Positions 1 to 64,000 of a stretch of 64,000 bases of DNA are shown here, piece after piece (position 1 is the stretch's first letter; each line of letters starts with the position of its first letter). The stretch lies in the IMG/VR virus record IMGVR_UViG_3300001605_000009; one strand, 5' to 3'. Source of the DNA: a virus. Taxonomy: Duplodnaviria > Heunggongvirae > Uroviricota > Caudoviricetes. The notes under the pieces were generated by a model. That model had not been told where the DNA came from. It ran no database searches and saw only the letters and a list, made by a program, of their open reading frames with translations. The translations under genes and the position numbers were made by a program.

Positions 1-112
1 GCGCACCAGTCCAGCCATCGTGCTGAAACTTGGCACTGGAGAGAATCTCTTCTCTCCAGGCCTTTAGTGTGTTTAAAGGTACCTCACCCTTGTATTCGTA
101 GTAATCACTCAT
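1..112 (-). CDS. hypothetical protein, N-terminal part only (gene continues beyond the left edge of the window); its ATG overlaps the polymerase stop codon as ATGA
   Basis: The minus-strand ATG at 110-112 is in frame to position 1 and gives MSDYYEYKGEVPLNTLKAWREEILSSAKFQ. It has a start/stop overlap with the upstream gene. Confidence 0.35.
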   Translation of the reverse strand, partial: MSDYYEYKGEVPLNTLKAWREEILSSAKFQHDGWTGA

Positions 113-2400
113 GCCGCCTCCGCATATTGCTTCTCGAACTTGCCGAATGAGTAATCATCCCCAATTTCAAAGTCACAACCAATAGCACATCCTGGGATTG
201 ATAGTCCTCGATCTTTCTTTATGAAGGCTTCAATCTCCTGTACGTAGTGATCTACTTCATCGTCAGGAACCTCAGCCAAGATAGAGTCATGTACTAGAGC
301 GAAGATTCTAGCTTTCATTCCAGTACTCTTGATGTACTGCTGCATTTCTATACCTGCTAGTAGGTTAACATCACTAGCAGGTGACTGAACTAGAAAGTTA
401 ATTCCTGAGCGAACTGCGTGTCCACGCACGGCTCCGTCAGTAGATAGAACGTTAGCAAGTCTACGCTTACGACCAAAGAAGGAATATGTGTATCCATTCT
501 TAGAGATAAACTCCTGGTTCTTATCTAGCCACTCCTTCAAGCCCTTAAACTGCTTGAAGTAGGACTTAATAGCAGCTTTAGCATCATCTACACTAAAGTG
601 ATAGTCCATGTTATTGGCTTTAGCTTCCTTGTTAACAGTCTCGCTGACCTTAGAAGGTCCGCTACCGTATAGGATGCCGAATGTAATAGCCTTGGCAGCC
701 TGACGTAGAAGTGGATATAGAGCTTTAACTTCCTCTACCTTACACTCTAGTCCGAATACCTTCTTTGCCATAGTAGAGTGGAAGTCTCCTCCGCTTTTGA
801 ATACATTCATCAGCTCTCTGTCACCAGACAAAACAGCAACAATGTAAACTTCAGCGGTGGTCAAATCGACTGCGACAATCTTATGGCCTGGAGCAGCTTT
901 GATGGCACCCTTAACAGCACTATTGTCACGAGGAAGCTGCTGCATATTCAGACGACCAGAAGAAGATAACCGCCCACTAGTAGTACCATGAATATTAAAG
1001 TTAGTACGAAGACGACCGTCTCTGTCTAGTTGCGGAATGATCTTATCAAGATAGGTATTCTTGATCTTGCTCTTTTGTCTGATATTCAGAATAAGAGCAG
1101 GAATAGGATGTTGATCCGCTAGCTCCTGCAGCACCTCTGCGTCCGTAGAGTCTAGGCCGGCTCCCGTCTTCTTACCGATAGGCTGTAGGCCAAGATAGTC
1201 AAATAGGAAGCTGCGAAGCTGCATAACACTGTTAGGGTTAAACTGCTTACCTTGAGCTTCCTCAAACTCTTTAACCTTAGGCTCCTTATAAAGCTCTGCT
1301 ACAGACTCGTCGATGCTTTTCTGCATTTCCGCCTGCGCGAACTTTAGCCTGTCTAAGTCGAATGGAACCCCATTATCCTGAATTTCAGACAAAAAGGTTG
1401 ACGCCGGAATAAGGATCTGGTTATATACTCTATCTAGCTTCTTATTCTTAGTAACCGCAGGCTTTAGCTTTAGGTAGATAAGGAATGTTACAATAGAGTC
1501 AATAGCTGCATATGGTTGAATAACTTCGAATGGAATAAGATCAAAGGTAAAGTCTTCTTTAAGACAGCCTGTTCTCTTCCTATACTCCGCAATCCACTCA
1601 TACATAGGCTGCTCATAGTCACCGTAATCGGTATACTGTAATGCTAGCTGCTTCAATCCGTGTGTGCCAGGGTTTTCATCAATACAGTAGTGCAATAGCA
1701 TGGTATCTTCGTACCGTGGGAACGTCCATCCAAAATGGTACGTTAGAAACGGCAAGTCGAACTTAGCGTTATGGAATACTACAATCTTCATACTGAACAG
1801 CGCCTGAAATAGATCAGAGCACTCCTCGTCTATGCAGTCAGAGTCAATGTAGACTCCATGATCCCGTTCGTAACACAAACTGATACCTAATACAGCACCA
1901 TTCCTAGGATATAGAGCTCCACACTCGGAGTCGACTGCAATAAAAGGGTTAGGACTTGCAATAGCATCCTGTAAGAATTTCTTTAACTTCTCAGAATCTC
2001 TAATGCCATAAATTTTATCACTAGTATAAGATACTACCTTTTTAGTTCCGGTAACATATCCAATGATGCTATCCCTAGACTCGTCCCATAGCTTTGCTGA
2101 TTCTGGCTTAAAGGCCACCATAGCAGGATTAATAACTGGTAAGAACTTGTCATCAACAATCTTACCGCTATGGTCAGTAACAGAGGCGTTCTTAGTATAA
2201 AACTTGCAGGCATCAGCACCTACAAGAATAACCCATTCATAGCTATCTGGGTCAAATTCAATATCTACATGCTTCTTTAGAAGCTTCTTAATTGTAGGGT
2301 CTGAGCATAGTGAGTATCTATCGAACTCAAATGCTCCCTTAAAACTCTTGGAAAAGTCTGTTCGGCTAGGTTTAGACTCAATTATAGCTATATTAGCCAT
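109..2400 (-). CDS. DNA polymerase, family A (Pol I-like), with an N-terminal 3'-5' exonuclease domain
   Basis: 763-residue ORF. Pol A motif B (RQAAKAITFGILYGSG) and motif C (LVHDSILAEV) are present, and the N-terminus carries 3'-5' exonuclease-like acidic motifs. Confidence 0.9.
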   Translation of the reverse strand: MANIAIIESKPSRTDFSKSFKGAFEFDRYSLCSDPTIKKLLKKHVDIEFDPDSYEWVILVGADACKFYTKNASVTDHSGKIVDDKFLPVINPAMVAFKPESAKLWDESRDSIIGYVTGTKKVVSYTSDKIYGIRDSEKLKKFLQDAIASPNPFIAVDSECGALYPRNGAVLGISLCYERDHGVYIDSDCIDEECSDLFQALFSMKIVVFHNAKFDLPFLTYHFGWTFPRYEDTMLLHYCIDENPGTHGLKQLALQYTDYGDYEQPMYEWIAEYRKRTGCLKEDFTFDLIPFEVIQPYAAIDSIVTFLIYLKLKPAVTKNKKLDRVYNQILIPASTFLSEIQDNGVPFDLDRLKFAQAEMQKSIDESVAELYKEPKVKEFEEAQGKQFNPNSVMQLRSFLFDYLGLQPIGKKTGAGLDSTDAEVLQELADQHPIPALILNIRQKSKIKNTYLDKIIPQLDRDGRLRTNFNIHGTTSGRLSSSGRLNMQQLPRDNSAVKGAIKAAPGHKIVAVDLTTAEVYIVAVLSGDRELMNVFKSGGDFHSTMAKKVFGLECKVEEVKALYPLLRQAAKAITFGILYGSGPSKVSETVNKEAKANNMDYHFSVDDAKAAIKSYFKQFKGLKEWLDKNQEFISKNGYTYSFFGRKRRLANVLSTDGAVRGHAVRSGINFLVQSPASDVNLLAGIEMQQYIKSTGMKARIFALVHDSILAEVPDDEVDHYVQEIEAFIKKDRGLSIPGCAIGCDFEIGDDYSFGKFEKQYAEAA

Positions 2401-3223
2401 ATAACATCTCCTTTAATTCGATCACTTGTGAGGCTGTCATTTCACCTGGATCATCCACGTCCGGATGATTAATAGCCCTATGGCTTACTTCTCTTTCTTC
2501 TAAAAATTTAATCAGTTTATCTGTACCAAGCTTACCTGCCGCATCATCGTCAAAGAATATGTCAATACAGGATACGCCCTGAATTTTTAGAATATTTAAC
2601 TTTTCTTCGTTCATCTTGTTAACACCAAACGCACAAACAGCATTAGTTAGCCCCTTATCGTGCAGGTTTAACATATCTATTATGCCCTCTACTAGAATGA
2701 TGCTTCCCTGAATTGGTTTAACAATCGGAAAGAACGGCAGAGAGGCTCCAGCTGGGTGGAATAAGTACTTAGGGTCGCCCTGACTTAGGTGTCTACCACA
2801 GAATGATACGATCTTACCAGATATACTATATACGGGGAAGACTACTCTACCAATAAATTCTGGATTGTTATGCTGAAAGGCACCAAATTTTAGTAGAGTC
2901 TTAGCAGAAATCCCTCTCCAGTCCCTATCAAAGGGTACCGCAGTCTCAGGAACTCTGTAGCCCGTAGATTCCTTAAGCTTCTCGTCTATAAGACTAGTAA
3001 GCTTTTTGCGACGTATCTGTAGCCAGTCGGCTTTTTCTCCGAAGTGCTCAAATATGCTGCCTTTATACCCACAAGAGAGACAGTTAAATATGCCAGTAAC
3101 TTTATCTACTCTAAGGCTTGGGTTTCGGTCTTCATGGTCAGGGCTTAGACACCTTATTAGGTAGTCACCGCCACGTGGCTGAAAATCAATTCCTTTTGAC
3201 CTTAAAACGTCGTCAACTAGCAT
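2393..3223 (-). CDS. DNA primase (DnaG-like zinc-binding domain plus TOPRIM)
   Basis: A Cys/His zinc ribbon (CLSPDHEDRNPSLRVD...CLSCGYKG) is followed by TOPRIM acidic motifs (ILVEGIIDMLNL and FFDDDAAGKLG). Confidence 0.8.
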   Translation of the reverse strand: MLVDDVLRSKGIDFQPRGGDYLIRCLSPDHEDRNPSLRVDKVTGIFNCLSCGYKGSIFEHFGEKADWLQIRRKKLTSLIDEKLKESTGYRVPETAVPFDRDWRGISAKTLLKFGAFQHNNPEFIGRVVFPVYSISGKIVSFCGRHLSQGDPKYLFHPAGASLPFFPIVKPIQGSIILVEGIIDMLNLHDKGLTNAVCAFGVNKMNEEKLNILKIQGVSCIDIFFDDDAAGKLGTDKLIKFLEEREVSHRAINHPDVDDPGEMTASQVIELKEMLYG

Positions 3224-3226
3224 ATC

Positions 3227-4621
3227 TTACTGCTCCCAAGGTAGATCGTCGTAGATACCATCCATTATAGGCTTAGAATCTTCGTCATCGTCTTTTTTCT
3301 TTTTCCCAAAGCTCTTTCTTGCCGGAGCCTCTCCATCTATAACTACTTCTTGTCCATTTTCAGGACCAATACGAAGTGTCTCCCAATACGCTTTAGAGGT
3401 AAAATTAATCTTAGCGTCTCCACGTATTTTTGTACATGTAAACTGAATAGAGTCTGGACCTGCTTCTAGTGTAAACGCCGCGTCAGCAGAGTCTAGAATA
3501 CCTTTAGCAAATCTAGCTTCACCACTAGCATCAATCTGATATGGTGAGAAGAAGGGTACGTTTAGCTCTCCAGCCATAGTCTTTAACGCAGTACTTACTA
3601 CGATTTGATCCTTCCAGTCAAACTTGTCTTCCGATGAGTTTGTCCTTTTGATCTGATTAACGTAGTCTACAATAACTAGGCCGACATTTCCTAGCTTTCT
3701 TATGCGCTTGATTATCTCAGCTTTTAACTTTGGTAGCGTTAGAACTGGATCATAGATAATATCAATCTGTACGGGCTTTAGGGGCTCTTTCTGGATTGCA
3801 GCATGAAACTTATCAAAGTCTCGATGTTTCTTGTATACTTCTAGGTGTGTGTCACCGTTTTCGTAGCGATCAGCCCACCAAGTAGCTACCTTCATCCATT
3901 CCAGATTATCTAGCGTTCTATACTTGATTTTAGAGTGCGGGACACCTGAACCAATAGAACACTGTCTCTGCAGAACTTCTCTAGTAGGCATTTCGATAGT
4001 GAAGAAGAGAACTGATTTACCTCTCTTGTACACCGTGTCTGCAAGATTAGAACAAGTAATAGACTTACCCGAACCTCTCTTACCTCCCATCAGAATATAA
4101 TCTGTACTCTTAAAGCGAACCTTCTTATCAAAGTCGTCATTCAATCCAAGAGGGATATAGTCTGCAATCTCGTCTTCTGACTCAAAAAGATTTATCTTCT
4201 GAAGATTATCCTCAGTAGTTCTAAGTTCAACCTTGTCCTCAATCCTAGATATAATATCATAGAGTGAGTCTAGCGTCTCCTCTGCTGTCTCGAAAGAGAT
4301 AGAGTCTTGAACGTACTTATGTAGTTGAAATAGTGTTTCTTTTTGAGTAAATTCGTTTTTTAAGTAGTCCAGCAATAGGAATGGCTCTGCCTCTACTTCT
4401 ACGGCTTCAATAGCGTAGATTTTGTCTAGAGTAGGCCCGTCCCTTGTAGCCAGCTTAAGTTCTTCAATCGTTGGTAGCTTGTGGTATGAGTCGATTTGCT
4501 TATCAACAATGTCATAAACTACATGATACTCGCTAGGCAAATAATGCCGTCTTAAGCTGGACCAGGTGTCAAAGTCTTCCTCTTCAAGGATTCGTTTGAA
4601 CAAAGCACTAGCAAGATTCAT
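3227..4621 (-). CDS. replicative DNA helicase (DnaB-like, RecA fold)
   Basis: Walker A motif GGKRGSGKSITCSNLA, Walker B motif LVIVDYV, and a DnaB-like N-terminal domain. The gene lies between the primase and ligase genes. Confidence 0.85.
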   Translation of the reverse strand: MNLASALFKRILEEEDFDTWSSLRRHYLPSEYHVVYDIVDKQIDSYHKLPTIEELKLATRDGPTLDKIYAIEAVEVEAEPFLLLDYLKNEFTQKETLFQLHKYVQDSISFETAEETLDSLYDIISRIEDKVELRTTEDNLQKINLFESEDEIADYIPLGLNDDFDKKVRFKSTDYILMGGKRGSGKSITCSNLADTVYKRGKSVLFFTIEMPTREVLQRQCSIGSGVPHSKIKYRTLDNLEWMKVATWWADRYENGDTHLEVYKKHRDFDKFHAAIQKEPLKPVQIDIIYDPVLTLPKLKAEIIKRIRKLGNVGLVIVDYVNQIKRTNSSEDKFDWKDQIVVSTALKTMAGELNVPFFSPYQIDASGEARFAKGILDSADAAFTLEAGPDSIQFTCTKIRGDAKINFTSKAYWETLRIGPENGQEVVIDGEAPARKSFGKKKKDDDEDSKPIMDGIYDDLPWEQ

Positions 4622-4696
4622 GAAAGTAATCTCCTATAAACAAGTTTAGCCGGAGCAGTACTTAAACTGCTCCGGCTTTCACTTTAAAGAGAAAAC

Positions 4697-5416
4697 TTAA
4701 GCAGCCTTCTCAGCCTTAGCAGCCTTAGCTGCACCATCATAGTCTGAGGCCGTTAGTGCACGACGTGTAAGCATTGTCTTAACACCGCGCTCGGTCTTAT
4801 TGATTGCTTCAGCAATCTGCGCAACAGTTAGTGATGGAACATCAATATCAGCTAGTGGATCAGCTGCTGGACCCTTAAGGTCACGCTGCTTTGGCATCGC
4901 ATCAATTTCACCAGCGCGTTGTAGGCTAAGAGCCTTACCGCGTACTGACTGAATTGACTTACCAACTGCTTCAGCAATATCCTCAACAAAGTTGCCCGCC
5001 TTAATCATCTTAAGTACCTGAGCTTCTTCATCCTGTGAGTAGGTCTTTACAGACTCTACCTTCGCTGCTTCCTTGACATGTCCAGTTAGTTCCATTGAGA
5101 GGATCTTACCCTGAATAGCCTTTGGAGTATAGTCACCTGGGAACTTGTCCGCGATTTCTACATATGTGAACTCGCCGGTATTCTGCGTTACAAAGTGGCG
5201 AAGTTCCTCGGTTACTTCATCAGAGAAGGCACGTGGAGCGGCTGAAGCTAGTTCAACATCATATCCTAGCTTACGTAGCTTTGAGGAAATTGAACGTGTG
5301 CTTGTTTCTAGATCTTCTGCAACAGTCGCAACAGTTGCACGGCTTACCGGACGTTCGTCACCTACGAGGTTAACTAGTTGTGCGGTACGATCTTCGGTCC
5401 ATTTAGGTGTAGTCAT
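4697..5416 (-). CDS. multi-repeat helix-turn-helix protein carrying four copies of the IAExLGKSxRSV/I motif
   Basis: The protein contains repeats such as VAEDLETSTRSISSKLRKLG, IAEAVGKSIQSVRGKALSL and IAEAINKTERGVKTML. The same motif defines a paralog family found across the window. Confidence 0.5.
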   Translation of the reverse strand: MTTPKWTEDRTAQLVNLVGDERPVSRATVATVAEDLETSTRSISSKLRKLGYDVELASAAPRAFSDEVTEELRHFVTQNTGEFTYVEIADKFPGDYTPKAIQGKILSMELTGHVKEAAKVESVKTYSQDEEAQVLKMIKAGNFVEDIAEAVGKSIQSVRGKALSLQRAGEIDAMPKQRDLKGPAADPLADIDVPSLTVAQIAEAINKTERGVKTMLTRRALTASDYDGAAKAAKAEKAA

Positions 5417-5419
5417 AAT

Positions 5420-6172
5420 TTAATTATTCTCCAATATAAAAGTTTTAAGGTCGTCTATGACCAATACGCCAGATTCTCTGGCTTTTTGAGTTTTAGTGGT
5501 TTCTTTACCACTTTCGTTTACTAGAATAGTCACGTCCTTAGTAATAGTGGACTTAACTAAATATCCCAGTTTTTCTAGTTCGACTTGGGCTTCTGCCTTA
5601 GTCTTAAAGCTAACTAGCTTACCTGTAATACAGACTGTACCTTTTGTTGCCTGTTTAGCAATCTTGGTAGTTTCAAAGCTAAGATTATGTGGTAGAAATA
5701 AATACCAATCATTTTCACTTAACCAGCTTATAAGGTTGTCTGTCGCTTTTGGACCTAATCCTGCTTCTGAACAGCTACTGACTGTTATAGACTCAATATC
5801 AGAACATACCTTAGATAACTTATCTGTGGCTGTTTTACCAATAAGCGGTATTCCCAGAGCAGGTAGCACATCATTAAGTCTTTTAGATTTAGATTGCTCA
5901 ATCTCGTCTAATAGCTTAGTTGCCATCTTTTCTGAGTTTAACCCTTCGGATATTTCCAATAGAGTTAATTCGTAAATGTCTAGCGGACTAGACAACTGTA
6001 GTTTTTCCACTGCTGCGGGACCCAAGCCTTTAATCTTAAGTGTAGTAGCGAAGTGTTCTACTTGTTTCTTGTTAACTGATCCGCAATCAGAACTGCGGCA
6101 GTAAAGAATATCATTAACGAGAACTAGAGAGCTGTTGCATGATGGACAATTAGTTGGAATGTTTATTTGCAT
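5420..6172 (-). CDS. NAD-dependent DNA ligase, C-terminal portion (zinc finger, helix-hairpin-helix and BRCT domains); a separate ORF from the adenylation domain
   Basis: Cys4 finger CPSCNSSLVLV...YCRSSDC, helix-hairpin-helix region, and a C-terminal BRCT-like segment (GKLVSFKTKAEAQVELEKLGYLV). The -35/-10 promoter and ribosome-binding site lie immediately upstream. Confidence 0.8.
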   Translation of the reverse strand: MQINIPTNCPSCNSSLVLVNDILYCRSSDCGSVNKKQVEHFATTLKIKGLGPAAVEKLQLSSPLDIYELTLLEISEGLNSEKMATKLLDEIEQSKSKRLNDVLPALGIPLIGKTATDKLSKVCSDIESITVSSCSEAGLGPKATDNLISWLSENDWYLFLPHNLSFETTKIAKQATKGTVCITGKLVSFKTKAEAQVELEKLGYLVKSTITKDVTILVNESGKETTKTQKARESGVLVIDDLKTFILENN

Positions 6173-6198
6173 ATTATCTCTCTGCTCTTGATAAAGCC

Positions 6199-6240
6199 AT
6201 TATATCTAAACTTAGGGTCAAAGTCAAGAAGTATTTTTAA
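6199..6240 (-). promoter_or_regulatory. sigma70-type promoter with TTGACT, a 17-nt spacer and TATAAT, upstream of the ligase C-terminal gene
   Basis: The reverse complement of the -35 hexamer is at 6222-6227 and of the -10 hexamer at 6199-6204. A-rich UP-like sequence lies upstream on the minus strand. Confidence 0.6.
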
Positions 6241-6968
6241 CCTAGGTGGCCAGGCACGCTTCTAATTATTTCATCATCTAAGTCGAAAAGCTCTGTGTGT
6301 CCGGGAAACTTTTTTGAAGAGAAGTGTCTTTTATTTGCCCATAATTTGTGTAATGACTGCTCTAAGTTAAATACTTCCTCTAAGGATCCCTTAACTATTT
6401 TCAGTAGTCTATACTCATACCCTTTGAATCCGTTAGCTCGCCTCTTTACATCCTTAAAGTTAGTACCCTTGGTTATACCTATCTTTAAGCACTCTCGTAC
6501 GTTTGTCTCCTTGTTTACTAAAACCACTAAATATAGTATACCTGGAGACTTTGCTATTTCTGGATTCCTACTGAAAAAGGTAGGATTATACTTACCAACT
6601 CTATTGCAGTCAGGACACCCGGATCCGCTCAAAACGTTATTAGGTATAGCTTTCCACTTATGGCCTGCTTTACATTCATGTAGTATAGGAGTTTTAGCTC
6701 CTTTATAGGAGTCTAGTACCTTTATATTAAGCTCTTTAGATAGTAGCTCCTCCGTGTACATTACTGTAGTTTTCTGTAATTTATTACTACAGACGGGGCA
6801 ACCACTACCTCCCAATATACTACTGGGACTAACTGGCCACCTATGCCCGTGAAGACACTCATGGAGTATAGGTGTTTTATTGGTAAGGTATTCTTCTACT
6901 GGCCAGTAGTCTATTTCTTTTCTAAATAGCTCCTCTTCATACTGAGCATGAGTCTTCTTACTAGCCAT
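6237..6968 (-). CDS. GIY-YIG family homing endonuclease with two N-terminal Cys/His zinc-binding repeats, inserted between the two ligase parts
   Basis: Duplicated HECxxGHxW...GSGCPxC motifs are followed by GILYLV...KIGITKG (GIY-YIG). The ORF at 28329..29006 is a paralog. Confidence 0.7.
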   Translation of the reverse strand: MASKKTHAQYEEELFRKEIDYWPVEEYLTNKTPILHECLHGHRWPVSPSSILGGSGCPVCSNKLQKTTVMYTEELLSKELNIKVLDSYKGAKTPILHECKAGHKWKAIPNNVLSGSGCPDCNRVGKYNPTFFSRNPEIAKSPGILYLVVLVNKETNVRECLKIGITKGTNFKDVKRRANGFKGYEYRLLKIVKGSLEEVFNLEQSLHKLWANKRHFSSKKFPGHTELFDLDDEIIRSVPGHLG

Positions 6969-7209
6969 GTAATAGGCGTTGAATCACGTTTAGTGGCTTA
7001 ACTCCAGTAAAACGCTCTACCTCAGTACCTTCAGCACTTAGAACAATAGTAGTTGGCACAGCACGTACCTCATACTTCTTAGTCAGTTCGTCATGAATAT
7101 CAATATCATACCTAATAACCCTAGTAGGGTCTAAGCCCTCTAGTGTCTTCTTATATGTTTGGCACGGCCCACACCAGGTGGCCGAAAATACCAGCAATGT
7201 ATTACTCAT
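6961..7209 (-). CDS. thioredoxin
   Basis: WCGPC active-site motif in an 82-residue protein. Confidence 0.85.
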   Translation of the reverse strand: MSNTLLVFSATWCGPCQTYKKTLEGLDPTRVIRYDIDIHDELTKKYEVRAVPTTIVLSAEGTEVERFTGVKPLNVIQRLLHG

Positions 7210-8152
7210 AGATTCTCCTTAGTACTCGCGGGATAATCTCACCCGCACGAACTACTTCAACAAGACACCCAATTTCTAGGTCTAGGTCTTGGATGTACTT
7301 CATATTATGCAGTGTAGCTCTAGATACCGTAGCTTCACCGATTACTACAGGCTCTAGAAGCGCGACAGGGCTGACAACACCAGAACGTCCTACTTGCCAA
7401 TCAACACCCAGTAGTTTAGTTAATACTCCACCCTTACGCTCTTTGAGAGCAAAGGCACCACGTGGGTGCTTTGACGTGTACCCAGCTTCATAAAACTTCT
7501 CGTAGTCGTCAATACGAAACACTGTACCATCTTGTGGAAACTCATCAAGAAAGTGTGGGTCAGAAGAAAATACTGTATGAAATCCGTAGCAAGAAGCTAG
7601 CTTTTCCATATCCTCTGACCACGTATCATAAACATGTGGTGTAATACCATACGCAATAAACTGTAGCTCACGAGTCTTAAACTCTTCAACTGACTTTAGG
7701 CTTAAAGCACCGGCAGAATAGTTACGAGCGTTGTCAATAGTCTTTGGAGCCACAACCTCACCAGTAATCTGAGTTACTAGCTCATCCATTGAGCTGAACG
7801 GTATTTCCTGAGGGATAAGAGTACGCATATTAGCAGTAATGTCAAGACCTTCCTTGCCATCACCTCGTGTTAGCGATAGGAAGTGCTTACCCTTACAGTA
7901 GTAGTTACCTACAGCTGCTCCATCTAGCTTACGCGTAGTAGCTACTGCACCGCCTAGACTGATTAAAGGTTCATCATCATAGCATTTCTGCAGGCTCCAC
8001 ATAGGAAAAGCGTGAGCAATCCGATCACCTGTGATCGAAGCACCCACGCTTTCATAGCCATGATACTCCGCTAGTTTATCAAATTCTTCGTCGCTGATGA
8101 TTGGATCACCCGCGTAGTATTTAGAACTTGCATAATCTAGAAAAGCTTTCAT
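7202..8152 (-). CDS. NAD-dependent DNA ligase, N-terminal portion (Ia, adenylation and OB domains)
   Basis: The N-terminus YYAGDPIISDEEFDKL matches the LigA Ia domain. The adenylation motif KLDGAAV (KxDG) and an OB-fold segment (GRSGVVSPVALLEPV) are present. Confidence 0.85.
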   Translation of the reverse strand: MKAFLDYASSKYYAGDPIISDEEFDKLAEYHGYESVGASITGDRIAHAFPMWSLQKCYDDEPLISLGGAVATTRKLDGAAVGNYYCKGKHFLSLTRGDGKEGLDITANMRTLIPQEIPFSSMDELVTQITGEVVAPKTIDNARNYSAGALSLKSVEEFKTRELQFIAYGITPHVYDTWSEDMEKLASCYGFHTVFSSDPHFLDEFPQDGTVFRIDDYEKFYEAGYTSKHPRGAFALKERKGGVLTKLLGVDWQVGRSGVVSPVALLEPVVIGEATVSRATLHNMKYIQDLDLEIGCLVEVVRAGEIIPRVLRRIYE

Positions 8153-8475
8153 TGATAAATGTCCTGTAATAGTTCGCTAAAATTAGATATTATCACATCT
8201 TTAGACTCAGCTAAAGACAAGATTTCAACCAACCCAGTGAATAACTCCTTAGAGTTGTTTAAATCTAAAGGCATAGCTACCCCATCTTTAGTGGGGAGCC
8301 ATTCTTCAGAAAAATCCAAGTAGTACTTACGAAGGTGCATATACTCTACACCCCTAAATCTATTGATTGTAAGTCTTACTTGGAAGTCTTCTGTACAGTG
8401 TATTACGCGAGAGTAAATTTCCTCGTCATCGTCCATTATCCCTTCCCTTGAGCGAGACAGATAATGGAACAACAC
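8149..8475 (-). CDS. hypothetical protein
   Basis: ORF only; it overlaps its neighbours by a few nucleotides. Confidence 0.35.
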   Translation of the reverse strand: MLFHYLSRSREGIMDDDEEIYSRVIHCTEDFQVRLTINRFRGVEYMHLRKYYLDFSEEWLPTKDGVAMPLDLNNSKELFTGLVEILSLAESKDVIISNFSELLQDIYQ

Positions 8476-8701
8476 TGGTTACGCTACTAGGTCTAATAAG
8501 CCTATAGGAGTCTGCATCCCAGCAGAATAGCAACACGGTGTCTTCGGTTTCTCTCGCTCTATTTGATTTGGTCTTTACATAATCCGTAGTAAAGTCTAGA
8601 GTACATACATTATACTTTAGTTTCTTAGACTCTAGGCTTCTGTATGTAATGGTGGCGTCGCCGTAATCTTTTACAGCATCAATTAGTTCATCTTTTGTCA
8701 T
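8426..8701 (-). CDS. hypothetical protein
   Basis: ORF only. Confidence 0.3.
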   Translation of the reverse strand: MTKDELIDAVKDYGDATITYRSLESKKLKYNVCTLDFTTDYVKTKSNRARETEDTVLLFCWDADSYRLIRPSSVTSVVPLSVSLKGRDNGR

Positions 8702-8770
8702 ATTTATCCCGTCAGCAGGTTGGCATACTCGCGGACGCGAGTACCCGCAGTTAAGCGGGTACTTTATGGA

Positions 8771-9136
8771 TTAAGCAAAGAGGCCTGCGAAGTAGATAGC
8801 AGCCTTGCCAGTCAACTTAGAAATAATATCTGAGTCTACTGTTTTACCAGCAGCTTCGATAGCTGCTACTAGTTGTGCTTGTGCGTCTTCCTTACTAACT
8901 CGTGTAGAAGCTGCCTTAGTTGTCTTTGTTGTCTTTGACTGACCACCTGAAGATGGAGCCGCTGGATCCTTCTTAACGTATACGCCAGCCTTGCTGAGAA
9001 TCATACGAACGCCATTAACGCTCTCTTCCATATCTTCAGCAATTTCTGCTACAATATCCATTGAATTTTCTGGCGTTGGCTCAGCCTTTTCATACATAGA
9101 AATAGCTTGTGCCTTACGTTCATCTGTCCATGCCAT
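8771..9136 (-). CDS. small helix-turn-helix protein, member of the window-wide paralog family
   Basis: The motif IAEDMEESVNGVRMILSKAGVY is shared with the ORFs at 36761, 57769, 60752 and 4697. A consensus promoter and a ribosome-binding site lie upstream. Confidence 0.55.
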   Translation of the reverse strand: MAWTDERKAQAISMYEKAEPTPENSMDIVAEIAEDMEESVNGVRMILSKAGVYVKKDPAAPSSGGQSKTTKTTKAASTRVSKEDAQAQLVAAIEAAGKTVDSDIISKLTGKAAIYFAGLFA

Positions 9137-9166
9137 ATTGTGTATTCTCCTTATTGTTGAAACTTC

Positions 9167-9210
9167 ATTATATTAAAATAAAAGCCTAAAGTCAAGAACT
9201 ATTTTGACTT
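9167..9210 (-). promoter_or_regulatory. sigma70 promoter with TTGACT, a 17-nt spacer and TATAAT, carrying the conserved AAAATAGTTCTTGACT upstream motif
   Basis: The minus strand reads aaaatagttcTTGACTttaggcttttattttaaTATAAT. This motif recurs upstream of many minus-strand genes. Confidence 0.65.
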
Positions 9211-9215
9211 TAGGC

Positions 9216-9292
9216 TGGCGAGGGTGCTCGGATTCGAACCGAGATTTGTGGGGTTGGAGTCCACCGTGTTAAACCATTGTCACTACACCGAC
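9216..9292 (-). tRNA. tRNA-like gene, possibly Trp (CCA anticodon), with two acceptor-stem mismatches
   Basis: It has a T-arm (CTCGG-TTCGAAT-CCGAG), an anticodon stem-loop with CCA at positions 34-36, and a 3' CCA end. The 5' acceptor strand GTCGGTG pairs imperfectly with the 3' strand CACCCTC. Confidence 0.4.
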
Positions 9293-9295
9293 GTA

Positions 9296-9508
9296 TTAGT
9301 TGTAGAGGTCTCGTGCATCAGCTTCATTATTGAATACTGCGCAACCACAATACCTCATAGTGTGCCTACGGAAATGCTTATCAAAATAAGCATTATGACT
9401 TGCTAGGTCTTCGCAAGCCTCTTTCAAAGTTTCACCCTTACCGTAGCCCAGGTGACAGGCTGTGTAGTCTCGGCGTGGGTCGCCCTCACACCAGATTTCC
9501 ATTAACAT
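9296..9508 (-). CDS. hypothetical Cys-rich small protein
   Basis: ORF only. Confidence 0.3.
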   Translation of the reverse strand: MLMEIWCEGDPRRDYTACHLGYGKGETLKEACEDLASHNAYFDKHFRRHTMRYCGCAVFNNEADARDLYN

Positions 9509-9600
9509 GCTACTCTCCTTAGATAAACAGAATAGCGTAAAATAGAATGGAAGTCAAGGATAGAATTAAGTCTAGCCCTATACGAGTTACAATAATTTCT

Positions 9601-9792
9601 TTACTTGGCATCTACACACTCCACATAACTTGTTTGTCCGTCATTCCAGTGCCTAATGACACCAGCTACAATAACAGCGTTGGTAATTAAATACGCCGCT
9701 AATATAGCAGTACGAATATAGGCTACAACATCTGATTCTTTGTTGCACTCAGTAGCCTTATCACCGAGTGCCTTACACCATAAACGCCACAT
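9601..9792 (-). CDS. hypothetical small membrane protein
   Basis: The ORF contains a hydrophobic segment. Confidence 0.3.
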   Translation of the reverse strand: MWRLWCKALGDKATECNKESDVVAYIRTAILAAYLITNAVIVAGVIRHWNDGQTSYVECVDAK

Positions 9793-9808
9793 ATTAATTC
9801 CTTTAAGA

Positions 9809-9882
9809 TGGATGCTCGACTAGGGCTCGAACCTAGATTGCACGGATCAAAACCGCGTTTCCTACCATTAGAAGATCGAGCA
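9809..9882 (-). tRNA. tRNA-Gln (UUG)
   Basis: Manual fold: the acceptor strands TGCTCGA and TCGAGCA pair perfectly, the anticodon loop is TTTTGAT, and the T-arm is CTAGG-TTCGAGC-CCTAG. Confidence 0.75.
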
Positions 9883-9883
9883 A

Positions 9884-9958
9884 TGGTGCTTCCACTCTGA
9901 ATCGAACAGAGATTTTCGGGTTACAAAGCCGAGGTAATAGCCGTTATACTATGGAAGC
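9884..9958 (-). tRNA. tRNA-Thr (UGU)
   Basis: The acceptor strands GCTTCCA and TGGAAGC pair perfectly, the anticodon loop is TTTGTAA, and the T-arm is CTCTG-TTCGATT-CAGAG. Confidence 0.65.
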
Positions 9959-10101
9959 TTGGTGGAAACCCTCACGGATTGGTTTCCTGTACGAGCACTC
10001 CCACGACTATTGGCTGCAGCACAAATAGTGTCTCGTATTAACCCTCACGTATCGGGTTTAATGTCTAGCATTACGACCAGCAGGGGTAGCTAGACTGAAC
10101 G

Positions 10102-10177
10102 TGGTACTCCCAGTAGGATTCGAACCCACGACCAAGCCATCATGAGTGGCCGGCTCTAACCGCTGAGCTATAGGAGC
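10102..10177 (-). tRNA. tRNA with a CAU anticodon (Met, or Ile2 if modified by lysidine)
   Basis: The acceptor stem pairs with G-U wobbles, the D-arm is TAGCTCAGCGGTTAGAGC, the anticodon loop is CTCATGA, and the T-loop is TTCGAAT. Confidence 0.75.
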
Positions 10178-10349
10178 ATTATTCTGGGTCTAAAATGAAA
10201 AGTAGAATAGTTAGTGGCCATACTAAAGACACACCAAGAAGAATCACAAACTGTGTAGACCCAATCTTAATAGGTGAGTCGTATAACATATAAGCTATTA
10301 AGGCTAAAGCTATTCCAAAGTAAATGATTGCTGCTATTTCCATTTTAAC

Positions 10350-10426
10350 CTCTTATACCTGGTGCACCCGGCAGGACTCGAACCTGCAACATACGGAGTA
10401 GAAATCCGATGCTCTGTCCAGTTGAG
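10350..10426 (-). tRNA. tRNA-Arg (UCU)
   Basis: Acceptor strands GCACCCG and CGGGTGC, D-arm GCTCAACTGGACAGAGC, anticodon loop TTTCTAC, and T-arm GCAGG-TTCGAGT-CCTGC. Confidence 0.7.
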
Positions 10427-10442
10427 CTACGGGTGCTAATTA

Positions 10443-10904
10443 CTAATGTCTAACGCAGTGATCTGCGGCTGTAGTTGCAGCAAAGCTATCTGGCTTTACT
10501 CGCGCTTGAAGACCAAGACCTCGAACCCATCCAATAGCCTCACTTGTAACTACATTACTAGCGTGACGAGGGTCAGGATTAAAGTCTAGGTGAATTTCGA
10601 GACGACGATCTCCAACTACGTCTTCAATAGCGTAGAATGCCTCTAGAGCAAACTGCACTTCCATCATTAGACGGGGGCGCATCTGACCGTAATCTGGTAG
10701 AGTTACCTTGTTATGAAAGACCTTGCAGCCATTTTTAGAGTTCATATGTAGAATAATAACTGTAGAAAAGTCAGCCTTATTCTTCGTTGAATTTCGTAAT
10801 GAGTCACATCCAATATAAATACTTGATGCCTTACTTGATTTTAGAATTTCTTCTCTGGCATCAGCCCACATAACTATCCGTTTCAATTGACTCAATAGAC
10901 TCAA
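10443..10904 (-). CDS. hypothetical protein
   Basis: ORF only. Confidence 0.35.
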   Translation of the reverse strand: MSLLSQLKRIVMWADAREEILKSSKASSIYIGCDSLRNSTKNKADFSTVIILHMNSKNGCKVFHNKVTLPDYGQMRPRLMMEVQFALEAFYAIEDVVGDRRLEIHLDFNPDPRHASNVVTSEAIGWVRGLGLQARVKPDSFAATTAADHCVRH

Positions 10905-11115
10905 ACTTAATCGAGCGCCACTGGTTCTGCTCCAAGTCCCATACTGTTATAGTAAACTGGGACGGAGCGTATTTAATATTAGGGTTCAACTCAAGAACAG
11001 GCAAAAACATACTGTTCAATGTGCAATGCATTTCACGCTTTTCGCCATTCACTTTAGTGAATACGATAGTGGCTGTTTCTGTTTTCAGAAGCTCGCGAAG
11101 TTCGTTAATATCCAT
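10861..11115 (-). CDS. hypothetical protein
   Basis: ORF preceded by a consensus promoter at 11142-11185. Confidence 0.4.
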   Translation of the reverse strand: MDINELRELLKTETATIVFTKVNGEKREMHCTLNSMFLPVLELNPNIKYAPSQFTITVWDLEQNQWRSIKFESIESIETDSYVG

Positions 11116-11141
11116 GTGCCTTTTGCCTTTCTGTTGATACT

Positions 11142-11185
11142 CTTATATCAAAATAGAGGTACTAAGTCAAGAACTATTTTCGACC
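11142..11185 (-). promoter_or_regulatory. sigma70 promoter with TTGACT, a 17-nt spacer and TATAAG
   Basis: The minus strand reads aaaatagttcTTGACTtagtacctctattttgaTATAAG, with a ribosome-binding site and ATG downstream. Confidence 0.6.
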
Positions 11186-11351
11186 TTCATTACTAGAGAG
11201 AAGTTCTCATATCGCCTGAGAAACTCTAGCTCACGAGACATAGTTTCCTCAATCATTGGTGAGAATACTGGAAAACTGTATGTAGAACTAATTGGGTTCC
11301 CACGAAGTGGGAAAGTGCTGGTGATAGTTACTTTCATGGTAACTCCTAAAA

Positions 11352-11442
11352 TGGTAGTCCTGTGTGGATTCGAACCACAATTAACCCCTAATCTGGGCTC
11401 CGGGATATAAATCCGGTCGTTTTACCATTAAACTACAGGACC
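11352..11442 (-). tRNA. tRNA-like gene, 91 nt, with a long extra arm; the anticodon may be UAU (Ile) but the fold is unusual
   Basis: The acceptor strands GGTCCTG and CAGGACT pair, and the D-arm and T-arm (TGTGG-TTCGAAT-CCACA) are canonical. The anticodon region is ccgga-TTTATAT-cccgg, and roughly 20 nt lie between the anticodon arm and the T arm. Confidence 0.5.
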
Positions 11443-11444
11443 GT

Positions 11445-11530
11445 TGGTGGGGAAGACGGGACTCGAACCCGCACGGACAAAGTCCACAAGATTTTAAGTC
11501 TCGCGCGGCTACCAATTTCACCACAACCCC
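11445..11530 (-). tRNA. tRNA-Leu (UAA), type II, with U-U mismatches in the acceptor stem
   Basis: The D-loop AAATTGGTAG and anticodon loop CTTAAAA are Leu-like, a variable arm and T-loop TTCGAGT are present, and the 3' end is CCA. The acceptor strands GGGGTTG and CTTCCCC give 5 of 7 pairs. Confidence 0.5.
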
Positions 11531-11625
11531 TTGCTTGATACATATGTTATAACTGAAATAAGATAAGAAGTCAAGATATATTTTTTAAATGGTGGGTGGC
11601 CCACTATAGGCCACCCACTATATAA

Positions 11626-14600
11626 TTAAAAGAATGCTAGAAATGCTCCTAACTTCTTTATAGCGCCAATAATAGACCCTGTTATATAACTGATTGATAA
11701 ATAATTAGGACTTGTTCCTGTAAAAGAAAGACCCGTATTATTCCCTCCATTCGTACTATTAGCTCCTACATTCCACGCTGTTGACTTTTTAAGAATCGCC
11801 GGAGTAGTGTTCGTAGAAGTTATAGTTACTAAGGAACTTGAATCCCCACTTATATTGAAACTACTAAATGTCTGAGTTGATCCACCTTCAAATTTTATAG
11901 TAGTAGGTTTCACTGTATTACTCATAGTATCAAAAGTATTGTTACCATAGATTGACAGAGTGCTTCTTTGTAACGTGGTAGAAGATGGAGTAACAGTAAA
12001 GTTATTATATGTCTGGTCACCTCCATAGAATTGGTATTCTACTGGTATTGAATAGGTAGTACATATGATATTGGCCGTGCCTTTATCTAATGTAAGATTA
12101 GTGGGATCGCTTATATCCCAACCAAATATTGGTATTAATGCAGAATACGCGCTCACATCTATTAAATATTGAAGATATGTAAGGTTATATGGTACTATAG
12201 TCCAATTACCAGACCCCATTATCAGGGCTCTACTTGAAGTGTAACTACTACTAAATTCTGGTACAGTAACATCATATCCATTAGCATTAAATGTTCCGGC
12301 CTTTAATATCATCCCTCCAGTAGTGTTCAGAGTAGCGCCATAAGAATAATAGGCGAGATTTATAGCACTACCTAGCTGATAAATTGCTCCTGGACAGTTG
12401 AATGTTAGAAACGCGCCACAAGCATTACTTGTAGTGTTGATAGTTAATGTCTTAGTTCCAGAGGTTGCCAAGAAATTAACAAAGCCAGTCAGAACAGCAG
12501 AGTTGTTAGTCATATTACCGTAGATATTAACTTTTGATGCCATATTGTACGTACCAGTGAATCCTGTATCGTTATAGTTACGAATAGAAGGTACTCCACC
12601 TGTACTAAATGAGATTATATCTGAACCAGCAGTAATATTTATATCAAAACAGGTAGTCTCTGTCATTCCAGGAGCAAATATAGTTCTAGTCCCCGTGCTT
12701 CCAGAATAAGTCAAATTCACAGTTGGTATACCTGTGTAATTAAAGTTCCCACCACTTACCTCCATATAAAGTATAGTACCGTTATTACCAGTAATATTTA
12801 TAGCACTACTACCGAATGCAATAGCTGGAAAGTCATATATAGAGGCAGATACAGCAGGCTGTAGCGAAGAAACTGTAGCAGTAAATCCATTCAAGTCTAG
12901 TGTACCAGTATAAATAGATACAGTACCACTACAAGTCAGCGCTGAGCCTAGCTTAGTTGTACCAGAATTAGTGTTATATACATTTATACCTGTAGGCCAT
13001 GTAACTCCTGCAGAAGTAATAGTTTGAGTAGCCCCACTTTTATTAAATGTTACTACTCCTGTTCCTGTTATTGTTAGTCCAGAGTATAGAGTGACATTTC
13101 CATATATATCAGGAGATGTTGTACCAATAGCTAAAGTAGAAGCTGTTGTTCTAGAAGAGTAATTTAAAGTACCAATGTTCCAGTTGGCATTTATTGTAAG
13201 CGTACTTGCAACACCCGTATTAGTGAATGTTGCAGTATCTTGAGCTAATGGGAAGTTAGCTACTGCAGGAGTACCCGCTGCTGTTGTTGCCCAAGCTGTT
13301 GCAGTCCAAAGAGAATTACCCAATAAGTTCCAATACACAGTTTTAGGAGTAGATGTGGTAATATTAGTGTTGTTTCCACAATCTCCAAGCCTTATTCCTG
13401 TCCAAGTACCTGCAGCTCCTGCAGCTGTAATATCCCTGAAGTCTACATCAGTAAGGGCAGATATTGCATTTGCTGTTATTGTTCTAGCAGTACCTTGAGT
13501 ATTAGATTGTAGGAAAGTTCTATAGATTGCTGACGTGCCGGCCCCAATAGTAAGTGTACCGTTGACAGTTTGATTACCTCCACCAAATATGACTTGACTA
13601 ATACCCACACTTCCAGTACGTCCAGCTATATTTAAATTATTGAAAGTATTAACTCCAGTAATATTAGCAGTGTTAATTGCTGTATTATTAAATGTTACAT
13701 TATAGTATGTTTTATCCCCGCCAGTGAAGGTAGGAGTAGTAGAAGTTAATACTATTGTAGAGGTACCGGCATTTATAGTATTTGTAGACAGTGCTTGCCA
13801 TGCCGTTCCAGTAGCGGATAGTGTCACTGTAGAACCATTTAAGTTTATAGTGGCATACTCACTTGCATTAATAGTTGTTGCGGATACAGAGTAGTTAGAA
13901 GTGTCAAGATTTCCTACAAGATTTATAGCATTAGTTGAGGTAAATGCTCCGCCCAATAACACTGTAGTTGATGGGCTGTAGGATGCTATCGCGATAGGAA
14001 ATGATTTTCCTGCAGTATTTAAGGTTTGTGTTTTGGTATACCCCAAAAAGGCTAACTGTCCTGTAAGTGTTGTTGGCGTTACACCCGTTCCTAGTATAAA
14101 ATCACTGTATACAAATTGAGTACTACTACCAAAAGCTAGCGTCATTACGGTTGTTCTGGCAGACATATTGATAGTACCCGTATTATATAGACCATCAAAG
14201 GTAACAGTAGTTGCTGCGCCAGTATTATCAAATATAGCAGTATCTTGAGCCAATGGAAAGTTATTTACAGCAGGAGTTCCACCAGAACTGGTGGCCCAAC
14301 CATTAGCAGACCAATTTACAGTTCCAGTTAGATTCCAATAGACAGTTTTAGAGGACTCAAATGTAATATTAGAGTTATTCCCACAATCACCAAGTCTGGT
14401 ACCAGACCAATTTCCTGAGGTACCTGCTACTACAATATCTCTGAAGTCAACATCTACTAATGAACTAATCGCAGCAACAGTTAGCGTGATTTGGGTATCA
14501 AACACCTGACTAAGTAGCCAAGTTCTGTATGCTGGACCAGTTCCTGCTCCTATATTAAGAGTTCCATTAATAGTCTGATTAGCATTAAATTGTAAATAAT

Positions 14601-17600
14601 TAACCCCAGTAACTGTTCTTCCAGCAATCGTAAGATTGTTAAATACATTGCTACCTCTAATACTATTAACGACTGATTCAGCGGAACCACCTGAGGTAAA
14701 ACTTACATTATAATAGGTTTGTTCGCCTCCATTAAATGATTGACTGGCAGCACTCAAGTTAATCGTTGATGTTCCACTTGATAAAGTAAGACCTGTTGGT
14801 ACCGTAATATCCCACCCACCAGAAGATAAAGTAATAGTTGAAGACCCCAAAGTCAACGATCTGGTATTACTATTACTACTAGAAACAGATCCTGCAGTAA
14901 CATTAAAGTTACTAGTGCTGAACGAGCCGTTAGTTAGCGTTAATGTGTATGTACTTAAATTGATAGCGTCAGCAAGAGTCCACTCTCCGCCAATACCATT
15001 GAATGTAATTGGACACCCCAATGCTTTACCACTAGAAGTGATTATTTTACCGGCAGATGTTGATGCAAATGTTCTCACACCTGCGCCAGCAGTAACAGTC
15101 ATGCCTGTTGATAACGTCAGATTACCGTAGATTGTAATGGCACTATTTGGCCAAGTACCCGCAAAACCAGTAAATACTAGATTTCTTACGTTTCCAGTAA
15201 CAGTAGTAGAGCTTGTTCCTGCGGTGATATTAAACGATACACTGTTAGATTCAGATGGAGAACCCGCGATAATAGTTCTAGCTGTTGCAGTAGCGTTAGT
15301 TACGTTTACAATAGGAGTTCCTGTTACTGTCATATTGTATACGTTTGTAGCATCCCATACTGTACCAGTCCCATTAAGAGTTAAGGAGCCATAATTAAAA
15401 GCTAAGGTTCTTGCGCTGTTTGAATTTGTTATAAAAGCAGGACATGAATGATTATTTCCATTCAAATCTAAATATCCAGCCGCAAGTCTTATAGTACTAG
15501 TAGAAGTAGTACCAGTTGATAACTGACCAGTAAGAGTCCATCGTCCAAACAGTCCATTAAAAACTATAGGGAATCCTAGGGTTTTTCCATTTGGATTAAT
15601 AGTATTACCAGTATATGTTGATAAGAATGAAACAGTATTCGTACCAGCAGCCACTGTCATTCCAGTTGATACAGTAAGACTTCCATAAATTCCTAACGCT
15701 ACATTAGTCCATGAGCCTGCAAATCCAGTGAAGTCTAGGTTTTTTATTCTGTTATTAGCAGTGAACGTAACAGGGCCAGTTCCTGCAGTGATATTAAAGG
15801 AAAAAGCATAATCTTCCGACCATACTCCGGCAGAGATCGTCCTAGTAAGAGATGTAACGGCAGTGACATCTACTCTTCTTAGGCCAGAAGTAGTTAAATT
15901 AGTTACTGTAGCAGTATTCCAAATAGTACCAGTTCCCTCTAGTTTTAAATACCCAGTAGACCCAAACATAATAGACCTAGTATTAGAATTACTAGATGAA
16001 AAGGAATTTAGAGATAAAGAGTACTCATTTAAATCAAGTGTACCATTAGTTAGCGTAAGCGACCCCATTCCTGTATTAGTAACATTTACTTTTATTGTAC
16101 TGTTGTAGGCGTCTATATTAGTAATATTTGTAGGTTGATAGCCTACTAATTGGATTTTATTTACTCCGATATAATTTAAAGTACAGCCGATACCCGCAGA
16201 AACACCCATCATATTATTATTACTTCCACACCAGTAAGTAGTAGTCGTGCCATAGGATAAGGTAAAAAGAGTCGATCTAGCGGTGGTATCATAAGTACCA
16301 ATATACCAATTCTGATCAAGAGTAAGAGTACTCCCAGCACTATTGTCATCCACAATACACGTATCTTGTACTAATGGAAAATTAGCAGCATCTGGGGTGC
16401 CACCAGAAGTCAATGCCCAGCCTGGTGAAGACCAGTTACTAACTCCTGGACGGTTCCAATATACGGTTTTTGGCGCTGCAAATGTGATGAGAGAGTTTCC
16501 TCCTGCGTCACCTAAACTAGTGCCGGACCATGTAGCTGTCCCAGATCCTGTAATGTAGCGAAAGTCTACATTCGAAAGGTCCGTTGAAGCTGCGGTAATA
16601 ACTCTAGGGCTGCCTGTTTGGTTACTTTGTAGTAATGTTCGATTTAGTAGTTCAGTACTAGATACAGTTAATGTACTAGTAATTACTACATCACCACCTA
16701 AATATGTAGGCGTTACTCCTACTGAGTCCCTGGCTGGGATATTTAAATTAATAAAAGTTATGGTAGGAGAAGGACTATTAACTGAACTACCAATACTATA
16801 TCCAAATGTATTTGCAGTAAAATTAACAGTACCAAAACTCTGCCCATCTGGAAGAAAGTTTACAATAGCCGCAGTATGCGTACAATTAATAGTAGATGAA
16901 ATACCACTAAAAGTTAGCTCTGTTGAGTTAAAAGTTATAGGTGACTGCCCATTTAGTGTTACAGTAGAAGTACCTAATGTTATTGATCTAATGTTAGAAT
17001 TACTAGACGAAATACTGCCCGCAGTTACATTATAGTTACCTGTGTCAAACGAACCCTTAGTGACTGTGATTTGATTCGTTCCAATATTCAACGCATCTTG
17101 CAGAGTCCACCCACCACCAACACCATCAAAAGTAGCAGGGCCGTTTAATGTGACGCCATTAGATGTAATGGTCTTACCTGTAGAAGTGGCTGCGAATGTA
17201 AGTGATGTATACGCGGCTACTGTTTGACCAGTTCCAAGAGTCAGGTTTCCATATATAGTACCCGCTGTTGGAATCCATGCTCCACTAAACCCAGTGAAGT
17301 CTAGATTCTTAAAGGTACTCGTGCTGGTTGATACGTTTCCTGTTCCGGCTGTGACATTTACAGATGCTTCAGAGAGTGCACCTGTGGTAATTGTTCTGGC
17401 TGTTGCTGATGAGTTAGTCAGATTGACTGTAGGGAACCCCGATATAGCTATAGAAGAGGTCGTATTGAATACTGTGCCAGTTCCCGATAATGATACAATA
17501 CCCGATGTACCAAAATTTAGTGTTCTAGCAGACAGACCAGTAGAAACGAATAATCCCGTTGTGAGTGTGAAGTTATTCAGGTTTAATGTACCAGAGTTTA

Positions 17601-18600
17601 ACGTGGTAGTTCTAGTCGAACCTACGGTAAACGCATCCTGAAGTGTCCATACACCTGTACCATTAAAGTTAATGGGAAAATCTAATAATTTACCATTGGT
17701 TGTAATTGTTCTACTGACATTTGCAAAAAATGTCCAGGCTCTTGTACCCGCAGTCAGTATCATAGTAGGGGATAATATTAAATTTCCATATATGCTTATA
17801 GCAATATTACTTACAGTACCGCTAAATCCAGTAAAGTTTAAATTGTTCACGCGATTGTCTGCGGTGAAAGTAACAATATCTGTTCCGGCAGTAAAGTTAA
17901 AACTTAATTCAGTAGCATTCGCTCCCGCATTTATAGTTCTTGTCCCAGTAGATCCAGAATAAGTGCAGTTAATTGTCGGTGTTCCAGAAACTTTTAATCC
18001 AGTTTGAGTAGCTGCATCAAAAATAGTTGTACCAGAGCCAGTAAGCGTTAAGTCTCCAGTACCAAAGTTAAATGTTCTCGTAGTAGATCCGGAGATATTG
18101 GCTGTTAACGCGGTAAATTTATTAGTGCCTATCGATAGAGTACCCACCGTAAGGGTAAGTGTACTGCTCGTAGAAAATGCCCCGTTTAGGGTAACTGTAA
18201 TAGAGTTGCCATTTACTACTACAGGACTACTAATTATTGAAGTACCAGTATTACATATAGCAGTGGTACCATTGAAGGATAGTGAGCCTGTGTTTGTCCA
18301 ATTAATAGTTCCAGAAATAGTAAGTCCAGAAGTAGTCACAGATATATTACTTGATCCATTAAAAGTCAAAGTGCCTGCTGATGGGTTTGCCATATTAATA
18401 CCAAGAACTGATGTAGTAGCAGTTCTTGTTACTGTGTAGGATGCTCCAGACCCTGCAACATTAGACTCAGAGTCAAAAATGGCAACATCGGCAGTAGTTG
18501 GAACGGCAGCACCTCCAGTTCCTCCAGATGTAAGTGACCAATTAGTTGTGTTCGTAGCATCCCAGGTACCTGTGCCGCCTACCCAATATTTATTAGCCAT
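11626..18600 (-). CDS. giant repetitive Ser/Thr/Gly/Asn-rich structural protein (2324 residues), likely a tail fibre or adhesin with beta-helix-like modules
   Basis: A single ORF of 2324 residues. The module KTVYWNxxGxxxWSxxGWAxxxGGTPxxxNFPLxQDT occurs four times and the module NL(D/V)FTGF(S/A)G(T/A)W at least five times. Composition is low-complexity beta-rich. The gene lies next to small fibre-like genes. Confidence 0.8.
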   Translation of the reverse strand: MANKYWVGGTGTWDATNTTNWSLTSGGTGGAAVPTTADVAIFDSESNVAGSGASYTVTRTATTSVLGINMANPSAGTLTFNGSSNISVTTSGLTISGTINWTNTGSLSFNGTTAICNTGTSIISSPVVVNGNSITVTLNGAFSTSSTLTLTVGTLSIGTNKFTALTANISGSTTRTFNFGTGDLTLTGSGTTIFDAATQTGLKVSGTPTINCTYSGSTGTRTINAGANATELSFNFTAGTDIVTFTADNRVNNLNFTGFSGTVSNIAISIYGNLILSPTMILTAGTRAWTFFANVSRTITTNGKLLDFPINFNGTGVWTLQDAFTVGSTRTTTLNSGTLNLNNFTLTTGLFVSTGLSARTLNFGTSGIVSLSGTGTVFNTTSSIAISGFPTVNLTNSSATARTITTGALSEASVNVTAGTGNVSTSTSTFKNLDFTGFSGAWIPTAGTIYGNLTLGTGQTVAAYTSLTFAATSTGKTITSNGVTLNGPATFDGVGGGWTLQDALNIGTNQITVTKGSFDTGNYNVTAGSISSSNSNIRSITLGTSTVTLNGQSPITFNSTELTFSGISSTINCTHTAAIVNFLPDGQSFGTVNFTANTFGYSIGSSVNSPSPTITFINLNIPARDSVGVTPTYLGGDVVITSTLTVSSTELLNRTLLQSNQTGSPRVITAASTDLSNVDFRYITGSGTATWSGTSLGDAGGNSLITFAAPKTVYWNRPGVSNWSSPGWALTSGGTPDAANFPLVQDTCIVDDNSAGSTLTLDQNWYIGTYDTTARSTLFTLSYGTTTTYWCGSNNNMMGVSAGIGCTLNYIGVNKIQLVGYQPTNITNIDAYNSTIKVNVTNTGMGSLTLTNGTLDLNEYSLSLNSFSSSNSNTRSIMFGSTGYLKLEGTGTIWNTATVTNLTTSGLRRVDVTAVTSLTRTISAGVWSEDYAFSFNITAGTGPVTFTANNRIKNLDFTGFAGSWTNVALGIYGSLTVSTGMTVAAGTNTVSFLSTYTGNTINPNGKTLGFPIVFNGLFGRWTLTGQLSTGTTSTSTIRLAAGYLDLNGNNHSCPAFITNSNSARTLAFNYGSLTLNGTGTVWDATNVYNMTVTGTPIVNVTNATATARTIIAGSPSESNSVSFNITAGTSSTTVTGNVRNLVFTGFAGTWPNSAITIYGNLTLSTGMTVTAGAGVRTFASTSAGKIITSSGKALGCPITFNGIGGEWTLADAINLSTYTLTLTNGSFSTSNFNVTAGSVSSSNSNTRSLTLGSSTITLSSGGWDITVPTGLTLSSGTSTINLSAASQSFNGGEQTYYNVSFTSGGSAESVVNSIRGSNVFNNLTIAGRTVTGVNYLQFNANQTINGTLNIGAGTGPAYRTWLLSQVFDTQITLTVAAISSLVDVDFRDIVVAGTSGNWSGTRLGDCGNNSNITFESSKTVYWNLTGTVNWSANGWATSSGGTPAVNNFPLAQDTAIFDNTGAATTVTFDGLYNTGTINMSARTTVMTLAFGSSTQFVYSDFILGTGVTPTTLTGQLAFLGYTKTQTLNTAGKSFPIAIASYSPSTTVLLGGAFTSTNAINLVGNLDTSNYSVSATTINASEYATINLNGSTVTLSATGTAWQALSTNTINAGTSTIVLTSTTPTFTGGDKTYYNVTFNNTAINTANITGVNTFNNLNIAGRTGSVGISQVIFGGGNQTVNGTLTIGAGTSAIYRTFLQSNTQGTARTITANAISALTDVDFRDITAAGAAGTWTGIRLGDCGNNTNITTSTPKTVYWNLLGNSLWTATAWATTAAGTPAVANFPLAQDTATFTNTGVASTLTINANWNIGTLNYSSRTTASTLAIGTTSPDIYGNVTLYSGLTITGTGVVTFNKSGATQTITSAGVTWPTGINVYNTNSGTTKLGSALTCSGTVSIYTGTLDLNGFTATVSSLQPAVSASIYDFPAIAFGSSAINITGNNGTILYMEVSGGNFNYTGIPTVNLTYSGSTGTRTIFAPGMTETTCFDINITAGSDIISFSTGGVPSIRNYNDTGFTGTYNMASKVNIYGNMTNNSAVLTGFVNFLATSGTKTLTINTTSNACGAFLTFNCPGAIYQLGSAINLAYYSYGATLNTTGGMILKAGTFNANGYDVTVPEFSSSYTSSRALIMGSGNWTIVPYNLTYLQYLIDVSAYSALIPIFGWDISDPTNLTLDKGTANIICTTYSIPVEYQFYGGDQTYNNFTVTPSSTTLQRSTLSIYGNNTFDTMSNTVKPTTIKFEGGSTQTFSSFNISGDSSSLVTITSTNTTPAILKKSTAWNVGANSTNGGNNTGLSFTGTSPNYLSISYITGSIIGAIKKLGAFLAFF

Positions 18601-18841
18601 TTAGTATCTCTCCTTGGATTAATACATCCACTGGAGAGGCTTCTTCTGGGGCAACATATGTAATAATAGTAATCCAGTTATCAAATCGCTCTTGTTTCAT
18701 AACTTCAATTTGCTCAGGAGCTGTAGCAGCATAGTTTTCTTGAGTAAAGTATAGTGCGTCCCTATAATTATTAGTTCCGTCTGTTTTCTCGAAAATAATA
18801 CGAATCATACCATCTTCAGTTGTTTCAATAATGTCTGTCAT
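18593..18841 (-). CDS. hypothetical protein, likely structural
   Basis: ORF whose start overlaps the end of the giant ORF. Confidence 0.4.
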   Translation of the reverse strand: MTDIIETTEDGMIRIIFEKTDGTNNYRDALYFTQENYAATAPEQIEVMKQERFDNWITIITYVAPEEASPVDVLIQGEILNG

Positions 18842-18850
18842 AAATACTCC

Positions 18851-19339
18851 TTAAAATCCAAAATTAGTAGCAATTAATTCCCACTTACTAGTATTGCTGT
18901 TATACATAAAACCAATATAGTCAGTCTTACTTGAGCCAGTGGTGGTAGTTGGTAATGGCAGGTCAGTAGACCCGATAAATATCGCATTCCATGAGAATGT
19001 CTGGATATTTGTAGACTTTACTCTTAATAATAGCTTATCTCCATTTTTAAGTGTTCCTGTAGGTGCATTAACTGTTAATGTACCAGCAGCTTGAGTATTT
19101 ATTTGATACGCTAAATCAGTAGTATCAACATTTATAGATACACTAGCTCCATCCGCTATTAAAGTATCATTAGTGGAACCAGTTGTAGCTCCTATCTCGA
19201 CAATACTTGGAGTACCATCATCTTTCTTAATAAAAAGCTTGCCATCATTTGTATTGATGGCAAGCTGTCCTAGTTCCAGATCAGTAGTGGTAGGCACTTT
19301 ACCAGGTACTGCTGATCTTTTAAATTTTATATCTGCCAT
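18851..19339 (-). CDS. tail-fibre-like protein with the conserved N-terminal IKxKRS...DGKL motif
   Basis: The N-terminus MADIKFKRSAVPGKVPTTTDLELGQLAINTNDGKLFIK is the conserved fibre N-terminal box. The rest of the protein is Thr/Gly/Asn-rich. Confidence 0.55.
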   Translation of the reverse strand: MADIKFKRSAVPGKVPTTTDLELGQLAINTNDGKLFIKKDDGTPSIVEIGATTGSTNDTLIADGASVSINVDTTDLAYQINTQAAGTLTVNAPTGTLKNGDKLLLRVKSTNIQTFSWNAIFIGSTDLPLPTTTTGSSKTDYIGFMYNSNTSKWELIATNFGF

Positions 19340-19378
19340 GTGGCTCCTGTAATCCTGCTATATAGCACAGGGTCTTTA

Positions 19379-19831
19379 CTAGAATGTTCCTAGATCAATT
19401 GTTCCGACTGCTAAAGTTACATAACCACTTGCAGCATCTTTAGTCCAGCTCATTGATGTGCTCATACGAACTATGCCATCAGTACCATCGGTTCCCCAGA
19501 TATAACCAGCAGTTCCACCTGAAACTACAGCTACTTTCTCATCTGAGGAAGCGGCTGGAATATTCAATGCTGTTTTAAAGTCATTGAAAAGCATCTTCTT
19601 TTCCTTGACACCCGTAGCACTAGCATCATGAATAAGAATAAGATCCGCAGCGCCATCAATAGCTGCTAGTGTAACTAGATCATCAACTGGTGGGACAATC
19701 GGAAGTGTTGTTGTAGCATCTGTAGCTACGTGTAGTGTACCACGATCTGTGGTAAATAGTTGTTCACCCGCTAGTAGTGCTGATGTAGGTAGATTAGCCT
19801 TTAGGCCTCTTTTAATTTGAACTCTTGCCAT
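19379..19831 (-). CDS. tail-fibre-like paralog
   Basis: The N-terminus MARVQIKRGLKANLP...GEQLFTTDRGTL is the same N-terminal box. Confidence 0.5.
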   Translation of the reverse strand: MARVQIKRGLKANLPTSALLAGEQLFTTDRGTLHVATDATTTLPIVPPVDDLVTLAAIDGAADLILIHDASATGVKEKKMLFNDFKTALNIPAASSDEKVAVVSGGTAGYIWGTDGTDGIVRMSTSMSWTKDAASGYVTLAVGTIDLGTF

Positions 19832-19834
19832 GTT

Positions 19835-20143
19835 TTACTCGAATGTGCCGCAATCAAGCGGTCCTGAGATATCCGTTGCCGGAATATCTGAAACTGCGGT
19901 GAAAGCGTCCTGCCCCACACCTTTAATATATCCTGTGAACTGTGTTCCACCTGTTCCTCCTTGAGGAACCTGTGACACATCATTCGTTTTTACAAACGAC
20001 GAATAGCCGTCGGGATCAGTCCCGACGGCTAGTCTATCTTCATCTGTAATTAAGTAAGGCTCGCCGTCTTTTAGTTGTCCGGCTGCCTTAGCAGCCTCTA
20101 TCTGAGCGCGCGTACCTCGTTTTATCTGTATAGTATGTACCAT
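19835..20143 (-). CDS. tail-fibre-like paralog
   Basis: The N-terminus MVHTIQIKRGTRAQIEAAKAAGQLKDGEPYLITDE is the same N-terminal box. Confidence 0.5.
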   Translation of the reverse strand: MVHTIQIKRGTRAQIEAAKAAGQLKDGEPYLITDEDRLAVGTDPDGYSSFVKTNDVSQVPQGGTGGTQFTGYIKGVGQDAFTAVSDIPATDISGPLDCGTFE

Positions 20144-20190
20144 AGGTCACTATAACGTACCGAAGAGTACGTGCTTGCTTTTAAGCAGTG

Positions 20191-20376
20191 TTAGCGCTTG
20201 GCCCCAGCAGAACATACAATAATATGCAACCAAAACGCTGCGGCCCAGTTCCAGAAGGTCAGGGCGATCGAGGTATTAAATAGGTGATTAATCGCTAGAA
20301 TGCTCAGCCAGGGAGCAACCACGAACAATCCAATAAGAGCTGCAATGAAAGCTGTGATAAGTAAAGATTTTAACAT
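20191..20376 (-). CDS. small membrane protein with two transmembrane segments (holin-like topology)
   Basis: A 61-residue hydrophobic protein with a consensus promoter and ribosome-binding site upstream. Confidence 0.4.
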   Translation of the reverse strand: MLKSLLITAFIAALIGLFVVAPWLSILAINHLFNTSIALTFWNWAAAFWLHIIVCSAGAKR

Positions 20377-20432
20377 ATTTTTTATACCTCAAAATGGTTT
20401 GAAAGTCAAGCTATTTTTTAACGGGTCTAGGA

Positions 20433-20816
20433 CTAAGTAAGTTTGACTGGAAGCTCTGTGAGAGCCAAGTCCCTGTCTAGGAACTTATATTCAATCTTAT
20501 TTGGCTTGAAGAATTCTGTGATCTTACTAGCAACTAGAGGTACGTCAATCCATGAGCAAGAGTATAAGTCTAGCTGCAGAACTGTATTGTCGTCGTCCTC
20601 AAATGTGTGAAGCATTACGTGCGAAGTACTTAGGATAGCACCTGCAGTAATTCCTGTATTACCAGGCATTGTACTATAGATTGAGAAGGGACCAGACAGA
20701 ATCTCCATTGAAATAGCCTCAATAAGATTTGCTAGCCATTCCGTAACGCTGTGCTGGTCCCTGATTGCAGATTCTAGTTCTGCTCTAACTAGTAGATGTT
20801 CGTGCTTTAAAATCAT
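20433..20816 (-). CDS. S-adenosylmethionine decarboxylase proenzyme-like protein (pyruvoyl-dependent, SpeD/SpeH class)
   Basis: ILSTSHVMLHTFED resembles the ESH(I/L)SIHTWPE self-cleavage region, and LDLYSC resembles the VDVFTCG motif. Confidence 0.45.
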   Translation of the reverse strand: MILKHEHLLVRAELESAIRDQHSVTEWLANLIEAISMEILSGPFSIYSTMPGNTGITAGAILSTSHVMLHTFEDDDNTVLQLDLYSCSWIDVPLVASKITEFFKPNKIEYKFLDRDLALTELPVKLT

Positions 20817-21508
20817 TATCTTCCTTCGAGAAACTTTGGAAAGCTTGCTCGGTATGGACGGTAAACATCCACACCATATTTATTAAGATGATCTAGTGCT
20901 GCTAGATCATAGGCGTAAGCCCCATCGTAATAACCTCCGTAGCCTTCCATCCGGTGGCCTTCAGTATTCTCGATAGGTTCAATAACATATACTTGATAGT
21001 ATTTGTTTTCTGGATCGGAAGCCTTTCGCTCCTCTCGTACAATGCTAAGAGCATTACGCTTAGAATTCCAAACGATCTCACCACGAATAAATGTCTCTCG
21101 TAGGCACTGTTCTGGAATGAGATCGGGAAGCCAGTAACTGCTTCCAACACTTGGACAAGGTACACCTACATTGTCAACAACGTCACGAACAAATCCTGGA
21201 GAACGGAATAATCTCTTAGAGATCTCAGCAACAGAGTCTCCGTCTAGAAAACTCTCGATGATAGCTTGAATCTCGTAAGGAGTAGCTGGTTTGCCACGAT
21301 TGGCTGCACGCCGACGTTGCTGCTCAGCCTGCTCCTCACGAAAAGTATCAAGAATCTTTGTTAGACGAGTAGTATTGTATGAGATATTGAGAATCTCGCA
21401 AGCTTCTTTCTTCGAAATAGGCTTGTCAGCCTCTAGAAGTTCGATAACTTTCTTGATATTAGTCTCGGTAAGGTTCTCATGCTCCTTAGCCTTTACTTTG
21501 CTTGCCAT
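20816..21508 (-). CDS. hypothetical protein with N-terminal helix-turn-helix motifs
   Basis: The motifs ISKKEACEILNISYNTTRLTKIL and SVAEISKRLFRSPGFVRDVV are present. Confidence 0.4.
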   Translation of the reverse strand: MASKVKAKEHENLTETNIKKVIELLEADKPISKKEACEILNISYNTTRLTKILDTFREEQAEQQRRRAANRGKPATPYEIQAIIESFLDGDSVAEISKRLFRSPGFVRDVVDNVGVPCPSVGSSYWLPDLIPEQCLRETFIRGEIVWNSKRNALSIVREERKASDPENKYYQVYVIEPIENTEGHRMEGYGGYYDGAYAYDLAALDHLNKYGVDVYRPYRASFPKFLEGR

Positions 21509-21703
21509 ACAACTCTCCCTTTAAAGACAAATTATACTATCAAACCAATGGATTGTCAAGTTAAATTTTGAAGATCCTAAGGACTTCATCGTCTAGATCG
21601 TAGTCTAGCATGTCTCCATCTTCCCAATCCAGATTGCGCATCATGCTCTCTGGAATGGTAATAAAGTGTTCGTCTAACTCGGAATCGTATTCAATTTCCA
21701 CTA

Positions 21704-22498
21704 TCATGCTCCAAGCGCTTCTTCAATTCCTGGGAAGCGCTGCTTTATAATGTCCCAACACTGGTCTGCTACAATCATGTGCTCTAGCTGAGTTCCATTC
21801 GACCGTCTTAGTTGGCAGTAATGAATCCAAGATCGTAGCGTGCCAGCCATAATAATAGTTGATTTTGTACAGCCTTCTGGAAGTACGGCCCGTGCTTGCT
21901 CCTTGGCAATCCCACGATCTGTAGCCCACTTATACGCGAAGTCTGCGGCATTAATTACTGACTTCTGAACAACGTCCCATTCGTCTGCTAGCCGATTCTC
22001 GTCTGGAGAAAGCTTTACAGAGTTCTGTCGGTTCTTCTTATCCTGTAGTCGGGCTTCTCGAAGTATATATCCTAGATCCTTGGTAGGATCAGCGTAGCGC
22101 TGGCTATATTCTTGAAAGCTAAAGCTACGGTGACGTAGCATCTGACGCGCAATGTCCCGAGTTGTCTTAATCTCAATAGACAGAGAAACCATTTCTAGTG
22201 GAGACCAGTGATTTTCTCGAACAAGATACTTTACCAGCTTTGGGCCTGTGGCAGTGTTATTTTGATTAGACGGATTAGAAACCCGCGCAACCCACGCTAC
22301 CAGCTCTTCGGCTGTACTACAACCTGTGTACTCGGTAGGTTGCGAAATACTGATTAAATTTGCTTCACTCAACGTTGAAACTCCATGTATATAAGAAGGC
22401 AAAGGACTACCGCCCAAATACTCGTAGGTACTTGAGACAGCAGTCCTAGCAGGATTAAAATTAATATGATTGGTATCATCTACCAGAGATTCTCCCAT
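21704..22498 (-). CDS. thyX: flavin-dependent thymidylate synthase ThyX
   Basis: ThyX signature RHRSFSFQEYSQRY (RHRx7-8S). Confidence 0.85.
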   Translation of the reverse strand: MGESLVDDTNHINFNPARTAVSSTYEYLGGSPLPSYIHGVSTLSEANLISISQPTEYTGCSTAEELVAWVARVSNPSNQNNTATGPKLVKYLVRENHWSPLEMVSLSIEIKTTRDIARQMLRHRSFSFQEYSQRYADPTKDLGYILREARLQDKKNRQNSVKLSPDENRLADEWDVVQKSVINAADFAYKWATDRGIAKEQARAVLPEGCTKSTIIMAGTLRSWIHYCQLRRSNGTQLEHMIVADQCWDIIKQRFPGIEEALGA

Positions 22499-23066
22499 TC
22501 TGTTGCGCTACTAGATCGTCGTCCCACCAGTCTGGTTTACCGCGACGCTTCCATGAAGCAAACGGACCCTTGTCTAGCATATAGAACTTACGATATGACG
22601 CAACGGCGTCATCGCTTTTAAGCTCGTCTGGCATAGCAAGTGTAGGTCTAGTCCACCCAACATTGGGAAGTCTAGTTGGCTCTGGCATTCGGTTTACCTC
22701 GGCACAAGAGGCGTGAGTCTTGTTACCTCGCCACATAGTCTCTTCGTTGAGAGCATTGACGTAGCAGATTATCCAATAGTGGTGATCTAGGCTACTACGT
22801 GCCCAAATAGCGCTGGGATGATTGATGTGAGTAGGGAGATATCGAGTGAATACACGATCGTCAATACTCGGTTCATTACGCTTAGCATCATTTATAACTC
22901 CTAGTTCTTCGCTTGTTAACTTACGTGGTACGTACCCAATATGCTTGTCAACCCATAATGTAGTTGTCATAAGCTGAGCAGCCTCAAGCTGCATCTTACC
23001 TACATGCTTGTCAATGTGATATTCAGCACATTTATCTACGTCATGGTCCAAATAAAAGAGATTCAT
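22476..23066 (-). CDS. hypothetical protein
   Basis: ORF only. Confidence 0.35.
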   Translation of the reverse strand: MNLFYLDHDVDKCAEYHIDKHVGKMQLEAAQLMTTTLWVDKHIGYVPRKLTSEELGVINDAKRNEPSIDDRVFTRYLPTHINHPSAIWARSSLDHHYWIICYVNALNEETMWRGNKTHASCAEVNRMPEPTRLPNVGWTRPTLAMPDELKSDDAVASYRKFYMLDKGPFASWKRRGKPDWWDDDLVAQQNGRISGR

Positions 23067-23323
23067 TCAAAGAACACTTCTATTTCTCCAAGGACAACAA
23101 ATGGATAGACTGGCTTCACAGATCCATGTTCTAGAATGTTATACACGAAGTCTTCATCCTCTTCGTCATAGACTGTATAAGAAGACCAATCAATATCGGG
23201 AACGAAATTCTCTTCGCACTCATTTAGAAAGTGAAATAACCCAGCATTGGTAGTATATAAGGTATCTGAGTACCTCCAAGGCTTATAACAGGCTGTCTTA
23301 CGAATTATATATAGTTCCTGCAT
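23063..23323 (-). CDS. hypothetical protein
   Basis: ORF only. Confidence 0.3.
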   Translation of the reverse strand: MQELYIIRKTACYKPWRYSDTLYTTNAGLFHFLNECEENFVPDIDWSSYTVYDEEDEDFVYNILEHGSVKPVYPFVVLGEIEVFFE

Positions 23324-23326
23324 AAA

Positions 23327-23635
23327 TCACCAATTGAAGTAAGAATTAGACTCGGTATGATCCAGTACAGTGATAGGGTACTTATGTACAAACGTTTCTA
23401 GATACTCTAAGGCATCGCCTAGGCTCATAGTTTCGTCAATAGGCTCCGGGCTATAGGGTAGCTGCCAGTCTAGGCAACTATGTGCTACCCTCAAGTCCTC
23501 TTTTAGTTCTTCACTAAAGTCGGAGTAGGTTTGCTTACCTTGTCCAAAGGCGTCAAATAATGCCTTACTCTTAGTGTAAACAACTCGTTGACCATCCCAC
23601 TCTGGTCCAAAGCGGCATAGAATCGAATAATACAT
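23327..23635 (-). CDS. hypothetical protein
   Basis: ORF only. Confidence 0.3.
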   Translation of the reverse strand: MYYSILCRFGPEWDGQRVVYTKSKALFDAFGQGKQTYSDFSEELKEDLRVAHSCLDWQLPYSPEPIDETMSLGDALEYLETFVHKYPITVLDHTESNSYFNW

Positions 23636-23690
23636 CAGTAATTCCTTTCAAATAGACATTACCAAATTAATAAAGGCAAGTCAATACAAA

Positions 23691-23972
23691 TTATTGACTT
23701 GCCTTCTCAGCTTCTTTGAGCCGTTTATCTACTAGTAGCGCGTATCCTGCAAGATCGTGCCATGAGTCTGAGTATAGGGTTCCAATGGGGGCATTTAGAA
23801 TGCGTGCAATCTTATCCGCTATAGTTGTTAGTGCCTGTCGTTCATCAGCTAGTAAATGATTCCAGTTTGTATTAGATCGCATTACGTCTTGAAGAGCCTG
23901 TGCAATCGTAGCGTGGTCCATAAAGGTTCCATACCGCGCTCCACGCTCTTCTAATGTCTTATCTACAGACAT
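23691..23972 (-). CDS. hypothetical protein
   Basis: ORF whose stop lies inside a palindromic hairpin with a T-tract at 23676-23704. Confidence 0.35.
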   Translation of the reverse strand: MSVDKTLEERGARYGTFMDHATIAQALQDVMRSNTNWNHLLADERQALTTIADKIARILNAPIGTLYSDSWHDLAGYALLVDKRLKEAEKASQ

Positions 23973-24247
23973 TTAATCTCCTTGCCGTTGTTAATTGCAT
24001 CCTTGACGCAATTGTATAAATCAATTAATTTGTTTTTTTGGTGTGCTTCAGCATTATACTGCATATCAGAAGCTGCGCCATCTAGTACAAGAGCACCCAT
24101 TGAAGGATCTGTTAGCTGCGGCAGTTGACCTGCTTTCTCTGATAGACCAGGTGGAATATCAGGAATTCGTACTGGTTTTGCTAAGCCTGTGTCCAAGGTC
24201 TTACAGCAACCTCCTAGTAGTAATACCGATAGTAATAATACTTTCAT
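23963..24247 (-). CDS. outer-membrane spanin (o-spanin, lipoprotein)
   Basis: Signal peptide with lipobox LLGGC, Pro-rich, and a start that overlaps the end of the upstream inner-membrane spanin gene by 4 nt. Confidence 0.55.
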   Translation of the reverse strand: MKVLLLSVLLLGGCCKTLDTGLAKPVRIPDIPPGLSEKAGQLPQLTDPSMGALVLDGAASDMQYNAEAHQKNKLIDLYNCVKDAINNGKEIKCL

Positions 24248-24684
24248 TTTACGTCTCCCAATACTACCTTAGCTGGGTACTGTGGACCTAGCTGACGTAT
24301 TGCGTTTCTATTGTCTAGTACTTCCTGATCCACTACACACGAAGTGTAAACTGGATTGTTCTTTACTATGGTTTGTAGCCGGTCACGATACACAGTCTCT
24401 GTCTTAACGCGCTTTAATGCTTCTTCTACGGCATTCTTGCCGAATGTAGAAACAACACTAACAATAAGAGCTTCAAATTCTCTGTTCTTAGCGTCTTCGA
24501 CGGCTACTCTGGCTTCCCACTTCGCTCGTTCTTCAAGAACACCCTTGTCATAGTACTTATCAGATACTACAAAGAAGGAAACTACTAGTCCTACTGTTGG
24601 TAGTAACCATTTCCAGTTATTACTTATAAAATTACCAATAAACTTGGTTCCACCAAGGAGGGCTAGGCCTATACTAGTTAACAT
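24244..24684 (-). CDS. inner-membrane spanin (i-spanin, Rz-like)
   Basis: An N-terminal transmembrane helix is followed by a coiled-coil (ERAKWEARVAVEDAKNREFEAL). It sits immediately upstream of the lipoprotein gene. Confidence 0.55.
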   Translation of the reverse strand: MLTSIGLALLGGTKFIGNFISNNWKWLLPTVGLVVSFFVVSDKYYDKGVLEERAKWEARVAVEDAKNREFEALIVSVVSTFGKNAVEEALKRVKTETVYRDRLQTIVKNNPVYTSCVVDQEVLDNRNAIRQLGPQYPAKVVLGDVK

Positions 24685-24712
24685 TTAACTTCTCTAGGCC
24701 TGAGCCTCTTGC

Positions 24713-25003
24713 TTAATAGCAGTTATCGCACTTTGGAGATTCAAAGACTTTTCGTGAGGCTGGTTGGCCGCAGTCACCACAGATAGCTGCTGACATTTCT
24801 CTAGCAAACATGGCGAAAGCATCTGTTATCTTGCTTCCACCTGCATAGGTAATCTGTAGTAGCCCGTGGTGAACGTCAAATTGAACTTCACCTTGTACTG
24901 GAATACCCCTGTTAAATTCTACGTCGTATTCGGACATTGTAACAAAGGCGGAAATAATTGGTTCCCAACTAGTTGGTACCTCCTTACTTACATAGACTTG
25001 CAA
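24713..25003 (-). CDS. hypothetical protein
   Basis: ORF only. Confidence 0.3.
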   Translation of the reverse strand: MQVYVSKEVPTSWEPIISAFVTMSEYDVEFNRGIPVQGEVQFDVHHGLLQITYAGGSKITDAFAMFAREMSAAICGDCGQPASRKVFESPKCDNCY

Positions 25004-25397
25004 GGTACTTTTCCTTATTATCAGAAGAGAAATAAATACGCTCTTCTTCTTCAGAGAGAGGTCTACTCATTGGAGTATTCTTCTCGTCCCTCCAACACAG
25101 ATGGTTGGTATTCTCAAAAGGTATAAGCCAAGGTGTCATTAATTTCTCCGTGTAAGTGCGGCGGGTTCTGTTTCTAGGTTCCGCCAGACCCAAGAAGAAT
25201 CAAGCTACTAGAGCTAGACCTTCAAATGCTGAGTTATCGTTAGCATTTACTTTTTGTGGCTCTTTGCCAGTCAATAGTCTCGGCGTTCCCTATTACACGA
25301 AAATCGATCCCTGGTCGCCCCCATCATAGAATATCGGACTGTGTAGGTACCAATACACGAGACACTGATAAACGGTCAGGCTCTTCCCAATATTCTA

Positions 25398-25425
25398 TGG
25401 TGGAGGCGGCGGGAATTGAACCCGC
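25398..25425 (-). ncRNA. tRNA/tmRNA 3'-end-like element (T-arm, acceptor 3' strand and CCA) with no matching 5' half
   Basis: The minus strand reads GACGCGGG-TTCAATT-CCCGCCGCCTCCACCA. This matches the 3' end of bacterial tmRNA and tRNA closely. No complementary GGAGGCG was found within plausible distance. Confidence 0.4.
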
Positions 25426-25454
25426 GTCTTTTCGTCTTTATTGTCGGCTGTCAG

Positions 25455-25497
25455 CGACTATATACTCGTTATAACAAAAGTTACAACAAAAGTCAAG
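25455..25497 (-). promoter_or_regulatory. sigma70 promoter (TTGACT, 17-nt spacer, TATAAC) firing into the tRNA/tmRNA-like fragment
   Basis: The minus strand reads aaaaatatttcTTGACTtttgttgtaacttttgtTATAAC, about 45 nt upstream of the fragment. Confidence 0.5.
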
Positions 25498-25732
25498 AAA
25501 TATTTTTCAAGCGTTCGGCCTTAGCACGAAGATGCTCAGCTGGGGACATTCCGTAGTCCTGATGGTTAACAGAAATATTCGCTAGTACAAATCCAAGGTC
25601 TTTTCGCTCCTGATAGAACTGCTCACGCATCTTTCGCTTACGCTCTAGCTTCTGCTCACGAGTTTCTAGATTTGGGAAGTTGACTTGTCCGTTGGACTTT
25701 TGCTTCTGTACGACCTGTTCTGCTTCCTGCAC
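25493..25732 (-). CDS. hypothetical basic protein
   Basis: ORF with the promoter at 25830-25870 upstream. Confidence 0.4.
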   Translation of the reverse strand: MQEAEQVVQKQKSNGQVNFPNLETREQKLERKRKMREQFYQERKDLGFVLANISVNHQDYGMSPAEHLRAKAERLKNIS

Positions 25733-25829
25733 TTATAATCTCCTCTATTGTTCTACCACATCCTAGACATGTATTGGTTGACCTTTCTAGTTCACACTTA
25801 TTTTGACATCTCTTTTCTGTCATTAGACT

Positions 25830-25870
25830 AATATAGAGAAGTTTAAATCAAAAGTCAACTACTAAATTTT
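25830..25870 (-). promoter_or_regulatory. sigma70 promoter with TTGACT, a 17-nt spacer and TATATT (the leftward member of a divergent pair)
   Basis: The minus strand reads aaaatttagtagTTGACTtttgatttaaacttctcTATATT. Confidence 0.55.
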
Positions 25871-25899
25871 CTTTACTAGGCAGCTTGGTTAACGAACCT

Positions 25900-25950
25900 A
25901 ACCTAAAATAGCTCTTGACTTTTACCTTAACTTACTCTATATTACTTAAA
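25900..25950 (+). promoter_or_regulatory. sigma70 promoter with TTGACT, a 17-nt spacer and TATATT (the rightward member of a divergent pair)
   Basis: The plus strand reads aaaatagctcTTGACTtttaccttaacttactcTATATT at 25915-25943. Confidence 0.6.
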
Positions 25951-26070
25951 TGCAGCACAAATGCTAAACTTAATTTACGAGAAGCACATTAAATGAAAAG
26001 TAACTTAAGCGCGTAACCCTGAAGGTTAGTATTTGTGCTGTTAATTATAACAACTAAAAGGAAATAACTC

Positions 26071-26280
26071 TTGGGTAAAAAGAAGTTGAGGTCAAAGACC
26101 TCGTCTAAAGGTGAGCGTCGCAACGTAGCCGGTAGTTTTCAATACTGGTCAGTGCTAGATCGCGCACTATTCAAAGCCAAAGCACAGGCTGCTGGTAAGC
26201 GAGTGTGCCATACTATTGCAAATCCAGATAAGTCAGCAACTAATATGCCGTTCATTAGGGTTTGTAGCAGTGGAAAGTAA
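26071..26280 (+). CDS. hypothetical small basic protein with a TTG start
   Basis: ORF with the ribosome-binding site aaaaggaaat upstream. The call is uncertain. Confidence 0.3.
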   Translation: MGKKKLRSKTSSKGERRNVAGSFQYWSVLDRALFKAKAQAAGKRVCHTIANPDKSATNMPFIRVCSSGK

Positions 26281-26467
26281 CATTGTAGAGTTCCGGCCTA
26301 AAGTGGCTGAAGTAGTAGAAGAGTATGATCCAGTAGTTGACTTTGTTCATAATAACCTACTACCGTGGGCTATGAGTAATAATCTGGATATTAACTCTAT
26401 GAAGTTCAAGCTAAATGGGGCCACTATTATGGCCTGCCTACAAGGGATGTTACTAGATGACGTTTAA
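26216..26467 (+). CDS. hypothetical protein
   Basis: ORF only. Confidence 0.3.
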   Translation: MQIQISQQLICRSLGFVAVESNIVEFRPKVAEVVEEYDPVVDFVHNNLLPWAMSNNLDINSMKFKLNGATIMACLQGMLLDDV

Positions 26468-26867
26468 TAAGTTACATGAGGATGCAATCATTCCTCAATA
26501 CCAAACTAAGGGGTCTGCTGGTCTAGATCTTCACAGTATTGAAGCAGCCACACTTCAGCCAGGTAAGTACACATTGGTAGCCACCGGGCTATCAATTGAC
26601 CTACCAGAGAACACAGAGGGACAGGTTCGGTCCCGCTCTGGCCTTGCGGCTAAGCACGGTGTACAAGTTCTCAATAGCCCTGGAACTATCGACGAGGATT
26701 ATAAGGGAGAGATCAAGGTCATCCTACATAATGCCGGTGATAGTGTCTTTTCTATTGAGAAGGGAGACAGAATTGCACAGCTAGTCATTGCTCCAGTTTA
26801 TAAACTGGAAGGTTATGCACTAGATAATACACGAGAAGATAAAGGATTCGGGTCAACAGGCTTATGA
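26457..26867 (+). CDS. dut: dUTP diphosphatase (dUTPase)
   Basis: All five dUTPase motifs are present: GSAGLDL, RSRSGLA, GTIDEDYKGEI, GDRIAQL and FGSTG. Confidence 0.9.
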   Translation: MTFNKLHEDAIIPQYQTKGSAGLDLHSIEAATLQPGKYTLVATGLSIDLPENTEGQVRSRSGLAAKHGVQVLNSPGTIDEDYKGEIKVILHNAGDSVFSIEKGDRIAQLVIAPVYKLEGYALDNTREDKGFGSTGL

Positions 26868-27058
26868 GAGTAGAAATTAGAAACAACAACGTCGAACGAG
26901 GAATGCAAGTACTCAAGCGTAAGCTAATTGACGAAGGCGTGTTTAAAGAAATGGCCGAGCGCAGGCACTATGAGAAGCCTAGCGACAAGAAGCGCCGACT
27001 AAAGCGCGCAGCCATCACCAGGGAGAGACGCAGGGAACGTAGTCGTAATGATGCGTAA
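26864..27058 (+). CDS. ribosomal protein bS21-like (phage-encoded S21 homolog)
   Basis: A 64-residue basic protein. VEIRNNNVERGMQVLKRKL...FKEMAERRHYEKPSDKKRRLKRAA aligns with the bacterial S21 pattern (V.VR.NE...AL.RFKR..EK.G...E.RRR.FYEKP...RKR.K). Its ATG overlaps the dUTPase stop codon. Confidence 0.65.
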   Translation: MRVEIRNNNVERGMQVLKRKLIDEGVFKEMAERRHYEKPSDKKRRLKRAAITRERRRERSRNDA

Positions 27059-27064
27059 AACTGA

Positions 27065-27403
27065 GTGGATCAATGCATAAATGAAGTAGTTAATACAGTA
27101 TACGCCGAAAGTAGGGGTACTGGTGAAATGGGAATGAAAGCTGTAGTTCATGTAATAATGAATCGCAGCAAAGATCAAAAAGTTAGGCCTTGCGTTATAG
27201 TAAGACAACCTAACCAGTTCGCCAGAGGTAAGAGTAGACCTAGTGATCCAGCATGGCAGATGGCCAAAAAGTTGGTTCTAGAGCCTGGTAAAGATATTAC
27301 TAGAGGTGCTCGTTACTTCCATAATCTTACGGTTAAGCCTAGTTGGAGTTATCGCTTTAGAGTGACAATGCGATTAGGTAGGCATATATTTTATAAACCT
27401 TAA
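27065..27403 (+). CDS. cell wall hydrolase, SleB/CwlJ family (candidate endolysin)
   Basis: VYAESRGTGEMGMKAVVHVIMNRS matches the Hydrolase_2 signature (AEARGE...A.V.NR). A GTG start is likely. A rho-independent terminator follows the gene. Confidence 0.65.
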   Translation: MDQCINEVVNTVYAESRGTGEMGMKAVVHVIMNRSKDQKVRPCVIVRQPNQFARGKSRPSDPAWQMAKKLVLEPGKDITRGARYFHNLTVKPSWSYRFRVTMRLGRHIFYKP

Positions 27404-27408
27404 AATTA

Positions 27409-27443
27409 GGCTCGAAGGGAAACCTTCGGGCCTTTTCTTTTAC
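27409..27443 (+). terminator. rho-independent terminator
   Basis: GGCTCGAAGG-GAAA-CCTTCGGGCC followed by TTTTCTTTT. Confidence 0.7.
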
Positions 27444-27487
27444 CCACACGTAACACCAAAACTCAAAAGATGTGCCTCCGGCGCAGC

Positions 27488-27528
27488 ATACAAATAAAGC
27501 CCGCTTCCAGTTAAGGAGGCGGGCTTTA
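27488..27528 (-). terminator. hairpin terminator for the minus-strand phosphoesterase gene
   Basis: The minus strand reads AAAGCCCGC-loop-GCGGGCTTT followed by ATTTGTAT. Confidence 0.5.
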
Positions 27529-27531
27529 TCG

Positions 27532-28323
27532 TTACAACTCTAGAATGTTAAATCTATTAAAGCCTTGAGCATTTTCATCCCTATAACCTTTTGGGTTACA
27601 AACGACTCTAGTGTTCCCAATATTGTAGTCAAAGCTATTATGCATATGACCATGAGTCCACAACTCAATCTGCGGGTTATCTAGAATAAAGTTATCTAGA
27701 TCAGAATAGTAACCGAAGTTACTTTGCTCATACATTTCATCCTGATAACTACCATGAACTGACATCCTAGACGGGGCATGATGGCTCATGACAACAACAC
27801 GCTCCGCTGAACGGATATTATTAGCAATCCTACGAAGAGCCCTAGCATGAAAATCAGCAGTATCAGATGGAATCAATTTTCTATAGATGGTTCCATCTTT
27901 GTACTTAATGATCTTAAAGTCACTCATATAGCCCTTGAGGTAATACTCAGTAAGTGGGTTCTTATGATTACAATCAGTCCACAGCGTAGTGCCAAAAAAC
28001 CTGATTCCATCAATATCAACCCATTCATCATCCAGAATGGTAATGCCGTCTAGATTATTCTTTAGAATAGTAGAAGTATTATTGATAGTTCCACTGTAGC
28101 TTTCATGGTTGCCAGGAATATAGAGAACGTGCTGATATTTAGTACGGCAGTACTCGAAGAAATCTAGAAAACGCTGCTTCTGGTAGAAGTACTTGCTGTC
28201 TTCAGTTCTATTGAGAATATCAGCAACGCAAATATCCCCGTTTAGCATCAGCATATCTGCATCTTCAGTTGGACGAAAGTCCTCGAACTCTAAATGTAGG
28301 TCCGACATTTGTAGAATGCGCAT
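27532..28323 (-). CDS. calcineurin-like metallophosphoesterase (Ser/Thr protein phosphatase-like)
   Basis: Phosphoesterase motifs DLHLE, GDICV and GNHE are present, with downstream His motifs. Confidence 0.7.
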   Translation of the reverse strand: MRILQMSDLHLEFEDFRPTEDADMLMLNGDICVADILNRTEDSKYFYQKQRFLDFFEYCRTKYQHVLYIPGNHESYSGTINNTSTILKNNLDGITILDDEWVDIDGIRFFGTTLWTDCNHKNPLTEYYLKGYMSDFKIIKYKDGTIYRKLIPSDTADFHARALRRIANNIRSAERVVVMSHHAPSRMSVHGSYQDEMYEQSNFGYYSDLDNFILDNPQIELWTHGHMHNSFDYNIGNTRVVCNPKGYRDENAQGFNRFNILEL

Positions 28324-28328
28324 ATTTA

Positions 28329-29006
28329 TTAATCCTTGTCTAAATTTAGTATGTCTTCTTTAAATAGCTCTGTGTTACCCTTTGACTTTAAAAAGTCTTT
28401 TACATATATTCTTTTGTCTTTGAACTTCTTTAGTATTTCTGTTTCTTTATCTAAAGCGTCCTGTCCTCTTATAAAGAACTCTCCAAATAATATTTTAATA
28501 TCCCTATCTTTGTCCTGTCTAAACCTCTGCTCAATAGATTTGTTTGTAATACCAACCTTATAATACTCATTATCTATTTTAATATAGTACAATATAGCAG
28601 ATTTAGTAGTATCAAAAGTATAGGAGGCCGGAGAATTAAACAGAGAACAAATTGGGCACCCACTACCTGATAGTATATTTGTAGGTGTTGAACTCCACTC
28701 ATGTCCGTCTGTGCACTTGTGAAGTAAATGTGTGTATGCATTTATATAAGGGTCAAGAACCTCTATTCCTCTGGTCTTTAATTGTAATTGATATGTTGAA
28801 TGCTCTTTTTTAACTCCGCCTTTGCAAGTAGGACAACCCTTACCTTGCAGTACACTATTAGGCCTAGCTAACCACGTGTGGCCTGCTATACACTCATGCA
28901 TAATAGGGGTACTACTATTAATATAAGTCTGTATGGGGTAAGCATCTGCTTCTATATTTAGAAGTCTATTTTCGTATTCTTCGTGTGTTAGTGTCTTCTT
29001 AGCCAT
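28329..29006 (-). CDS. GIY-YIG homing endonuclease with dual zinc-binding N-terminal repeats (paralog of the ORF at 6237..6968)
   Basis: HECIAGHTW...GKGCPTC, HKCTDGHEW...GSGCPIC, and then AILYYIKIDNEYYKVGIT. Confidence 0.7.
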   Translation of the reverse strand: MAKKTLTHEEYENRLLNIEADAYPIQTYINSSTPIMHECIAGHTWLARPNSVLQGKGCPTCKGGVKKEHSTYQLQLKTRGIEVLDPYINAYTHLLHKCTDGHEWSSTPTNILSGSGCPICSLFNSPASYTFDTTKSAILYYIKIDNEYYKVGITNKSIEQRFRQDKDRDIKILFGEFFIRGQDALDKETEILKKFKDKRIYVKDFLKSKGNTELFKEDILNLDKD

Positions 29007-29062
29007 AAAAGCATACTATATTATTACATAGTAAATGTCAAGAGTTTTTTACATCAAACACA

Positions 29063-29095
29063 TAAAAAAACTCCCTCATTTAGTGATGAGGGAGT
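29063..29095 (-). terminator. rho-independent terminator (strong on the minus strand)
   Basis: ACTCCCTCAT-TTAGTG-ATGAGGGAGT followed by a T7 tract on the minus strand. Confidence 0.7.
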
Positions 29096-29099
29096 TACG

Positions 29100-29363
29100 T
29101 CAAGTAATAATATTTACTTGTTCAAATTTTCTATCTGTCGGCCATGCGACAGCATATGGGTTATCTCTATCAAAGAGTACTAGATACTCATCATCAGTGA
29201 TTTCTCTAGCATCTGAGATAACTTCGTCTAAGTGAAGCTGAGAGAACTCTTTTAGATCGTCCTCTTTCATAACTACTAGGTCTTTTGCGTAGTCAGCACA
29301 CTTAGCATCTACTACATATCTCATACGAAACATAGATACGGCCTCTACTAGGTATTTTGGCAT
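29100..29363 (-). CDS. hypothetical protein
   Basis: ORF only. Confidence 0.3.
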   Translation of the reverse strand: MPKYLVEAVSMFRMRYVVDAKCADYAKDLVVMKEDDLKEFSQLHLDEVISDAREITDDEYLVLFDRDNPYAVAWPTDRKFEQVNIIT

Positions 29364-29576
29364 TTAAGTCGTCCTTTCTGTCTTCTGGTATACCTGTGCC
29401 CAGTCTGCTCCGTAAGCAGGACATACCAGAATATTATCTGGTAGTCCGTTTCTATCTAGTGAGCCTGTCTGTCCACATATAAAGTATACACCGCTTAGCT
29501 TTTCCGCCAGCACTGTGTGTCTGATTATAGACTGTAGTTTACGAAGATCGTCTAGCTCTCCTGGGTATTTTTCCAT
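29364..29576 (-). CDS. hypothetical protein
   Basis: ORF only. Confidence 0.3.
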   Translation of the reverse strand: MEKYPGELDDLRKLQSIIRHTVLAEKLSGVYFICGQTGSLDRNGLPDNILVCPAYGADWAQVYQKTERTT

Positions 29577-29851
29577 TATAACTTCTCCAAGTACATAGCG
29601 TCTAGGTAGCCGTCAATCCAGTCTTTATCAGCTTCTGAACCTCTAACAAATGGTCCTTCCATAGATAGCCCATTCCGGTAGGCTTCAGAGCCTAAAACAT
29701 AGGCGAGATTCTTCTTCCGGTCTTCGATCTTAACACTGAAACTAGTCACTAGTCCACTCCACATTTTTGATGCCTGCTTCCTCAATTGCCGACTGACAAA
29801 CAGGACAGGGCTTGGCATTTCCATACTTACCGCTTCGTGTAATCCTAGCAA
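29576..29851 (-). CDS. hypothetical protein
   Basis: ORF only. Confidence 0.3.
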   Translation of the reverse strand: MLGLHEAVSMEMPSPVLFVSRQLRKQASKMWSGLVTSFSVKIEDRKKNLAYVLGSEAYRNGLSMEGPFVRGSEADKDWIDGYLDAMYLEKL

Positions 29852-30110
29852 CTAGAATTCTATGCGCGCGGGTAATATCACGACACCTAATAATGGCGTC
29901 CAACTCAGCGTGAAGAAACACCTTGTGGTCCAGACCCACCTTTTTAGCATGACGAGCCTGCTTAGGGTGAGTCTTTACATAAGAATTCTTACCAATACTA
30001 AGTACGCGACCTTTCTTATCAAAGATGGTCGCTGTAATGTGCTGAGTTTGACGCCTACTCATATTAGTCCCAGAGACTCCTAAAGTATTTTCCGAAAAGC
30101 CTAGTTCCAT
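29742..30110 (-). CDS. dCMP/cytidine deaminase (zinc-dependent); the true start is probably the internal Met near 30062
   Basis: HAELDAI (HAE) and PCPVCQSAI (PCxxC) zinc-binding motifs. The upstream part overlaps its neighbour. Confidence 0.65.
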   Translation of the reverse strand: MELGFSENTLGVSGTNMSRRQTQHITATIFDKKGRVLSIGKNSYVKTHPKQARHAKKVGLDHKVFLHAELDAIIRCRDITRAHRILVARITRSGKYGNAKPCPVCQSAIEEAGIKNVEWTSD

Positions 30111-30693
30111 TGGCTATACGATCATCATAAGCTTTTTTAGCATCCCAGTCAACACTATAAGTATGCTTTGGTCCATAATTTAGCTTATATAGTCCGTTCT
30201 CGGCCGGACCCCACTGGTAGTCAGACTCTCCAGTAGAAAAGTCTTCCGGGTATTCTTCAACAATCTGAGTGAAAGCCCAGATCATTTCGTCCATAACCCA
30301 ATTCCAGCGATCTTCTCCACCTTTTAAGGAACCCCAGTCTTCCTTCTCTTCACTACGAAGATGTTCTGGAACCTCCTCGTTATCCACAGTACTAAAGCCG
30401 TGATTAGTATCTTTAAGTTGCTTCAGTCCAGGAAGAATAATAAGTGCTAAAGTGTGATCTAGGCTGAATGTATCATACGAATGATACTTAATCTCTACTT
30501 TGCGGTTCCTATTCAATTTTCTAACAAAGACTTTGTTGATGAAGTCTAAAGGAACCAGAACTAGCTTATCGTACCAAGTATGGTCTTTTTCTCCAATATC
30601 AACCCACTTGTCTCCGTACATATACTCTAGGTACAAGCACTCTAGTTTATGGGTTGATAGCCAACTTCTATACGGTCCAATATTAACTTTCAT
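30064..30693 (-). CDS. hypothetical protein
   Basis: ORF only. Confidence 0.35.
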   Translation of the reverse strand: MKVNIGPYRSWLSTHKLECLYLEYMYGDKWVDIGEKDHTWYDKLVLVPLDFINKVFVRKLNRNRKVEIKYHSYDTFSLDHTLALIILPGLKQLKDTNHGFSTVDNEEVPEHLRSEEKEDWGSLKGGEDRWNWVMDEMIWAFTQIVEEYPEDFSTGESDYQWGPAENGLYKLNYGPKHTYSVDWDAKKAYDDRIANGTRLFGKYFRSLWD

Positions 30694-30948
30694 CTGGTAT
30701 CCATTCTATCTTATGGTAGGCTACAACTCTTGTTACGAAGCTCCCGTCAGGGTATTCTAGCTCTAGAGTTACTCCGGTGGTGTTCATGCCACGAACGTAC
30801 CCATGAACTATGTATTCTACATTGTGGTCGTCCCACATATCTGTAATTAATCTACATTTCATACTGCCTCTCCAATATCCTTACTTTAGCTTATATTAGC
30901 TTCAATGTCAACAAATAAAAAGGGGGAAGCCGAAGCTCTCCCCTCTCA

Positions 30949-31161
30949 TTACTTTGCTAATTTCTTACCAAGAAGGTAGATGCCGATCCCTGGTAAAGCT
31001 ATAGGCCATAGAAGGGCCAGCCCCAGAGTTCCTATTACGTAAAACATAACTTTACCTGAGTCGATGCTACCACCACGGTTACAGAAAAGACTTTTAGTGT
31101 TCCTCCCGGCGTTAAATACTGAGTAGACTAATACTATAATAAACCCCAGGAGCCAGATCAT
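30949..31161 (-). CDS. small membrane protein with two transmembrane segments (NfeD-like partner of the SPFH protein?)
   Basis: A 70-residue hydrophobic protein whose start overlaps the end of the SPFH gene. Confidence 0.4.
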   Translation of the reverse strand: MIWLLGFIIVLVYSVFNAGRNTKSLFCNRGGSIDSGKVMFYVIGTLGLALLWPIALPGIGIYLLGKKLAK

Positions 31162-31955
31162 TTTACGTTCACAATACCTTTGAAGTCATAGGGAACCACG
31201 ATAGTGCCGACCTTACCTTCTTTGATAGCCTCTGAAATATTAATCAGAGCCTGTGCTTCCATGTACTTGGTAGCACCAGAGTTGGCGTTTAGAGCAGCAA
31301 TACGCTCAGCTTCTAGCTTAGCAGTTCGTACTTCGGCTTCTTTAGTCTTAGTGCCATTCTGTGCCCGAACTAGTTCGTTTGCAGACTCTACAATACTATC
31401 AGCGGCTTGAATATTCTTTACCAGAACCTGAGATACATTGATCGAAGTACCTAGCTTTTCAGCATTAAGCTGATCTACAATTTCTGCACGAACTAGCTGT
31501 TCGATTTCAGCTCGGTTATCTGCCATCTTTAGTGACTCATAGCGACGAGCAACTTTGTATGCAGCGTTACGGGCAAGTTGGTGAATGTAGTTATACATTA
31601 GAAGGGTATCACCTTCTTCTGTTACCTGATGGAATCCACGATTCTTTTCAATGTAAATCTCAGCCGCTGAAGCTGGGTTCACCGAGTAAATAACTGAGAT
31701 ATCAAAGTCCTTGACACTAGAGTTATCGGAAGCTAGAGGATGAAGGTCGACAACATCTACTGACACGTCCTTAACTGGGAAGGTCATAACAGAACCAAAC
31801 ATGGTCTGATTAAGAGTACCTGCACCAAGTTCAGCAGTCTCAACTTGCTTATCCATACCAACTCGAACACCGACTTCACCAGTCTCAATACGAGTACAGG
31901 CCGATGCGGAAACTACTAGACCGGCAAGAAGAGCAAACTTTGTAAAACGATTCAT
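31158..31955 (-). CDS. SPFH (band-7, stomatin/prohibitin-like) domain lipoprotein
   Basis: A signal peptide with Cys (LVVSASAC) is followed by an SPFH-like core and a coiled-coil tail (ADNRAEIEQLVRAEIVDQLN...EAEVRTAKLEAERIAAL). Confidence 0.65.
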   Translation of the reverse strand: MNRFTKFALLAGLVVSASACTRIETGEVGVRVGMDKQVETAELGAGTLNQTMFGSVMTFPVKDVSVDVVDLHPLASDNSSVKDFDISVIYSVNPASAAEIYIEKNRGFHQVTEEGDTLLMYNYIHQLARNAAYKVARRYESLKMADNRAEIEQLVRAEIVDQLNAEKLGTSINVSQVLVKNIQAADSIVESANELVRAQNGTKTKEAEVRTAKLEAERIAALNANSGATKYMEAQALINISEAIKEGKVGTIVVPYDFKGIVNVK

Positions 31956-32282
31956 GAAAATTCCTTAAAATAGAACGATGATTAGGATAACTGCGAATAT
32001 CGTTGCAGTTAGTGAGTACATTATAGGATAAAATAAAGGCTTTGTCAAGTCCCAATCTAGGGAAGGTATGATTTTAATCCCAAAGAAGACTAGACAAAAT
32101 ACAAACAAAAATCCAAGTATAATCTTACCCATTAGTGAATAGTATGCGCAATGAGATACTCCTCCTCAACAAACCAAGTAACCAGTGTTTTCATTTCTGA
32201 GTCATCAAAATCCATATACGACTGGATAAAGCTAAGATCCTCTCCTTCTAGTAGAAGACTAAGAGCGTCCAGCTTTTCTTCT

Positions 32283-32606
32283 TCATCCACCATTGCCAAG
32301 AAGCTCCATTAGTGCGGGATCGAAATAGACATGACCCTTAGTACGTTCCTTACTAGGATCGGCCTTCGCTACTACAGTAACGTGAGAACTAAACTCCTTT
32401 CCTCGAAGCCTTTCGATAAGACTAGTGGTGTACTCAACCATGTCTTGGTTGTATACAATCCAGAAAATATGTTTAGTTGGGTTAGCTGGAAGGCCAAGAA
32501 TGGCTTGTTCCCGTTTTACGTAAGAAGTCACTGCTTTCTCCTTGTTATGCCTCATTATACTGAATTGACACGAAGATGTCAACACTGAAATTAGAGTATC
32601 TTGCAA
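32283..32606 (-). CDS. hypothetical protein
   Basis: ORF only. Confidence 0.3.
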   Translation of the reverse strand: MQDTLISVLTSSCQFSIMRHNKEKAVTSYVKREQAILGLPANPTKHIFWIVYNQDMVEYTTSLIERLRGKEFSSHVTVVAKADPSKERTKGHVYFDPALMELLGNGG

Positions 32607-32844
32607 AGCTCCAGTGCCTGAGCTGGTTCAAAGCCTTCTGATAGGTAAGCCTCATATAGCGTTCTTCGGCAGTACGCGATATCCGAAGAGAACTCAGCTA
32701 GGTGCATGTAACTCCCTACGAGTACAGGAATAAGCTGGTCGGCGCCAAGTAAATTTTCATCCATAAATAACTCTTACTTCTTTTATTGAAGCTCTTGTTG
32801 AAGACATATTCTTTATACTACAAAATTAGCTTGGTGTCAAGCAC

Positions 32845-32880
32845 TAAAAAAGGGTCGGTAATCACGAAGACTACCGACCC
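32845..32880 (-). terminator. rho-independent terminator (minus strand) that also supplies the UP/-35 region of a downstream promoter
   Basis: GGGTCGGTA-loop-TACCGACCC followed by TTTTTTAGTGCTTGACA, then a 17-nt spacer and TATAAA. Confidence 0.65.
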
Positions 32881-33348
32881 TTATGTTGCTGGTTACGTTT
32901 ACCAGACTGTGCGTCTTTCCGAACAGTCACTATAGCACTTTGTGTTAACGACGGCGACTTTAGCAACCTACGCTGAATAGCAAAGCCTACTCAGAGCTAC
33001 ATTTGAATAACCGAGTGAATGCTCTCGGCCCTAGCTTATAGTAGAAGGGCAACCGCCAGTAGTTAGCTGGGCTTAAGACTTTATGGGGTAACTACGTCCA
33101 TAGAATCCGGGATTCACACTATCCCTGAGTGGCTCTTAGCGGTCCCCATACGGTGAACCTTTTGCATATCCATACTGGCATTGCCAACAGGGCTAAGTTA
33201 TAACACTCCTGCACTAGCTTGTAGTGCGCCGGAGTGTTAAAGTGGAAAGCAGTCTTTAGGCCTTCCTCATTACCTCTTCCGAGGCCTAGGGTCATGGCAC
33301 GCCCACCTAAAGTTCCATGATGAAGGCTACTGCCTACTGCTTATCTTG

Positions 33349-33422
33349 TGGTGCGGACGGAGAGTATCGAACTCTCGACTACTGGGTGGAAGCCAGTCAC
33401 GTTACCATTACGCCACGCCCGC
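33349..33422 (-). tRNA. tRNA-Gly (UCC)
   Basis: The acceptor strands GCGGGCG and CGTCCGC pair with one G-U. Anticodon loop CTTCCAC; T-arm GAGAG-TTCGATA-CTCTC. Confidence 0.75.
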
Positions 33423-33661
33423 ATTAATCCATTCTCTAACGTCGTCAGACGTGATACTAAACTTGTGATACTTCTTGAGCATAGACACTACTCTAGGTAC
33501 AATATAAGAGTATAGAACTACTCTATCCTTGACCTTGTTCTCTACAGTCAGATAAGGTTTACCTGCTATATAGGCTCTTGCTAGAAAGGTTGCTCTGTTC
33601 TCGTTTCCAACATCCCACCTACGATGGGCTGCAGTTGCTTATCGGCCACACCTAAGTTAAC

Positions 33662-33746
33662 TGGTGGGTAGTGTAGGGTTCGAACCTACCGTGCCTTTCG
33701 ACTCTGGGTTTACAATCCAGGACGCGTCCACTCGCGCATACTACCC
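33662..33746 (-). tRNA. tRNA-Tyr (GUA), type II
   Basis: An 85-nt gene with acceptor strands GGGTAGT and ACTACCC, anticodon loop TTGTAAA, a long variable arm, and T-arm GTAGG-TTCGAAC-CCTAC. Confidence 0.7.
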
Positions 33747-34118
33747 AATTATTTCTCTGCCGCTTTTCATCGTTATTAGTTTATTCGTGAACTCATTCCA
33801 TGTTTTAGCCCAAGGCCCACGAAAAGTCAAGACATATGTTTGACCATGCGAATCCACTTTGTGAAAATCTTCTCTAGTAGTAATGAAGGGAATCAAGCTA
33901 GGTTTATATTCACGAACGCTACCGTCGAGCATAGTCTCGGTCAGCTTTCCTTTTAGGACCCAACTAAAGCAGTTGAATGCATGATTGTGAAAAGCTTCAC
34001 GGCTACGACCGTCAAATTTTAGTATAAGAGCCGAGAATAAGCGCCTAGACTCAATAAGCCAGTAACCTGTTACTGTGCTTTCTGGTCCGCCGTCTTTCAT
34101 TTTCTTAAGGAGCTTCAT
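33741..34118 (-). CDS. hypothetical protein
   Basis: ORF only. Confidence 0.35.
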   Translation of the reverse strand: MKLLKKMKDGGPESTVTGYWLIESRRLFSALILKFDGRSREAFHNHAFNCFSWVLKGKLTETMLDGSVREYKPSLIPFITTREDFHKVDSHGQTYVLTFRGPWAKTWNEFTNKLITMKSGREIIG

Positions 34119-34375
34119 CCGTACATTTCCTGTTGCTCAAACATTCTTTCACGAAGACTAACTTCACGAAATAGTGCATCGTCCGGAACTGTTTTTAGTA
34201 GATCAATCTGCTCTTCTGTGAGTTGTGTACAGTAGTATCCATAATCTTCTGGATCAAGCTTTAACACATTCTTAATATAGTTAAAATAACTATGTTGATG
34301 TTCTGGACTAAGGTAGGCTCGGTTTACTAACATACCTCCATCTTTGACCCAAACTGGTACTTGAATTTCTTCCAT
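34115..34375 (-). CDS. hypothetical protein
   Basis: ORF only. Confidence 0.35.
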   Translation of the reverse strand: MEEIQVPVWVKDGGMLVNRAYLSPEHQHSYFNYIKNVLKLDPEDYGYYCTQLTEEQIDLLKTVPDDALFREVSLRERMFEQQEMYG

Positions 34376-34376
34376 A

Positions 34377-34727
34377 TCAAAATACCTTTAGCTGATTTGC
34401 ACTGAACCCAATCTGACGATACAGAATATCATTCAAGATAGGAAGTTTAGTTTTAACTATACCCATACGCTGAGAGTTAGGCTTCTTACGAAGAATAGTA
34501 CCTCTAGTCTTTAGACCCGCACCCTTTGCTAGTATAGCAATCTGACGTCCAATCTCATACCCAGGACTACTAATATCGTAGTTAAATGGCTCGCCATTAT
34601 AAATGGAAAGAATACCAGCATGAATACTAGGAATATTTAGCCAGTCTTCTACGGTTGTTCTAACGCCCTCTACGGTAATATTGCTCATTAGTATCTCCAC
34701 TTGTTGAAACCATATTAGCGGATTCAA
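34377..34727 (-). CDS. hypothetical protein
   Basis: ORF only. Confidence 0.35.
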   Translation of the reverse strand: MNPLIWFQQVEILMSNITVEGVRTTVEDWLNIPSIHAGILSIYNGEPFNYDISSPGYEIGRQIAILAKGAGLKTRGTILRKKPNSQRMGIVKTKLPILNDILYRQIGFSANQLKVF

Positions 34728-34756
34728 CGTGAAGGATCAAGACTTAAATTAGGAAC

Positions 34757-34832
34757 TGGTGAACCATGTTGGGATCGAACCAACGACACGGAGATTAAGA
34801 GTCTCCTGCTCTACCTACTGAGCTAATGGTCC
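34757..34832 (-). tRNA. tRNA-Lys (CUU)
   Basis: Acceptor strands GGACCAT and ATGGTTC, D-arm TAGCTCAGTAGGTAGAGC, anticodon stem GGAGA/TCTCC with loop CTCTTAA, and T-loop TTCGATC. Confidence 0.7.
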
Positions 34833-34987
34833 GAATACTTAACTCAATACACTAGATATTGTTAATACCACTCCGTTTAGCTTAAGAGTGCGTAAAAGCG
34901 ACCTGACAATCACCCTTTCGCATAGTGTCAGCTATACCGACACTTTGAGAGAGTGCCGTCTAGTGTACTGAGTTAAATACTCGGTAA

Positions 34988-35063
34988 TGGTGCCTCCCCG
35001 AGGAATCGAACCCCAACCTCTAGTTCTTCAGACCAGCGCGCACACCAGCTACGCCAGAGAGGC
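34988..35063 (-). tRNA. tRNA-Phe (GAA)
   Basis: Acceptor strands GCCTCTC and GGGAGGC, anticodon loop CTGAAGA, and T-loop TTCGATT. Confidence 0.7.
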
Positions 35064-35187
35064 AAAATGCTGTTACGGTAGCACTCCACTTGATTTATAC
35101 ATAGAACGTCAACTAGATAGCGTCTGCAGTACGGACCTAGTAATATAGTCTAGTGATAAATAGTGAAGTGCTGTCATAACAGCACAA

Positions 35188-35269
35188 TGGAGTCGGCGAC
35201 AGGATTCGAACCTGCATTTTCAATCCAGTTACCTTTCTCTCCGTTCGTAGCGGAGGGGGTTACGCCGAC
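35188..35269 (-). tRNA. atypical tRNA-like gene, 82 nt; the anticodon arm may read ACG (Arg) but the D-arm is irregular
   Basis: The acceptor strands GTCGGCG and CGCCGAC pair perfectly, the T-arm is GCAGG-TTCGAAT-CCTGT, and the 3' end is CCA. The internal arms CTCCG-CTACGAA-CGGAG do not fit a standard cloverleaf. Confidence 0.4.
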
Positions 35270-35278
35270 AATATTATT

Positions 35279-35944
35279 TTACCAGTTGGGTACTTTGTTA
35301 GATTTCTTTAGATTTTCTTCTACGGTTAAATACTGTAGGTTATTCTCTACATGTAGTCCACAACTATTTTTAGCGTTAAGAGGGTATATATGATCTACAT
35401 GATACCCTTCTGGACACTCATTATATATTTCTTTTAGCTTCTTAATATCTGCCCATGGAGCTAGGGCTTGTTTTAGTTGGGCCCTTCTTCTGGCATTCTT
35501 TTCTCTACCATGTATTTTCCAGTATTCCTGATGATACTCTTTATTATTTTGATAATTATTCTTATTATATGAAGATTTACAATCTGTGCAGTACCTGTCT
35601 ATACCGTCATGCTCTAGGGCAGATTTAGTGAAAGTCTCTCTTAAAGAGAATTCACTACATCCGGAGCACTTCTTGTAGTCTGACTGTCTTACTAGCCAGG
35701 ATACCCAGGTACCCTCCCCTCCTTGTAGCTTTACCTCAGGAAATAGCCTCTTAACTAATCTATTAAAGGTCTGTTCAGACCTACCAAGACTTTTTATAGC
35801 TTTTGGACCTGTTCCATAAGTAAATAGGGCGTCTACCACTTCTCCAAAACAAATAGGTGGTTTTTCACCTCTTTTGTTAATGACTATAGTGTACTGCCCT
35901 ATGTTTAGGTTTTTATAAATTGATTCTTTTACTTTCTGTTCCAT
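35279..35944 (-). CDS. HNH homing endonuclease, inserted within the tRNA cluster
   Basis: HNH motif GYHVDHIYPLNAKNSCGLHVENNLQYLTVEENLKKSNK. N-terminal DNA-binding region. The promoter at 35953-35997 lies upstream. Confidence 0.75.
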   Translation of the reverse strand: MEQKVKESIYKNLNIGQYTIVINKRGEKPPICFGEVVDALFTYGTGPKAIKSLGRSEQTFNRLVKRLFPEVKLQGGEGTWVSWLVRQSDYKKCSGCSEFSLRETFTKSALEHDGIDRYCTDCKSSYNKNNYQNNKEYHQEYWKIHGREKNARRRAQLKQALAPWADIKKLKEIYNECPEGYHVDHIYPLNAKNSCGLHVENNLQYLTVEENLKKSNKVPNW

Positions 35945-35952
35945 ATTCCAAA

Positions 35953-35997
35953 ATAATAGCAGTTTGGAGGACAGAAGTCAAGAACTAAAATTTGGTA
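35953..35997 (-). promoter_or_regulatory. sigma70 promoter with TTGACT, a 17-nt spacer and TATTAT
   Basis: The minus strand reads aaattttagttcTTGACTtctgtcctccaaactgcTATTAT, followed by the ribosome-binding site and ATG of the HNH gene. Confidence 0.55.
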
Positions 35998-36070
35998 CCC
36001 CAGGCGAGACTCGAACTCGCACAACTTTCGGACCTAAACCGAACGACTTTACCAATTTGCCCACAGGGGC
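35993..36070 (-). tRNA. tRNA with a UAG anticodon (Leu-like); one U-U acceptor mismatch
   Basis: Anticodon stem TTCGG/CCGAA with loop TTTAGGT, T-arm GCGAG-TTCGAGT-CTCGC, and acceptor strands GCCCCTG and CTGGGGT. Confidence 0.5.
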
Positions 36071-36078
36071 ACAATAAA

Positions 36079-36154
36079 TGGTGGAGGATAACGGGATCGA
36101 ACCGTTGGCCTCAACAGTGCAAGTGTTGCGCTCTCCCAGCTGAGCTAATCCCCC
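36079..36154 (-). tRNA. tRNA-Ala (UGC)
   Basis: Acceptor strands GGGGGAT and ATCCTCC (one G-U pair), D-arm TAGCTCAGCTGGGAGAGC, anticodon loop CTTGCAC, and T-loop TTCGATC. Confidence 0.75.
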
Positions 36155-36156
36155 AT

Positions 36157-36232
36157 TGGTACCTGATGACGGTCCTGCCCCGCCGACCTGAGTCTTGTAA
36201 GGACCCCGCTCTACTAACTGAGCTAATCAGGC
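36157..36232 (-). tRNA. tRNA-Val (UAC) with a non-canonical T-loop
   Basis: The whole gene aligns with canonical bacterial tRNA-Val except that the T-loop reads GGCAGGA instead of the canonical TTCGATC. The anticodon loop is CTTACAA. Confidence 0.5.
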
Positions 36233-36380
36233 AAACTTTTTTCTACAGGCATACTTTCGTAGCTGTTTCTTTTTATCTTTAATAACTTTTGGTTTGTTGT
36301 ATCTGTAGCTATTACCTGCTACAGGGTTTCTTGTCTTCATTTCAAGTTCTCCTTATAGCAAGAATTTAACTAACAGTCAA

Positions 36381-36457
36381 CATCTAAATTTGGTGAACCC
36401 TCTGGGATTCGAACCCAGGATCGCGGATTAAAAGCCCACTGCTTTAGGCCTACTAAG
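36381..36457 (-). tRNA. tRNA-Lys (UUU)
   Basis: Acceptor strands GGACCCT and AGGGTTC, anticodon loop CTTTTAA, and T-arm CTGGG-TTCGAAT-CCCAG. Confidence 0.7.
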
Positions 36458-36471
36458 CTAAGGGTCCGTTA

Positions 36472-36768
36472 TTACTTTGATCCGTAACAGGTATGTTCAG
36501 TCTCTTGCTTAAAGCTTCGAATAGCTAGATCCTTCATTTCCTGCGTCGGATAGACGGGAGTCTTAAAAGCATAGCGAATCATGCTCTTGGTTAGCTCGGT
36601 AACTTGAGTGTTAGGAGTAACCATATTCAGTACTTCCTGCTCTTCTAGTCCGAGTTGTCGTGCCCACATAACACTACCTGCTAGTTCTCCCATAGAGGAA
36701 CATACGTTGGCAGCCGCAGGAGTGCAGGACATTACAAAAGCAGTAAAAGCTAGTACAATCTTATTCAT
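36472..36768 (-). CDS. small secreted or periplasmic protein with a signal peptide
   Basis: N-terminal hydrophobic signal MNKIVLAFTAFVMSCTPAAA. Confidence 0.4.
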   Translation of the reverse strand: MNKIVLAFTAFVMSCTPAAANVCSSMGELAGSVMWARQLGLEEQEVLNMVTPNTQVTELTKSMIRYAFKTPVYPTQEMKDLAIRSFKQETEHTCYGSK

Positions 36769-37144
36769 TTTCTAAATCCACTAGGTGTGCACGAATGAAA
36801 TCTACGTTCGATAAGGCTTTGTGCAGAGCCTGTAGATCAAGTTTACCAGCTTTAGCCAGTGATGGAATCTCTAGTCCGAACCAGTCACCAATCTCCTTAG
36901 CAAGGTCCTCCTTGCGAGTAATGGGTTCTCCGTTCTTGCTAACACGAATGGGAGCCTTATAAACTCCAGCACTAGATAGCTTAGCAATAATAGAGCGAGC
37001 ACTTTTACCAAGCTCCTCTGCTAGACGATCTACGGTTGCGCGAGTAGGCTCAGCCGAGTACTCGTCAATAATAAGTTGGCTAGTTTCCTCTGTGTAACTC
37101 ATGGTCACTCCAATATAGTTGTGTAAGTCCATAACTAAGGCCAT
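36761..37144 (-). CDS. helix-turn-helix paralog family member
   Basis: Motif LAEELGKSARSIIAKLSSAGVY. Confidence 0.5.
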   Translation of the reverse strand: MALVMDLHNYIGVTMSYTEETSQLIIDEYSAEPTRATVDRLAEELGKSARSIIAKLSSAGVYKAPIRVSKNGEPITRKEDLAKEIGDWFGLEIPSLAKAGKLDLQALHKALSNVDFIRAHLVDLENE

Positions 37145-37505
37145 AGGCCTCTACTTCCCACGGACTAAAATAATACTGTTCAGAGCCAACCTTGCTATCT
37201 TCGAACTTCTCGCCCTTCCAGATAGAATGGGCGTTGCCATCGACTAAATCTCCACGTGCATACTGTTCAACATGGACCATTTCGTGTGCTAGAACCCCTA
37301 CTGACTCGGCTCCCTTTTCTAGTACAACTAGGAAAGTTTTGATAATATCACTAGCTTCTGGAAAGTGCTCGCAGTAGCCATACATCCCTTTTAGCTTCTT
37401 TTTAATCTTGATGTGAATAAACACAGAGTCATCAAGACCCAGCTTATCAGCAAAAAATCCAGCTGCCTTGGTTAGCTTCTTACTCTTACAATCAATGATT
37501 GCCAT
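37080..37505 (-). CDS. putative zinc metallopeptidase (HExxH)
   Basis: HEMVHVEQ motif, with a consensus promoter upstream. Confidence 0.45.
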   Translation of the reverse strand: MAIIDCKSKKLTKAAGFFADKLGLDDSVFIHIKIKKKLKGMYGYCEHFPEASDIIKTFLVVLEKGAESVGVLAHEMVHVEQYARGDLVDGNAHSIWKGEKFEDSKVGSEQYYFSPWEVEAYGLSYGLTQLYWSDHELHRGN

Positions 37506-37514
37506 TGGATGATC

Positions 37515-37560
37515 CTTATATCAGAAATGGGGCGTACTGTCAAGAACTATTTTTGAATAG
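37515..37560 (-). promoter_or_regulatory. sigma70 promoter with TTGACA, a 17-nt spacer and TATAAG
   Basis: The minus strand reads aaaaatagttcTTGACAgtacgccccatttctgaTATAAG. Confidence 0.6.
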
Positions 37561-37825
37561 CGTTCCTAAGAGTTACTAGATCATCGAGAACTAACTTATC
37601 AAGACCTTTAAATGGGGTTCCTAGAATATTCTCGATTTGCTTTACTAGGTCAGCTTTTGACTCTTTCTTCATCTTAACTGGCTCTCTCAACTCTAGTGGC
37701 CTATAGCTTAGGTTACGTTCACGAATACGAGCTAGGACGTGACGAACTGGGTGTCCACTATTAAGAGATACCGCTAGTGCGGTTTCGTAGTTATGCTCTT
37801 CAAATTGATCTAGAAAGTAATCCAA
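37547..37825 (-). CDS. hypothetical protein with a TTG start
   Basis: ORF with the ribosome-binding site taaggagac upstream of the TTG. Confidence 0.4.
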   Translation of the reverse strand: MDYFLDQFEEHNYETALAVSLNSGHPVRHVLARIRERNLSYRPLELREPVKMKKESKADLVKQIENILGTPFKGLDKLVLDDLVTLRNAIQK

Positions 37826-37880
37826 CTGCTTGTCTCCTTATTTAGATAAATATATCGTAAATAAGGAGACAAATCAAGAG

Positions 37881-38369
37881 TTATTTTGAGTGTTCCTCGC
37901 AAAGAGTACGAATCCAACCTGTCTTTGTTGGCTTTCCTTTATTACCGCAGACTTCGCAGATGCGATAACTCATTTCCTCGGCCATTGTTTCTAGACCTCG
38001 AATGTACTCATCGCCACCACTATAATAGAAACGAAGGCCTCCGAATTTTTCTTTGACCTGAACGGCAACCACCTGATCAATAGGTTCTGGTAGTGGGCGA
38101 GGCTCACGACTCATCCAAGGTTCTCGATCTTGGAAGTCTGTTTTTGCGTGTTCTGCTAGTTCATCATTGAACTTCTTTGTCAGTTCAATAGAACGGTTAC
38201 GCCAATCAATGTGCCCCTGAATAAGAGCACAAAGTTTATCAAGTAGGTCGTACCATCCGTCACCTACGGACAGGCCCCAATACATACAGGTCTTACTAGG
38301 ATCTTCGTAGCGATCACGAAAGATAAGTGGGTACTTTTCACAAAGCTTTTTATCGAGATCAGAATGCAT
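37881..38369 (-). CDS. hypothetical protein with a C-terminal zinc ribbon
   Basis: CEVCGNKG...CEEH motif. Confidence 0.4.
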   Translation of the reverse strand: MHSDLDKKLCEKYPLIFRDRYEDPSKTCMYWGLSVGDGWYDLLDKLCALIQGHIDWRNRSIELTKKFNDELAEHAKTDFQDREPWMSREPRPLPEPIDQVVAVQVKEKFGGLRFYYSGGDEYIRGLETMAEEMSYRICEVCGNKGKPTKTGWIRTLCEEHSK

Positions 38370-38796
38370 TTAGTTTCTCCTGAATTTCAAGGTAGAACTT
38401 GTGATACTTAGCAATACGGGCTACATCCTTCTCGGTGACACCCTTTAGACGGCGAATATCCGAATTGTGACGAAGATCACAAAGCTTGACTCGCATTGCA
38501 TCATGACTGTTAAGTACTTGCTGCTTATAGTTGTCGTAGGACTGGCCATCACGCTTCGTTAGATTTAGAATACCATCTACAACACGATCAGAGAATCCCT
38601 CGTCAAGCAACCTCCGACTAGAAGTATCCGTGTCCTCTAGAAGGTCATGCCCCAGGGCAATACACATAAGTTCTTCGTCTTCGGAGTTTAGATAGTGCAT
38701 AACTTTTAGACAGTGAAATACGTAAGGCTTCCCAGCCTTATCATACTGTCCTTTATGCGCCTCGCACACAATGCTCAGCATGTTTTCTAGGTTCAT
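38359..38796 (-). CDS. HD-domain phosphohydrolase resembling the (p)ppGpp hydrolase domain of Rel/SpoT (small alarmone hydrolase-like)
   Basis: AHKGQYDKAGKPYVFHCLKV...ALGHDLLEDT matches the SpoT/Mesh1 HD signature (HxGQxRKxGxPYxxH...LHDxxEDT). Confidence 0.6.
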   Translation of the reverse strand: MNLENMLSIVCEAHKGQYDKAGKPYVFHCLKVMHYLNSEDEELMCIALGHDLLEDTDTSSRRLLDEGFSDRVVDGILNLTKRDGQSYDNYKQQVLNSHDAMRVKLCDLRHNSDIRRLKGVTEKDVARIAKYHKFYLEIQEKLNAF

Positions 38797-38994
38797 TACT
38801 CAAAGTCCTTCTCTAGATGTTCCATCACACCTTCCCACAGCTTTTTAAAGGCTGGGTTACTGGCGTTTTTCCACGCCGTAAAGGCTAGATACCAACGAAA
38901 TTCTGGTGAGGTTCTAATCACTGGTTTTCTCCTGCACAATCTTTACAAGTTTGTAGTTCTGTCTCTTTATGTATTCAATATACAGAGAAACGGC

Positions 38995-39225
38995 TTACAG
39001 GTCAACATAAGACTTTAGATATGCTATTTCTTCTTCCGCATCCTGAGCGTACTCTATGTTCTCTAGCACTAGTAGAGAGATTTCCTCGCGCGCTTCCCTG
39101 ATTTCTTTGACAGCACGCATCATCCTGCTCATAGCAAGTGCGAGTTTGGCGTCTTGTTCGCCATCTACCGCCTTCATAACACGAAGATGTTCAATGCTTT
39201 GTCGTAGCTCTTCTTCAATAAACAT
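38995..39225 (-). CDS. hypothetical coiled-coil protein
   Basis: ORF only. Confidence 0.3.
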   Translation of the reverse strand: MFIEEELRQSIEHLRVMKAVDGEQDAKLALAMSRMMRAVKEIREAREEISLLVLENIEYAQDAEEEIAYLKSYVDL

Positions 39226-39246
39226 AGTTATCCTTTAGTGCTGAGG

Positions 39247-39552
39247 TCACCGTCCCGCCTCCCATGCTTCACGCTCCTTGCGCATTTGCTCGGTGGCGCG
39301 GGTGAGGTTGGCGCAAGGTCGGATGTGCGGCATTAATGCGCTGCCACCTAACCATGCTGCTACCACCCGCTTCGCCGCTTCTTCGTCAGGATCGGTCATC
39401 GGTGCAGGCGGGTTCATTAGCAGCTCGGCTACGGTTAAGACGGCGGGGTAATCGCGGCACCCCGGCCATTTGTAGTCATATACCGGTCCACTAGCATTCA
39501 GCAACCGCACGGCTTCGCGGCCTACGTGGTCGGGGATGGTGGTCATTTCCAA
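39247..39552 (-). CDS. hypothetical protein encoded in a GC-rich islet
   Basis: ORF in a segment of roughly 58% GC. It overlaps the upstream small ORF. Confidence 0.4.
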   Translation of the reverse strand: MEMTTIPDHVGREAVRLLNASGPVYDYKWPGCRDYPAVLTVAELLMNPPAPMTDPDEEAAKRVVAAWLGGSALMPHIRPCANLTRATEQMRKEREAWEAGR

Positions 39553-39683
39553 CTACCCCTTTTTGAAAATGATCGGGCGACGTAAAACCCGAACCATGCC
39601 AGCGCCAGAATGACGATAATCGTTGGAACGCCGATCAAGGCGGCAAGCGCCCAAAGCGCCCAAGTGGGGATTGTGAATGTCAT
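39543..39683 (-). CDS. small single-pass membrane protein (46 residues) in the GC-rich islet
   Basis: MTFTIPTWALWALAALIGVPTIIVILALAWFGFYVARSFSKRGSWK. Its ATG overlaps the stop of the upstream gene as ATGA. Confidence 0.4.
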   Translation of the reverse strand: MTFTIPTWALWALAALIGVPTIIVILALAWFGFYVARSFSKRGSWK

Positions 39684-39979
39684 GGCTGGCCTTTCGTGAA
39701 GGGTGCGAGGGCTTGGCGCATCTGTTCAAATGCCACAGTCGGTACGAGAACATATCTGGGGTGATGGTGCTCGCTGGTCATGTAGTCATCACCCATCGCC
39801 TTCGCAGCCTCCACCAGCGCAGCCACATCGGTTGCAACAGGCGTTGCATCTGTGCGTGTGGCGAGGATGCGATGCTGCGCTGCAATTTCGGAGGCCGTAT
39901 CGCAATTTACATCCCAAGCATTCCGAATGTTTCTAGCGCAGTCCTTATCAGCTTGAGTCACTTCGATCTTATCAGTCAT
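39680..39979 (-). CDS. hypothetical protein in the GC-rich islet
   Basis: 99-residue ORF whose composition differs from the rest of the window. Confidence 0.4.
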   Translation of the reverse strand: MTDKIEVTQADKDCARNIRNAWDVNCDTASEIAAQHRILATRTDATPVATDVAALVEAAKAMGDDYMTSEHHHPRYVLVPTVAFEQMRQALAPFTKGQP

Positions 39980-40080
39980 TTCTATCTCCTATTCATGAAT
40001 ATATATAGCAGGAACTAACTAAATAGTCAATATAAAAATTATAGTAGCCCATAGAATAATAGAAACTATACACCCAACTC

Positions 40081-40578
40081 TCATAGAAACTTCACAGCTA
40101 GTGCTGTGGCGTCCCACCAGGCGTTATGCTGTACCGCCTCAGTTAGTAATGTAGGGTAACAATCAATGTTCTCTACTGTGAACTTAATCTGCCTGTATCC
40201 AGTAGACTCCCACCCACCGTCTGGTCCAGTTGAGAGAGCCTTACAGAAACGGTAAATATCTACAGGGCTGTCTGCGACGATTTCGAAATCTACATCAGGT
40301 AGAAAGGCTCTCAGTACGGCACCCACATCATTTGTGTTGACATTGATGACCTTCGACGCAAGATGAGAATCTAATACAGGAATTACGTTTCCTGCTACCC
40401 ACGGGTCACACACTAAAGCATCGGCCACTTTGATATAAATGCTATCATGAATATTTACTAGAGCCATACTGATTAGATCACCGTCGTGGCCATCAAATTC
40501 ACAATCAAGGTAATATTTCATATATGTCTGCTTCCTTATATAGAGATTTCCAGTATTCAGCCTCGTACTCGGTATCAA
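40081..40578 (-). CDS. small DEDDh-type 3'-5' exonuclease
   Basis: Exo I motif YYLDCEFDG and Exo III motif HNAWWDA. Confidence 0.5.
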   Translation of the reverse strand: MIPSTRLNTGNLYIRKQTYMKYYLDCEFDGHDGDLISMALVNIHDSIYIKVADALVCDPWVAGNVIPVLDSHLASKVINVNTNDVGAVLRAFLPDVDFEIVADSPVDIYRFCKALSTGPDGGWESTGYRQIKFTVENIDCYPTLLTEAVQHNAWWDATALAVKFL

Positions 40579-40647
40579 ATGTCATAGGCCTAAGATCGTC
40601 TAGAGGGCCTTCCATCAAAGGAAGACCCTCTACAATAATTCCATACT

Positions 40648-41193
40648 TCATGCTAGCTTATATACCGTATTTCGTGTAATAAGACGAGTACCTTCAATAC
40701 CCTTAACCTCTGAAGTCGTAATCTTATCTCCATCACGGAAACGATTCTTTGAATCTCCGTAGATTTCTCCGGTTACTACAGTGCAATCGTAATGGAAGCT
40801 TTTTACTAGGTGCCAATTACGAAGCTCAGCATCATAAGGAGCTTCTTTTACTTCTACTACTTTCATTGGTTCTTTCTCCGATCTTTCTAGGTGACTGTGC
40901 ATAGCGGCTCCGCAGAAGAACCTATCACCTTCATTGAATTTAACATCATTAAGATAAAACGGTTTTAGTGTAATATCTCCATTTGAGCTCACTCTACAGG
41001 TAGAGATATAACCCTTCTTCTCTAGATACATACGTAGACGAGCGAAGCTAGGGTGATCTACTGATCCGTGTGAGGACCAGCTTCCACCCACTTCAGATTG
41101 TTCGCAGTTGATAGCATCAACCACCGCACATAGGTACTTTGGATCAATACGCATACGTAGGGTATACAGCTCTAGTGACGGTTGAAAGCTCAT
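40648..41193 (-). CDS. hypothetical protein
   Basis: ORF only. Confidence 0.35.
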   Translation of the reverse strand: MSFQPSLELYTLRMRIDPKYLCAVVDAINCEQSEVGGSWSSHGSVDHPSFARLRMYLEKKGYISTCRVSSNGDITLKPFYLNDVKFNEGDRFFCGAAMHSHLERSEKEPMKVVEVKEAPYDAELRNWHLVKSFHYDCTVVTGEIYGDSKNRFRDGDKITTSEVKGIEGTRLITRNTVYKLA

Positions 41194-41498
41194 TTGTACT
41201 GCTCACTCTGTAGTGAGAAATCCTCTTCAAAGGAACCACCTCCAGCCCGGAGGCCTTCATGTTCTTCTGAGTCATATTCTTCCCACCAGTACTCTAGATC
41301 ATCTGAGGTGACTTCGTTATCATACTCATTAGAGTAATCATCCACTAAATCCCAGCCGTACATTTGGGCATTTTCCACCGACGCCTCGTAGCAATATTCG
41401 GTAATCTTGTCATCTGAAGTATCATTTGACACTAGAAGTGCCTCTGCAAAATCAGTTCCTACAGTTTTAGCTGATCCTCGAAGAATAATCTTACGCAT
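41190..41498 (-). CDS. hypothetical acidic protein
   Basis: ORF only. Confidence 0.35.
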   Translation of the reverse strand: MRKIILRGSAKTVGTDFAEALLVSNDTSDDKITEYCYEASVENAQMYGWDLVDDYSNEYDNEVTSDDLEYWWEEYDSEEHEGLRAGGGSFEEDFSLQSEQYK

Positions 41499-41528
41499 TG
41501 GAAATCTCCTCTTGATACCACCATTATA

Positions 41529-42014
41529 TCATTGTGGACCACAAGGGTCAACAATGATTTGGTGGAATCCCTCATCTAATGTGGGCGGCTGATAGTTACG
41601 ATCCATCTGCCTAAGAATATGCTCTGGAATCCGTTTATCAGGCCTGCTAGCAAGTCGTTCTGCCCAATTATCAGGAATTGGAAAAACAACTGCCGTAAAC
41701 TTATGGTTTGGCAATGCCTTAAACAACCGTGCGCGACTCTTTACTGTTAAGTTTGTACGATCAATGTAAACATCTTCGTTACACCCTTCTAGAAGTTCCC
41801 AAAAATGTGCCTCTGCTTTCTTGATGTATTCTGGGAACACATTATTATATGTTTGTCCTCTAAGCTTAGCAAATAACTCGATAAAATCATCACTAGAAGC
41901 TACAAAGATATTATCTGGTCGGCTGGCAAGCCACGTAGACTTGCCAACTCCAGGAAGACCCACTAAAACATACGCATTAGGCATTATAAATAACTCCTGG
42001 AAACCATTCTGCAC
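41529..42014 (-). CDS. P-loop polynucleotide kinase-like protein (kinase domain of T4 Pnk-type)
   Basis: Walker A motif GLPGVGKST. The gene is small and sits next to the RNA ligase genes. Confidence 0.6.
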   Translation of the reverse strand: MQNGFQELFIMPNAYVLVGLPGVGKSTWLASRPDNIFVASSDDFIELFAKLRGQTYNNVFPEYIKKAEAHFWELLEGCNEDVYIDRTNLTVKSRARLFKALPNHKFTAVVFPIPDNWAERLASRPDKRIPEHILRQMDRNYQPPTLDEGFHQIIVDPCGPQ

Positions 42015-43191
42015 GGATTTCTTCGTACTTACTAGTCTTAGCTAGATTCTTGCGAATAGTATTATAAATTTTTTGCTCACAAACACTAACGGCATCTACG
42101 TACAGAACCTCGTCCCACATAGCAAACGCTATAGATCTATTAAGCCCACTCATTTTATTCGCATATGTGGTCGCGAAAGTCTTCCGATCCATACCACCGA
42201 TACGCCGACAGTTAGATACTTGTGAAACAATAGAGAGTGCCAAAGGATGAATAACTTTATTAAAGTCATTCTCGAACTGAGAAAGACGATCACGCTCTTC
42301 TTGTGGAAGATGCGCTTTCACGTCGTCTAGCTTTTGATCTAGAATAAGTTCAACAATGTGGCGATCCTGTAGAATACGCTCCTTAGCCTTGTGAATCTGC
42401 ACGTACCAGTCACACTTTAGCTTTACCATGTGTCCGTTGTCAAAACGCACAACGAAGCCTTCAGTGTCCTGAAGATCACGAGTGTGCTCAATAAGACCGT
42501 TGATGTGCTCCTGGGACGGGAAGGATTTCACAATTGGGATATTATACTTCTCGATAATAGGATAGTTATTATGAAGGTTGATAATATAACTACCGCGCTC
42601 CATATTACGAATAGCTGTAAGAATCAGACGATCCTCTGGATAGTCTAGAACGATGCGCTGCTTACGTGAGCACCACTCAAAAATAGGAGTAAACCCATTC
42701 TCGATAAGATCACGAGAGAAGTCAATGTAGTGTGGATTGTTATTCACAAACTCCTCAACAGGCTTCGCCACATCAGTAGCACCCATCTTAGTACCGAATA
42801 CTAGAACAGCACGATTAAAGAATGGGGCAATCATTGATCCATCCAGTTTATCCAGAATGATGTGATCCTCATACAGAGGAACATTCTCGGTCTCTGGTCG
42901 TTCGTTTACGTTGAAGAACTTGTGATAAGGACGGCGAAGAATATCGCCCGTTTCGTTGTCAAAGATAATACCCCGACATTCACGACGAGTAGCAGCGTGC
43001 TTAGCATCCGTAAAAGCTAGCTTGTTAAGCTGCTCGCTCCACTCAATCACAGGCGGAAAAGTATCCTCAAACATCACATTGTAGTTGATAACGGTATAAC
43101 CGTCTTTAACAGCCACTACAAATTCACTACGACCTTCAATCGCAGGAAGCACATCACTGATGTTACGAATTACTGGGAATTGATAGTTCAT
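41977..43191 (-). CDS. RNA ligase 1 (T4 RnlA-like)
   Basis: ECRGIIFDNETGDILRRPYHKFFNVNERPET aligns with the T4 Rnl1 segment [34 protein letters not shown]. The nucleotidyltransferase lysine motif DKLDGSM is present. Confidence 0.75.
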   Translation of the reverse strand: MNYQFPVIRNISDVLPAIEGRSEFVVAVKDGYTVINYNVMFEDTFPPVIEWSEQLNKLAFTDAKHAATRRECRGIIFDNETGDILRRPYHKFFNVNERPETENVPLYEDHIILDKLDGSMIAPFFNRAVLVFGTKMGATDVAKPVEEFVNNNPHYIDFSRDLIENGFTPIFEWCSRKQRIVLDYPEDRLILTAIRNMERGSYIINLHNNYPIIEKYNIPIVKSFPSQEHINGLIEHTRDLQDTEGFVVRFDNGHMVKLKCDWYVQIHKAKERILQDRHIVELILDQKLDDVKAHLPQEERDRLSQFENDFNKVIHPLALSIVSQVSNCRRIGGMDRKTFATTYANKMSGLNRSIAFAMWDEVLYVDAVSVCEQKIYNTIRKNLAKTSKYEEIRAEWFPGVIYNA

Positions 43192-43199
43192 TTGTCTCT

Positions 43200-43262
43200 C
43201 CTCTTTGAACCTTTATAGCCCAAAAACGAAAAAAAGTCAAGGCCTATTTTTGGCCTTGACTA
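43200..43262 (-). promoter_or_regulatory. overlapping terminator hairpin and promoter (TTGACT, 17-nt spacer, TATAAA)
   Basis: The minus strand reads GTCAAGGCC-loop-GGCCTTGAC followed by TTTTTTTCG. The TTGACT inside the 3' arm of the hairpin is followed by a 17-nt spacer, TATAAA, a ribosome-binding site and the ATG of the Rnl1-like gene. Confidence 0.55.
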
Positions 43263-43531
43263 ATTCTTTTGTATCGCTGTCGTAACGTAGAAATGACTAT
43301 TTCCCATAGAAACCAAGCACCAAATCCGCCAAATAAGACGTAGGCAGCTAGTGTCTCTCCTAAAAGGTATTCTATACCTAGTTCTACTCCAATTGATAGT
43401 CCACCGACTACTACCACAATAGCTAAAGTTCCTGCTAGAGCCACTCCTAGTAAGATAAAGAAGTCTTTACTTGGAGTAAGTGTCTTTTGTAATGCTTTCC
43501 AATTCATTCTGGCCCACTCCCGTTGCCCCAA
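43244..43531 (-). CDS. small membrane protein
   Basis: Two hydrophobic helices. Confidence 0.4.
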   Translation of the reverse strand: MGQREWARMNWKALQKTLTPSKDFFILLGVALAGTLAIVVVVGGLSIGVELGIEYLLGETLAAYVLFGGFGAWFLWEIVISTLRQRYKRISQGQK

Positions 43532-44160
43532 GCCTTGACAGGCCCAACATATCCTACTACTTCCCAGCGATCCTTAATACGAGCTTCTACTTCGTCGAAG
43601 GACAGAGGCTCGTAGTTAGTGTGCTCTACAGATACACAGAGATAACGCGGGTCAGGAACAGATACTGACTTATATTCACTAGGGTGGGAACTATGGTAAT
43701 CGCTCCAGCCTTTGGATACCATTTTATGCCTAGTCTGCATTACTTCATTGGCATGAAGGTGCCCATGCACGTTAACCTTAAATCGGTCAGTTACGCAGTC
43801 TGGATGCAGCGGAATATGGCTAAGAATAAACTTATCCACAAACACACGAACACCATACATCTTTTCAAAGCCAACTTCCCGATAGTACTTATCATGAAAA
43901 ATATCATGATTACCGCGTACTAGACGCTTCTTACCATTAAGACGTTTTACTAGCTCTAGTGAAGGCTTCTTGATGACAACATCACCAAGATGGTAGACGG
44001 TGTCCTGCGGGCTTACTTTAGCATTCCAACGCTCGATCATGGCCTCGTCCATTTCTTCGTTAGAAGAGAACGGACGTAGAGGATCCCCATTGGGAAGCTT
44101 AAACTTCTGCCACGAATTAGTGTGCCCGAAATGGGTATCACTTATAACAAAGCTGCTCAT
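43504..44160 (-). CDS. calcineurin-like metallophosphoesterase (candidate RNA 2',3'-cyclic phosphodiesterase or 3'-phosphatase in the RNA-repair cluster)
   Basis: Phosphoesterase motifs DTHFGH, GDVV, GNHD and HGHLH. Confidence 0.65.
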   Translation of the reverse strand: MSSFVISDTHFGHTNSWQKFKLPNGDPLRPFSSNEEMDEAMIERWNAKVSPQDTVYHLGDVVIKKPSLELVKRLNGKKRLVRGNHDIFHDKYYREVGFEKMYGVRVFVDKFILSHIPLHPDCVTDRFKVNVHGHLHANEVMQTRHKMVSKGWSDYHSSHPSEYKSVSVPDPRYLCVSVEHTNYEPLSFDEVEARIKDRWEVVGYVGPVKAWGNGSGPE

Positions 44161-44383
44161 TCATATACTCCAATATATCATATAGTACGCTGGTACTGAG
44201 ACCTGTTCGACCTGTTCTTAGATCATCTCGAATACGATCACGAATCATTAGCTCCGCGGCTTCTGCATTCGTGAACATAAAATCATTAAGCTCTTGAAAC
44301 TTCTCAATTTCCTCAAATGAGGGCTCTGGATTATAAGGCTCTCGTGGTTTGTAGGGACCTAAGTCTCTATCATAGTCTGTCAT
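44138..44383 (-). CDS. hypothetical protein (start set to the ATG that overlaps the lipoprotein stop)
   Basis: The ORF in the track begins with TTG. An ATG six nucleotides downstream overlaps the lipoprotein stop as ATGA. Confidence 0.35.
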   Translation of the reverse strand: MTDYDRDLGPYKPREPYNPEPSFEEIEKFQELNDFMFTNAEAAELMIRDRIRDDLRTGRTGLSTSVLYDILEYMNEQLCYK

Positions 44384-44556
44384 GAGCAAGTATCTGGCAT
44401 ATCATAACCCGCAGAATACTTAGGGGCTATCCCATTGTCTGACCCCTGCCAGTATGCTACACCATCTATGCATATAATTTCATATTTAGGTTTAGGGGTT
44501 GGCTCACTGCAACCCGAGAGTAGACCTAGACATAGAATAATTACTGGATATTTCAT
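44380..44556 (-). CDS. small lipoprotein (58 residues, lipobox LLSGC)
   Basis: MKYPVIILCLGLLSGCSEPTPKPKY... It is below the 60-residue ORF cutoff of the track. Its ATG overlaps the Rnl2-like stop as ATGA. Confidence 0.45.
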   Translation of the reverse strand: MKYPVIILCLGLLSGCSEPTPKPKYEIICIDGVAYWQGSDNGIAPKYSAGYDMPDTCS

Positions 44557-45569
44557 GAATTAATCCTTTTAATAAACCAAGGGCGAGCCTTGTTAGCAAT
44601 TGGTCCACCAAGCTTCTTAGGATCAAACCCAGAGGCTACAATAGTATCGGTTTCTTCCTTTACAACATCGTTGTAGACCCAACGAATGAAGTCACCCATT
44701 GAAGTCATATCTAGGGGCTTTAGTTGCTCACGAACTAGGTTATCAACACCCTGTTCTAGACGTTGCTCGGTAACTGTAGTGTCAACGAAGTCCTTGAGAG
44801 CTTGAACGGCTTCAACGTCTACAGCAGCTAGAGTCTTAACCTTAGATGCTGAGTGCTTTTCACCCTTTACCTTGAAACGAAGACCTTCCCAACCTGGTGT
44901 AACGCAGGTCCAAACAACACCTTCTCCGACACCAGATACACCGAAAGCCTTGCCCACAGGGCATTCGTTTTCGACGGCTTCTGTGATTTCGATCATGCGG
45001 TTCTGTGCTAGTTCAGGATGTGCGAAGTCAATGTCAAGCTCCCACATTGGAAACTCCTCAATGTCACGAACACCTGGAATATCAGTAAACTCAGTTTCTC
45101 CAGATAGAGGGTCACTCCAGAGCTCTGTACCGTCTTGTTCAATAAACTTCACTGCGAAGATGACAAACATCTTAGGCAGTTCACTAACAGCCACACCACG
45201 TTGAATGCCTTGTCCACACCACTCACCGTATACGGCAATCTTGCGCACACTTGGGTGGCTCATAGTACCAAAGAATTCTAGCCACTTTTTCTCGTACTTC
45301 ATCTGTGCTAGCATGAAGCCAGCGTTATCCTGAGTAAGACTTAGCACCCGTTCACGAGACTGATAAGAAAGTTCTTGTGAAACATAATCGTACACTACAG
45401 CTGCGTTTGTACCGTGAAGCTTCACAGTACCATGAAACTTCAGAGTTGGAAGCTCCCGTGTATGGTCATAGATTGGCTGGCCTGTATCATCCTTACCGAC
45501 ATAGCGGTGTGACGCCTTCACATGATGAATGACGTTGCGAAACTGCTCGATTGATGGAAACTTAATCAT
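44553..45569 (-). CDS. RNA ligase 2-like nucleotidyltransferase (start corrected to an internal ATG with a ribosome-binding site)
   Basis: KLHGTN matches the KxHGTN lysine motif of T4 Rnl2. The promoter at 45578-45640 and the ribosome-binding site taaggagat place the start at 45569 rather than 45752. Confidence 0.65.
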   Translation of the reverse strand: MIKFPSIEQFRNVIHHVKASHRYVGKDDTGQPIYDHTRELPTLKFHGTVKLHGTNAAVVYDYVSQELSYQSRERVLSLTQDNAGFMLAQMKYEKKWLEFFGTMSHPSVRKIAVYGEWCGQGIQRGVAVSELPKMFVIFAVKFIEQDGTELWSDPLSGETEFTDIPGVRDIEEFPMWELDIDFAHPELAQNRMIEITEAVENECPVGKAFGVSGVGEGVVWTCVTPGWEGLRFKVKGEKHSASKVKTLAAVDVEAVQALKDFVDTTVTEQRLEQGVDNLVREQLKPLDMTSMGDFIRWVYNDVVKEETDTIVASGFDPKKLGGPIANKARPWFIKRINS

Positions 45570-45577
45570 TCTTATCT

Positions 45578-45640
45578 CCTTAACAAAACAAATATAGCCC
45601 ATCAACCGAGAAAAGTCAAGGGCTATTGAAAGGCTTGGTC
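45578..45640 (-). promoter_or_regulatory. sigma70 promoter with TTGACT, a 17-nt spacer and TATATT
   Basis: The minus strand reads caatagcccTTGACTtttctcggttgatgggcTATATT. Confidence 0.55.
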
Positions 45641-45775
45641 CATAAAGTCGTAATATGCCTGTGTAATCAAAAGTGATTAGTGTATAATCATCTGACATGA
45701 AGGCATACTCGTTTATCTCGTCTGCGTAGCACCTAGGTTCCGTCCGGTCCATACGTAAATATCATCCGGCATTGT

Positions 45776-46213
45776 TTAAGCTGTCTTCCATTCATAGTCG
45801 TCTACTGTGCAAACGGACTCAAAGCCGTCATACTCGTCAATTTTATAGAGCGTGCCTTCATCAACTTCCGCAATTTTAAGATTAGAGTATCTAGAATTAG
45901 CCGCTTGTCCAAGAGTCTCTATAACTTCTACTAGGCAAGGGTCAGTACGATCAATATTGCTAACCGAGAAGCAAAGCTTGTTTGAGATCTCAAATCTTCC
46001 TACACCTGCAGGGTTCTGATGGTCTTTTGCTAGTGCCTCCTCATACTCTGGTACAGGGCAGAGATAATAGTTGGTAAAAAAGTCTCCAACTTCATGTTTG
46101 GAGTACAACGTAATCCTCTTTAGTTTTGCGTATAGTTCAACAGCCTTATTGGAGAGCCCAAAACCGCCGTAACAAGCGTTATATACAATCTTAGTCATTA
46201 TGCTGTCTCCCAA
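45776..46213 (-). CDS. hypothetical protein; paralog of the ORF at 46198..46497
   Basis: The C-terminal motif IDEYDGFESVCTVDDYEWKTA matches IEEYDGAETLRLENEYDWETA in the neighbouring ORF. Confidence 0.4.
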   Translation of the reverse strand: MGDSIMTKIVYNACYGGFGLSNKAVELYAKLKRITLYSKHEVGDFFTNYYLCPVPEYEEALAKDHQNPAGVGRFEISNKLCFSVSNIDRTDPCLVEVIETLGQAANSRYSNLKIAEVDEGTLYKIDEYDGFESVCTVDDYEWKTA

Positions 46214-46497
46214 TCGTATTCATTTTCTAGCCGCAAAGTTTCTGCACCATCATACTCTTCAATACGAAAACGTGTGCCTACTGGAACCCACCGAACTACT
46301 AGTCCTTCAATACCACCAACATAGGCGTCCGGATAAATTTCTCTAGCAATATCTACAATTTCAGTCTCAGACTGTCCCTCTAGAAGGGCCTCTACGATTC
46401 TAGGTTCAAATACATTCTGTCCCCACGTTGACCATCCCGATCCGAATCCACGAGACACTAAAACAGCAACTTCCCCGTCTACAATAAACTTACTCAT
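46198..46497 (-). CDS. hypothetical protein; tandem paralog
   Basis: Shares the C-terminal motif described for the ORF at 45776..46213. Confidence 0.4.
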   Translation of the reverse strand: MSKFIVDGEVAVLVSRGFGSGWSTWGQNVFEPRIVEALLEGQSETEIVDIAREIYPDAYVGGIEGLVVRWVPVGTRFRIEEYDGAETLRLENEYDWETA

Positions 46498-46694
46498 GTT
46501 AAAATCTCCTTCACAACGTCTTCCAGAGTGTCAAAATCGCCTGTGAAATTATCACAGTCAAAGTACCCGCCGCCTTCTCCACGAAAGCCCTCTAGATCAT
46601 GCTGCTCTAGCAACTTAATGCACAGCTCGTTATTGAAGAAACGAACAGACATTGATCCATCACCGCAGTCTACAGCTGTATAAAAGATTCTCAT
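46494..46694 (-). CDS. hypothetical protein
   Basis: ORF only. Confidence 0.3.
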   Translation of the reverse strand: MRIFYTAVDCGDGSMSVRFFNNELCIKLLEQHDLEGFRGEGGGYFDCDNFTGDFDTLEDVVKEILT

Positions 46695-46891
46695 GACATA
46701 TACTCCTGGATTTCTTCTTGTGCTTCTGATACTGCTGAGGCAATCTGCTCAAAGTAGTAGCTAAGGCTATCGGCCACGGATTCTTTAGCAACATCCAGCT
46801 GGTTTTCTAGCTTTCGTACGTCCCTCTCTAGACGGTCGATTTTGGACTGAAGCTCGTTCACCCAGGCCTTGTAATAAAGAACTTCATCCAC
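46691..46891 (-). CDS. hypothetical coiled-coil protein
   Basis: ORF only. Confidence 0.3.
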   Translation of the reverse strand: MDEVLYYKAWVNELQSKIDRLERDVRKLENQLDVAKESVADSLSYYFEQIASAVSEAQEEIQEYMS

Positions 46892-46943
46892 GTTTCTTCC
46901 TCCCTTTGTTTAATGCCTTAATTGCTAGTGTAGGTGGAGCGGT

Positions 46944-47051
46944 TCAGGTAAAGTGAACTCCTGCCCCACCACATCCGGGACAGTCCCACCATTGAAGTTT
47001 ATTAGAAGTAGTCAAAAGATTGCCAGAGCCTTTACAGACAACACAGATCAT
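46944..47051 (-). CDS. 35-residue zinc-ribbon mini-protein
   Basis: MICVVCKGSGNLLTTSNKLQWWDCPGCGGAGVHFT, with the ribosome-binding site aaggagac upstream. It is not in the ORF track. Confidence 0.35.
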   Translation of the reverse strand: MICVVCKGSGNLLTTSNKLQWWDCPGCGGAGVHFT

Positions 47052-47115
47052 TTCCTGTCTCCTTAAACAATAATATAGCCCGTTAACCTTTGAAAGTCAA
47101 CGGGCTATTTAAGTT

Positions 47116-48492
47116 TTACTTGATTTCAGCGCGTTTTCGAATGTCCTCGAAAGTTTGCTGCTTAGGGACTTCTCCGTCTACAAAGACTACTCGAAGATAG
47201 TCACCTACTGTTTCATAGTCGTCTTCATGATTACTTACTGTAAAGTACTCGTTGTAGAATGTTTTACCTAACTTCAGCAAGCCCCGCTTAGAGCGCTTAC
47301 CACTATCAGTGACTGGATCTTTATAAACATCAACCCATTTGCCGTTGATCTTAGCAGCTGAGCACTTCATGGCGAATTTAAAATCGTCTCGATTAACGAT
47401 CTGAAGAAGCGCGCCGCCCTGACCAAAGACTACGTTATCAGCACTGAAGTCGTGTGCTGCTAGATTGTCTAGAATAGCACGAATAGAGTCGATGTTGATA
47501 CCGTCACCCTGCAATACGCGAACGTTATTAAGAACCTTAAAGCCCTTTTCGTTTACAGTGTAGCCGAAGTATTCTGCTAGAATGCTTACGCAGTCTAGTA
47601 CTACTTTCTTTGGCTCTCCAGAGTCCGGACGAACAACAAGAGTAGCGCCGCTGTCTAGAACATCCTGCTTTAGTACTGTACCCCACAGCTTGCAGGCTTC
47701 ATAGATATTGTAGCTGTCTGAAACAGCGGATACAATACCACCTGGCTTACCATTCTTCTTAACCATGTTACGGTACGCGTCAACTTCGTTTTCGCGACCC
47801 CAACTGGTTACAGTGCTATGTTCCATAGCGGGAACACTGAACCCAGCCATATCAGCACCATAGTGGCGACGAGCAAAGAGCAGAGCTTCAATAGTGTCAG
47901 TACCCATGAAGTTGACAAGATGCGCTGCTCCGCCAATTCCAGCCGACTCAAGCGAGCTAACACCGCGAGAACCAAAGTCATGAAGCTTAAAGCTAATATC
48001 AGCAGGAGTTCCAGTGCGAACGAGAGCATCTAGAATGACCTTCTTAATTTCGCGGCTATTGGTAGCCACAGTTGTAGGATACCAGATCGCTCGAAGAAGC
48101 GCGGTTTCTAGGAACGACGTCAACCACCAGCAATTTGGATCAGTATTCTCAATAGTGGCGAGCACGTTATGAGTTGGCACGACAGTGCCCTCATGTACAG
48201 CTGTGATAAGAACAGGAAGACGACCGTCATGCTCACGAACAATGTACTCCCAACCCTCACGGTTGAAAGGCTCACCATGTGCTAGAATGATGGCTTCCGC
48301 TTCATCAATCATTTCCATAGTGATAGGTTCCATCAAGTATTCTTGAATGAATGCCTGAAGACCAAAGAACACAGTTTCGTCGTACTTGCCACCACGGCTT
48401 TCGATGTAGCTATATACGATTTCAGTACCTTCGGGGTACTGGTTAAATTGGCTGTATTTGTAGCTATCGCTGTTTAGGATAATGTTTTTCAT
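47116..48492 (-). CDS. nadV: nicotinamide phosphoribosyltransferase (NadV/NAMPT)
   Basis: A 458-residue protein with an NAMPT-like N-terminus (LNSDSYKYSQFNQYP) and overall family architecture. Confidence 0.8.
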   Translation of the reverse strand: MKNIILNSDSYKYSQFNQYPEGTEIVYSYIESRGGKYDETVFFGLQAFIQEYLMEPITMEMIDEAEAIILAHGEPFNREGWEYIVREHDGRLPVLITAVHEGTVVPTHNVLATIENTDPNCWWLTSFLETALLRAIWYPTTVATNSREIKKVILDALVRTGTPADISFKLHDFGSRGVSSLESAGIGGAAHLVNFMGTDTIEALLFARRHYGADMAGFSVPAMEHSTVTSWGRENEVDAYRNMVKKNGKPGGIVSAVSDSYNIYEACKLWGTVLKQDVLDSGATLVVRPDSGEPKKVVLDCVSILAEYFGYTVNEKGFKVLNNVRVLQGDGINIDSIRAILDNLAAHDFSADNVVFGQGGALLQIVNRDDFKFAMKCSAAKINGKWVDVYKDPVTDSGKRSKRGLLKLGKTFYNEYFTVSNHEDDYETVGDYLRVVFVDGEVPKQQTFEDIRKRAEIK

Positions 48493-48540
48493 GTTGGTTT
48501 CCCTTTTGATGCCTCATTATATGAAATTTCAGCTAATTGG

Positions 48541-49014
48541 TCAAGCCCAATATTTAGTAATGTATGTGATTAGGTCTTCCAAACTATCAACCACATTAAG
48601 ATCATATACGCTAGAAACAATATCTACATTTCCTTTACGCCAGAACGGATCAGGACAGTATACAATAGCCTGTTGTCCCATTCCAGCAACAAGGCCAAGC
48701 TCTAGTAGAGTAATTGGTGATTTTGTACTTGGATCAAATACAAATACTACCAGATCACTGTTTTCAATACCAGATAGCTCCCATAGTACTTGCTCTTGAA
48801 ACTGTTCGTTATCAATAGATTGAGTCCAACTGCTGTCCCAATCATCCCTACGAGGATTAAGGAAGGTAATATCACTATTCTGAAAATGACTAACTAATTC
48901 ATCTTGCCAGTTGATAGCTGTACCCATTTCAATAGAGCCAGCTAGAAAGATTAAAGTATTAAACTCATCAAACTCATTTGGGGCTTTAATTACTTGCATA
49001 TACTGTTGTTCCAT
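48541..49014 (-). CDS. nucleoside 2-deoxyribosyltransferase-like or Rcl-like protein
   Basis: The IFLAGSI motif and a Rossmann-like fold resemble the deoxyribosyltransferase/LOG superfamily. Confidence 0.45.
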   Translation of the reverse strand: MEQQYMQVIKAPNEFDEFNTLIFLAGSIEMGTAINWQDELVSHFQNSDITFLNPRRDDWDSSWTQSIDNEQFQEQVLWELSGIENSDLVVFVFDPSTKSPITLLELGLVAGMGQQAIVYCPDPFWRKGNVDIVSSVYDLNVVDSLEDLITYITKYWA

Positions 49015-49202
49015 TACAGCTCACTCGCATAGGGCGAATAGGCTTTCTATTTACTAGTACTTCGACGTCGCTCTTACCTACAGTTTCCCAGATACGATAA
49101 GTAGGAATATCAGGAACTTCTAGTCCCGATCGTAGCGCTGTCCAGCATTGCCCTGCGTACACCCACTGTACACAGAGCATATCATTTCGTGTTTTCTTAC
49201 CT

Positions 49203-49703
49203 TCAGACATTTGTAAACTCCACTAATGTTGCTGATCCACCCTTAAGCTCTTTAGCAAACTCTTCTAGCATTGAAATGATACGATCCTTATCTCCACCAG
49301 CTAGGCCCATTCCAATGTAAGGAAAGCCAAAGTCGTAGTTTGGATAAAGATGCAAAAGCTTCTGTAGAATAACAGCGAAACTGGCATATTCAAAGTGGTC
49401 CTTACCCCGTGGTAGGTAGTCGTACTGTGTATACGCGTTCACAATAGTAAAACTCCCAACCCTAGTATGTGTGAAGTTTCCTAGCTTTAGATATGGAATG
49501 AGCTTTTTCTTCTCGTGATAAGCCGTATCTACATCGTATGCAGACGGAAAGCGCTCTCGAATCTCTTTAGCAATACCACTTCCCATAGTATTCTTGCAAT
49601 TGCAGCCATGAACGATAATATCGAACTTACCGCGCTCTGCTAGAGTGAGAAGGTTTCCTTTAGTGTGCTGTAGCATCTTGAGACCACTCCCAGTATTTAT
49701 CAA
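49203..49703 (-). CDS. Macro domain protein (ADP-ribose binding or ADP-ribosylhydrolase)
   Basis: DIIVHGCNCKNTMGSGIAKEI matches the Macro domain glycine-rich ADP-ribose-binding loop. Confidence 0.6.
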   Translation of the reverse strand: MINTGSGLKMLQHTKGNLLTLAERGKFDIIVHGCNCKNTMGSGIAKEIRERFPSAYDVDTAYHEKKKLIPYLKLGNFTHTRVGSFTIVNAYTQYDYLPRGKDHFEYASFAVILQKLLHLYPNYDFGFPYIGMGLAGGDKDRIISMLEEFAKELKGGSATLVEFTNV

Positions 49704-49959
49704 GTTTTTCTAGCTCTCTCGAGCCTATAGCAATAATATCCGAGTCTGGGAAATTATTAGCAATAAAGAAGTTTAGAGCGGCGGATACGTCTGCTAATTC
49801 TTCAATAAGATTCTGGCCGAGATCAGCGCCACCCCAATAGGCTAACTCCCCACCGTTCCCTATGATTTTACTCAGAACAGTTTGAAGCTCTCCCATCTCC
49901 TCTTGAAGTTTAGACAACCCTCTCCATGAATCTGTTGATTTAATTCTGTACATCACCAA
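49660..49959 (-). CDS. MazG-like nucleotide pyrophosphohydrolase
   Basis: The EEMGEL and IEELADV acidic motifs are typical of MazG/HisE family proteins. Confidence 0.5.
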   Translation of the reverse strand: MVMYRIKSTDSWRGLSKLQEEMGELQTVLSKIIGNGGELAYWGGADLGQNLIEELADVSAALNFFIANNFPDSDIIAIGSRELEKLDKYWEWSQDATAH

Positions 49960-50144
49960 CTCCTAATAATTGCTTGATGACCACAATTAGGGCAGTCTAC
50001 CCACTCGTGTCCATCAGGACCGCCACTGTAGTCCCTACCACGGTACTCTTTCACTTCACAGAGCTTGTACTCTAGAATAGAAGCACATCCGCGACAGGTA
50101 ATCCGCTTCACAGCTGACTCGTCTCGTCCTACAACTTTAACCAT
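49953..50144 (-). CDS. zinc-ribbon protein
   Basis: CRGC...CPNCGH motif. Confidence 0.4.
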   Translation of the reverse strand: MVKVVGRDESAVKRITCRGCASILEYKLCEVKEYRGRDYSGGPDGHEWVDCPNCGHQAIIRSW

Positions 50145-51189
50145 TTAGTAGTTCCTTAATGATATGATAATGATCGTCGAACATAACACTTTCATCTAGC
50201 TCAGAGATATTAATCCAGCCAGCTGAGACAGCATCATCTGCGCCAACCACATCAGGTCGTTTACCCATCCAGCTAATATCAAAGTAAAAACAGTGACTTA
50301 CAGTATGTCCCATAGTTGAGCGACCTGGATGATCGGCAATGAACAGCTTTGGCTTCCCACTAAGTAGTAGGTCATCCTTAGTAAGTTGCAAACCAGTTTC
50401 TTCAAGCAGCTCACGAAGTGAGCCAGCTAGTGTGCGCTCGCCCGCATTAAGATGGCCCCCAGGAAGAGCTAGAAGCCCCTTACCGGGGTGTTTTCCACGC
50501 TCTACAAGCAGAATCTGGTCGTTATATCGAACCACAGCATCTACAGTGATCTGCTTAACAGGATACGGGGAAGAAGACCACAACTCTGTGTTTATATCAA
50601 TTTCTGTCTGCCAATCAGACATGTAGTTGATAAAACCTAGCTCAGAGTTAGTAATTACGTCTACTGTGCTCCATGGGAGGTTATCTAGCTGTAGCGAAAA
50701 GTCTCGGAAGAGTTCTTCACGAATATCAGTGGCATTCAGCGGGGCATCAATAGCCCACTCTACTAGATCATAGTTTGGGAACATATCAAGGTAGTAGCTA
50801 GACTCGTCCTTACGGGCACCGATGATGCCAATCTTGAGGTCAGCAGTACCATTGTTGTGAAATCCATCAGGATTGGCAACGTCTAGTGCTGTGAACTTGA
50901 TAGCTTCTCTTACTTCGGCAGCCCATGCACTATCATCATAGGGCTGGTCCCGAATAGCGTCTGTATATAGATTTGTGCCTTCAGGATAAGAAGCTAGAAT
51001 CATATCAGAGCGCTCTTCATAGGTCCATGGATTCTTTGGAGTACGCGCACCACCAGAACTTCCAATAAGAACTAGGACGTTCTTGGCTTTGGTAAAAGCA
51101 TGGTCGATCACACTCTTGTGACCCTTATGAAACGGCTGAAAGCGTCCGATGTATACTAGAAGGTCGTACATTATTATCTCCTTATGCAC
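50137..51189 (-). CDS. bifunctional NMN adenylyltransferase and Nudix ADP-ribose pyrophosphatase (NadM-Nudix, NatV-like)
   Basis: Nucleotidyltransferase motif GRFQPFHKGH at the N-terminus and Nudix box GGHLNAGERTLAGSLRELLEETG at the C-terminus. Confidence 0.85.
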   Translation of the reverse strand: MHKEIIMYDLLVYIGRFQPFHKGHKSVIDHAFTKAKNVLVLIGSSGGARTPKNPWTYEERSDMILASYPEGTNLYTDAIRDQPYDDSAWAAEVREAIKFTALDVANPDGFHNNGTADLKIGIIGARKDESSYYLDMFPNYDLVEWAIDAPLNATDIREELFRDFSLQLDNLPWSTVDVITNSELGFINYMSDWQTEIDINTELWSSSPYPVKQITVDAVVRYNDQILLVERGKHPGKGLLALPGGHLNAGERTLAGSLRELLEETGLQLTKDDLLLSGKPKLFIADHPGRSTMGHTVSHCFYFDISWMGKRPDVVGADDAVSAGWINISELDESVMFDDHYHIIKELLNG

Positions 51190-51222
51190 TGATAATACAA
51201 AATTTAAGCAGTTGAGTCAACA

Positions 51223-51459
51223 CTATTTACTAACGACCCAGTAAGCAAGTGCGAGAGGCCCTAGACAAGCTAATCCGGCTAGAAACATAGGAATGGTGGC
51301 TGGCCAAAGTAACCCAAAGAAAAAGCTACCTATAGCTATAGCCTCTCGTTCAGCTGTATCTATTTCTTCTCCCTTACGAATAAATGTTAGGAATTTTAGA
51401 TATACGTAGGCAGATAGAGGGGCTAATATAATAAAGCCAATAAACCAACTAACAATCAT
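51223..51459 (-). CDS. small membrane protein
   Basis: Hydrophobic ORF. Confidence 0.3.
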   Translation of the reverse strand: MIVSWFIGFIILAPLSAYVYLKFLTFIRKGEEIDTAEREAIAIGSFFFGLLWPATIPMFLAGLACLGPLALAYWVVSK

Positions 51460-51697
51460 AGTTGCGCTCCAGGTACTCTTTTAAGTCCTCTTGAGACATT
51501 TTGAGATTCTCTTCTGTCTGCTTTTGAATTGCCTCTAAGATAATCTCATTTCTTACTTTAATGGAATCGCCCCGAAAGCATTGACTAAGTTTCGACCGTA
51601 GATTGGAAACTTCTAGTCTTAGCGCTATGATCTCTTCTTTCAGGTCGTTGATAGTTTCTACCCTACCCCAGTCTTCTGGATCATTTATACTCATCAA
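51449..51697 (-). CDS. hypothetical coiled-coil protein
   Basis: ORF only. Confidence 0.3.
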   Translation of the reverse strand: MMSINDPEDWGRVETINDLKEEIIALRLEVSNLRSKLSQCFRGDSIKVRNEIILEAIQKQTEENLKMSQEDLKEYLERNYDC

Positions 51698-52388
51698 TAG
51701 CCTTTCGTTTTCCTAATATGTCTAAAATTACAGAGATAAATCCCTCATTAGAGGAATCTATATGGTGACTCACGTGTCTATGCTCTCCACCAGTTAAAAT
51801 ACCAAATACTAATCCTCTATTGATAGCACCACTATCGTCGTGATTAAAGGTAGACCACGACAAGGTTACCAGAGCGCAAGCTGCTGGAACCAGCCACAGA
51901 AATAGAAGGGCCTTCAAAGAAATTAGTAGTAACAATACTGGTAAGCACACTAGTATCCAGTAGTGACGCTGAAAGAACATAACTCTAGGATTCTTACTTA
52001 ACCTAGCAATTGTTCGATAGTCTCCCTTATCTTTATCTACCCAAAAGAGTGGAAAAGCGGCTCTCCAACCTATGTATTTTGGAGAGTGAGGATCACGATT
52101 CGTGTCTACGTATTTATGGTGATTAATGTGTATAGAGGCTGCCTCTAGTGGAGTTGACATACTACCATAGAACCCAAAAGCTAGACATATAAATTCTATA
52201 GCTGGGTGAAACTTGTGTGTTTGATGGGTTATTACTCTATGATAAGTAGCTGTATACCCAACACACCTAAATAGAAAAAATACTAGAATAGATACTAGTG
52301 CCCAACCTAGGGTTATAAAGTATAAAGACGCTAAGGCTAGTATAGGCAGCGTTATCTGCAATATAAACAGAAATAGAGCCTTATTCAT
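51681..52388 (-). CDS. membrane di-iron His-box enzyme (fatty acid desaturase or hydroxylase family)
   Basis: Three histidine boxes (HRVITHQTH, HINHHKY and HRHVSHH) and multiple transmembrane segments. Confidence 0.5.
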   Translation of the reverse strand: MNKALFLFILQITLPILALASLYFITLGWALVSILVFFLFRCVGYTATYHRVITHQTHKFHPAIEFICLAFGFYGSMSTPLEAASIHINHHKYVDTNRDPHSPKYIGWRAAFPLFWVDKDKGDYRTIARLSKNPRVMFFQRHYWILVCLPVLLLLISLKALLFLWLVPAACALVTLSWSTFNHDDSGAINRGLVFGILTGGEHRHVSHHIDSSNEGFISVILDILGKRKAIDEYK

Positions 52389-52926
52389 AGAGGCCTCTAC
52401 TTCTCAACATATCAAATATCCACTGCTTGTTATCTCTCCAGAATCTAGCAGAGCGTAGACCCTCAGTAGAAGCTACATATCGTTTATCTCGTGTTTCAAA
52501 GTATTCCATAGTATTAAACTCGCACCCTACATGCATCCAGCCATTATCTAGAGCTGTAATTGGGTACTCTATTCCATCAATAATAAGTGGAGGGGAGTTG
52601 ATGATGGTTCCCTTCCAATGCACATTTTCAAAGTTTGTGCCAGTAAAGTCTACGGTACTAAGGAGAGTATCATCCATAGTACAGGAGTCTAGCACACAGT
52701 TTTTGAACTGAGAGCGGAAAATATAAGCATTACTAAACTCACATAGGGTGAAGCTACAGTTAGTGAACTTTGTGCCAGTGATATAGGCATTTAGGTCACA
52801 CCCATGAAATGTACAATTAGAGAACTCCGCCCCGTACATATCAGCATTCTTGAGAGTACAGTTAGAGAAGACTACACCAGTATAGTCTTCATAGCGCATG
52901 TTTTTAAAGGTATGATTCTCAATCAC
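52381..52926 (-). CDS. pentapeptide-repeat protein
   Basis: Tandem A(D/N)LxX-type repeats (FSNCTLKNADMYGAEFSNCTFHGCDLNAYITGTKFTNCSFTLCEFSNAYIFRSQFKNCVLDSCT). Confidence 0.7.
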   Translation of the reverse strand: MIENHTFKNMRYEDYTGVVFSNCTLKNADMYGAEFSNCTFHGCDLNAYITGTKFTNCSFTLCEFSNAYIFRSQFKNCVLDSCTMDDTLLSTVDFTGTNFENVHWKGTIINSPPLIIDGIEYPITALDNGWMHVGCEFNTMEYFETRDKRYVASTEGLRSARFWRDNKQWIFDMLRSRGLYE

Positions 52927-53425
52927 AGAATCTCTCTAAGTAAAGGGCTTCACCTTCTGAAATGCCTAGTGCACGGAACCAGCTACGAAAGTATAAGTCT
53001 AACTCTTCAGAACGCTCATGCTTTCCTTTATGGAACTGTTTAAAGTCTTTCCAGTTTTGTACTTTATCAGCAATAAGCATCTTATTGACCTGCTCTAGTG
53101 GACTGATTTTAATCTGTCTACGAAGCTCTAGTGGGCACCAGTCTTTATAATTATTACGAAATACAATGTCACTAAGACTGGCATTAGCAATATTACGGTA
53201 TTCCATAACGTATACTACCACGAGCTGTGGAAGCTTTACAAGCTCGAAGTAATTATCCTCTAGGTCATAATCATTTTGGTACATGGGGTGCAGACGATAT
53301 GCCAGAATGGCCGCAGGATCGGTTCCAAGAGCCTCTAGAATACGAGTTCCCTCTTTGATATGATTAATGAGGGGCACACCTGAGCGCTTTGCGGTTCGAT
53401 TACCGTAGAATTCTTCAATAGTCAT
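52919..53425 (-). CDS. hypothetical protein (start moved to the internal Met; the upstream frame is occupied by a small membrane-protein ORF at 53427-53580)
   Basis: An ATGA overlap with a 51-residue hydrophobic ORF in another frame. Confidence 0.35.
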   Translation of the reverse strand: MTIEEFYGNRTAKRSGVPLINHIKEGTRILEALGTDPAAILAYRLHPMYQNDYDLEDNYFELVKLPQLVVVYVMEYRNIANASLSDIVFRNNYKDWCPLELRRQIKISPLEQVNKMLIADKVQNWKDFKQFHKGKHERSEELDLYFRSWFRALGISEGEALYLERFCD

Positions 53426-53718
53426 AGATTCTCCATTAGTACGCGGACACCAATTAGACTGAGCATAGCGCAGACTACAAAACAGAAAGCCAGAGCAAAG
53501 ATGGAACACTCAACAGCAATACCTGCTACAATAGTGAATCCAAAGACTCCTACTATAGCTGTTCTAACCGAGTTGTTCATAGTACTTCCTTTGTGCTTCC
53601 GTTAGTTGTGCGTCATGCGACGCATTATGAATAGGGTCGAATCCACACTCTGGGCAGCTTTCTTCCCAGAAGAAGAATCTGTAGTCACAGTGTATGCAGT
53701 ATTCGTCTGGATTACGCA

Positions 53719-53925
53719 TTACCATGACGGAAACTCATCTTCATAATCAGAGTTATAGGCATCCCAACCATCTCGCCGGAGTTGAGCCTGATTTTCTCGG
53801 TAAGATGGAATCTCTGAGCAGGGGTTACTAATATTATAAACTACAGGTTTATCTGAGCTGAGCATACTCTTTAGCCAGCGCACATCAGCCTCTAGTCGGG
53901 CCACTCTTAGTTCTAGTTCATTCAT
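53719..53925 (-). CDS. hypothetical coiled-coil protein
   Basis: ORF only. Confidence 0.3.
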   Translation of the reverse strand: MNELELRVARLEADVRWLKSMLSSDKPVVYNISNPCSEIPSYRENQAQLRRDGWDAYNSDYEDEFPSW

Positions 53926-54467
53926 TATTCAAATCCTCTTAGTGCAGCAAATGTTTTAGGCAGACTCTGACAGACTTCGTACGCTAGCAGCAGCTTTCGC
54001 ACTTCTGCATCCGTCATTTCATCTAGGTCTTTGGGACTTTGAAATCCTCGGCCCACAATTTTAACAAGTTCAGCTCCCGCGCGGTCTGCGTCTCCAATTG
54101 CAATGATCGGTCGCTGTCTACGCATAATACGGAACCAAGATACAAGTCGTCTAGGCGTTGCTCCAAGAACCGCGACGGCGGACAGACCAAGATTGTGTAG
54201 CTTGATTGCTTTAAAGATTCCCTCAACGATGTATAGTGGGCCTCCAAAGTCTCTGGAGTAGAATCCGTCGACATCCCTCGGTAAATACGTATAATATCTT
54301 CCTTCTCGTGGGTCATTTCTTTTCTCCTTACTAGCGCCAGGTCGGTAAACCTGATAACCTACTAGCCTGCTACCGTTGTACAGCATAAATGTAGCTGTTT
54401 CGCCATCAGTGTAATATGTGCCCGGAGAGGCACCACGTGAGGCCATATGTTCAACCAAGCATGTCAC
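53925..54467 (-). CDS. standalone TOPRIM-domain protein
   Basis: TOPRIM motifs IVEGIFKAIKLHNLG and AIGDADRAG. Confidence 0.5.
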   Translation of the reverse strand: MTCLVEHMASRGASPGTYYTDGETATFMLYNGSRLVGYQVYRPGASKEKRNDPREGRYYTYLPRDVDGFYSRDFGGPLYIVEGIFKAIKLHNLGLSAVAVLGATPRRLVSWFRIMRRQRPIIAIGDADRAGAELVKIVGRGFQSPKDLDEMTDAEVRKLLLAYEVCQSLPKTFAALRGFE

Positions 54468-54645
54468 GAATAATTTGTCCTAATGCCCATAGACCACCAA
54501 TAGTTGCTAGGACTCCAACAACCACTTGAAAAACTGTGATGAAGAGAGGCACAGAGGTTAAAACAGCTACAGTGCCAACCAGCAGTGCAGCTAGGATTCC
54601 TAGGGCTACACTTTTAAGAAAGTCAACCAAAGTAAATATCCCCAA
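54451..54645 (-). CDS. small membrane protein (first of a cluster of five or six tiny hydrophobic ORFs spanning 54.45-55.35 kb)
   Basis: Hydrophobic 64-residue ORF. The neighbouring ORFs are similar and most are shorter than 60 residues. Confidence 0.35.
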   Translation of the reverse strand: MGIFTLVDFLKSVALGILAALLVGTVAVLTSVPLFITVFQVVVGVLATIGGLWALGQIIRDMLG

Positions 54646-54855
54646 GAGTATATGATATAAACATTACGCCTAAAGCTATAATTACCCAGGCTACTAGCTT
54701 GTAGACCATTACAATGTGTATAAAGGCCACCATTAGTAGCAGTACTCCAAATCCTAGTACTAGTCTAATCAGATGATGCATGAACTACAACTCCCACAAT
54801 GATTGCACAGGCTAGTAGAAAGGCGGAAGCGGCTAGAAAGATGCCTAGAATTACT

Positions 54856-55038
54856 TCAATCATAACCAAGATCCTCCTTAACTAAGCTTCCTATAACACA
54901 TAGAAGGGGAACTAGAAACAGTAGACCGAAAACTATCACTGCAATAACCGGAAAGCTATTGACAAAAGCCACTAAGCAGGATATCGCCACTCCTAAGAAT
55001 AGGACGAAGCCTAGTCCAAAAAAGAAGTTTTTAATCAT
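54856..55038 (-). CDS. small membrane protein
   Basis: Hydrophobic 60-residue ORF. Confidence 0.35.
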   Translation of the reverse strand: MIKNFFFGLGFVLFLGVAISCLVAFVNSFPVIAVIVFGLLFLVPLLCVIGSLVKEDLGYD

Positions 55039-55419
55039 AATAGAATTGCATCCCCAATAACTACTGATCCCACGACTAGTAGCAATACCGTCATGCCACC
55101 AATTACTAGGTTAGGAAATGCAATAGCTAGTTGCATAAGTCCGAAAAAGACGGCGGCTAGAATAGCGAGGGCACCAAACCCAACAATGAAACTTTTAACC
55201 ACGAATTAGATTCCCAATTACACCAGACACGATAAGAGTAGTAGCTACGATCCATAGTATGGTCATGAAGCCGGGCACAAAAGCAAATCCAGCAATAACT
55301 GGCACTACGATTATGAGGCCCACTCCAACGTCTCTAAGCAATTCCATTTTCATTTCTCCTTAATTGAGTTTAATATACACTGGAAAAAGCCGGCTGTCAA
55401 GGGTTAAATCGGGGTTGGG

Positions 55420-55461
55420 TGAAAAATAATTCTTGACATTGCAACTGTTTTTTGTTATATT
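55420..55461 (+). promoter_or_regulatory. sigma70 promoter (TTGACA, 17-nt spacer, TATATT) with flanking ATTGCAA direct and inverted repeats
   Basis: aaaaataattcTTGACAttgcaactgttttttgtTATATT. The ATTGCAA repeats may be an operator. The leftward partner promoter (TTGACA, 17-nt spacer, TATATT) at about 55376-55405 drives the small membrane genes. Confidence 0.55.
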
Positions 55462-55500
55462 TTTTATATTGCAAAAGCGTTGCAAAGTCAGAGGAAATCA

Positions 55501-55818
55501 ATGGAAGAAAAACTAGACAAAATTATATCACTACTAGAGGAGTTAGTTTATAACTCTAAACACTATAACGGATATGTTAAATGGTCCTACGAACAGGAAG
55601 AATTTCTAGATATTATGTTTACAGCAGGGCACGATGTTCCAGAATTAATAAAGCTCATTAAAGAAAAATTTGGTATTGATAGATCAGCCGGGGCCATATG
55701 CTCTAGACTAAGTAAGCTTGGACTAAATAAGCCTATTGAAAAGAAACGAGTCATTGAAAAGAAAGAGTCTACTACTATAGAAGATATTTTTGACCTACTA
55801 CCGTGGGAAGTAGAATGA
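55501..55818 (+). CDS. helix-turn-helix protein (plus-strand member of the paralog family)
   Basis: The ATG at 55501 has a ribosome-binding site upstream. Motif IKEKFGIDRSAGAICSRLSKLGL. Confidence 0.5.
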   Translation: MEEKLDKIISLLEELVYNSKHYNGYVKWSYEQEEFLDIMFTAGHDVPELIKLIKEKFGIDRSAGAICSRLSKLGLNKPIEKKRVIEKKESTTIEDIFDLLPWEVE

Positions 55819-56324
55819 GCGTAGATAATATTAGAAACAATCCGCGATGGACCGCAGAAGAAGAAGAGAAACTGTGTAGGGCTGTATCCGCTTACTCGGA
55901 TTGGGACGAAGTCCCATACGCTAGTATTCAGGACAAATACTTCCCACACCGATCTGTGTCAGCTCTGCAAGCTAAGTATCTTCGTACTAAAGATAAATAT
56001 TCCTTCTATCAGTGGAGTGATAACGCATCTAAAAATGTGTTCAGAATGTACCTGGATGGGGCCTCCATCGGTCAAATTCACACTAAGATGATAGAAGTGG
56101 GACTAACTGGAGCGAGCCCACGAGATATTGAGCTAGAGATAGAAAGGCTTCGAGGGATTCTCTCTAGTAAGGTTAGGACTTATGCCGAAGAGCATGGACT
56201 TAGGCCAACTAAGAGATATTCGCTGGAACAGCTCCAAGCTTTCGCCAAATTCAAAGCTCCCGAGGGCAACTCCTTCGCAGCTAAAGCCGCTATTGCAGCG
56301 CTTCATGAGATTATTAATGGCTAG
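55803..56324 (+). CDS. Myb/SANT-like helix-turn-helix repeat protein
   Basis: WTAEEEEKL and a helix-turn-helix motif of the paralog-family type. Confidence 0.45.
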   Translation: MGSRMSVDNIRNNPRWTAEEEEKLCRAVSAYSDWDEVPYASIQDKYFPHRSVSALQAKYLRTKDKYSFYQWSDNASKNVFRMYLDGASIGQIHTKMIEVGLTGASPRDIELEIERLRGILSSKVRTYAEEHGLRPTKRYSLEQLQAFAKFKAPEGNSFAAKAAIAALHEIING

Positions 56325-56637
56325 AGGCTGGACACCACAAGAGGATGAATTACTACTTAGACTTCGAGACGAAGGTCTCACAGCTAGGGAGATTGCTCTT
56401 AGACTAGAGCGCAGTGCTGGAGCAATCAGAATGAGAGCTTCACTACTAGCTGAGGACAAGCAGAAACGCTGGACTGAAGCTGATAAGCAGCTAGTATTTC
56501 AACTTAAATCTGAAGGACATACTAACAAGTTTATTGCTATAAAACTGGGCAGAACAGCATCTTCAATTAGTACGTTTGTCTCTCGCAACTGGCATGTTGA
56601 ACAGGCTTCAACCGATGCTAGGAAAAATAATTCTTGA
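56317..56637 (+). CDS. Myb/SANT-like helix-turn-helix repeat protein (start set to the ATG at 56317)
   Basis: Motifs WTPQEDELLLRL, IALRLERSAGAIRMRASLL and IAIKLGRTASSISTFVSRNW. Confidence 0.45.
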   Translation: MARGWTPQEDELLLRLRDEGLTAREIALRLERSAGAIRMRASLLAEDKQKRWTEADKQLVFQLKSEGHTNKFIAIKLGRTASSISTFVSRNWHVEQASTDARKNNS

Positions 56638-56663
56638 CATTTGATATCGCATATGGTATCATA
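56622..56663 (+). promoter_or_regulatory. sigma70 promoter (TTGACA, 17-nt spacer, TATCAT) firing into a 500-bp ORF-free region
   Basis: aaaaataattcTTGACAtttgatatcgcatatggTATCAT. It overlaps the stop of the preceding gene. Confidence 0.5.
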
Positions 56664-57112
56664 CAAACTATGTTAAGTTAGATTGCTTTATATTTACTTT
56701 TATTCTGTTATTGACCTGATCGCGACGGTCCGAGCGTCTCGGATCCGTCGCGTATTCAGGGAGACTCAATACAGACTTTATATCGTGTCTAACTTGTTTT
56801 GCTACAGCCCTTAACGGGCTGGAATTGCGTTTAAAATCCGCTACAAAAATTATGGCTATTTTAAGCTCTTTCTACAAGGCTGTATCGGCTTTTTGATAAC
56901 TTTCTCTTCATTCATCATAAACTTGATCCAACCTAACTCTAGCCGCTCGCTTTAGCCTCGATTCAGCCTGCTGTAGCTCGTTAAAATGTCGTTAGTTGCG
57001 CACGAAGTGCGCTGGATTTAGCTTCAGGCACCAGCTCAACCAAAATAATTTTTTGGCGCTTTTGCTTGGGTGCCAACACAAAAAAGGCCGTACCAAACTG
57101 GCACAGCCTCAT

Positions 57113-57154
57113 AAAAACCGAAAAAAGCGGGTCTAACTTTCGTTAGGCCCGCTT
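57113..57154 (-). terminator. rho-independent terminator (bidirectional, stronger on the minus strand)
   Basis: AAGCGGGTCTAAC-TTTCG-TTAGGCCCGCTT with a T6 tract on the minus strand. Confidence 0.65.
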
Positions 57155-57161
57155 AAGTTGT

Positions 57162-57380
57162 TTAATCTGCAAAAATCTCGTAAGAAAGCTCAAAATCTGC
57201 GTCAAGCACCATCTCACCTACTAGCAGTTCCTCGTCCTCGGAGAGGACTAGCACGATGTCAAAAAATCCAGCAGCACTGTGCACAACCTGGATCGCCTCG
57301 CGATCATACTCTAGGAAAAGGTCTGGAATAGCTTGCGCATACTGCGTCAAGATCGTCTCAATATCGTCGCGAATGTTCAT
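57162..57380 (-). CDS. small acidic protein
   Basis: A 72-residue Asp/Glu-rich ORF. Confidence 0.4.
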   Translation of the reverse strand: MNIRDDIETILTQYAQAIPDLFLEYDREAIQVVHSAAGFFDIVLVLSEDEELLVGEMVLDADFELSYEIFAD

Positions 57381-57575
57381 TGCTTATCTCCGTTGCTTGA
57401 AACTCATTCTAGCCGTTTTAGTGCGCGAAGTCAACATGAAAAAAATAGTTCTTGACACCAGTTTGCACCTGGTTGGCGAACGAAGTTCGCAAGCTTGGTA
57501 AAAATAGTTCTTGACACAAGCATGGCCTAAAATAGATGTTGACTTCGCACTAGCCGGCGCAGGATTTTTGGCGCT

Positions 57576-57620
57576 ACAAAAATAACCGCCACACCTTTGC
57601 AGGGGGCGGTTATTTTTCGT
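57576..57620 (-). terminator. bidirectional rho-independent terminator
   Basis: ATAACCGCC-loop-GGCGGTTAT with T-tracts on both strands. Confidence 0.6.
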
Positions 57621-57768
57621 ACTAGCCGATCCAACGGCAGGCTCTGTTCATTCTAGACTGCGTAAAACAGGCACTGGGAGGGATCCGGTCGTGTACTGAT
57701 ACTAGGAGGGGTGAGGAGTGTCGTTGCTACTCAATGCCTCACCTTATTGTAGCGTTTCCTAGTATTGC

Positions 57769-58080
57769 TTAGGCACTCAGTTTCGAACGAAGTTCGACGA
57801 GTACCAACTTAGGAGCCTTCTCAAGACCATCGAGGCTGCGACCAACGAGGGCCGAAATCTCAGCTACAATGTCTTCCTTGCTCTCGATCTTACCGCCAGT
57901 CTTGCTGGTCTTGACCTTACCACGGTAGGAGCCGAGGCGGACTGCCTTAGCACGCACCGAGCGCACGTCCTTACCAAATTCAGCGGCGAGCATTTCTGCC
58001 GTAGCGTTGTCGATAACCTCGAATTCAGCGAGGCGGGCTTCTTGAGCGTCGGTGTAGTTCTTGATGATGGTCTTGGTCAT
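57769..58080 (-). CDS. helix-turn-helix paralog family member
   Basis: LAAEFGKDVRSVRAKAVRLGSYRGKVKTSKTGG aligns along its whole length with the ORF at 60752..61075. Confidence 0.55.
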   Translation of the reverse strand: MTKTIIKNYTDAQEARLAEFEVIDNATAEMLAAEFGKDVRSVRAKAVRLGSYRGKVKTSKTGGKIESKEDIVAEISALVGRSLDGLEKAPKLVLVELRSKLSA

Positions 58081-58148
58081 AAATGATCCTTTTCTTGGGT
58101 TGATTTAGTATTTATAGTTGGTTTGGGGTTGAATGTCAACTACTATTT

Positions 58149-58244
58149 TCAGAAGTCCTGGTACATGTCCCAGACGCGGCTGGTGTCGTAGTCGTCTTCG
58201 AGGGCGTCTTGGTCTTCAACGAAATCGTCTTGATACTGATCCAT
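58149..58244 (-). CDS. 31-residue highly acidic mini-protein (candidate DNA mimic or anti-restriction protein)
   Basis: MDQYQDDFVEDQDALEDDYDTSRVWDMYQDF, with the ribosome-binding site gaaggaagga upstream. It is not in the ORF track. Confidence 0.4.
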   Translation of the reverse strand: MDQYQDDFVEDQDALEDDYDTSRVWDMYQDF

Positions 58245-58278
58245 ATTTTGTTTCCTTCCTTCTCGCTCTTGATGTACT

Positions 58279-58310
58279 CTTATAACCGGAAAGCGGTCGG
58301 CGGTCAACAT
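58279..58310 (-). promoter_or_regulatory. sigma70 promoter (TTGACC, 17-nt spacer, TATAAG) carrying the conserved box CTCTTGATGTACTCTTATA
   Basis: The box recurs upstream (on the minus strand) of the genes at 59215..59940 and 60752..61075. Confidence 0.5.
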
Positions 58311-58339
58311 AAACTTTTAGCAGTGCTGGTCGGCTTTGG

Positions 58340-58380
58340 TTATTTTTTAACTTGACTTTGCATTGATTTGCCACTATAAT
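58340..58380 (+). promoter_or_regulatory. consensus sigma70 promoter (TTGACT, 17-nt spacer, TATAAT) firing into a 470-bp ORF-free segment
   Basis: ttaacTTGACTttgcattgatttgccacTATAATtttggcgctgcgcgcc. Confidence 0.6.
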
Positions 58381-58716
58381 TTTGGCGCTGCGCGCCTTAC
58401 CAGACCTTCTTCGAGGTCATTTTCAGCACACGTAAAAATTGAACTTGCACTAGGTCGTCGCGGCGCTAAGGGGCTCGTTATAAGTTGCTCCCGCACTCTT
58501 CCTAGCAGGTAACTTTCGCACTAGCATTGCTTTCGCACTGGCGCAGGAACGCTGTTCTCGTTTTGTTCTCGGTTTGTTCCATGTGATGATATATCGTTAC
58601 GCTCATTTAACATAACATGCTTTCCCTGATTTAAGCTGCCTAAGTCATTGATATTACTAGATAAAACCGTTTAACATAATGCATTTTATCAAACCCATAT
58701 TTATTTTTCCTAGCTC

Positions 58717-58745
58717 TTGACAAATGTGTTGAAACCTGTTAAAAT
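58717..58745 (+). promoter_or_regulatory. island plus-strand promoter cassette (TTGACA, 17-nt spacer, TAAAAT, then CGGCGC), copy 1
   Basis: cTTGACAaatgtgttgaaacctgtTAAAATcggcgc. A TG dinucleotide at -15/-14 gives an extended -10 element. Confidence 0.6.
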
Positions 58746-58932
58746 CGGCGCTAGGCCATTTTCGGCGCTGTCACATCCATTATAGCAGGTTTTAATGGGC
58801 TTGTCAATAGGAAAAATCGCCTGTGGATAAATATATTCTAGCGCGGCCTGACCGAACAAAACGGGAACAAAAATTTCGGCGCATTCAGCGCGCTATTTTC
58901 AGTATAGCATATGCCAAAAATGCTGTCAAGCG

Positions 58933-58973
58933 AAAAAAATGCTCCAGAACCAGTCTGGAGCATTTTCTTTTTC
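58933..58973 (-). terminator. bidirectional rho-independent terminator
   Basis: ATGCTCCAGA-ACCAGT-CTGGAGCAT flanked by an A6 tract and a T tract. Confidence 0.75.
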
Positions 58974-59175
58974 AGTCCTTCACTTCAACGTCGATAGTAA
59001 AGGATAGTTCGACTTCTTTATATAACTTGACGTTATAAACACTTACGCCATTTTTTACTTCCTCTTTAATGTCGTCTAGTATGTCTGCTAGTGACTCACT
59101 ATAGTAACTGCCAGTCACACCGCCAGTAATGCCCAAGATTTCAGCATAAAACATAATACTTAATCCTTTTTCCAA
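58972..59175 (-). CDS. hypothetical small protein
   Basis: ORF followed by a terminator. Confidence 0.4.
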   Translation of the reverse strand: MEKGLSIMFYAEILGITGGVTGSYYSESLADILDDIKEEVKNGVSVYNVKLYKEVELSFTIDVEVKD

Positions 59176-59214
59176 AGTTGGGGCAAGTAATCATTACTTG
59201 CCCCGTTTCTGTTT

Positions 59215-59940
59215 TTACTTGACCGTGAAGTGATCCCGAACGGCGAAGTCACGATAGTTGTATGGCGGCGGATTCATATAGTCAGACGGTGAAGTATTTT
59301 TGACTAATGCCGTAAGAATAGGCACCTCGTAATACTTGGCGTCTTCTAGTGCCGTATGTGGTTCGTCTGGCAATCCCGCGCCTAGCAGAAATTTTGCCAT
59401 AACATCGGCATTAGTTTGCACGCCCATATGCCCTGTTTTACTTGTGCGATTGCCGAAATAGTGATTCTGCAAAGCAAAGTTAAGAAAAGCGCGAGTATTG
59501 CCCCACTTAGCAGCGGCAGCGTGCCACAAACAAAATTGACTAGGGAACAAATCATTGGCAATAATGCCAGACTTGTTCATCTTATCACGGTCGAAAGCCA
59601 AGTTATAGGCTGTCATAACAGGCGAGTACTTAGCGGCAATCTTGCTAAGTACGCGATTAACAGCACCAACGCTTGCCAATACTCGCGTTCCGTCTTGTAG
59701 CATTTGCTCATAAGCGGCGTAGCGCGCGGGCAGGCTTTCCTTGCTGAAAACATCGCCCTTATCCCCGAAAACATGAAACAGAGGGTGCGCCTCTTTATCG
59801 CTGAAAAAGTCGCCAATTAGAATGCCCATCTCATAATGGATGTTTCCTTGCTTGTCGGAAACAACGATGCCCATATCCGCGACCATATTGGTTTGCGTTG
59901 TTTCCGTGTCAATTGTCAAGAAAAACTTTTTCTTACCCAT
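59215..59940 (-). CDS. DEDDh 3'-5' exonuclease (DnaQ/RNase T-like)
   Basis: Exo I FLTIDTETT, Exo II YNLAFDRD and Exo III HTALEDA motifs. Confidence 0.75.
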   Translation of the reverse strand: MGKKKFFLTIDTETTQTNMVADMGIVVSDKQGNIHYEMGILIGDFFSDKEAHPLFHVFGDKGDVFSKESLPARYAAYEQMLQDGTRVLASVGAVNRVLSKIAAKYSPVMTAYNLAFDRDKMNKSGIIANDLFPSQFCLWHAAAAKWGNTRAFLNFALQNHYFGNRTSKTGHMGVQTNADVMAKFLLGAGLPDEPHTALEDAKYYEVPILTALVKNTSPSDYMNPPPYNYRDFAVRDHFTVK

Positions 59941-59998
59941 TTTTCGTTCCTTTGCCCTTTGGGTCTTTCAGGAGAGCCTTGCGCCCTCTTGATGCTCT

Positions 59999-60045
59999 CT
60001 TATACCTAGCGAATCGTTGCCCGTCAAGAAAAACTTTTCCACAAT
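59999..60045 (-). promoter_or_regulatory. sigma70 promoter (TTGACG, 17-nt spacer, TATAAG) with an upstream DnaA-box-like TTTTCCACA
   Basis: The minus strand reads TGTGGAAAAgtttttcTTGACGggcaacgattcgctaggTATAAG. Confidence 0.55.
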
Positions 60046-60061
60046 TTATTTATTTTTGCTC

Positions 60062-60090
60062 TTGACAGATTGATTGGACCCTGTTAAAAT
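60062..60090 (+). promoter_or_regulatory. island plus-strand promoter cassette, copy 2
   Basis: cTTGACAgattgattggaccctgtTAAAATcggcgcc, with a terminator hairpin starting about 10 nt downstream. Confidence 0.6.
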
Positions 60091-60098
60091 CGGCGCCA

Positions 60099-60131
60099 AT
60101 AAACCCTTGAAAAACAAGGGTTTATTTTGTT
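60099..60131 (+). terminator. rho-independent terminator
   Basis: AAACCCTTG-AAAAA-CAAGGGTTT followed by ATTTTGTT. Confidence 0.65.
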
Positions 60132-60136
60132 GGCTG

Positions 60137-60538
60137 CTATACTATCGGAAACACAAGTATTGCAAGCAATATAGAATTGAGAGCAAAGCCAATGCCATTA
60201 GAGACAATATAGAGCATATCCTTTTGATATACTGCTCGCCACAAGTAAAGCGCCAAGCCAACCCAAGTCAAGAGTACCATTGATAGTGGTGGCATAGTGG
60301 TGTTATATCCGGCAATTTTTCCGACCATAGTGGGAACAGTATTGCTATGCAGCATAACCATTGCAAGCCAGCCAGCAATTTCAGGGGCTGGCATATTGCG
60401 AATTTTTTGAAAAAACATTGACTTTTCCTTTTTCTTGGGAAAATTCCCATAAGCCGCGTCATGCAAACAAGCCGCCACTAGATCATTGCCTAGTGCCCGT
60501 TCCCGCTTGCTTGCCGCTAGAAGTTCGTTTTTCGTCAT
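60137..60538 (-). CDS. membrane protein with C-terminal transmembrane helices
   Basis: A 133-residue ORF with a hydrophobic C-terminal half. Confidence 0.45.
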   Translation of the reverse strand: MTKNELLAASKRERALGNDLVAACLHDAAYGNFPKKKEKSMFFQKIRNMPAPEIAGWLAMVMLHSNTVPTMVGKIAGYNTTMPPLSMVLLTWVGLALYLWRAVYQKDMLYIVSNGIGFALNSILLAILVFPIV

Positions 60539-60607
60539 GCCCTCTTATGGACTAGGCCAGCCGACCCGTCAAGAAAAACTTTTCCACAAATAAAAATAAA
60601 TAAGCTA

Positions 60608-60636
60608 TTGACAAACCCTAGCGCGTCTGCTAAAAT
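60608..60636 (+). promoter_or_regulatory. island plus-strand promoter cassette, copy 3
   Basis: aTTGACAaaccctagcgcgtctgcTAAAATcggcgcc. Confidence 0.55.
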
Positions 60637-60704
60637 CGGCGCCTCCAGCCGGATTTTTTGGCGCTAATACAATTATAACAGAATCAAAAGGCTTTGTCAA
60701 GCCC

Positions 60705-60742
60705 AAAAAACAAATAAAAAAAGTGGGGGATTTCTCCCCCAC
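60705..60742 (-). terminator. rho-independent terminator (minus strand only)
   Basis: GTGGGGGA-TTTC-TCCCCCAC followed on the minus strand by TTTTTTTATTTGTTTTTT. Confidence 0.75.
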
Positions 60743-60751
60743 CCTATTGAC

Positions 60752-61075
60752 TTATGCGGAAAGCCGTTCCCGAAGGATTTGCAAGGCCAGCTTAGGGGCC
60801 TTTTCCAGTCCGTCCATATTTTTCTGGACAAGTGCCGCAATGTCTGCAACAATGTCTTCCTTGGTTTCGACTGGGCCGCCAGTCTTGCTGGTCTTTTCCT
60901 TAGCCTTATAAATGCCCATGCGAGTTGCCTTAGCGCGAATTGAGCGAACGTCCTTGCCGAGCTTTTCGGCCAATTCGATTGCCTTATCATTGTCAATGAT
61001 GCCAGCGGCCAAGAGAACAGCCTCTTGTTCAGCCGAGTAGTTCTTGACGGTTTCGGTTTTTGCAGTAGCAGCCAT
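60752..61075 (-). CDS. helix-turn-helix paralog family member
   Basis: LAEKLGKDVRSIRAKATRMGIYKAKEKTSKTGG is co-linear with the ORF at 57769..58080. Confidence 0.55.
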   Translation of the reverse strand: MAATAKTETVKNYSAEQEAVLLAAGIIDNDKAIELAEKLGKDVRSIRAKATRMGIYKAKEKTSKTGGPVETKEDIVADIAALVQKNMDGLEKAPKLALQILRERLSA

Positions 61076-61208
61076 GAGAAAATTTCCTTTTTATCTCGAA
61101 GGGCCTATCCCCTCTTGATGTACTCTTATACCGCGCGTTTGCATGTCTGGCAAGAGAAAAATGCACGAAAGCCGAAAAAACTTTTCCACAGTACATTTAT
61201 TTTTGCTC

Positions 61209-61237
61209 TTGACAGGCTCTAGGAAACCTGCTAAAAT
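61209..61237 (+). promoter_or_regulatory. island plus-strand promoter cassette, copy 4
   Basis: cTTGACAggctctaggaaacctgcTAAAATttggcgcc. Confidence 0.55.
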
Positions 61238-61287
61238 TTGGCGCCAATAGGCCTTCAGAAATCTTTTCGCTTGACACGTTTTTTCGC

Positions 61288-61316
61288 TTGACACGGCTGG
61301 CGTTCCGTCCTATAGT
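61288..61316 (+). promoter_or_regulatory. additional plus-strand promoter (TTGACA, 17-nt spacer, TATAGT) inside a tandem 17-bp duplication
   Basis: The sequence cgcTTGACAcg occurs twice. The second copy is followed by a 17-nt spacer and TATAGT, and about 70 nt further on by a terminator. Confidence 0.5.
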
Positions 61317-61354
61317 GAGAGTAGCGGGCAAAATTTTCGGCGCCTTTGGCACAT

Positions 61355-61390
61355 TTAAAAGGTGGGAACAAGTCCCACCTTTTACTTAAT
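61355..61390 (-). terminator. bidirectional rho-independent terminator
   Basis: AAAAGGTGGGAACAAGTCCCACCTTTT. Confidence 0.7.
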
Positions 61391-61598
61391 GTGCTCTGTA
61401 ATCAAGTATAGATTGCAATTCGATTATTTCCCGCAATGTCCTTTGTTTCTCCATGTTTGCAGTATAAAGATCAACAATGATTGACGAAATCAGATCCTCT
61501 TGTAGTGCTAGTTTGTCCTCTGCACAGTCAAGCTGCAATTCTAGTGGTTCCTCGTTCATGCCGCTAACTTTCCGTTTTGCTTTACAGCGTTGAAACAA
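61386..61598 (-). CDS. hypothetical small protein
   Basis: ORF with a terminator at its end. Confidence 0.4.
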   Translation of the reverse strand: MFQRCKAKRKVSGMNEEPLELQLDCAEDKLALQEDLISSIIVDLYTANMEKQRTLREIIELQSILDYRAH

Positions 61599-62029
61599 GT
61601 AATACCGATTGAAAGCATTGCGTCAATTACTTTCAAGTTATCGTCAAACATAATTGCGCAAGCATCCTTTGCACAAGAAAAGCCTTCGCCCGCAAAGTAT
61701 GCTTCTAGCAGATCAACTTTCAATTGCGCGTCCCCGCGCATATCGTTAACGCCGCGCGACAAGAAAACATCATGTTCTAGTCCATGCTTTTCAAGGAACA
61801 AATGGTTGCTTTCATGTGGCGAACGCGCCGTGCAAATGATAACCGTATGGCCAGCCTTTTTAATCTGTTTCATGCTTTTTGCAAGTGGCAAAAGCGAGTC
61901 ACCCATAATTTTCTCATGGGTATTATTCTCCAGCCAGTGCGCAAGATTAAGCGAGCCATCGGGCAACGTGTTTTGACGGTGGCTTGAGTCGATAACCGTG
62001 CCATCCAAGTCGAAAATTACATAAGCCAT
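61556..62029 (-). CDS. HAD-superfamily 5'-nucleotidase (deoxyribonucleoside 5'-monophosphatase-like, comparable to T5 dmp)
   Basis: HAD motif I FDLDGTV at the N-terminus. The gene is small and located in a pre-early-like island. Confidence 0.65.
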   Translation of the reverse strand: MAYVIFDLDGTVIDSSHRQNTLPDGSLNLAHWLENNTHEKIMGDSLLPLAKSMKQIKKAGHTVIICTARSPHESNHLFLEKHGLEHDVFLSRGVNDMRGDAQLKVDLLEAYFAGEGFSCAKDACAIMFDDNLKVIDAMLSIGITCFNAVKQNGKLAA

Positions 62030-62122
62030 TTTGCTAGTCCTTGCTGTCTTGATGCCCCATTATTGCCAGAAAAGCGGCATAGCGTCAAGAAGTTTTTATC
62101 CACAATTAAAAATAATTTGCTA

Positions 62123-62151
62123 TTGACAACCTATAAAAATCCTGCTAAAAT
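62123..62151 (+). promoter_or_regulatory. island plus-strand promoter cassette, copy 5, with a perfect DnaA box 20 nt upstream
   Basis: aTTGACAacctataaaaatcctgcTAAAATcggcgct. TTATCCACA is at 62096-62104. Confidence 0.55.
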
Positions 62152-62160
62152 CGGCGCTAA

Positions 62161-62197
62161 TTAAGCCTTTGAAAACAAAGGCTTAATTGCTTGTTTA
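62161..62197 (+). terminator. rho-independent terminator
   Basis: TTAAGCCTTTG-AAAAC-AAAGGCTTAA followed by TTGCTTGTTT. Confidence 0.6.
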
Positions 62198-62635
62198 ATC
62201 TATGGGGCAAGAGGACTGGCAGCTCTTGCTTGCCCACCAAACCGTTTCCGGTCTTGACAGCCGATTAAAAGTGCGAATGTCAAGTAAAATTGGCTCTCCC
62301 GAATGTTCGCTAGTCGCCAGCTTTTCCACCTTGTCAAGCCAGCGATTAGAGTATTCTGCGTCAGCTAATATGTATTCAATTGGGCAGCCGTCAAACATAT
62401 CGTATTTGAATGTTTTAGAGAATGCAATAACGCTAGAGCGATCAAAAGAAAAGCGCGCCTTTGGTGGGTTTACTAGCCCAAACCAACGCCTAGTGCTAGA
62501 ACGCTTTTCTTCTGATTTGACCCAGCTATTGACTTGTTTGTCAGTTTCTACAGTGACTTGATGCACAATTTCAAGGCGGCAATCCTCTACCATTGCCAGA
62601 AGTGAAGCCTTAGTGACTGGAACAAAACCCTTCAT
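62195..62635 (-). CDS. hypothetical protein
   Basis: ORF only. Confidence 0.4.
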   Translation of the reverse strand: MKGFVPVTKASLLAMVEDCRLEIVHQVTVETDKQVNSWVKSEEKRSSTRRWFGLVNPPKARFSFDRSSVIAFSKTFKYDMFDGCPIEYILADAEYSNRWLDKVEKLATSEHSGEPILLDIRTFNRLSRPETVWWASKSCQSSCPID

Positions 62636-62835
62636 GCATAATTCCTTTGAATAAAGCGATCACCAAAACGATCAAGAGCGAGAATCTGCCAATCATCACT
62701 TTCATAGTCGATATCTATATCGTAGTCAAGCGGTTCTGCAACAAAAAACAGATCACAATCCCATGCTTCCGTGCTAGCATTATCTGCTAAGTGCCAGTCA
62801 AGAGGTTCGTTCATTGCTTCATTCCTTGTTTCCAT
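62632..62835 (-). CDS. small acidic protein
   Basis: A 67-residue Asp/Glu-rich ORF containing DYDIDIDYESDDW. Confidence 0.4.
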   Translation of the reverse strand: METRNEAMNEPLDWHLADNASTEAWDCDLFFVAEPLDYDIDIDYESDDWQILALDRFGDRFIQRNYA

Positions 62836-62882
62836 GAATCCACCTTAGACAATAAAAAACGCCTGTCAAGAAATCTTTTCTC

Positions 62883-62910
62883 TTGACAAAATAAAATAAC
62901 CTGCTAAAAT
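62883..62910 (+). promoter_or_regulatory. island plus-strand promoter cassette, copy 6 (16-nt spacer)
   Basis: cTTGACAaaataaaataacctgcTAAAATcggcgc. Confidence 0.5.
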
Positions 62911-62975
62911 CGGCGCATCTGAGCCAAAAAATTCGGCGCTACTACCATTATAGCATGAAGCTAAATTGTTGTCAA

Positions 62976-63009
62976 ATAAAAAATAAGGCCTGAAGGCCTT
63001 ATTTTTTAG
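62976..63009 (-). terminator. bidirectional rho-independent terminator
   Basis: AATAAGGCC-TGAA-GGCCTTATT flanked by an A6 tract and a T6 tract. Confidence 0.7.
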
Positions 63010-63194
63010 TTCTCCACAACTCTAGCGGCCTTATATTGGGCCGCTTTCATGAAACGCTTAGCCTTATCCAAGGCGTCGCGGGCCTCGCCAGCAGTGTCAA
63101 AATATTGTGCCCGTTCGATCCTTCCAGCAAAGGTCCATACCGTGCCGCGCAGGTAGCAGATGCCTTGTGGTGTGGTCAGTTGAACAGTGAACAT
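63006..63194 (-). CDS. hypothetical small protein
   Basis: ORF only. Confidence 0.35.
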   Translation of the reverse strand: MFTVQLTTPQGICYLRGTVWTFAGRIERAQYFDTAGEARDALDKAKRFMKAAQYKAARVVEN

Positions 63195-63282
63195 TGCTTA
63201 TCTCCTTGCTGATGAATTAACCCTAGGCCATAGCAGTCCCAATGTCTAGCAGTATTTATCCACAAGCAAATTTTATTTGCTC

Positions 63283-63310
63283 TTGACAAACTATAGAAAA
63301 CCTGTCAAAA
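63283..63310 (+). promoter_or_regulatory. island plus-strand promoter cassette, copy 7 (-10 hexamer CAAAAT), with a perfect DnaA box at 63256-63264
   Basis: cTTGACAaactatagaaaacctgtCAAAATcggcgcc, with a hairpin immediately downstream. Confidence 0.45.
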
Positions 63311-63347
63311 TCGGCGCCAATGGGAGGCTTTGCAGCCTCCCATTTTG

Positions 63348-63551
63348 TCAACCATAATTCTGCCAATTCACAATATCGGCCAATGCTTGTTCTGCCGTTG
63401 GCTTTTCATCATAATGCTTGACAAAATCCTCGTCAGTGCCTTCAAAGATTAGATGGTTTCTTCGAGGCAACCAAAAGGCGGCTTGATCCTTTTCGCCACC
63501 ATACCAAGAAACCATTAGATCATTGTGCACCCATTCAGCAGTTGTTTTCAT
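63348..63551 (-). CDS. hypothetical small protein
   Basis: ORF only. Confidence 0.35.
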   Translation of the reverse strand: MKTTAEWVHNDLMVSWYGGEKDQAAFWLPRRNHLIFEGTDEDFVKHYDEKPTAEQALADIVNWQNYG

Positions 63552-63754
63552 CGGCTAGACTCCAATCCAAAGGCTTCGAGGCCTTCATCACCATATTCGC
63601 TTTCTACCGCTTCTGCAAGCATTTCTTCTGGAGTATAGTCGGCTTCCCAGAAATCATAGTAATTCTGGTCAGGCCAGCAATCCGTTGGCATTCCCACGGT
63701 TTCGATCATAAGAGCGTCAACCCGTGCCATCCAAGTCTTGAAAGAAACTGCCAT
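63548..63754 (-). CDS. small acidic protein
   Basis: A 68-residue acidic ORF overlapping the downstream gene by 4 nt. Confidence 0.4.
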   Translation of the reverse strand: MAVSFKTWMARVDALMIETVGMPTDCWPDQNYYDFWEADYTPEEMLAEAVESEYGDEGLEAFGLESSR

Positions 63755-63832
63755 TTGTTATCTCCTCGTTACAAGAACAACCTAGGCCCTAGCTTATCCC
63801 TAGTCAATCCCTAAAATAAAAAACTTTTGCTA

Positions 63833-63861
63833 TTGACAGGTTGAATTGAACCTGCTAAAAT
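63833..63861 (+). promoter_or_regulatory. island plus-strand promoter cassette, copy 8
   Basis: aTTGACAggttgaattgaacctgcTAAAATtggcgcc followed by the hairpin TAGGGCTTTGG-TTTC-CCAAAGCCCTA. Confidence 0.55.
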
Positions 63862-63900
63862 TGGCGCCAATAGGGCTTTGGTTTCCCAAAGCCCTATGTG

Positions 63901-64000
63901 TCAAGGGATTATTTCAAAAGATTCGCCATGATCGTGAAAATATTCTTCTCCACCCATTTCATAGAAGTATTCTTCTATCGTCTCTTTATCAGTAAGGCTA
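63901..64000 (-). CDS. hypothetical acidic protein, C-terminal part only (gene starts beyond the right edge of the window)
   Basis: In-frame minus-strand ORF ending ...EEYFYEMGGEEYFHDHGESFEIIP with its stop at 63901. Confidence 0.35.
   Translation of the reverse strand, partial: SLTDKETIEEYFYEMGGEEYFHDHGESFEIIP

Follow-up and report, generated by a model that had tools for sequence, protein, structure and literature searches.

The comparative evidence partly supports the conclusion that a segment of about 470 nt directly downstream of tRNA-Gly (32882-33348, minus strand) encodes a folded non-coding RNA built around a three-way junction. The segment lies in the window, by which we mean the whole 64,000-nt stretch of phage DNA analysed here, and it is modular: from 5′ to 3′ it consists of a 5′ module, a hairpin, the 63-nt three-way junction, a 3′ extension of roughly 250 nt and a terminator. 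We put the probability that the junction is a structured, trans-acting, protein-binding RNA at roughly 55%. The sequence-only reading of this DNA had proposed stable non-coding RNAs in the segment and had pointed to a second stretch, the gap between tRNA-Gly and tRNA-Tyr (33423-33661), as a similar case. The first proposal stands, backed by conservation and covariation in relatives, whereas the gap turned out to hold the remnant of a protein gene.

Borders, coding potential and folding of the segment

ARAGORN and Rfam (tRNA model, 65.6 bits) agree with the sequence-only reading in placing tRNA-Gly(UCC) at 33349-33422 on the minus strand. The other border, which had been described as a strong minus-strand terminator, is indeed an intrinsic terminator (32846-32882, minus strand), in which a stem of 14 pairs (32882-32850) is followed by TTTTTT and which is predicted to mark the end of the RNA. 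Between tRNA-Gly and the terminator the longest ORFs measure 58 aa (33119-33295, minus strand) and 49 aa (32786-32935, plus strand), so that no ORF reaches 60 aa, as had been claimed. The GC content of the segment is 0.48-0.52, compared with about 0.35-0.45 in its flanks. As there is neither a promoter-like site nor a further terminator-like site on the minus strand inside the segment, read-through from tRNA-Gly is the simplest reading. We infer that the segment forms the 3′ trailer of tRNA-Gly within one shared transcript, and its RNA is predicted to be transcribed, processed and stable. In contig L092, a tRNA-Gly(UCC) again stands directly 5′ of the homologous RNA (2377-2448; Rfam tRNA, 31.8 bits).

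A protein-coding gene in the segment was considered and rejected: its largest ORF has 58 aa, the ATG of this ORF (33295-33119, minus strand) is AAG in contig L117, so that the start is not conserved, and the indels between relatives in alignment A1 are not multiples of three. A broader alternative denies the segment any RNA function and regards it as a decayed gene, a spacer or the source of a small protein, namely the product of the 58-aa ORF. The adjacent gap, being a decayed gene, fits this alternative, as does the AGGUGG located 7 nt before the ATG. We nevertheless consider it extremely improbable, given the compensatory changes in many helices, the lost start codon and the non-triplet indels, and given that the P3 block of the junction (see below) is kept in elements of 60 nt, a form too short for coding.

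Contrary to the claim that the gap is likewise ORF-free, 76 codons are open in one frame there (33638-33408, minus strand). This frame lies outside the RNA, has its first canonical start at codon 50 and ends in a stop that overlaps the 5′ end of tRNA-Gly. Over 72 aa it is 61% identical (tblastn, E 4e-36) to the C-terminal part of a 122-aa ORF, which occupies the equivalent position in L092, and the DNA of the gap is also conserved in L045, L068, L069, L072 and L118. The match to the C-terminal part of the L092 ORF identifies the gap as a 5′-truncated gene remnant and not as an RNA candidate; this gene has lost its 5′ end where tRNA-Tyr now stands.

Compared with shuffled sequences, the whole segment folds more stably on the minus strand (z -2.97), and the same is true for the plus strand (z -4.62). 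Because both strands fold better than their shuffles, stability alone neither proves an RNA nor picks a strand. For the sub-modules, the z-scores are mostly not significant (junction -1.39, module 1 +0.12, hairpins Ha to Hc +0.63), and hence the case for an RNA rests on covariation, not on stability.

Relatives of the segment and the phage that carries it

Anchoring on the neighbouring proteins yielded 90 IMG/VR loci, among which only L007, the same contig as L092, has a homologue of the segment (nhmmer E 3e-8); it was reached via a 57-aa protein encoded just beyond the terminator. The neighbouring 125-aa protein led to 6 loci and the SPFH protein to 80, none of them with the RNA (searched with nhmmer and a covariance model in the case of the SPFH loci), and the 107-aa neighbour led to no loci. 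The RNA is missing from 80 related contigs in which the adjacent SPFH gene is present and is hence dispensable for this phage group. Scanning the sequence collections with the block CAAAAGGUUCACCGUAnGGGGACCGC added L120 and L117, which belong to the same phage group as the window according to their synteny, along with many unrelated loci.

The segment is conserved in patches in L092/L007, L120 and L117, i.e., in three uncultivated phage contigs (nhmmer E 3e-8 to 2.5e-11). Islands of near-identity, of which CAAAAGGUUCACCGUAnGGGGACCGC is the strongest, stand amid diverged sequence with visible compensatory changes, and a block of 25 nt is nearly identical within these otherwise diverged homologues. 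Conservation and covariation in relatives, the check that the sequence-only reading had set for its own proposal, are therefore present. The large form is common to these three relatives only, and L092 and L120 are close to each other. The comparison with Rfam, suggested at the same place, returned only tRNAs and chance matches to miRNA and sRNA models when run on 32700-33800 (cmscan, E up to 10). Neither the segment nor the junction matched an Rfam 15 family in the window or in at least 30 related loci.

The window comes from a large uncultivated phage and has nearly all of its genes on the minus strand. Among their products are DNA polymerase A, a DnaB-type helicase, a primase, an NAD-dependent ligase and ThyX, as well as a T4 Rnl1-like RNA ligase, a phosphoesterase and a second RNA ligase. 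Further genes encode NAMPT and an NMNAT-Nudix protein, about 17 tRNAs and a permuted, two-piece tmRNA of the alpha-proteobacterial type. DNA searches against 50,697 GenBank phages identified no close relative of the window and no relative of the 20-kb neighbourhood, and the 1-kb region around the segment matched GenBank phages at tRNAs only. The type of the tmRNA and the fact that all cultured carriers of the junction infect Alphaproteobacteria point to an alphaproteobacterium as the host of this phage.

The modules on either side of the junction

Module 1, the 5′ module (33242-33330, minus strand), is predicted to adopt a branched fold, with CUUUAGGU/GCCUAAAG as its closing helix. A homologue was found only in L117 (11046-11138; nhmmer E 1.5e-6), and a scan of IMG/VR with a 19-base pattern gave no matches to further copies. 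The two-sequence consensus fold comprises 18 pairs, 3 of which are compensatory; the closing helix has 8 pairs in this fold, with three compensatory pairs there. In L117, a tRNA (11216-11286; Rfam, 49.3 bits; 77% identical to the tRNA-Met of L092) is inserted between module 1 and the junction. As this tRNA splits module 1 from the remainder, the segment probably yields at least two RNAs, with module 1 probably being a separate one, and the plural in which the candidate RNAs had been announced is probably right.

The hairpin AACACUCC-GGCGCACUACAAGCUAGUGCA-GGAGUGUU (33202-33238, minus strand) corresponds to a long stem that the sequence-only reading had already picked out, and its stability bears this out: it folds with -18 kcal/mol (z -4.55), and none of 200 shuffles folds as well. 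It is specific to the window, as the relatives have other structures at this place and it is not conserved in alignment A1.

On the opposite side of the junction, the 3′ extension (32889-33134, minus strand) carries conserved hairpins designated Ha to He, four or five of which are common to the window, L092, L120 and L117 (alignments A1, A5 and A6). Ha (33125-33109) pairs GGGAU with AUCCC, and Hb (33103-33081) has the loop GUAGUUAC. Hc (33070-33056) reads CCAG-CUAACUA-CUGG and is separated by a variable stretch from Hd (32928-32905; GACUG-UUCGGAAAGACGCA-CAGUC), which is followed by He (32905-32889; CUGGU-AAACGUA-ACCAG), all on the minus strand. The stems covary, and the loops are conserved as AGnGU, GUnGKUAC, CUAACYA, GGAAAGAC and AACGU. 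In the last 95 nt (z -5.08), 9 of the 28 consensus pairs are changed on both sides. L092 and L120 retain the loop of the terminator together with its closing pairs (CUUCGUGAU), and here, too, the stem covaries. With only three relatives, of which L092 and L120 are close, the covariation of the 3′ extension rests on few events, and with three or four sequences this evidence is suggestive and not statistical.

The core three-way junction

The core of 63 nt (33135-33197, minus strand) begins and ends with P1, formed by 33197-33192 and 33140-33135 (CUUAGC/GCUAAG). The P2 hairpin (33191-33170) starts directly after the first strand of P1, and is followed by J2/3 (33169-33161; AUAUGCAAA) and by the P3 hairpin (33160-33141; AGGUUCACCGUAUGGGGACC), which abuts the 3′ strand of P1. 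When the 63 nt are folded in isolation, the minimum free energy structure consists of exactly P1, P2 and P3. The covariance model R1, built from nine small elements (alignment A3) with the window sequence excluded, matches the window copy over its full length (28.2 bits, E 1e-4), and it also finds L092, L120, L117, L098, L135 and L091. By its fold and by this match, the window copy belongs to the junction family as defined by the arrangement of P1, P2 and P3. The P3 pattern has one exact match in the window and none in the shuffles.

P1 was recognized independently by a script, which found that the bases immediately following GGGGACC pair with a stretch lying 20-45 nt upstream of the hairpin. 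Its sequence differs in nearly every lineage (about 20 distinct members), with variants such as UCUGGC/GCCAGA, UGCGGC/GCCGCA, UUCCCG/CGGGAA, GCGCCG/CGGCGU and CUGCC/GGCAG. In alignment A4, which is model-based and thereby fitted to the model, 96% of the cells are paired and all 10 pairs of P1 and P2 are changed on both sides. The covariation score of this alignment is 0.252, compared with 0.059 in shuffles (0 of 500 reach the observed value) and at most 0.053 with slid partners.

P3 is too invariant for such a test. Its sequence AGGUUCACCGUAUGGGGACC is nearly constant in more than 45 loci. Very few positions vary: base four of the loop differs between members, Marchewka and L141/L147/L149 have U-G in place of a U-A pair, and RcXuper has an A in place of one G; the U-G pairs fit the tRNA strand only. 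The constancy extends across GC-poor and GC-rich genomes in which the remaining sequence is unalignable. It is partly built in, because the members were fished with P3-based patterns, and the relaxed P3 scan freed only four positions. The P3 matches in L095 and in both L136 copies appear to be in coding sequence and were set aside, and the match in L133 may be due to chance.

Compactness, a three-way junction and highly conserved nucleotides are typical traits of self-cleaving ribozymes as well as of riboswitches. However, the Rfam ribozyme and riboswitch models gave no match even at E up to 10, and the conserved bases are found in a hairpin and not in the junction strands. Moreover, a terminator directly follows the RNA, there is no downstream gene on the same transcript, and the element lies outside 5′ UTRs. 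We therefore regard a ribozyme or riboswitch as very unlikely. The same argument from terminators and from the lack of a 5′ UTR position was made for the DUF3800-I, drum and skipping-rope RNAs, which, according to a 2017 survey, did not self-cleave (PMC5737381).

Likenesses of the motif to the P4 helix of RNase P, to the type I-F CRISPR repeat, to the GTPase-centre loop of 23S rRNA (GUAAUAG) and to the sarcin-ricin loop were noticed by eye and dropped as short and unsupported. The motif sequence was not found in the literature searched. The junction family is new to Rfam 15; possibly it has been listed before under an uncharacterised label, for example in the 2017 motif survey (PMC5737381) or in the IMG/VR catalogue of 10,006 candidate RNAs (PMC10690425).

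Genomic settings of the junction

The junction was found in three settings, as an element of about 60 nt in tRNA arrays (form A), as an sRNA of about 90 nt (form B) and as the core of larger RNAs (form C). Form A follows the scheme UCCCG-P2-GGGUAAU-P3-CGGGA and is situated in phage tRNA arrays. It begins 3-6 nt after the tRNA 3′ (CCA) end in L108, L114, L116 and L111, and in the Rhodobacter phage RcXuper it lies, unannotated, between tRNA-Asn and tRNA-Cys. This close association with tRNAs could reflect a pure processing signal in cis, in which P1 on P3 would imitate an acceptor/T-arm minihelix that is cut by RNase P (or RNase E/Z), thereby defining the 3′ trailer of the preceding tRNA and protecting transcript ends. 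The direct contact of P3 with the 3′ strand of P1, without a spacer, is reminiscent of a T-arm on an acceptor stem and fits this idea. Yet the P3 loop ACCGUAUGG is unlike a T-loop, and ARAGORN and the models of the Rfam tRNA clan miss the element, detecting no tRNA or tRNA-like structure inside 32882-33348. Furthermore, the junction of the window is 150 nt away from the tRNA, the sRNA form comes with a promoter of its own and is not adjacent to a tRNA, and a structural signal would not need 20 invariant bases. A pseudo-tRNA acting as punctuation of the transcript is, on balance, rather improbable.

In form C, the junction is joined to a lineage-specific extension. The window together with L092, L120 and L117 constitutes one such set. 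Others are the Mesorhizobium phage Cp1R7A-A1 with a locus of Pseudaminobacter soli (about 380 nt; nhmmer E 7e-43), the Brevundimonas phage Marchewka (about 600 nt from promoter to terminator) and the high-GC contigs L094, L091 and L098, in which the junction is followed downstream by an HNH-endonuclease-like ORF, recognized by eye in L094 and common to L091 and L098. The three cultured carriers, RcXuper (infecting Rhodobacter capsulatus), Cp1R7A-A1 (Mesorhizobium loti) and Marchewka (Brevundimonas pondensis), have the junction in unannotated gaps of their GenBank records; in Cp1R7A-A1, the RNA region around it includes an annotated CDS of 44 aa (2602-2733). Clustering of the ORFs within 5 kb revealed no protein family common to all junction contexts.

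Other phage tRNA clusters are known to contain RNAs that are not tRNAs. In the cluster of T4, these are species 1 and 2 (rnaC and rnaD), which are co-transcribed and processed with the tRNAs. The analogy, which the sequence-only reading had drawn with T4-like and T5-like clusters, is one of genomic setting, and hosts and phage groups differ, with the cultured junction carriers infecting Alphaproteobacteria. GOLLD (RF02032) and ROOL are likewise located in or beside phage tRNA clusters, are probably co-transcribed with tRNAs, and are large RNAs with multiple helices. However, the segment has no sequence or structure match to them, and the conserved unit is about 60 nt here and 400-800 nt there. 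The window is not a member of GOLLD by the cut-off of an Rfam covariance match of at least 150 bits: searched with RF02032, the window stayed without a hit both at the gathering score and with E values up to 0.05, as did 32700-33800 with E up to 10. The models for ROOL, raiA, OLE and HEARO did not match that region either (cmscan, E up to 10).

GOLLD and the junction RNA share a niche and are frequent neighbours in tRNA clusters, the window itself being without GOLLD. In five loci, GOLLD and the junction belong to one tRNA cluster and are no more than a few kb apart (L092, 217.6 bits; L117, 215.1; L101, 201.4; L143, 194.9; Cp1R7A-A1 (L138), 193.5).

GOLLD and ROOL form RNA-only multimers (PMC12286853). 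The RNA of about 350 nt might belong to the same kind of large, ornate RNAs and work as RNA only, for example as a self-assembled multimer, with the junction as one structural domain. The common niche, the five loci with GOLLD nearby and the promoter-to-terminator RNAs of 380-600 nt that contain the junction in Cp1R7A-A1/L134 and Marchewka would agree with this. Against it, no more than about 60 nt are common to all members, each lineage has an unrelated extension of its own, the forms of 60 and 90 nt occur by themselves and no GOLLD or ROOL model matches; multimerisation would be an analogy with GOLLD and ROOL. We consider this possibility unlikely.

Association with DUF3800 and proposed role

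Form B, the sRNA of about 90 nt, is equipped with a promoter of its own and a long terminator and was found in Sulfitobacter, Tateyamaria and Paracoccus (Rhodobacteraceae), in prophages and in metagenome contigs. A DUF3800 gene (PF12686, E 9.6e-9) stands in convergent orientation to it in 10 of 12 loci, and in L132 the pair of sRNA and DUF3800 gene is placed between the head and tail genes of a prophage. DUF3800 has a predicted RNase H fold (PMC10910872). According to the survey by Weinberg et al. (2017), 11 unrelated RNA motifs of high conservation occur alongside its genes, and several of these have terminators (PMC5737381). The DUF3800-I to -XI, drum and skipping-rope RNAs of that survey are short, with many invariant nucleotides, are often followed by a terminator, have a DUF3800 gene adjacent in either orientation and lie outside 5′ UTRs (PMC5737381). 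Form B agrees with all of this exactly.

In contrast to these motifs, and to form B with its 10 of 12 loci, neither the window copy nor any copy in a phage tRNA array is accompanied by a nearby DUF3800 gene. Searches for DUF3800 homologues were negative for the window and for every phage-type locus (tblastn and an HMM of one subfamily), as well as for the 50,697 GenBank phages (tblastn with one DUF3800 subfamily). The Rfam 15 models for DUF3800, drum and skipping-rope motifs gave no match in the window, L097, L129 and L100, though Rfam may lack some of the eleven motifs.

In the reading we prefer, the segment, as the 3′ part of the tRNA-Gly transcript, would give rise to a folded and probably stable non-coding RNA. 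Cleavage of the transcript likely gives at least two pieces, namely module 1 and an RNA of about 350 nt reaching from the junction to the terminator. The junction would be its functional heart, in which P1 and P2 serve as a mere scaffold, free to covary, while P3 would be the place where a protein docks in a sequence-specific manner; the RNA would accordingly act in trans and not on a neighbouring gene. The combination of free scaffold helices with a frozen hairpin suggests sequence-specific recognition in trans, most simply by a protein. DUF3800 with its RNase H-like fold is the leading candidate for this partner, because the free-standing sRNA form is convergent with its gene and because it is the only recurrent gene partner; the phage would then carry the RNA without the protein. 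As the phage-type loci searched have no DUF3800 homologue, the partner during phage infection may not be DUF3800. The phage RNA might target a DUF3800-type protein of the host or of a prophage, or P3 might be read by another conserved factor.

Phages are known to use RNA mimics for counter-defence: pseudo-ToxI RNAs counter type III toxin-antitoxin systems, and RNA anti-CRISPRs are a further example. The junction is comparable to these in concept alone, as a phage copy of a structured RNA that is paired with a bacterial protein gene, and it differs in that it has no repeat array and is known here from sequence alone. A more specific version of the preferred reading, which we regard as tentative and on the whole doubtful, is that of a decoy or antidote. 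The phage junction would mimic the DUF3800 sRNA and disarm a DUF3800-based exclusion system, either by titrating the RNase H-like protein or by supplying an inhibitory RNA. This corresponds to the occurrence of the same junction with DUF3800 in chromosomes and prophages, among them the L132 pair, and without DUF3800 in the tRNA arrays of lytic-type phages. In addition, the window phage has other presumed counter-defence functions, such as the Rnl1-like ligase, the phosphoesterase and the second RNA ligase, NAMPT, the NMNAT-Nudix protein, the tRNAs and the tmRNA. On the other side, to our knowledge no defence function has been demonstrated for DUF3800, and the protein accompanying form B matches nothing in PADLOC or PHROGs. 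The DUF3800-linked loci are closely related and hence represent few independent associations, and the presence of DUF3800 in the hosts of the window phage is an assumption.

The junction links two puzzles, the extra stable RNAs of phage tRNA clusters (T4 species 1 and 2, GOLLD and ROOL) and the orphan RNA motifs of DUF3800, through a compact and well-defined RNA family that occurs with DUF3800 in bacteria and without it in phage tRNA arrays. Its function is directly testable, as the family is present in three cultured phage-host pairs. If the decoy reading were true, alphaproteobacterial phages would copy the sRNA partner of DUF3800, express it from their tRNA arrays and neutralise the system, which would open a first way to the function of DUF3800 and of its dozen orphan RNA motifs.

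Known and candidate large RNAs in loci that carry the junction

The three-way junction RNA shares its tRNA cluster with GOLLD, a large Rfam RNA family of phage tRNA clusters, in five loci (193–218 bits): Mesorhizobium phage Cp1R7A-A1 (MT188704, 4313–4775), L092 (1099–1546) and L117 (10368–10816) from the phage group of the window, and two further contigs, L101 (2510–2947) and L143 (2958–3395). The GenBank record of Cp1R7A-A1 has no RNA annotation at its GOLLD, inside which a tRNA-Leu is nested. In the same phage, a region of roughly 380 nt around the junction (2400–2800) is conserved in the Pseudaminobacter soli locus (L134, 3172–3526; nhmmer E 7e-43), and the 44-aa hypothetical CDS annotated within it may be spurious.

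In Brevundimonas phage Marchewka (ON529851, about 2040–2665), an unannotated stretch of roughly 600 nt includes a consensus promoter, a strong terminator and a variant of P3, the nearly invariant hairpin of the junction. By eye, it has the short blocks GGUAAAGUAG and GAAGAGAUGCGGGA in common with locus L094 and one weaker block with L093, which suggests that this stretch is another large RNA built on the P3 hairpin.

Promoters, tRNA calls and a probable gene remnant around the cluster

The promoter scan found two sigma-70 promoters with perfect 12/12 consensus (TTGACA-17-TATAAT) at 32582–32554 (-) and 32048–32020 (-) of the window, and a near-consensus one (TTGACA-17-TATAAA), seen by eye at about 32838–32808 (-), lies directly after the terminator of the junction RNA. 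Just downstream of each of the three is a short ORF.

Between tRNA-Tyr and tRNA-Gly, an open frame of 76 codons (33408–33638, -), whose first canonical start comes only at codon 50, shares 61% identity with the 72 C-terminal residues of a 122-aa ORF in L092. Its stop overlaps the 5′ end of tRNA-Gly, and it looks like a gene truncated at the present site of tRNA-Tyr. This tRNA-Tyr (33662–33746, -) was called by ARAGORN and scored 24.7 bits in Rfam, under the threshold; two tRNA-like genes at 36160–36232 (-) and 35191–35269 (-) were detected by Rfam (45.3 and 31.1 bits) with no ARAGORN call. Within the cluster lies an HNH/endonuclease VII-like gene (35279–35944, -), likely for a homing endonuclease, to which the region may owe part of its mosaic character. 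Two junction-carrying loci, L092 (1834–1908) and L118 (3149–3224), encode CUA-anticodon tRNAs, labeled tRNA-Pyl by ARAGORN, which are likely amber suppressors.

Host and further gene content

The window also encodes a permuted, two-piece tmRNA (25157–25500, -; tag peptide ANDNSAFEGLALVA); the related loci L114, L120 and L128 carry tmRNAs resembling it. This phage tmRNA is of the alpha-proteobacterial type and points to an alphaproteobacterial host. A 2324-aa ORF (11626–18600, -) had no match in Pfam or PHROG. An RNA-repair-like cassette (41977–45752, -), consisting of a T4 Rnl1-like ligase (41977–43191, -), a phosphoesterase (43504–44160, -) and a second RNA ligase (44553–45752, -), adjoins an NAD salvage pair (47116–51189, -) of NAMPT (47116–48492, -) and NMNAT-Nudix (50137–51189, -). 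Such RNA-repair and NAD-salvage genes are usually read as counter-measures against tRNA-cleaving and NAD-depleting defences.

Follow-up and report, generated by a model that had tools for sequence, protein, structure and literature searches.

Aph1 (BACCAC_01146 of Bacteroides caccae, PDB 7SMG) is a homotetrameric hydrolase of about 146 residues that acts on pApp, ppApp and pppApp and not on (p)ppGpp, and membership of its family is defined by homology through the C-terminal ~53 residues, Y90-E143 (Ahmad et al. 2023, PMC10083569). Hydrolysis of ppGpp is undetectable for the wild-type enzyme, which accepted this substrate only when D24R and R119A were combined; (p)ppGpp hydrolases have Arg at the position of D24, and among the assayed Aph1 homologues 12 of 12 hydrolysed ppApp, with modest ppGpp activity in only 2 (Ahmad et al. 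2023, PMC10083569). Aph1 is encoded in a temperate Bacteroides phage, where it adjoins the gene for a MuF-fused (p)ppApp synthetase toxin, Apk2, and the immunity gene Tis1.

The small alarmone hydrolase (SAH) of Salmonella phage PVP-SE1, placed in the PbcSpo subfamily, neutralized five toxic small alarmone synthetases (toxSAS), namely CapRel, PhRel2, FaRel2, PhRel and FaRel, when co-expressed with them in E. coli (Jimmy et al. 2020, PMC7229694). Four of these five toxins pyrophosphorylate tRNA-CCA, a modification that SAHs reverse. PaSpo (SSU5_099) of Salmonella phage SSU5 is also a phage-encoded stand-alone RSH hydrolase and serves as an experimental tool to detoxify toxSAS and to strip the tRNA modification. 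ATfaRel of Cellulomonas marina, a small RSH hydrolase of the PbcSpo subfamily that functions as a type IV antitoxin, reverses toxSAS action enzymatically, with ppApp and pyrophosphorylated tRNA-CCA as substrates; its gene shares a three-gene operon with that of the toxin FaRel. ATfaRel is reported to degrade (p)ppGpp too, and was compared here by its description. In the literature searched, no study was found in which a phage SAH overcame toxSAS immunity during infection.

The gene described here encodes a protein of 145 residues and lies in a 64-kb stretch of phage DNA, referred to below as the window. It is a new member of the known and very abundant Aph1 family; published work already covers the concept, family, structure and heterologous rescue phenotype, so that it adds a member and no principle. 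Taken as a whole, the best explanation of the locus, which we hold with moderate confidence, is that it encodes an active Aph1-family 3'-pyrophosphohydrolase that would counter toxSAS.

Family assignment and predicted fold

The protein matches PHROG 990, 'metal-dependent phosphohydrolase' (E 2e-54), the N-terminal hydrolase part of TIGR00691 spoT_relA (E 6e-12) and PDB 7SMG, '(p)ppApp hydrolase' (E 1e-29, residues 3-140, 42% identity over the full length). Such matches are much stronger than chance would give. The phmmer alignment with Aph1 is unbroken, reaches Aph1 residues 8-143 and spans the C-terminal residues by which the family is defined. A single hydrolase domain is present, with no synthetase, TGS or ACT domain: the protein is short, and within the 687-position spoT_relA model it matches positions 5-118 and no others. 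The sequence, the conserved residues and the predicted fold all bear out the first-pass annotation of a stand-alone Rel/SpoT-type HD hydrolase (small alarmone hydrolase), and the enzyme is very probably an RSH-type HD hydrolase of the Aph1 family. A search of a 5.8-billion-protein collection returned 3197 homologue clusters at 90% identity (E<=1e-5), the nearest of them 95% identical; at 50% identity and E<=1e-3, 12845 clusters were counted, and 318 GenBank phage records encode a homologue.

An all-helical RSH hydrolase fold is predicted by the AF2 model (pLDDT 94.8, pTM 0.90). Foldseek listed 50 PDB hits for it; the 27 with E<=1e-3 are all RSH hydrolases, and so are the others apart from the weakest. 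The top match is 7SMG (TM 0.91/0.93, rmsd 1.2 Å, 139/141 columns matched), whereas for the (p)ppGpp-capable SAHs (MESH1, PaSAH and RelH) and for Rel/SpoT TMq stays at 0.7-0.8 and TMt does not exceed 0.68. The model ends in a long helix (122-144), and SAHs with 172-180 residues have parts that find no counterpart in it (TMt 0.63-0.68); the predicted topology is the compact one of Aph1, without the N-terminal helix 0 and the C-terminal helix 9 of the (p)ppGpp-capable enzymes. PaSAH (P. aeruginosa, 6YVC), RelH (C. glutamicum, 7QOC) and metazoan MESH1 (3NR1, 5VXA) do share the HD-domain RSH fold and the catalytic motifs, but they are dimeric proteins of 175-205 aa with an extra C-terminal helix, are 23-29% identical to the phage hydrolase and lack the Aph signature.

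The comparison with MESH1 bears on whether the phage enzyme might instead be an HD phosphohydrolase for another 3'-phosphorylated substrate, such as NADPH or PAPS, or for nucleotide-pool sanitation, with no link to alarmones. Human MESH1 has NADPH-phosphatase activity and a structure in complex with PAPS, and NAD-salvage genes occur in the window. However, MESH1 is a distant relative (23-25% identity, TMt 0.63-0.65) and Aph1 a close one, the Aph signature is conserved, and the 51%-identical phage homologue has a toxSAS-rescue phenotype, so that we give this substrate range very little credence.

That homologue is gp220 of PVP-SE1 (YP_004894027.1; 51% identity over 134 residues, E 9e-52). Like the protein studied here it is stand-alone and phage-encoded and keeps the Aph-type signature (D, D..R, KY). 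It is longer by about 15 residues at the N-terminus and about 14 at the C-terminus, has different gene neighbours, and its host genome is that of a Vequintavirinae myovirus rather than of a distantly T5-like phage. Because four different probes found gp220 to be the sole RSH-hydrolase-like gene in PVP-SE1, it is presumably the SAH construct of Jimmy et al. 2020, the main text of which gives no accession. The identity to this only SAH-like gene of PVP-SE1 is also a lead towards possible PbcSpo membership of the phage hydrolase. Assignment to the SSU5 PaSpo subfamily was rejected: PaSpo (213 aa) is only 27% identical, in the HD core alone (E 1e-5), has Arg/Lys at the position of D19 and neither the D..R nor the KY signature, and finds its best PDB matches in Rel, SpoT and MESH1, not in Aph1.

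Catalytic residues and predicted base preference

Conservation was counted in an alignment of 38 close homologues (A1) and in 151 diverse representatives. The residues of the HD metal centre (H28, H50-D51 and D107) and the Glu-Asp pair E54-D55 align with their counterparts in Aph1 and in B. subtilis Rel (Table 1), and all are invariant or almost invariant in the two sets. The His and Asp of the HD motif are found in 148-149 of the 151 representatives; in both sets E54 is invariant and D55 nearly so. The catalytic His and Asp residues, on whose presence in an alignment the first-pass annotation had let its proposal depend, are thus all in place, in A1 as in the representatives. Two of the motifs from which it had started, HxGQ and PY..H, are present as H14-K-G-Q17 and P24-Y-V-F-H28, while the third, given as LHDxxEDT, is not literal and reads LGHDLLEDT (L48-G-H50-D51-L-L-E54-D55-T56).

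Of the six residues of the Aph1 signature, the phage protein has five (D19, D113, R116, K130 and Y131), including the equivalents of both specificity determinants, D24 and R119. Their frequencies among the 151 representatives are 142 for D19, 131 for D113, 148 for R116, 106 for K130 and 146 for Y131; the Aph1 counterpart of the last, Y134, was proposed to contact pyrophosphate (Ahmad et al. 2023, PMC10083569). The sixth residue is not conserved, being Q93 here and R96 in Aph1, where it lies outside the active site. Arg occupies this position in only 57 of the 151 diverse relatives, and the residue may therefore not be defining.

The signature positions bear on two roles that had been put forward from the first look at the sequence: removing (p)ppGpp and so suppressing the stringent response, or degrading (p)ppApp or toxSAS products. 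With a (p)ppGpp hydrolase the phage would shut down the stringent response of its host, so that rRNA, tRNA and nucleotides continue to be made in infection. The RSH fold and the catalytic residues are indeed common to the phage hydrolase and Rel/SpoT, many homologues carry the automatic annotation guanosine-3',5'-bis(diphosphate) 3'-pyrophosphohydrolase, and ATfaRel and the two exceptional Aph1 homologues have some (p)ppGpp activity. Compared with B. subtilis Rel, however, D19 takes the place of the Arg at the guanine-stacking position and A21 that of the Ser at the H-bonding position. R116 is also present, whereas Aph1 needed R119A along with D24R to use ppGpp, and the model is much closer to Aph1, with its lack of detectable ppGpp hydrolysis, than to any (p)ppGpp hydrolase. 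We consider the stringent-response role unlikely. Degradation of (p)ppApp or toxSAS products is favoured because of the Aph1 family assignment, D19, R116 and the rescue of E. coli by the PVP-SE1 homologue; strict adenosine specificity is not assured.

The gene and its genomic surroundings

The open reading frame is intact, runs from ATG to TGA and fits positions 38359-38796 exactly. This interval had come without a strand in the first-pass annotation; the gene is on the minus strand. Its ATG shares the sequence TAATG with the stop of a small upstream ORF, and at the other end of the gene the stop region and the beginning of the following ORF share 11 nt; because of these overlaps and the Shine-Dalgarno-like AAGGA, the gene looks expressed. 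The arrangement points to a translationally coupled, early-type operon, in which the hydrolase would be expressed early.

Table 1. Features of the hydrolase locus and of the window (coordinates refer to the window)
Feature	Position	Strand	Basis or remark
Hydrolase CDS, 145 aa, stand-alone RSH-type HD hydrolase, Aph1 ((p)ppApp hydrolase) family	38359..38796	-	ORF, PHROG 990, 7SMG, AF2 model, Foldseek
Shine-Dalgarno-like AAGGA	38806..38810	-	9 nt 5' of hydrolase ATG, read from sequence
D19 codon (Aph1 D24), specificity determinant	38740..38742	-	alignment to 7SMG and B. subtilis Rel; invariant in A1
H28 codon, predicted metal ligand	38713-38715	-	role from established RSH hydrolase structures
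H50-D51 codons, HD metal-binding motif	38644..38649	-	invariant in A1; align to Aph1 H53-D54
E54-D55 codons, catalytic ED pair of RSH hydrolases	38632..38637	-	align to EDT of Aph1 and B. subtilis Rel
D107 codon, predicted metal ligand	38476-38478	-	role from established RSH hydrolase structures
D113-I-R-R116 codons (Aph1 D116 and R119), signature and specificity determinant	38449..38460	-	alignment
K130-Y131 codons (Aph1 K133-Y134), signature	38404..38409	-	alignment
Small upstream ORF, 47 aa from TTG or 41 aa from GTG 38921	38796..38939	-	operon context
Downstream ORF, 162 aa, own AGGAG	37881..38369	-	operon context
Candidate operon promoter, sigma-70-like TTGACC-17-TATATT, 10/12	38977..39005	-	upstream of small ORF, consensus only
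NAD-salvage genes	47116-48492 and 50137-51189		

An AGGAG sits 7 nt upstream of the alternative GTG start of the small upstream ORF, a homologue of which precedes the hydrolase gene in the related loci L004/L005 (55% identity) and L006/L007 (94%). The hydrolase gene itself keeps its syntenic position in relatives whose proteins are 95% and 68% identical. The downstream ORF, for which PHROG, Pfam, PDB and PADLOC gave no family match, is found in L006/L007; as an obligate partner of the hydrolase it was rejected, since it is missing from the 68%-identity relative L004, where other neighbours are kept. The promoter scan of the region gave 18 sigma-70-like matches against 13.4 expected, and the candidate operon promoter is for this reason weak evidence. 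Searches with Pfam, PHROG, PDB-sequence and PADLOC tied none of the flanking ORFs (47, 76, 101, 99, 162, 92, 141 and 127 aa) functionally to the hydrolase; the 141-aa ORF has a weak Peptidase_M91/HExxH match and the 127-aa ORF an IF2_N-like match.

The window contains lytic-phage DNA with a T5-like DNA polymerase, helicase, primase and ligase, and its polymerase is at most 44% identical to those of T5-like phages. Megablast with 37500-39600 found no DNA-level relative among GenBank phages; the phage is new at the nucleotide level. It is a novel, distantly T5-like, lytic phage. A tRNA cluster lies 1.9 kb from the 3' end of the hydrolase gene, and two RNA ligases, a metallophosphoesterase and NAMPT/NMNAT NAD-salvage genes are encoded nearby.

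The surroundings also bear on the possibility that the hydrolase gives immunity to a (p)ppApp-synthetase toxin encoded by the phage itself, in the way that Aph1 does against Apk2 and ATfaRel against FaRel, in which case it would protect its producer and be no anti-defence weapon. The founding member of the family, Aph1, has precisely this role in its Bacteroides prophage, and the window covers only 64 kb of the genome; the head-morphogenesis module, to which a MuF-type toxin gene would belong, lies outside it. Yet searches of the immediate neighbours with Pfam, PHROG and PADLOC detected neither a RelA_SpoT synthetase domain nor a MuF or Tis1-like gene, and Pfam or PHROGs, run on each other window ORF of at least 125 aa, gave no alarmone-synthetase, MuF or Tis1-like match; known defence systems likewise had no match in the neighbours or the tested ORFs of the window. 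In contrast to the FaRel-ATfaRel and Apk2-Tis1-Aph1 modules, no RSH-synthetase toxin gene was detected next to the phage gene or among the tested window ORFs; the gene is an orphan, with small early-type ORFs as its neighbours. Only 0.4% of Aph homologues lie near MuF genes (Ahmad et al. 2023, PMC10083569), and in PVP-SE1 and other lytic phages with homologues the gene stands alone. A self-immunity function is accordingly quite improbable.

Proposed activity and role

By analogy with its homologues, we infer both the substrate and the counter-defence role of the phage hydrolase. The enzyme would be an active, single-domain, metal-dependent (Mg2+ or Mn2+) 3'-pyrophosphohydrolase, with the metal bound by the H28/H50/D51/D107 centre and water activated by E54/D55. 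D19, D113 and R116 would shape the pocket for adenine rather than guanine, and K130/Y131 would hold the phosphates. Removal of the 3'-diphosphate from pApp, ppApp and pppApp would then yield AMP, ADP or ATP and pyrophosphate, and the 3'-pyrophosphorylated A76 of tRNA-CCA may be a further substrate. Expressed from the early-type operon, the hydrolase could cancel the growth arrest or abortive infection caused by toxSAS of the host or of a prophage, among them (pp)pApp makers like FaRel, Tas1 and Apk and tRNA-CCA pyrophosphorylators like CapRel, PhRel and FaRel2. Such a counter-defence role has, in our judgement, slightly better than even chances of being correct.

A more specific proposal, which we regard as possible but doubtful, is that the physiological substrate is no free alarmone but tRNA with A76 pyrophosphorylated by CapRel-, PhRel- or FaRel2-type defence toxins. 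Through its adenosine-specific pocket the enzyme would be a 'de-pyrophosphorylase' dedicated to tRNA-CCA and would join the phage tRNAs, the tmRNA, the two RNA ligases and the phosphoesterases in a kit for protection of the translation apparatus. If so, the gene would be a genuine anti-defence gene, and its loss would sensitize the phage to fused toxSAS immunity.

For the broader reading, in which the hydrolase would act on toxSAS products in general, the strict conservation of the specificity determinants supports the view that toxSAS immunity is common enough for phages to keep a dedicated hydrolase. Aph1-type enzymes appear as stable orphan parts of the early regions of lytic phages, in this case in a T5-like lineage not sampled before, and the phage hydrolase is a reasonable candidate for the study of phage SAHs as anti-toxSAS factors during infection.

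Instead of 'metal-dependent phosphohydrolase' or '(p)ppGpp hydrolase', the gene can now carry the sharper annotation '(p)ppApp / adenosine 3'-pyrophosphate hydrolase, Aph1 family'. The protein scores below the gathering cut-off of Pfam HD_4 (PF13328; 22.4 vs 27.2 bits), and a routine pipeline could therefore leave the gene unnamed. This shortfall reflects a divergent C-terminal half and not a loss of the motifs; many homologues of 60-77% identity have a precomputed PF13328 match.

Family membership and active site of the hydrolase

The 145-aa product was called a stand-alone Rel/SpoT-type HD hydrolase in the first-pass annotation, which omitted the strand of its gene (minus). The assignment is borne out by a match to TIGR00691 spoT_relA in its N-terminal hydrolase region (E 6e-12), the presence of the HD and catalytic residues and an RSH-hydrolase-like predicted fold. 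PHROG 990 'metal-dependent phosphohydrolase' is also matched (E 2e-54), with Pfam HD_4 below threshold (22.4 vs 27.2 bits). Among solved structures the standout is that of Aph1 from Bacteroides caccae, a (p)ppApp hydrolase (7SMG; E 1e-29, residues 3-140 on chain positions 8-143, 42% identity), followed among PDB sequences by Rel, SpoT, MESH1, PaSAH and RelH (E 2e-8 or weaker); beside these matches, a non-alarmone substrate is considered less likely. An AlphaFold2 model from 121 input sequences (mean pLDDT 94.8, pTM 0.90) was compared using Foldseek: the four chains of 7SMG ranked highest (TM 0.89-0.93, rmsd 1.1-1.4 Å, 137-140 columns), with MESH1 and PaSAH next (TMq 0.75-0.81, TMt 0.63-0.68). 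Enzymes capable of (p)ppGpp hydrolysis carry extra terminal helices (Ahmad et al. 2023, PMC10083569), and the Foldseek ranking suggests that the modelled hydrolase has the compact Aph1 topology, without these helices.

All the motifs initially claimed are present: H14-K-G-Q17, P24-Y-V-F-H28 and L48-G-H50-D51-L-L-E54-D55-T56. Reading the alignment with the 7SMG sequence residue by residue, the Aph1 HD motif (H53-D54) corresponds to H50-D51, the 'EDT' containing the catalytic pair to E54-D55-T56, and N114 to N111. Five of the six Aph1 signature residues are kept, including all five in the active site: D24, D116, R119, K133 and Y134 are equivalent to D19, D113, R116, K130 and Y131, and the sixth, R96, is replaced by Q93. 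In an alignment of 38 sequences (the hydrolase, Aph1, gp220 of Salmonella phage PVP-SE1 and 35 metagenomic homologues), H14, Q17, D19, H28, H50, D51, E54, D107, N111, D113, R116, K130 and Y131 are invariant; a specific check for missing catalytic His/Asp residues found all of them in place. In a more diverse set, comprising the best 150 representatives of 50%-identity clusters and Aph1, D19 is kept in 142/151, R116 in 148/151, Y131 in 146/151, D113 in 131/151 and K130 in 106/151. The R96-equivalent position is weakly defining, since only 57/151 have Arg there.

The specificity determinants of Aph1 are D24 and R119, and the double substitution D24R/R119A is what let it hydrolyse ppGpp (Ahmad et al. 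2023, PMC10083569). In the phage protein, 'GQYDKAG' aligns opposite 'EQYRKSG' of B. subtilis Rel, exchanging the guanine-stacking Arg for Asp and the hydrogen-bonding Ser for Ala. A role in dampening the stringent response through (p)ppGpp hydrolysis is considered less likely. The strongest caveat is the promiscuity of some Aph/PbcSpo relatives.

Relation to studied phage hydrolases and toxSAS

Two stand-alone phage small alarmone hydrolases (SAHs), from PVP-SE1 (PbcSpo subfamily) and Salmonella phage SSU5 (PaSpo subfamily), were assayed by Jimmy et al. (PMC7229694), and both neutralised the toxic small alarmone synthetases (toxSAS) CapRel, PhRel2, FaRel2, PhRel and FaRel in E. coli. Across the whole PVP-SE1 genome, no ORF other than gp220 ('metal-dependent phosphohydrolase') resembles the hydrolase, Aph1 or PaSpo; gp220 shares 51% identity with the hydrolase over 134 residues (E 9e-52) and likewise keeps the Aph signature. 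In contrast, SSU5_099 (PaSpo, 213 aa) is just 27% identical, over the HD core only, has Arg/Lys opposite D19, lacks the C-terminal signature, and has Rel, SpoT and MESH1 as its best PDB matches. Membership of PaSpo was thus ruled out, and these comparisons place the hydrolase with Aph1 and the PVP-SE1 SAH.

The best-supported reading is that the hydrolase would be an active Aph1-family 3'-pyrophosphohydrolase, encoded by an orphan early gene, that neutralises toxSAS-type growth arrest; this and every other functional statement on it derives from homologues. It would counter the (pp)pApp accumulation with ATP depletion caused by toxSAS, and might further undo tRNA-CCA pyrophosphorylation. The last nucleotide of tRNA is adenosine, so an enzyme specific for adenosine-3'-pyrophosphate would be chemically suited to both toxSAS product classes. 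[quoted passage not shown] No RelA_SpoT synthetase domain was detected in any tested ORF of the 64-kb window, and no neighbour of the hydrolase gave a toxin-suggesting match in PADLOC, Pfam or PHROG; self-immunity against a phage-borne synthetase toxin, encoded outside the window, is regarded as less likely.

Published work already covers the family with its structure and specificity logic, its occurrence in phages and the rescue from toxSAS by the PVP-SE1 SAH (presumably gp220, the 51%-identical homologue); new here is an Aph1-family member in a new phage lineage. The literature searched yielded no demonstration of a phage SAH defeating toxSAS immunity during real infection. The hydrolase could be used in such an experiment, as could, equally, hundreds of cultured-phage homologues.

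Homologues are very common: 3197 clusters at 90% identity (E<=1e-5; nearest 95% identical), and at 50% identity 12845 (E<=1e-3) or 4405 (E<=1e-10). By tblastn, 318 GenBank phage records carry one, mostly Vequintavirinae-like phages, Aeromonas T4-like myoviruses and pneumococcal prophages, the best being that of Klebsiella phage FBKp34 (56.7% identity). Six relatives of 270-440 aa (P0122, P0137, P0147, P0148, P0175, P0209) match the hydrolase in two to four stretches, having the Aph-like domain duplicated in tandem. Others, such as P0121, P0126 and P0130, have an N-terminal extension of ~70 aa.

Operon and genome setting

The hydrolase ATG, 9 nt downstream of a Shine-Dalgarno AAGGA, overlaps the stop codon of a small upstream ORF (TAATG), and the last 11 nt of the gene overlap the start of a 162-aa ORF with its own AGGAG. 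These overlaps and Shine-Dalgarno sites indicate that the gene belongs to a minus-strand operon whose cistrons are tightly packed and translationally coupled. The coupled 162-aa ORF contains a 'KEKFGGLRFYY' segment and, at its C terminus, a CxxC...CxxH motif. Searches against PHROG, Pfam, PDB sequences and PADLOC gave no match for it, and only some of the relatives have it.

Metagenomic relatives carry the hydrolase gene in a syntenic position. L006 and L007 (95% hydrolase protein identity) have the whole block in common with the window. L004, from a 101.9-kb contig (68% identity), retains the small ORF upstream and, downstream, the genes for the 92-, 141- and 127-aa proteins, but lacks the 162-aa gene. 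The 141-aa protein (HEMVH zinc-peptidase-like motif; weak Peptidase_M91 match, E 0.0017) is encoded 3' of the hydrolase gene in every relative examined (40-89% identity). The 127-aa protein, which contains an IF2_N-like segment, shows 91% identity between the window and L004, a distant relative, compared with just ~40% for its neighbours, and appears to be a small early protein under unusual constraint.

The window (GC 42.3%) is dense phage DNA, nearly all minus-strand; megablast of 37500-39600 against GenBank phages gave no relative at the nucleotide level. The window encodes a family-A DNA polymerase, whose identity to T5-like phages reaches 44% at most, as well as a DnaB-like helicase, primase, NAD-dependent ligase, ThyX and dUTPase. 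The second tRNA cluster ends 1.9 kb from the hydrolase 3' end. The tmRNA, with the tag peptide ANDNSAFEGLALVA according to ARAGORN, may point to an alphaproteobacterial host or to acquisition of the gene from one.

Features of the window
Feature	Position	Strand	Remark
Hydrolase	38796 (ATG) to 38359 (TGA)	-	145 aa, sole ORF here
Sigma-70-like TTGACC-17-TATATT	39005-38977	-	consensus scan barely exceeding shuffled expectation
162-aa ORF	37881-38369	-
141-aa protein	37080-37505	-
127-aa protein	36761-37144	-
tRNA clusters	9216-11530, 33349-36467	-	14 tRNAs (ARAGORN), 16 (Rfam)
Permuted two-piece tmRNA, alphaproteobacterial-type	25157-25500	-	Rfam tmRNA_permuted 90.8 bits, alpha_tmRNA 79.7 bits
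Rnl1-like RNA ligase	41977-43191	-
Calcineurin-type metallophosphoesterase	43504-44160	-
Rnl2-like RNA ligase	44553-45752	-
PNKP-type HAD phosphatase	61556-62029	-	farther from the RNA ligases
NAMPT	47116-48492	-	NAD+ salvage
Bifunctional NMNAT/Nudix-like	50137-51189	-	NAD+ salvage
Nucleoside 2-deoxyribosyltransferase-like	48541-49014		adjoins NAD+ salvage genes
2324-aa uninterrupted ORF	11626-18600	-	directly downstream of a tRNA cluster
DUF4379/CapR-homology treble-clef zinc fingers	6237-6968, 28329-29006	-	paralogous-looking
Fatty-acid-desaturase-like	51681-52388	-
Pentapeptide-repeat	52381-52926	-
S-adenosylmethionine-decarboxylase-like	20433-20816	-

Other genes of the window

The metallophosphoesterase is flanked by the two RNA ligases; together with the HAD phosphatase they likely form an RNA-repair set, which plausibly counters tRNA-cleaving defence nucleases. 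The NAMPT and NMNAT/Nudix pair is of a kind reported as countering NAD-depleting defence systems. The giant ORF matched nothing in PHROG, Pfam or PADLOC, which is unusual in a T5-like early or replication region. The two zinc-finger proteins, one with a T5orf172 and one with a MUG113 domain, are probably homing-endonuclease-like selfish genes. The desaturase-like, pentapeptide-repeat and S-adenosylmethionine-decarboxylase-like genes are unusual auxiliaries in a phage.

Follow-up and report, generated by a model that had tools for sequence, protein, structure and literature searches.

Does a short high-GC islet in the genome of a distantly T5-like phage represent foreign DNA and, if so, which DNA entered, from where and for what function? 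The islet lies at positions 39240–39990 of the stretch of phage DNA analyzed here (64,000 nt, hereafter the window), and a preliminary description had read it as a compact, horizontally acquired module with a GC content of ∼58% against a 38% background. The first value was right (57.0% measured at 39240–39990), but the background is nearer 42% overall (42.3% for the whole 64-kb window) and 35–46% in the immediate flanks. The islet tops all 750-bp windows (z = 4.8; mean 42.3%, sd 3.1%), and the runner-up, at 57461, reaches 50.4%. In 200-bp windows the GC content is 46–50% at 39000–39299, 56–60% within the islet and 34.5% at 39900–40099. The windowed plot shows the sharp change that had been claimed for the islet edges, and composition shifts at the codon level too. 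The GC content at third codon positions (GC3) is 0.545, 0.587 and 0.667 in the three islet genes (A, B and C, respectively), each exceeding all 28 long genes of the window used as reference (0.366 ± 0.066, maximum 0.51), and codon positions 1 and 2 of the islet genes are likewise GC-enriched. The runner-up peak (57461–58210) surrounds a 103-aa minus-strand ORF (57769–58080) and has no similarity to the donor loci described below.

The window covers the part of a large phage genome that serves replication and nucleotide metabolism, and it encodes a family A DNA polymerase, DnaB helicase, NAD-dependent ligase, two RNA ligases, NAMPT and NMNAT/Nudix. The polymerase is 44% identical to those of T5-like phages, and the recipient appears to be a distantly T5-like lytic phage of roughly 42% GC. 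The window sequence is also present on contigs of 126.9 and 106 kb, and megablast and blastn searches of cultured phages with the islet and its flanks returned no match at the DNA level and no close relative. The minus strand of the window carries 20 strong sigma-70-type promoter motifs, when 0.8 were expected from shuffled sequences, and this set looks like the strong early promoters of T5. The motifs (TTGACN-N17-TAWAWW) are found, for example, at 62975, 60700, 58807, 47100, 45619, 43240, 40030 and 39005, and several of them share TTGACTTT...GGGCTATA.

Other features of the recipient were recorded. Two tRNA gene clusters on the minus strand (9216–11530 and 33349–36467) hold 14 genes by ARAGORN and 15 Rfam tRNA matches, with three of the Rfam matches at sites uncalled or partly called by ARAGORN (35191–35269, 36160–36232). 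Beside a tRNA cluster, a 2324-aa minus-strand ORF (11626–18600) gave no Pfam match at E ≤ 0.001. The minus-strand segments 41529–45752 and 47116–51189 hold an RNA-repair-like set (T4 Rnl1-type ligase, AAA_33 kinase, second RNA ligase and metallophosphatase) and an NAD salvage pair (NAMPT; NMNAT-Nudix). Sets of both kinds have been linked elsewhere to the countering of host defences.

The islet itself comprises 733 bases and three genes, all encoded on the minus strand, which carries nearly all genes of the window. The features of the locus are as follows.

38995..39225, minus strand: resident flanking gene g76 (76 aa, GC3 42%), downstream of the islet
39226..39246, minus strand: spacer of 21 nt that holds the ribosome-binding site for the following resident gene, without a terminator
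39247..39546, minus strand: gene C, 99 aa, predicted four-helix protein (AF2 model), 201 homologous clusters
39543..39683, minus strand: gene B, 46 aa, predicted single-pass membrane peptide (ORF, hydropathy, homolog P0177)
39680..39979, minus strand: gene A, 99 aa, ORF with 55 homologous clusters
39985..39990, minus strand: ribosome-binding site AGGAGA for A, in native DNA (read from the sequence)
40002..40030, minus strand: sigma-70-type promoter-like site TTGACT-N17-TATATA of the resident class, in AT-rich native DNA directly upstream of A
40081..40578, minus strand: RNase H-like resident flanking gene (phrog_2259, E 5.3e-18), upstream of the islet
40093–40108: hairpin near the end of the RNase H-like gene

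The ORF coordinates first given for A and B stand. Gene C had been placed at 39247–39552, with a TTG start; the ATG at 39546 is the more likely start, because all homologs and the database protein P0056 begin with MTTIPD.... With this start, C overlaps the stop codon of B in an ATGA, as B does with A. The tight ATGA-type junctions noted earlier were therefore read directly, both of them 4 nt, but the long overlaps also proposed would need the TTG start. The overlaps imply that A, B and C would be translationally coupled. A coding signal is evident from the homologs (55 clusters for A, 201 for C and one full-length protein for B). The lack of an obvious family was borne out, and no significant family was found for A, B or C in Pfam, PHROGs, NCBIfam, PADLOC or PDB sequence searches. 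No Rfam RNA family lies within the islet.

Protein A consists of two helical-hairpin modules with a conserved linker (TRTDATPVA-TDVAALVEAAK) and a conserved end (ALAPFTKGQP). Its conserved segments MDKIEVTQAD, RLATRTDATPVA, PPATDVAALVEAAK and ALAPFTKGQP surround unrelated modules, as in a block mosaic. The AF2 model of A is of low confidence (pLDDT 63.8) and too poor for a fold search. Among phage records A matched only two Synechococcus phages, over 42 residues of its C-module (64% identity; LVEAA.AM.DDY.TS..HHP..VLVP..AFE.MR.AL), and this module therefore travels well outside the donor group. The two cultured cyanophages, Ssp-JY42 (PP438432.1; L143 2234–2743) and OM868079.1, encode a 169-aa hypothetical protein that shares the C-module.

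The 46-residue product of B had been called a transmembrane protein, in agreement with its maximum Kyte-Doolittle hydropathy of 2.58 over 19 residues. Because a 27-residue hydrophobic core is followed by a basic C-terminal tail, B is predicted to be a single-pass membrane peptide. Its one full-length homolog, P0177 (63% identity), is encoded in contigs of 58–59% GC (L141/L142), where it is likewise ATGA-coupled, with neighbours that differ from those of B. B also matches phrog_4169 (E 1.8e-4). We rejected the idea that B is a detached C-terminal part of a longer A protein, since the longer homologs of A, which lack a membrane segment, terminate in the same ALAPFTKGQP as A itself, and B has a homolog of its own.

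Homologs of C fall into 201 clusters at 60–78% identity. The AF2 model of C (pLDDT 82.8) has helices at residues 6–18, 34–44, 53–66 and 77–98; the near-invariant blocks of the family correspond to the helices and two hypervariable stretches to loops. An exhaustive profile search of 1.84 billion proteins yielded 20 representatives at 50% clustering and no distant annotated branch, which shows the family to be narrow. No fold relatives of C were found.

Where does the imported DNA begin and end? Homology to the donors starts at codon 3 of A (about 39973) and stops exactly at the TGA of C (39247), and thus exactly three ORFs appear to have been imported. The promoter-like site at 40002–40030 lies outside the donor homology and is also present in a sister contig (L144). 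A 19-mer from the promoter and ribosome-binding site region gave seven matches, all by chance. At the other edge, no terminator-like hairpin plus T-run is present in the 21 nt between the stop of C and the next start. The islet is the sole part of the 64-kb window that matches donor loci. The closest relatives of the resident RNase H-like gene (40081–40578) show 55–57% amino acid identity and come from viral contigs of 40–47 kb (L056–L066), some of them from JGI sample 3300020045, which is also the source of donors L006 and L140.

Homologs of A, B and C were found only in metagenomic phage contigs of 55–59% GC (P22/lambda-like and T7-like). Contigs with A and C homologs (about 37–58 kb, 55–57% GC) carry them in early regions packed with small overlapping genes, and their neighbourhoods include P22-type Cro, NinB, integrase, SSB, GapR, DNA methylase and Lar-type restriction-alleviation genes. 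In the T7-like contig L140, an A-type gene is located between the DnaB and DNA polymerase genes; endonuclease VII and a single-subunit RNA polymerase are encoded close by. The C-module of A (39686–39835) is identical to L140 at 149 of 150 nt (99.3%), and its N-module shows 90.7% DNA identity to contig L001. DNA identity is about 75% for B (L141/L142) and 76–81% for C (various donors). The order A-B-C was present in none of the sampled donors.

When the window copy was compared with the donor consensus in the conserved blocks, 9 of 174 positions differed, with 3 GC→AT and 5 AT→GC changes. There is no GC-to-AT drift, and thus the transfer would be recent or exchange with the donors would continue. 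Matches had been expected in high-GC bacteria or their phages: the phages were found, but not the bacteria, with no relatives of C in two scans of 185,579 representative bacterial and archaeal genomes. A tblastn search of phage records with C gave no match. The 57% GC of the islet equals the 55–59% of the contigs with homologs. This agreement, the 99.3% identity to a donor over 150 nt, the restriction of donor matches to the islet and the different genes carried at the site by a sister phage strongly support the proposal that the islet is a compact foreign module, acquired horizontally.

In the sister contig L144, obtained from a different run, the 3′-end of the RNase H-like gene is found together with the same promoter and ribosome-binding site, and AGGAGATAGAAATG at the ribosome-binding site of gene A is identical in it. 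On the other side, L144 1041–1176 aligns to window 39247–39112 (the spacer and g76) at 95.6%, starting exactly at 39247. A g76 homolog occupies the same position, and the first 12 nt of the spacer (39226..39246) encode, in L144, the end of a different cargo gene. The cargo of L144 consists of (i) an A-type gene with the same N-module and another middle and C-module, (ii) a 47-aa gene ending in ...VRAILKEQDD, and (iii) a 61-aa gene of a family found in donor L137; B and C are absent from its slot. The same flanks with different genes of the donor pool suggest, therefore, that the site is a cassette slot whose cargo turns over. L144 is the only relative found to have the same flanks, and no empty slot was found among relatives; the IMG/VR relatives of the window phage have single genes in common with it, not the neighbourhood. 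We infer insertion into the slot from the composition and the homology of the islet and not from a comparison of genomes before and after it.

The donor pool is itself a mosaic. In the donors, A and C are separated by 0–3 unrelated genes, and the gap between them holds nothing, a pair of genes of 114 and 60 aa, a 146-aa gene or a 70-aa protein with two transmembrane (TM) segments. The genes downstream share MGGWTVK... starts and ...VRAILKEQDD ends around unrelated middles. Scars with fused termini were observed at L140 8473–8560 and L133 251–373. In the former, a remnant of the last block of C (KERKAWEAGR*) runs into a minimal ORF that has only the conserved MGGWTVK start and the VRAILKEQDDA end. 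In the latter, a fused ORF begins like the 60-aa gene and ends with ALAPFTKGQNDG, the terminus of an A-type gene.

Within C, three blocks show 92–97% DNA identity, and at many of their four-fold degenerate codons 14 of 14 loci agree. The two variable stretches, of about 12–21 residues and varying length, lie 78 nt apart and are effectively unrelated, with about 50% DNA identity. Among 105 C proteins there are 38 types of the first stretch (V1), 37 of the second (V2), 93 combinations and 70 four-gamete quartets, counts to which short-read assembly chimeras across the shared 78-nt block may add false combinations. The hypervariable loops of C would thus reassort almost freely on an invariant DNA scaffold, and this might be more than ordinary mosaicism. 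A far-reaching and, in our judgment, unlikely extension is that the A and C families are helical scaffolds, and that recombination through DNA blocks invariant even at silent sites creates new combinations of their surface loops. Such recombination-based generation of diversity would serve small host-interaction proteins in a common pool of T5-like, T7-like and P22-like phages of one host with defined slots, and the islet would be one docking site.

These data are best explained, with good probability, by a recently imported A-B-C block in a cassette slot of a T5-like phage, drawn from a mosaic pool. In this scheme (i) exactly three ORFs would occupy a slot bounded by an early-type promoter of the resident phage and by the resident gene that follows; (ii) their source would be a hyper-mosaic pool of early accessory genes in phages of 55–59% GC (P22/lambda-like temperate phages and one T7-like phage); (iii) entry and later turnover of cargo would occur via recombination during co-infection; (iv) short near-invariant DNA blocks at the gene ends and within genes would serve as the recombination homology; and (v) the resident promoter would drive transcription of A, B and C, whose translation would be coupled.

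Donors and recipient probably share a host lineage, and there is a hint that the host is an alphaproteobacterium, which is suggested by the tmRNA type of the window and by GapR, encoded in donor L005. The window carries an alphaproteobacterial two-piece permuted tmRNA on the minus strand at 25157–25500 (RF01849, 79.7 bits, cutoff 50; RF04321, 90.8 bits, cutoff 47), with the ARAGORN-predicted tag ANDNSAFEGLALVA. Genes of this kind are rare in phages (53 of 18,146 genomes), and the lineage of a phage tmRNA can disagree with the current host (PMC9004378); the tmRNA is therefore taken as a hint only.

What might the cassette do? No family, defence-system or fold match was obtained, including anti-defence matches for A, B or C in Pfam and PHROGs, and therefore function is read from context only. 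That context is the placement in early regions, the occurrence in three unrelated phage types, the hypervariable loops and the position of the membrane peptide, together with the Lar-type genes and the DNA methylase near A or C in L001, L141 and L153–L156. As a tentative reading, A and C may be small helical proteins whose hypervariable loops bind a variable target of the host or of a rival phage; the cassette might then be a host-interaction module, most plausibly for anti-defence or anti-restriction, with B as a membrane-anchored helper. Lar-type genes (PF14354) recur within 1–2 kb of A-, B- or C-type donor genes: they were located at L001 7391–7717, L141 1673–2044, and L153/L154 4715–4915 and 6288–6485, the matches in L141 and one of the two in L153/L154 being weak. 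The T7-like contig L140 carries Gad2 (PF26128) at 4126–4707.

The anti-defence reading is favoured, and a membrane-centred exclusion function comes second. Here B would block DNA entry of competing phages, in the way that gp15 of HK97 is described as inserting into the inner membrane and blocking genome entry, and A and C would be accessories. B is a convincing single-pass membrane peptide that is kept in a second phage group, a different 70-aa two-TM protein is encoded directly upstream of C in L006 and L133, and small inner-membrane exclusion proteins are often encoded by moron-type insertions (PMC3594210). However, B is missing from nearly all A/C loci and from the L144 slot, and has no similarity to known exclusion proteins, its homolog in L141/L142 has different neighbours, and we consider exclusion rather improbable.

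Three tiny, translationally coupled genes also bring to mind a toxin-antitoxin or toxin-immunity system, in which one small toxic protein is neutralized by a coupled partner. Residues 54–92 of A do match phrog_2268 (‘antitoxin’), but weakly and not significantly (E 0.065), and PADLOC, Pfam and NCBIfam gave no hits. A is found without an intact C in L140, where only remnants of the 3′ block of C follow, and without C in L144, and in L006 C has no A within about 1.2 kb upstream. Such loose association would not be expected of an obligate pair, and because the donors do not carry A, B and C as a constant set, this option fits worst among the functional readings and is very improbable.

Could the islet be an artifact, a high-GC phage fragment wrongly stitched into a T5-like contig during metagenome assembly? 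Logan contigs do break inside the islet, at 39276, 39364, 39393, 39840 and 39893, marking a region that is hard to assemble. Four of these five breakpoints fall in blocks shared with the donors (residues 52, 61 and 91 of C and residue 47 of A), as expected if other phages in the samples share the blocks, and the fifth is at residue 29 of A, in the N-terminal module. Against a chimera, an ENA contig of 106 kb and Logan contigs of three further runs match the islet and both junctions at 100% identity, and on either side they cross from native DNA into the islet; the foreign segment amounts to exactly three ORFs, placed in frame after a native ribosome-binding site; and the sister phage, which comes from a different run, likewise has foreign genes in this position. 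We regard a chimera as extremely improbable. That the genes are native, their high GC content arising from amino acid content or local selection rather than transfer, has a practically negligible probability: the GC enrichment of first and second codon positions would fit, but GC3 far exceeds that of every reference gene, and the DNA is 99.3% identical to that of an unrelated T7-like phage and 76–91% identical to P22-like contigs that have nothing else in common with the window.

How does the cassette compare with known systems? Morons, such as the gene 15 element of HK97, are added genes of deviant GC content between conserved phage genes (Juhala et al., 2000, in the account given in PMC3594210). 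[quoted passage not shown] The islet resembles them in its deviant GC content (57% vs. 42%), its apparent character of ‘more DNA’ and its horizontal spread, and morons often encode small membrane or host-interaction proteins. In contrast to morons, the promoter upstream of the islet belongs to a resident class with 20 copies, lies outside the imported DNA and is common to L144; the islet has no terminator of its own, consists of three coupled genes rather than one unit, and resides in a lytic T5-like phage rather than in a prophage.

A likeness to early anti-defence clusters (Lar, Gad2) lies in the placement of donor A and C among small early genes near Lar-family genes and a methylase, and in the presence of Gad2 in L140. 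Unlike the members of such clusters, A, B and C resemble no known anti-defence protein in sequence or fold, and the link is one of neighbourhood only.

The conserved scaffold with localised hypervariable stretches in a phage protein recalls diversity-generating retroelements. The target of such an element is a variable region of fixed length, with a template repeat, changes at adenine positions and a nearby reverse transcriptase. Unlike these targets, the stretches of C vary in length, are unrelated to one another and are not adenine-templated. No reverse-transcriptase Pfam family was found among the called genes of the donor loci, and no template repeat in the loci examined. This origin of the variability of C was rejected on the variable lengths, the ∼50% DNA identity and the donor loci without reverse transcriptase.

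Mosaic exchange at conserved gene-boundary sequences is a familiar property of lambdoid phages. The islet and its donors share with them the conserved gene termini with swapped bodies, the overlapping stop and start codons and the fused-termini scars (L140, L133). Here, unlike in lambdoid mosaics, even very small genes have conserved blocks in their interior, two hypervariable loops separated by only 78 nt show almost free reassortment, and one pool is common to P22-like, T7-like and T5-like genomes. In lambdoid phages, short conserved sequences at the borders of genes mediate the exchange of modules (Juhala et al., 2000, as presented in PMC3594210).

The type of event is already known, and the protein families involved are uncharacterised. 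The locus provides an unusually clean, datable case of gene flow between T5-like lytic, T7-like and P22/lambda-like temperate phages, because the contrast in GC content reveals the boundaries of the transferred DNA at single-nucleotide resolution; a lytic phage would keep a slot behind an early promoter, with cargo turning over from a shared pool. Because of its invariant helices, reassorting loops and anti-restriction neighbours, this pool is worth searching for new anti-defence or exclusion functions. Otherwise the finding is an instance of well-known phage mosaicism, and the most fitting description of the islet is a start-to-stop accessory cassette that changes hands by a known process, the mosaic recombination of phages at conserved junctions.
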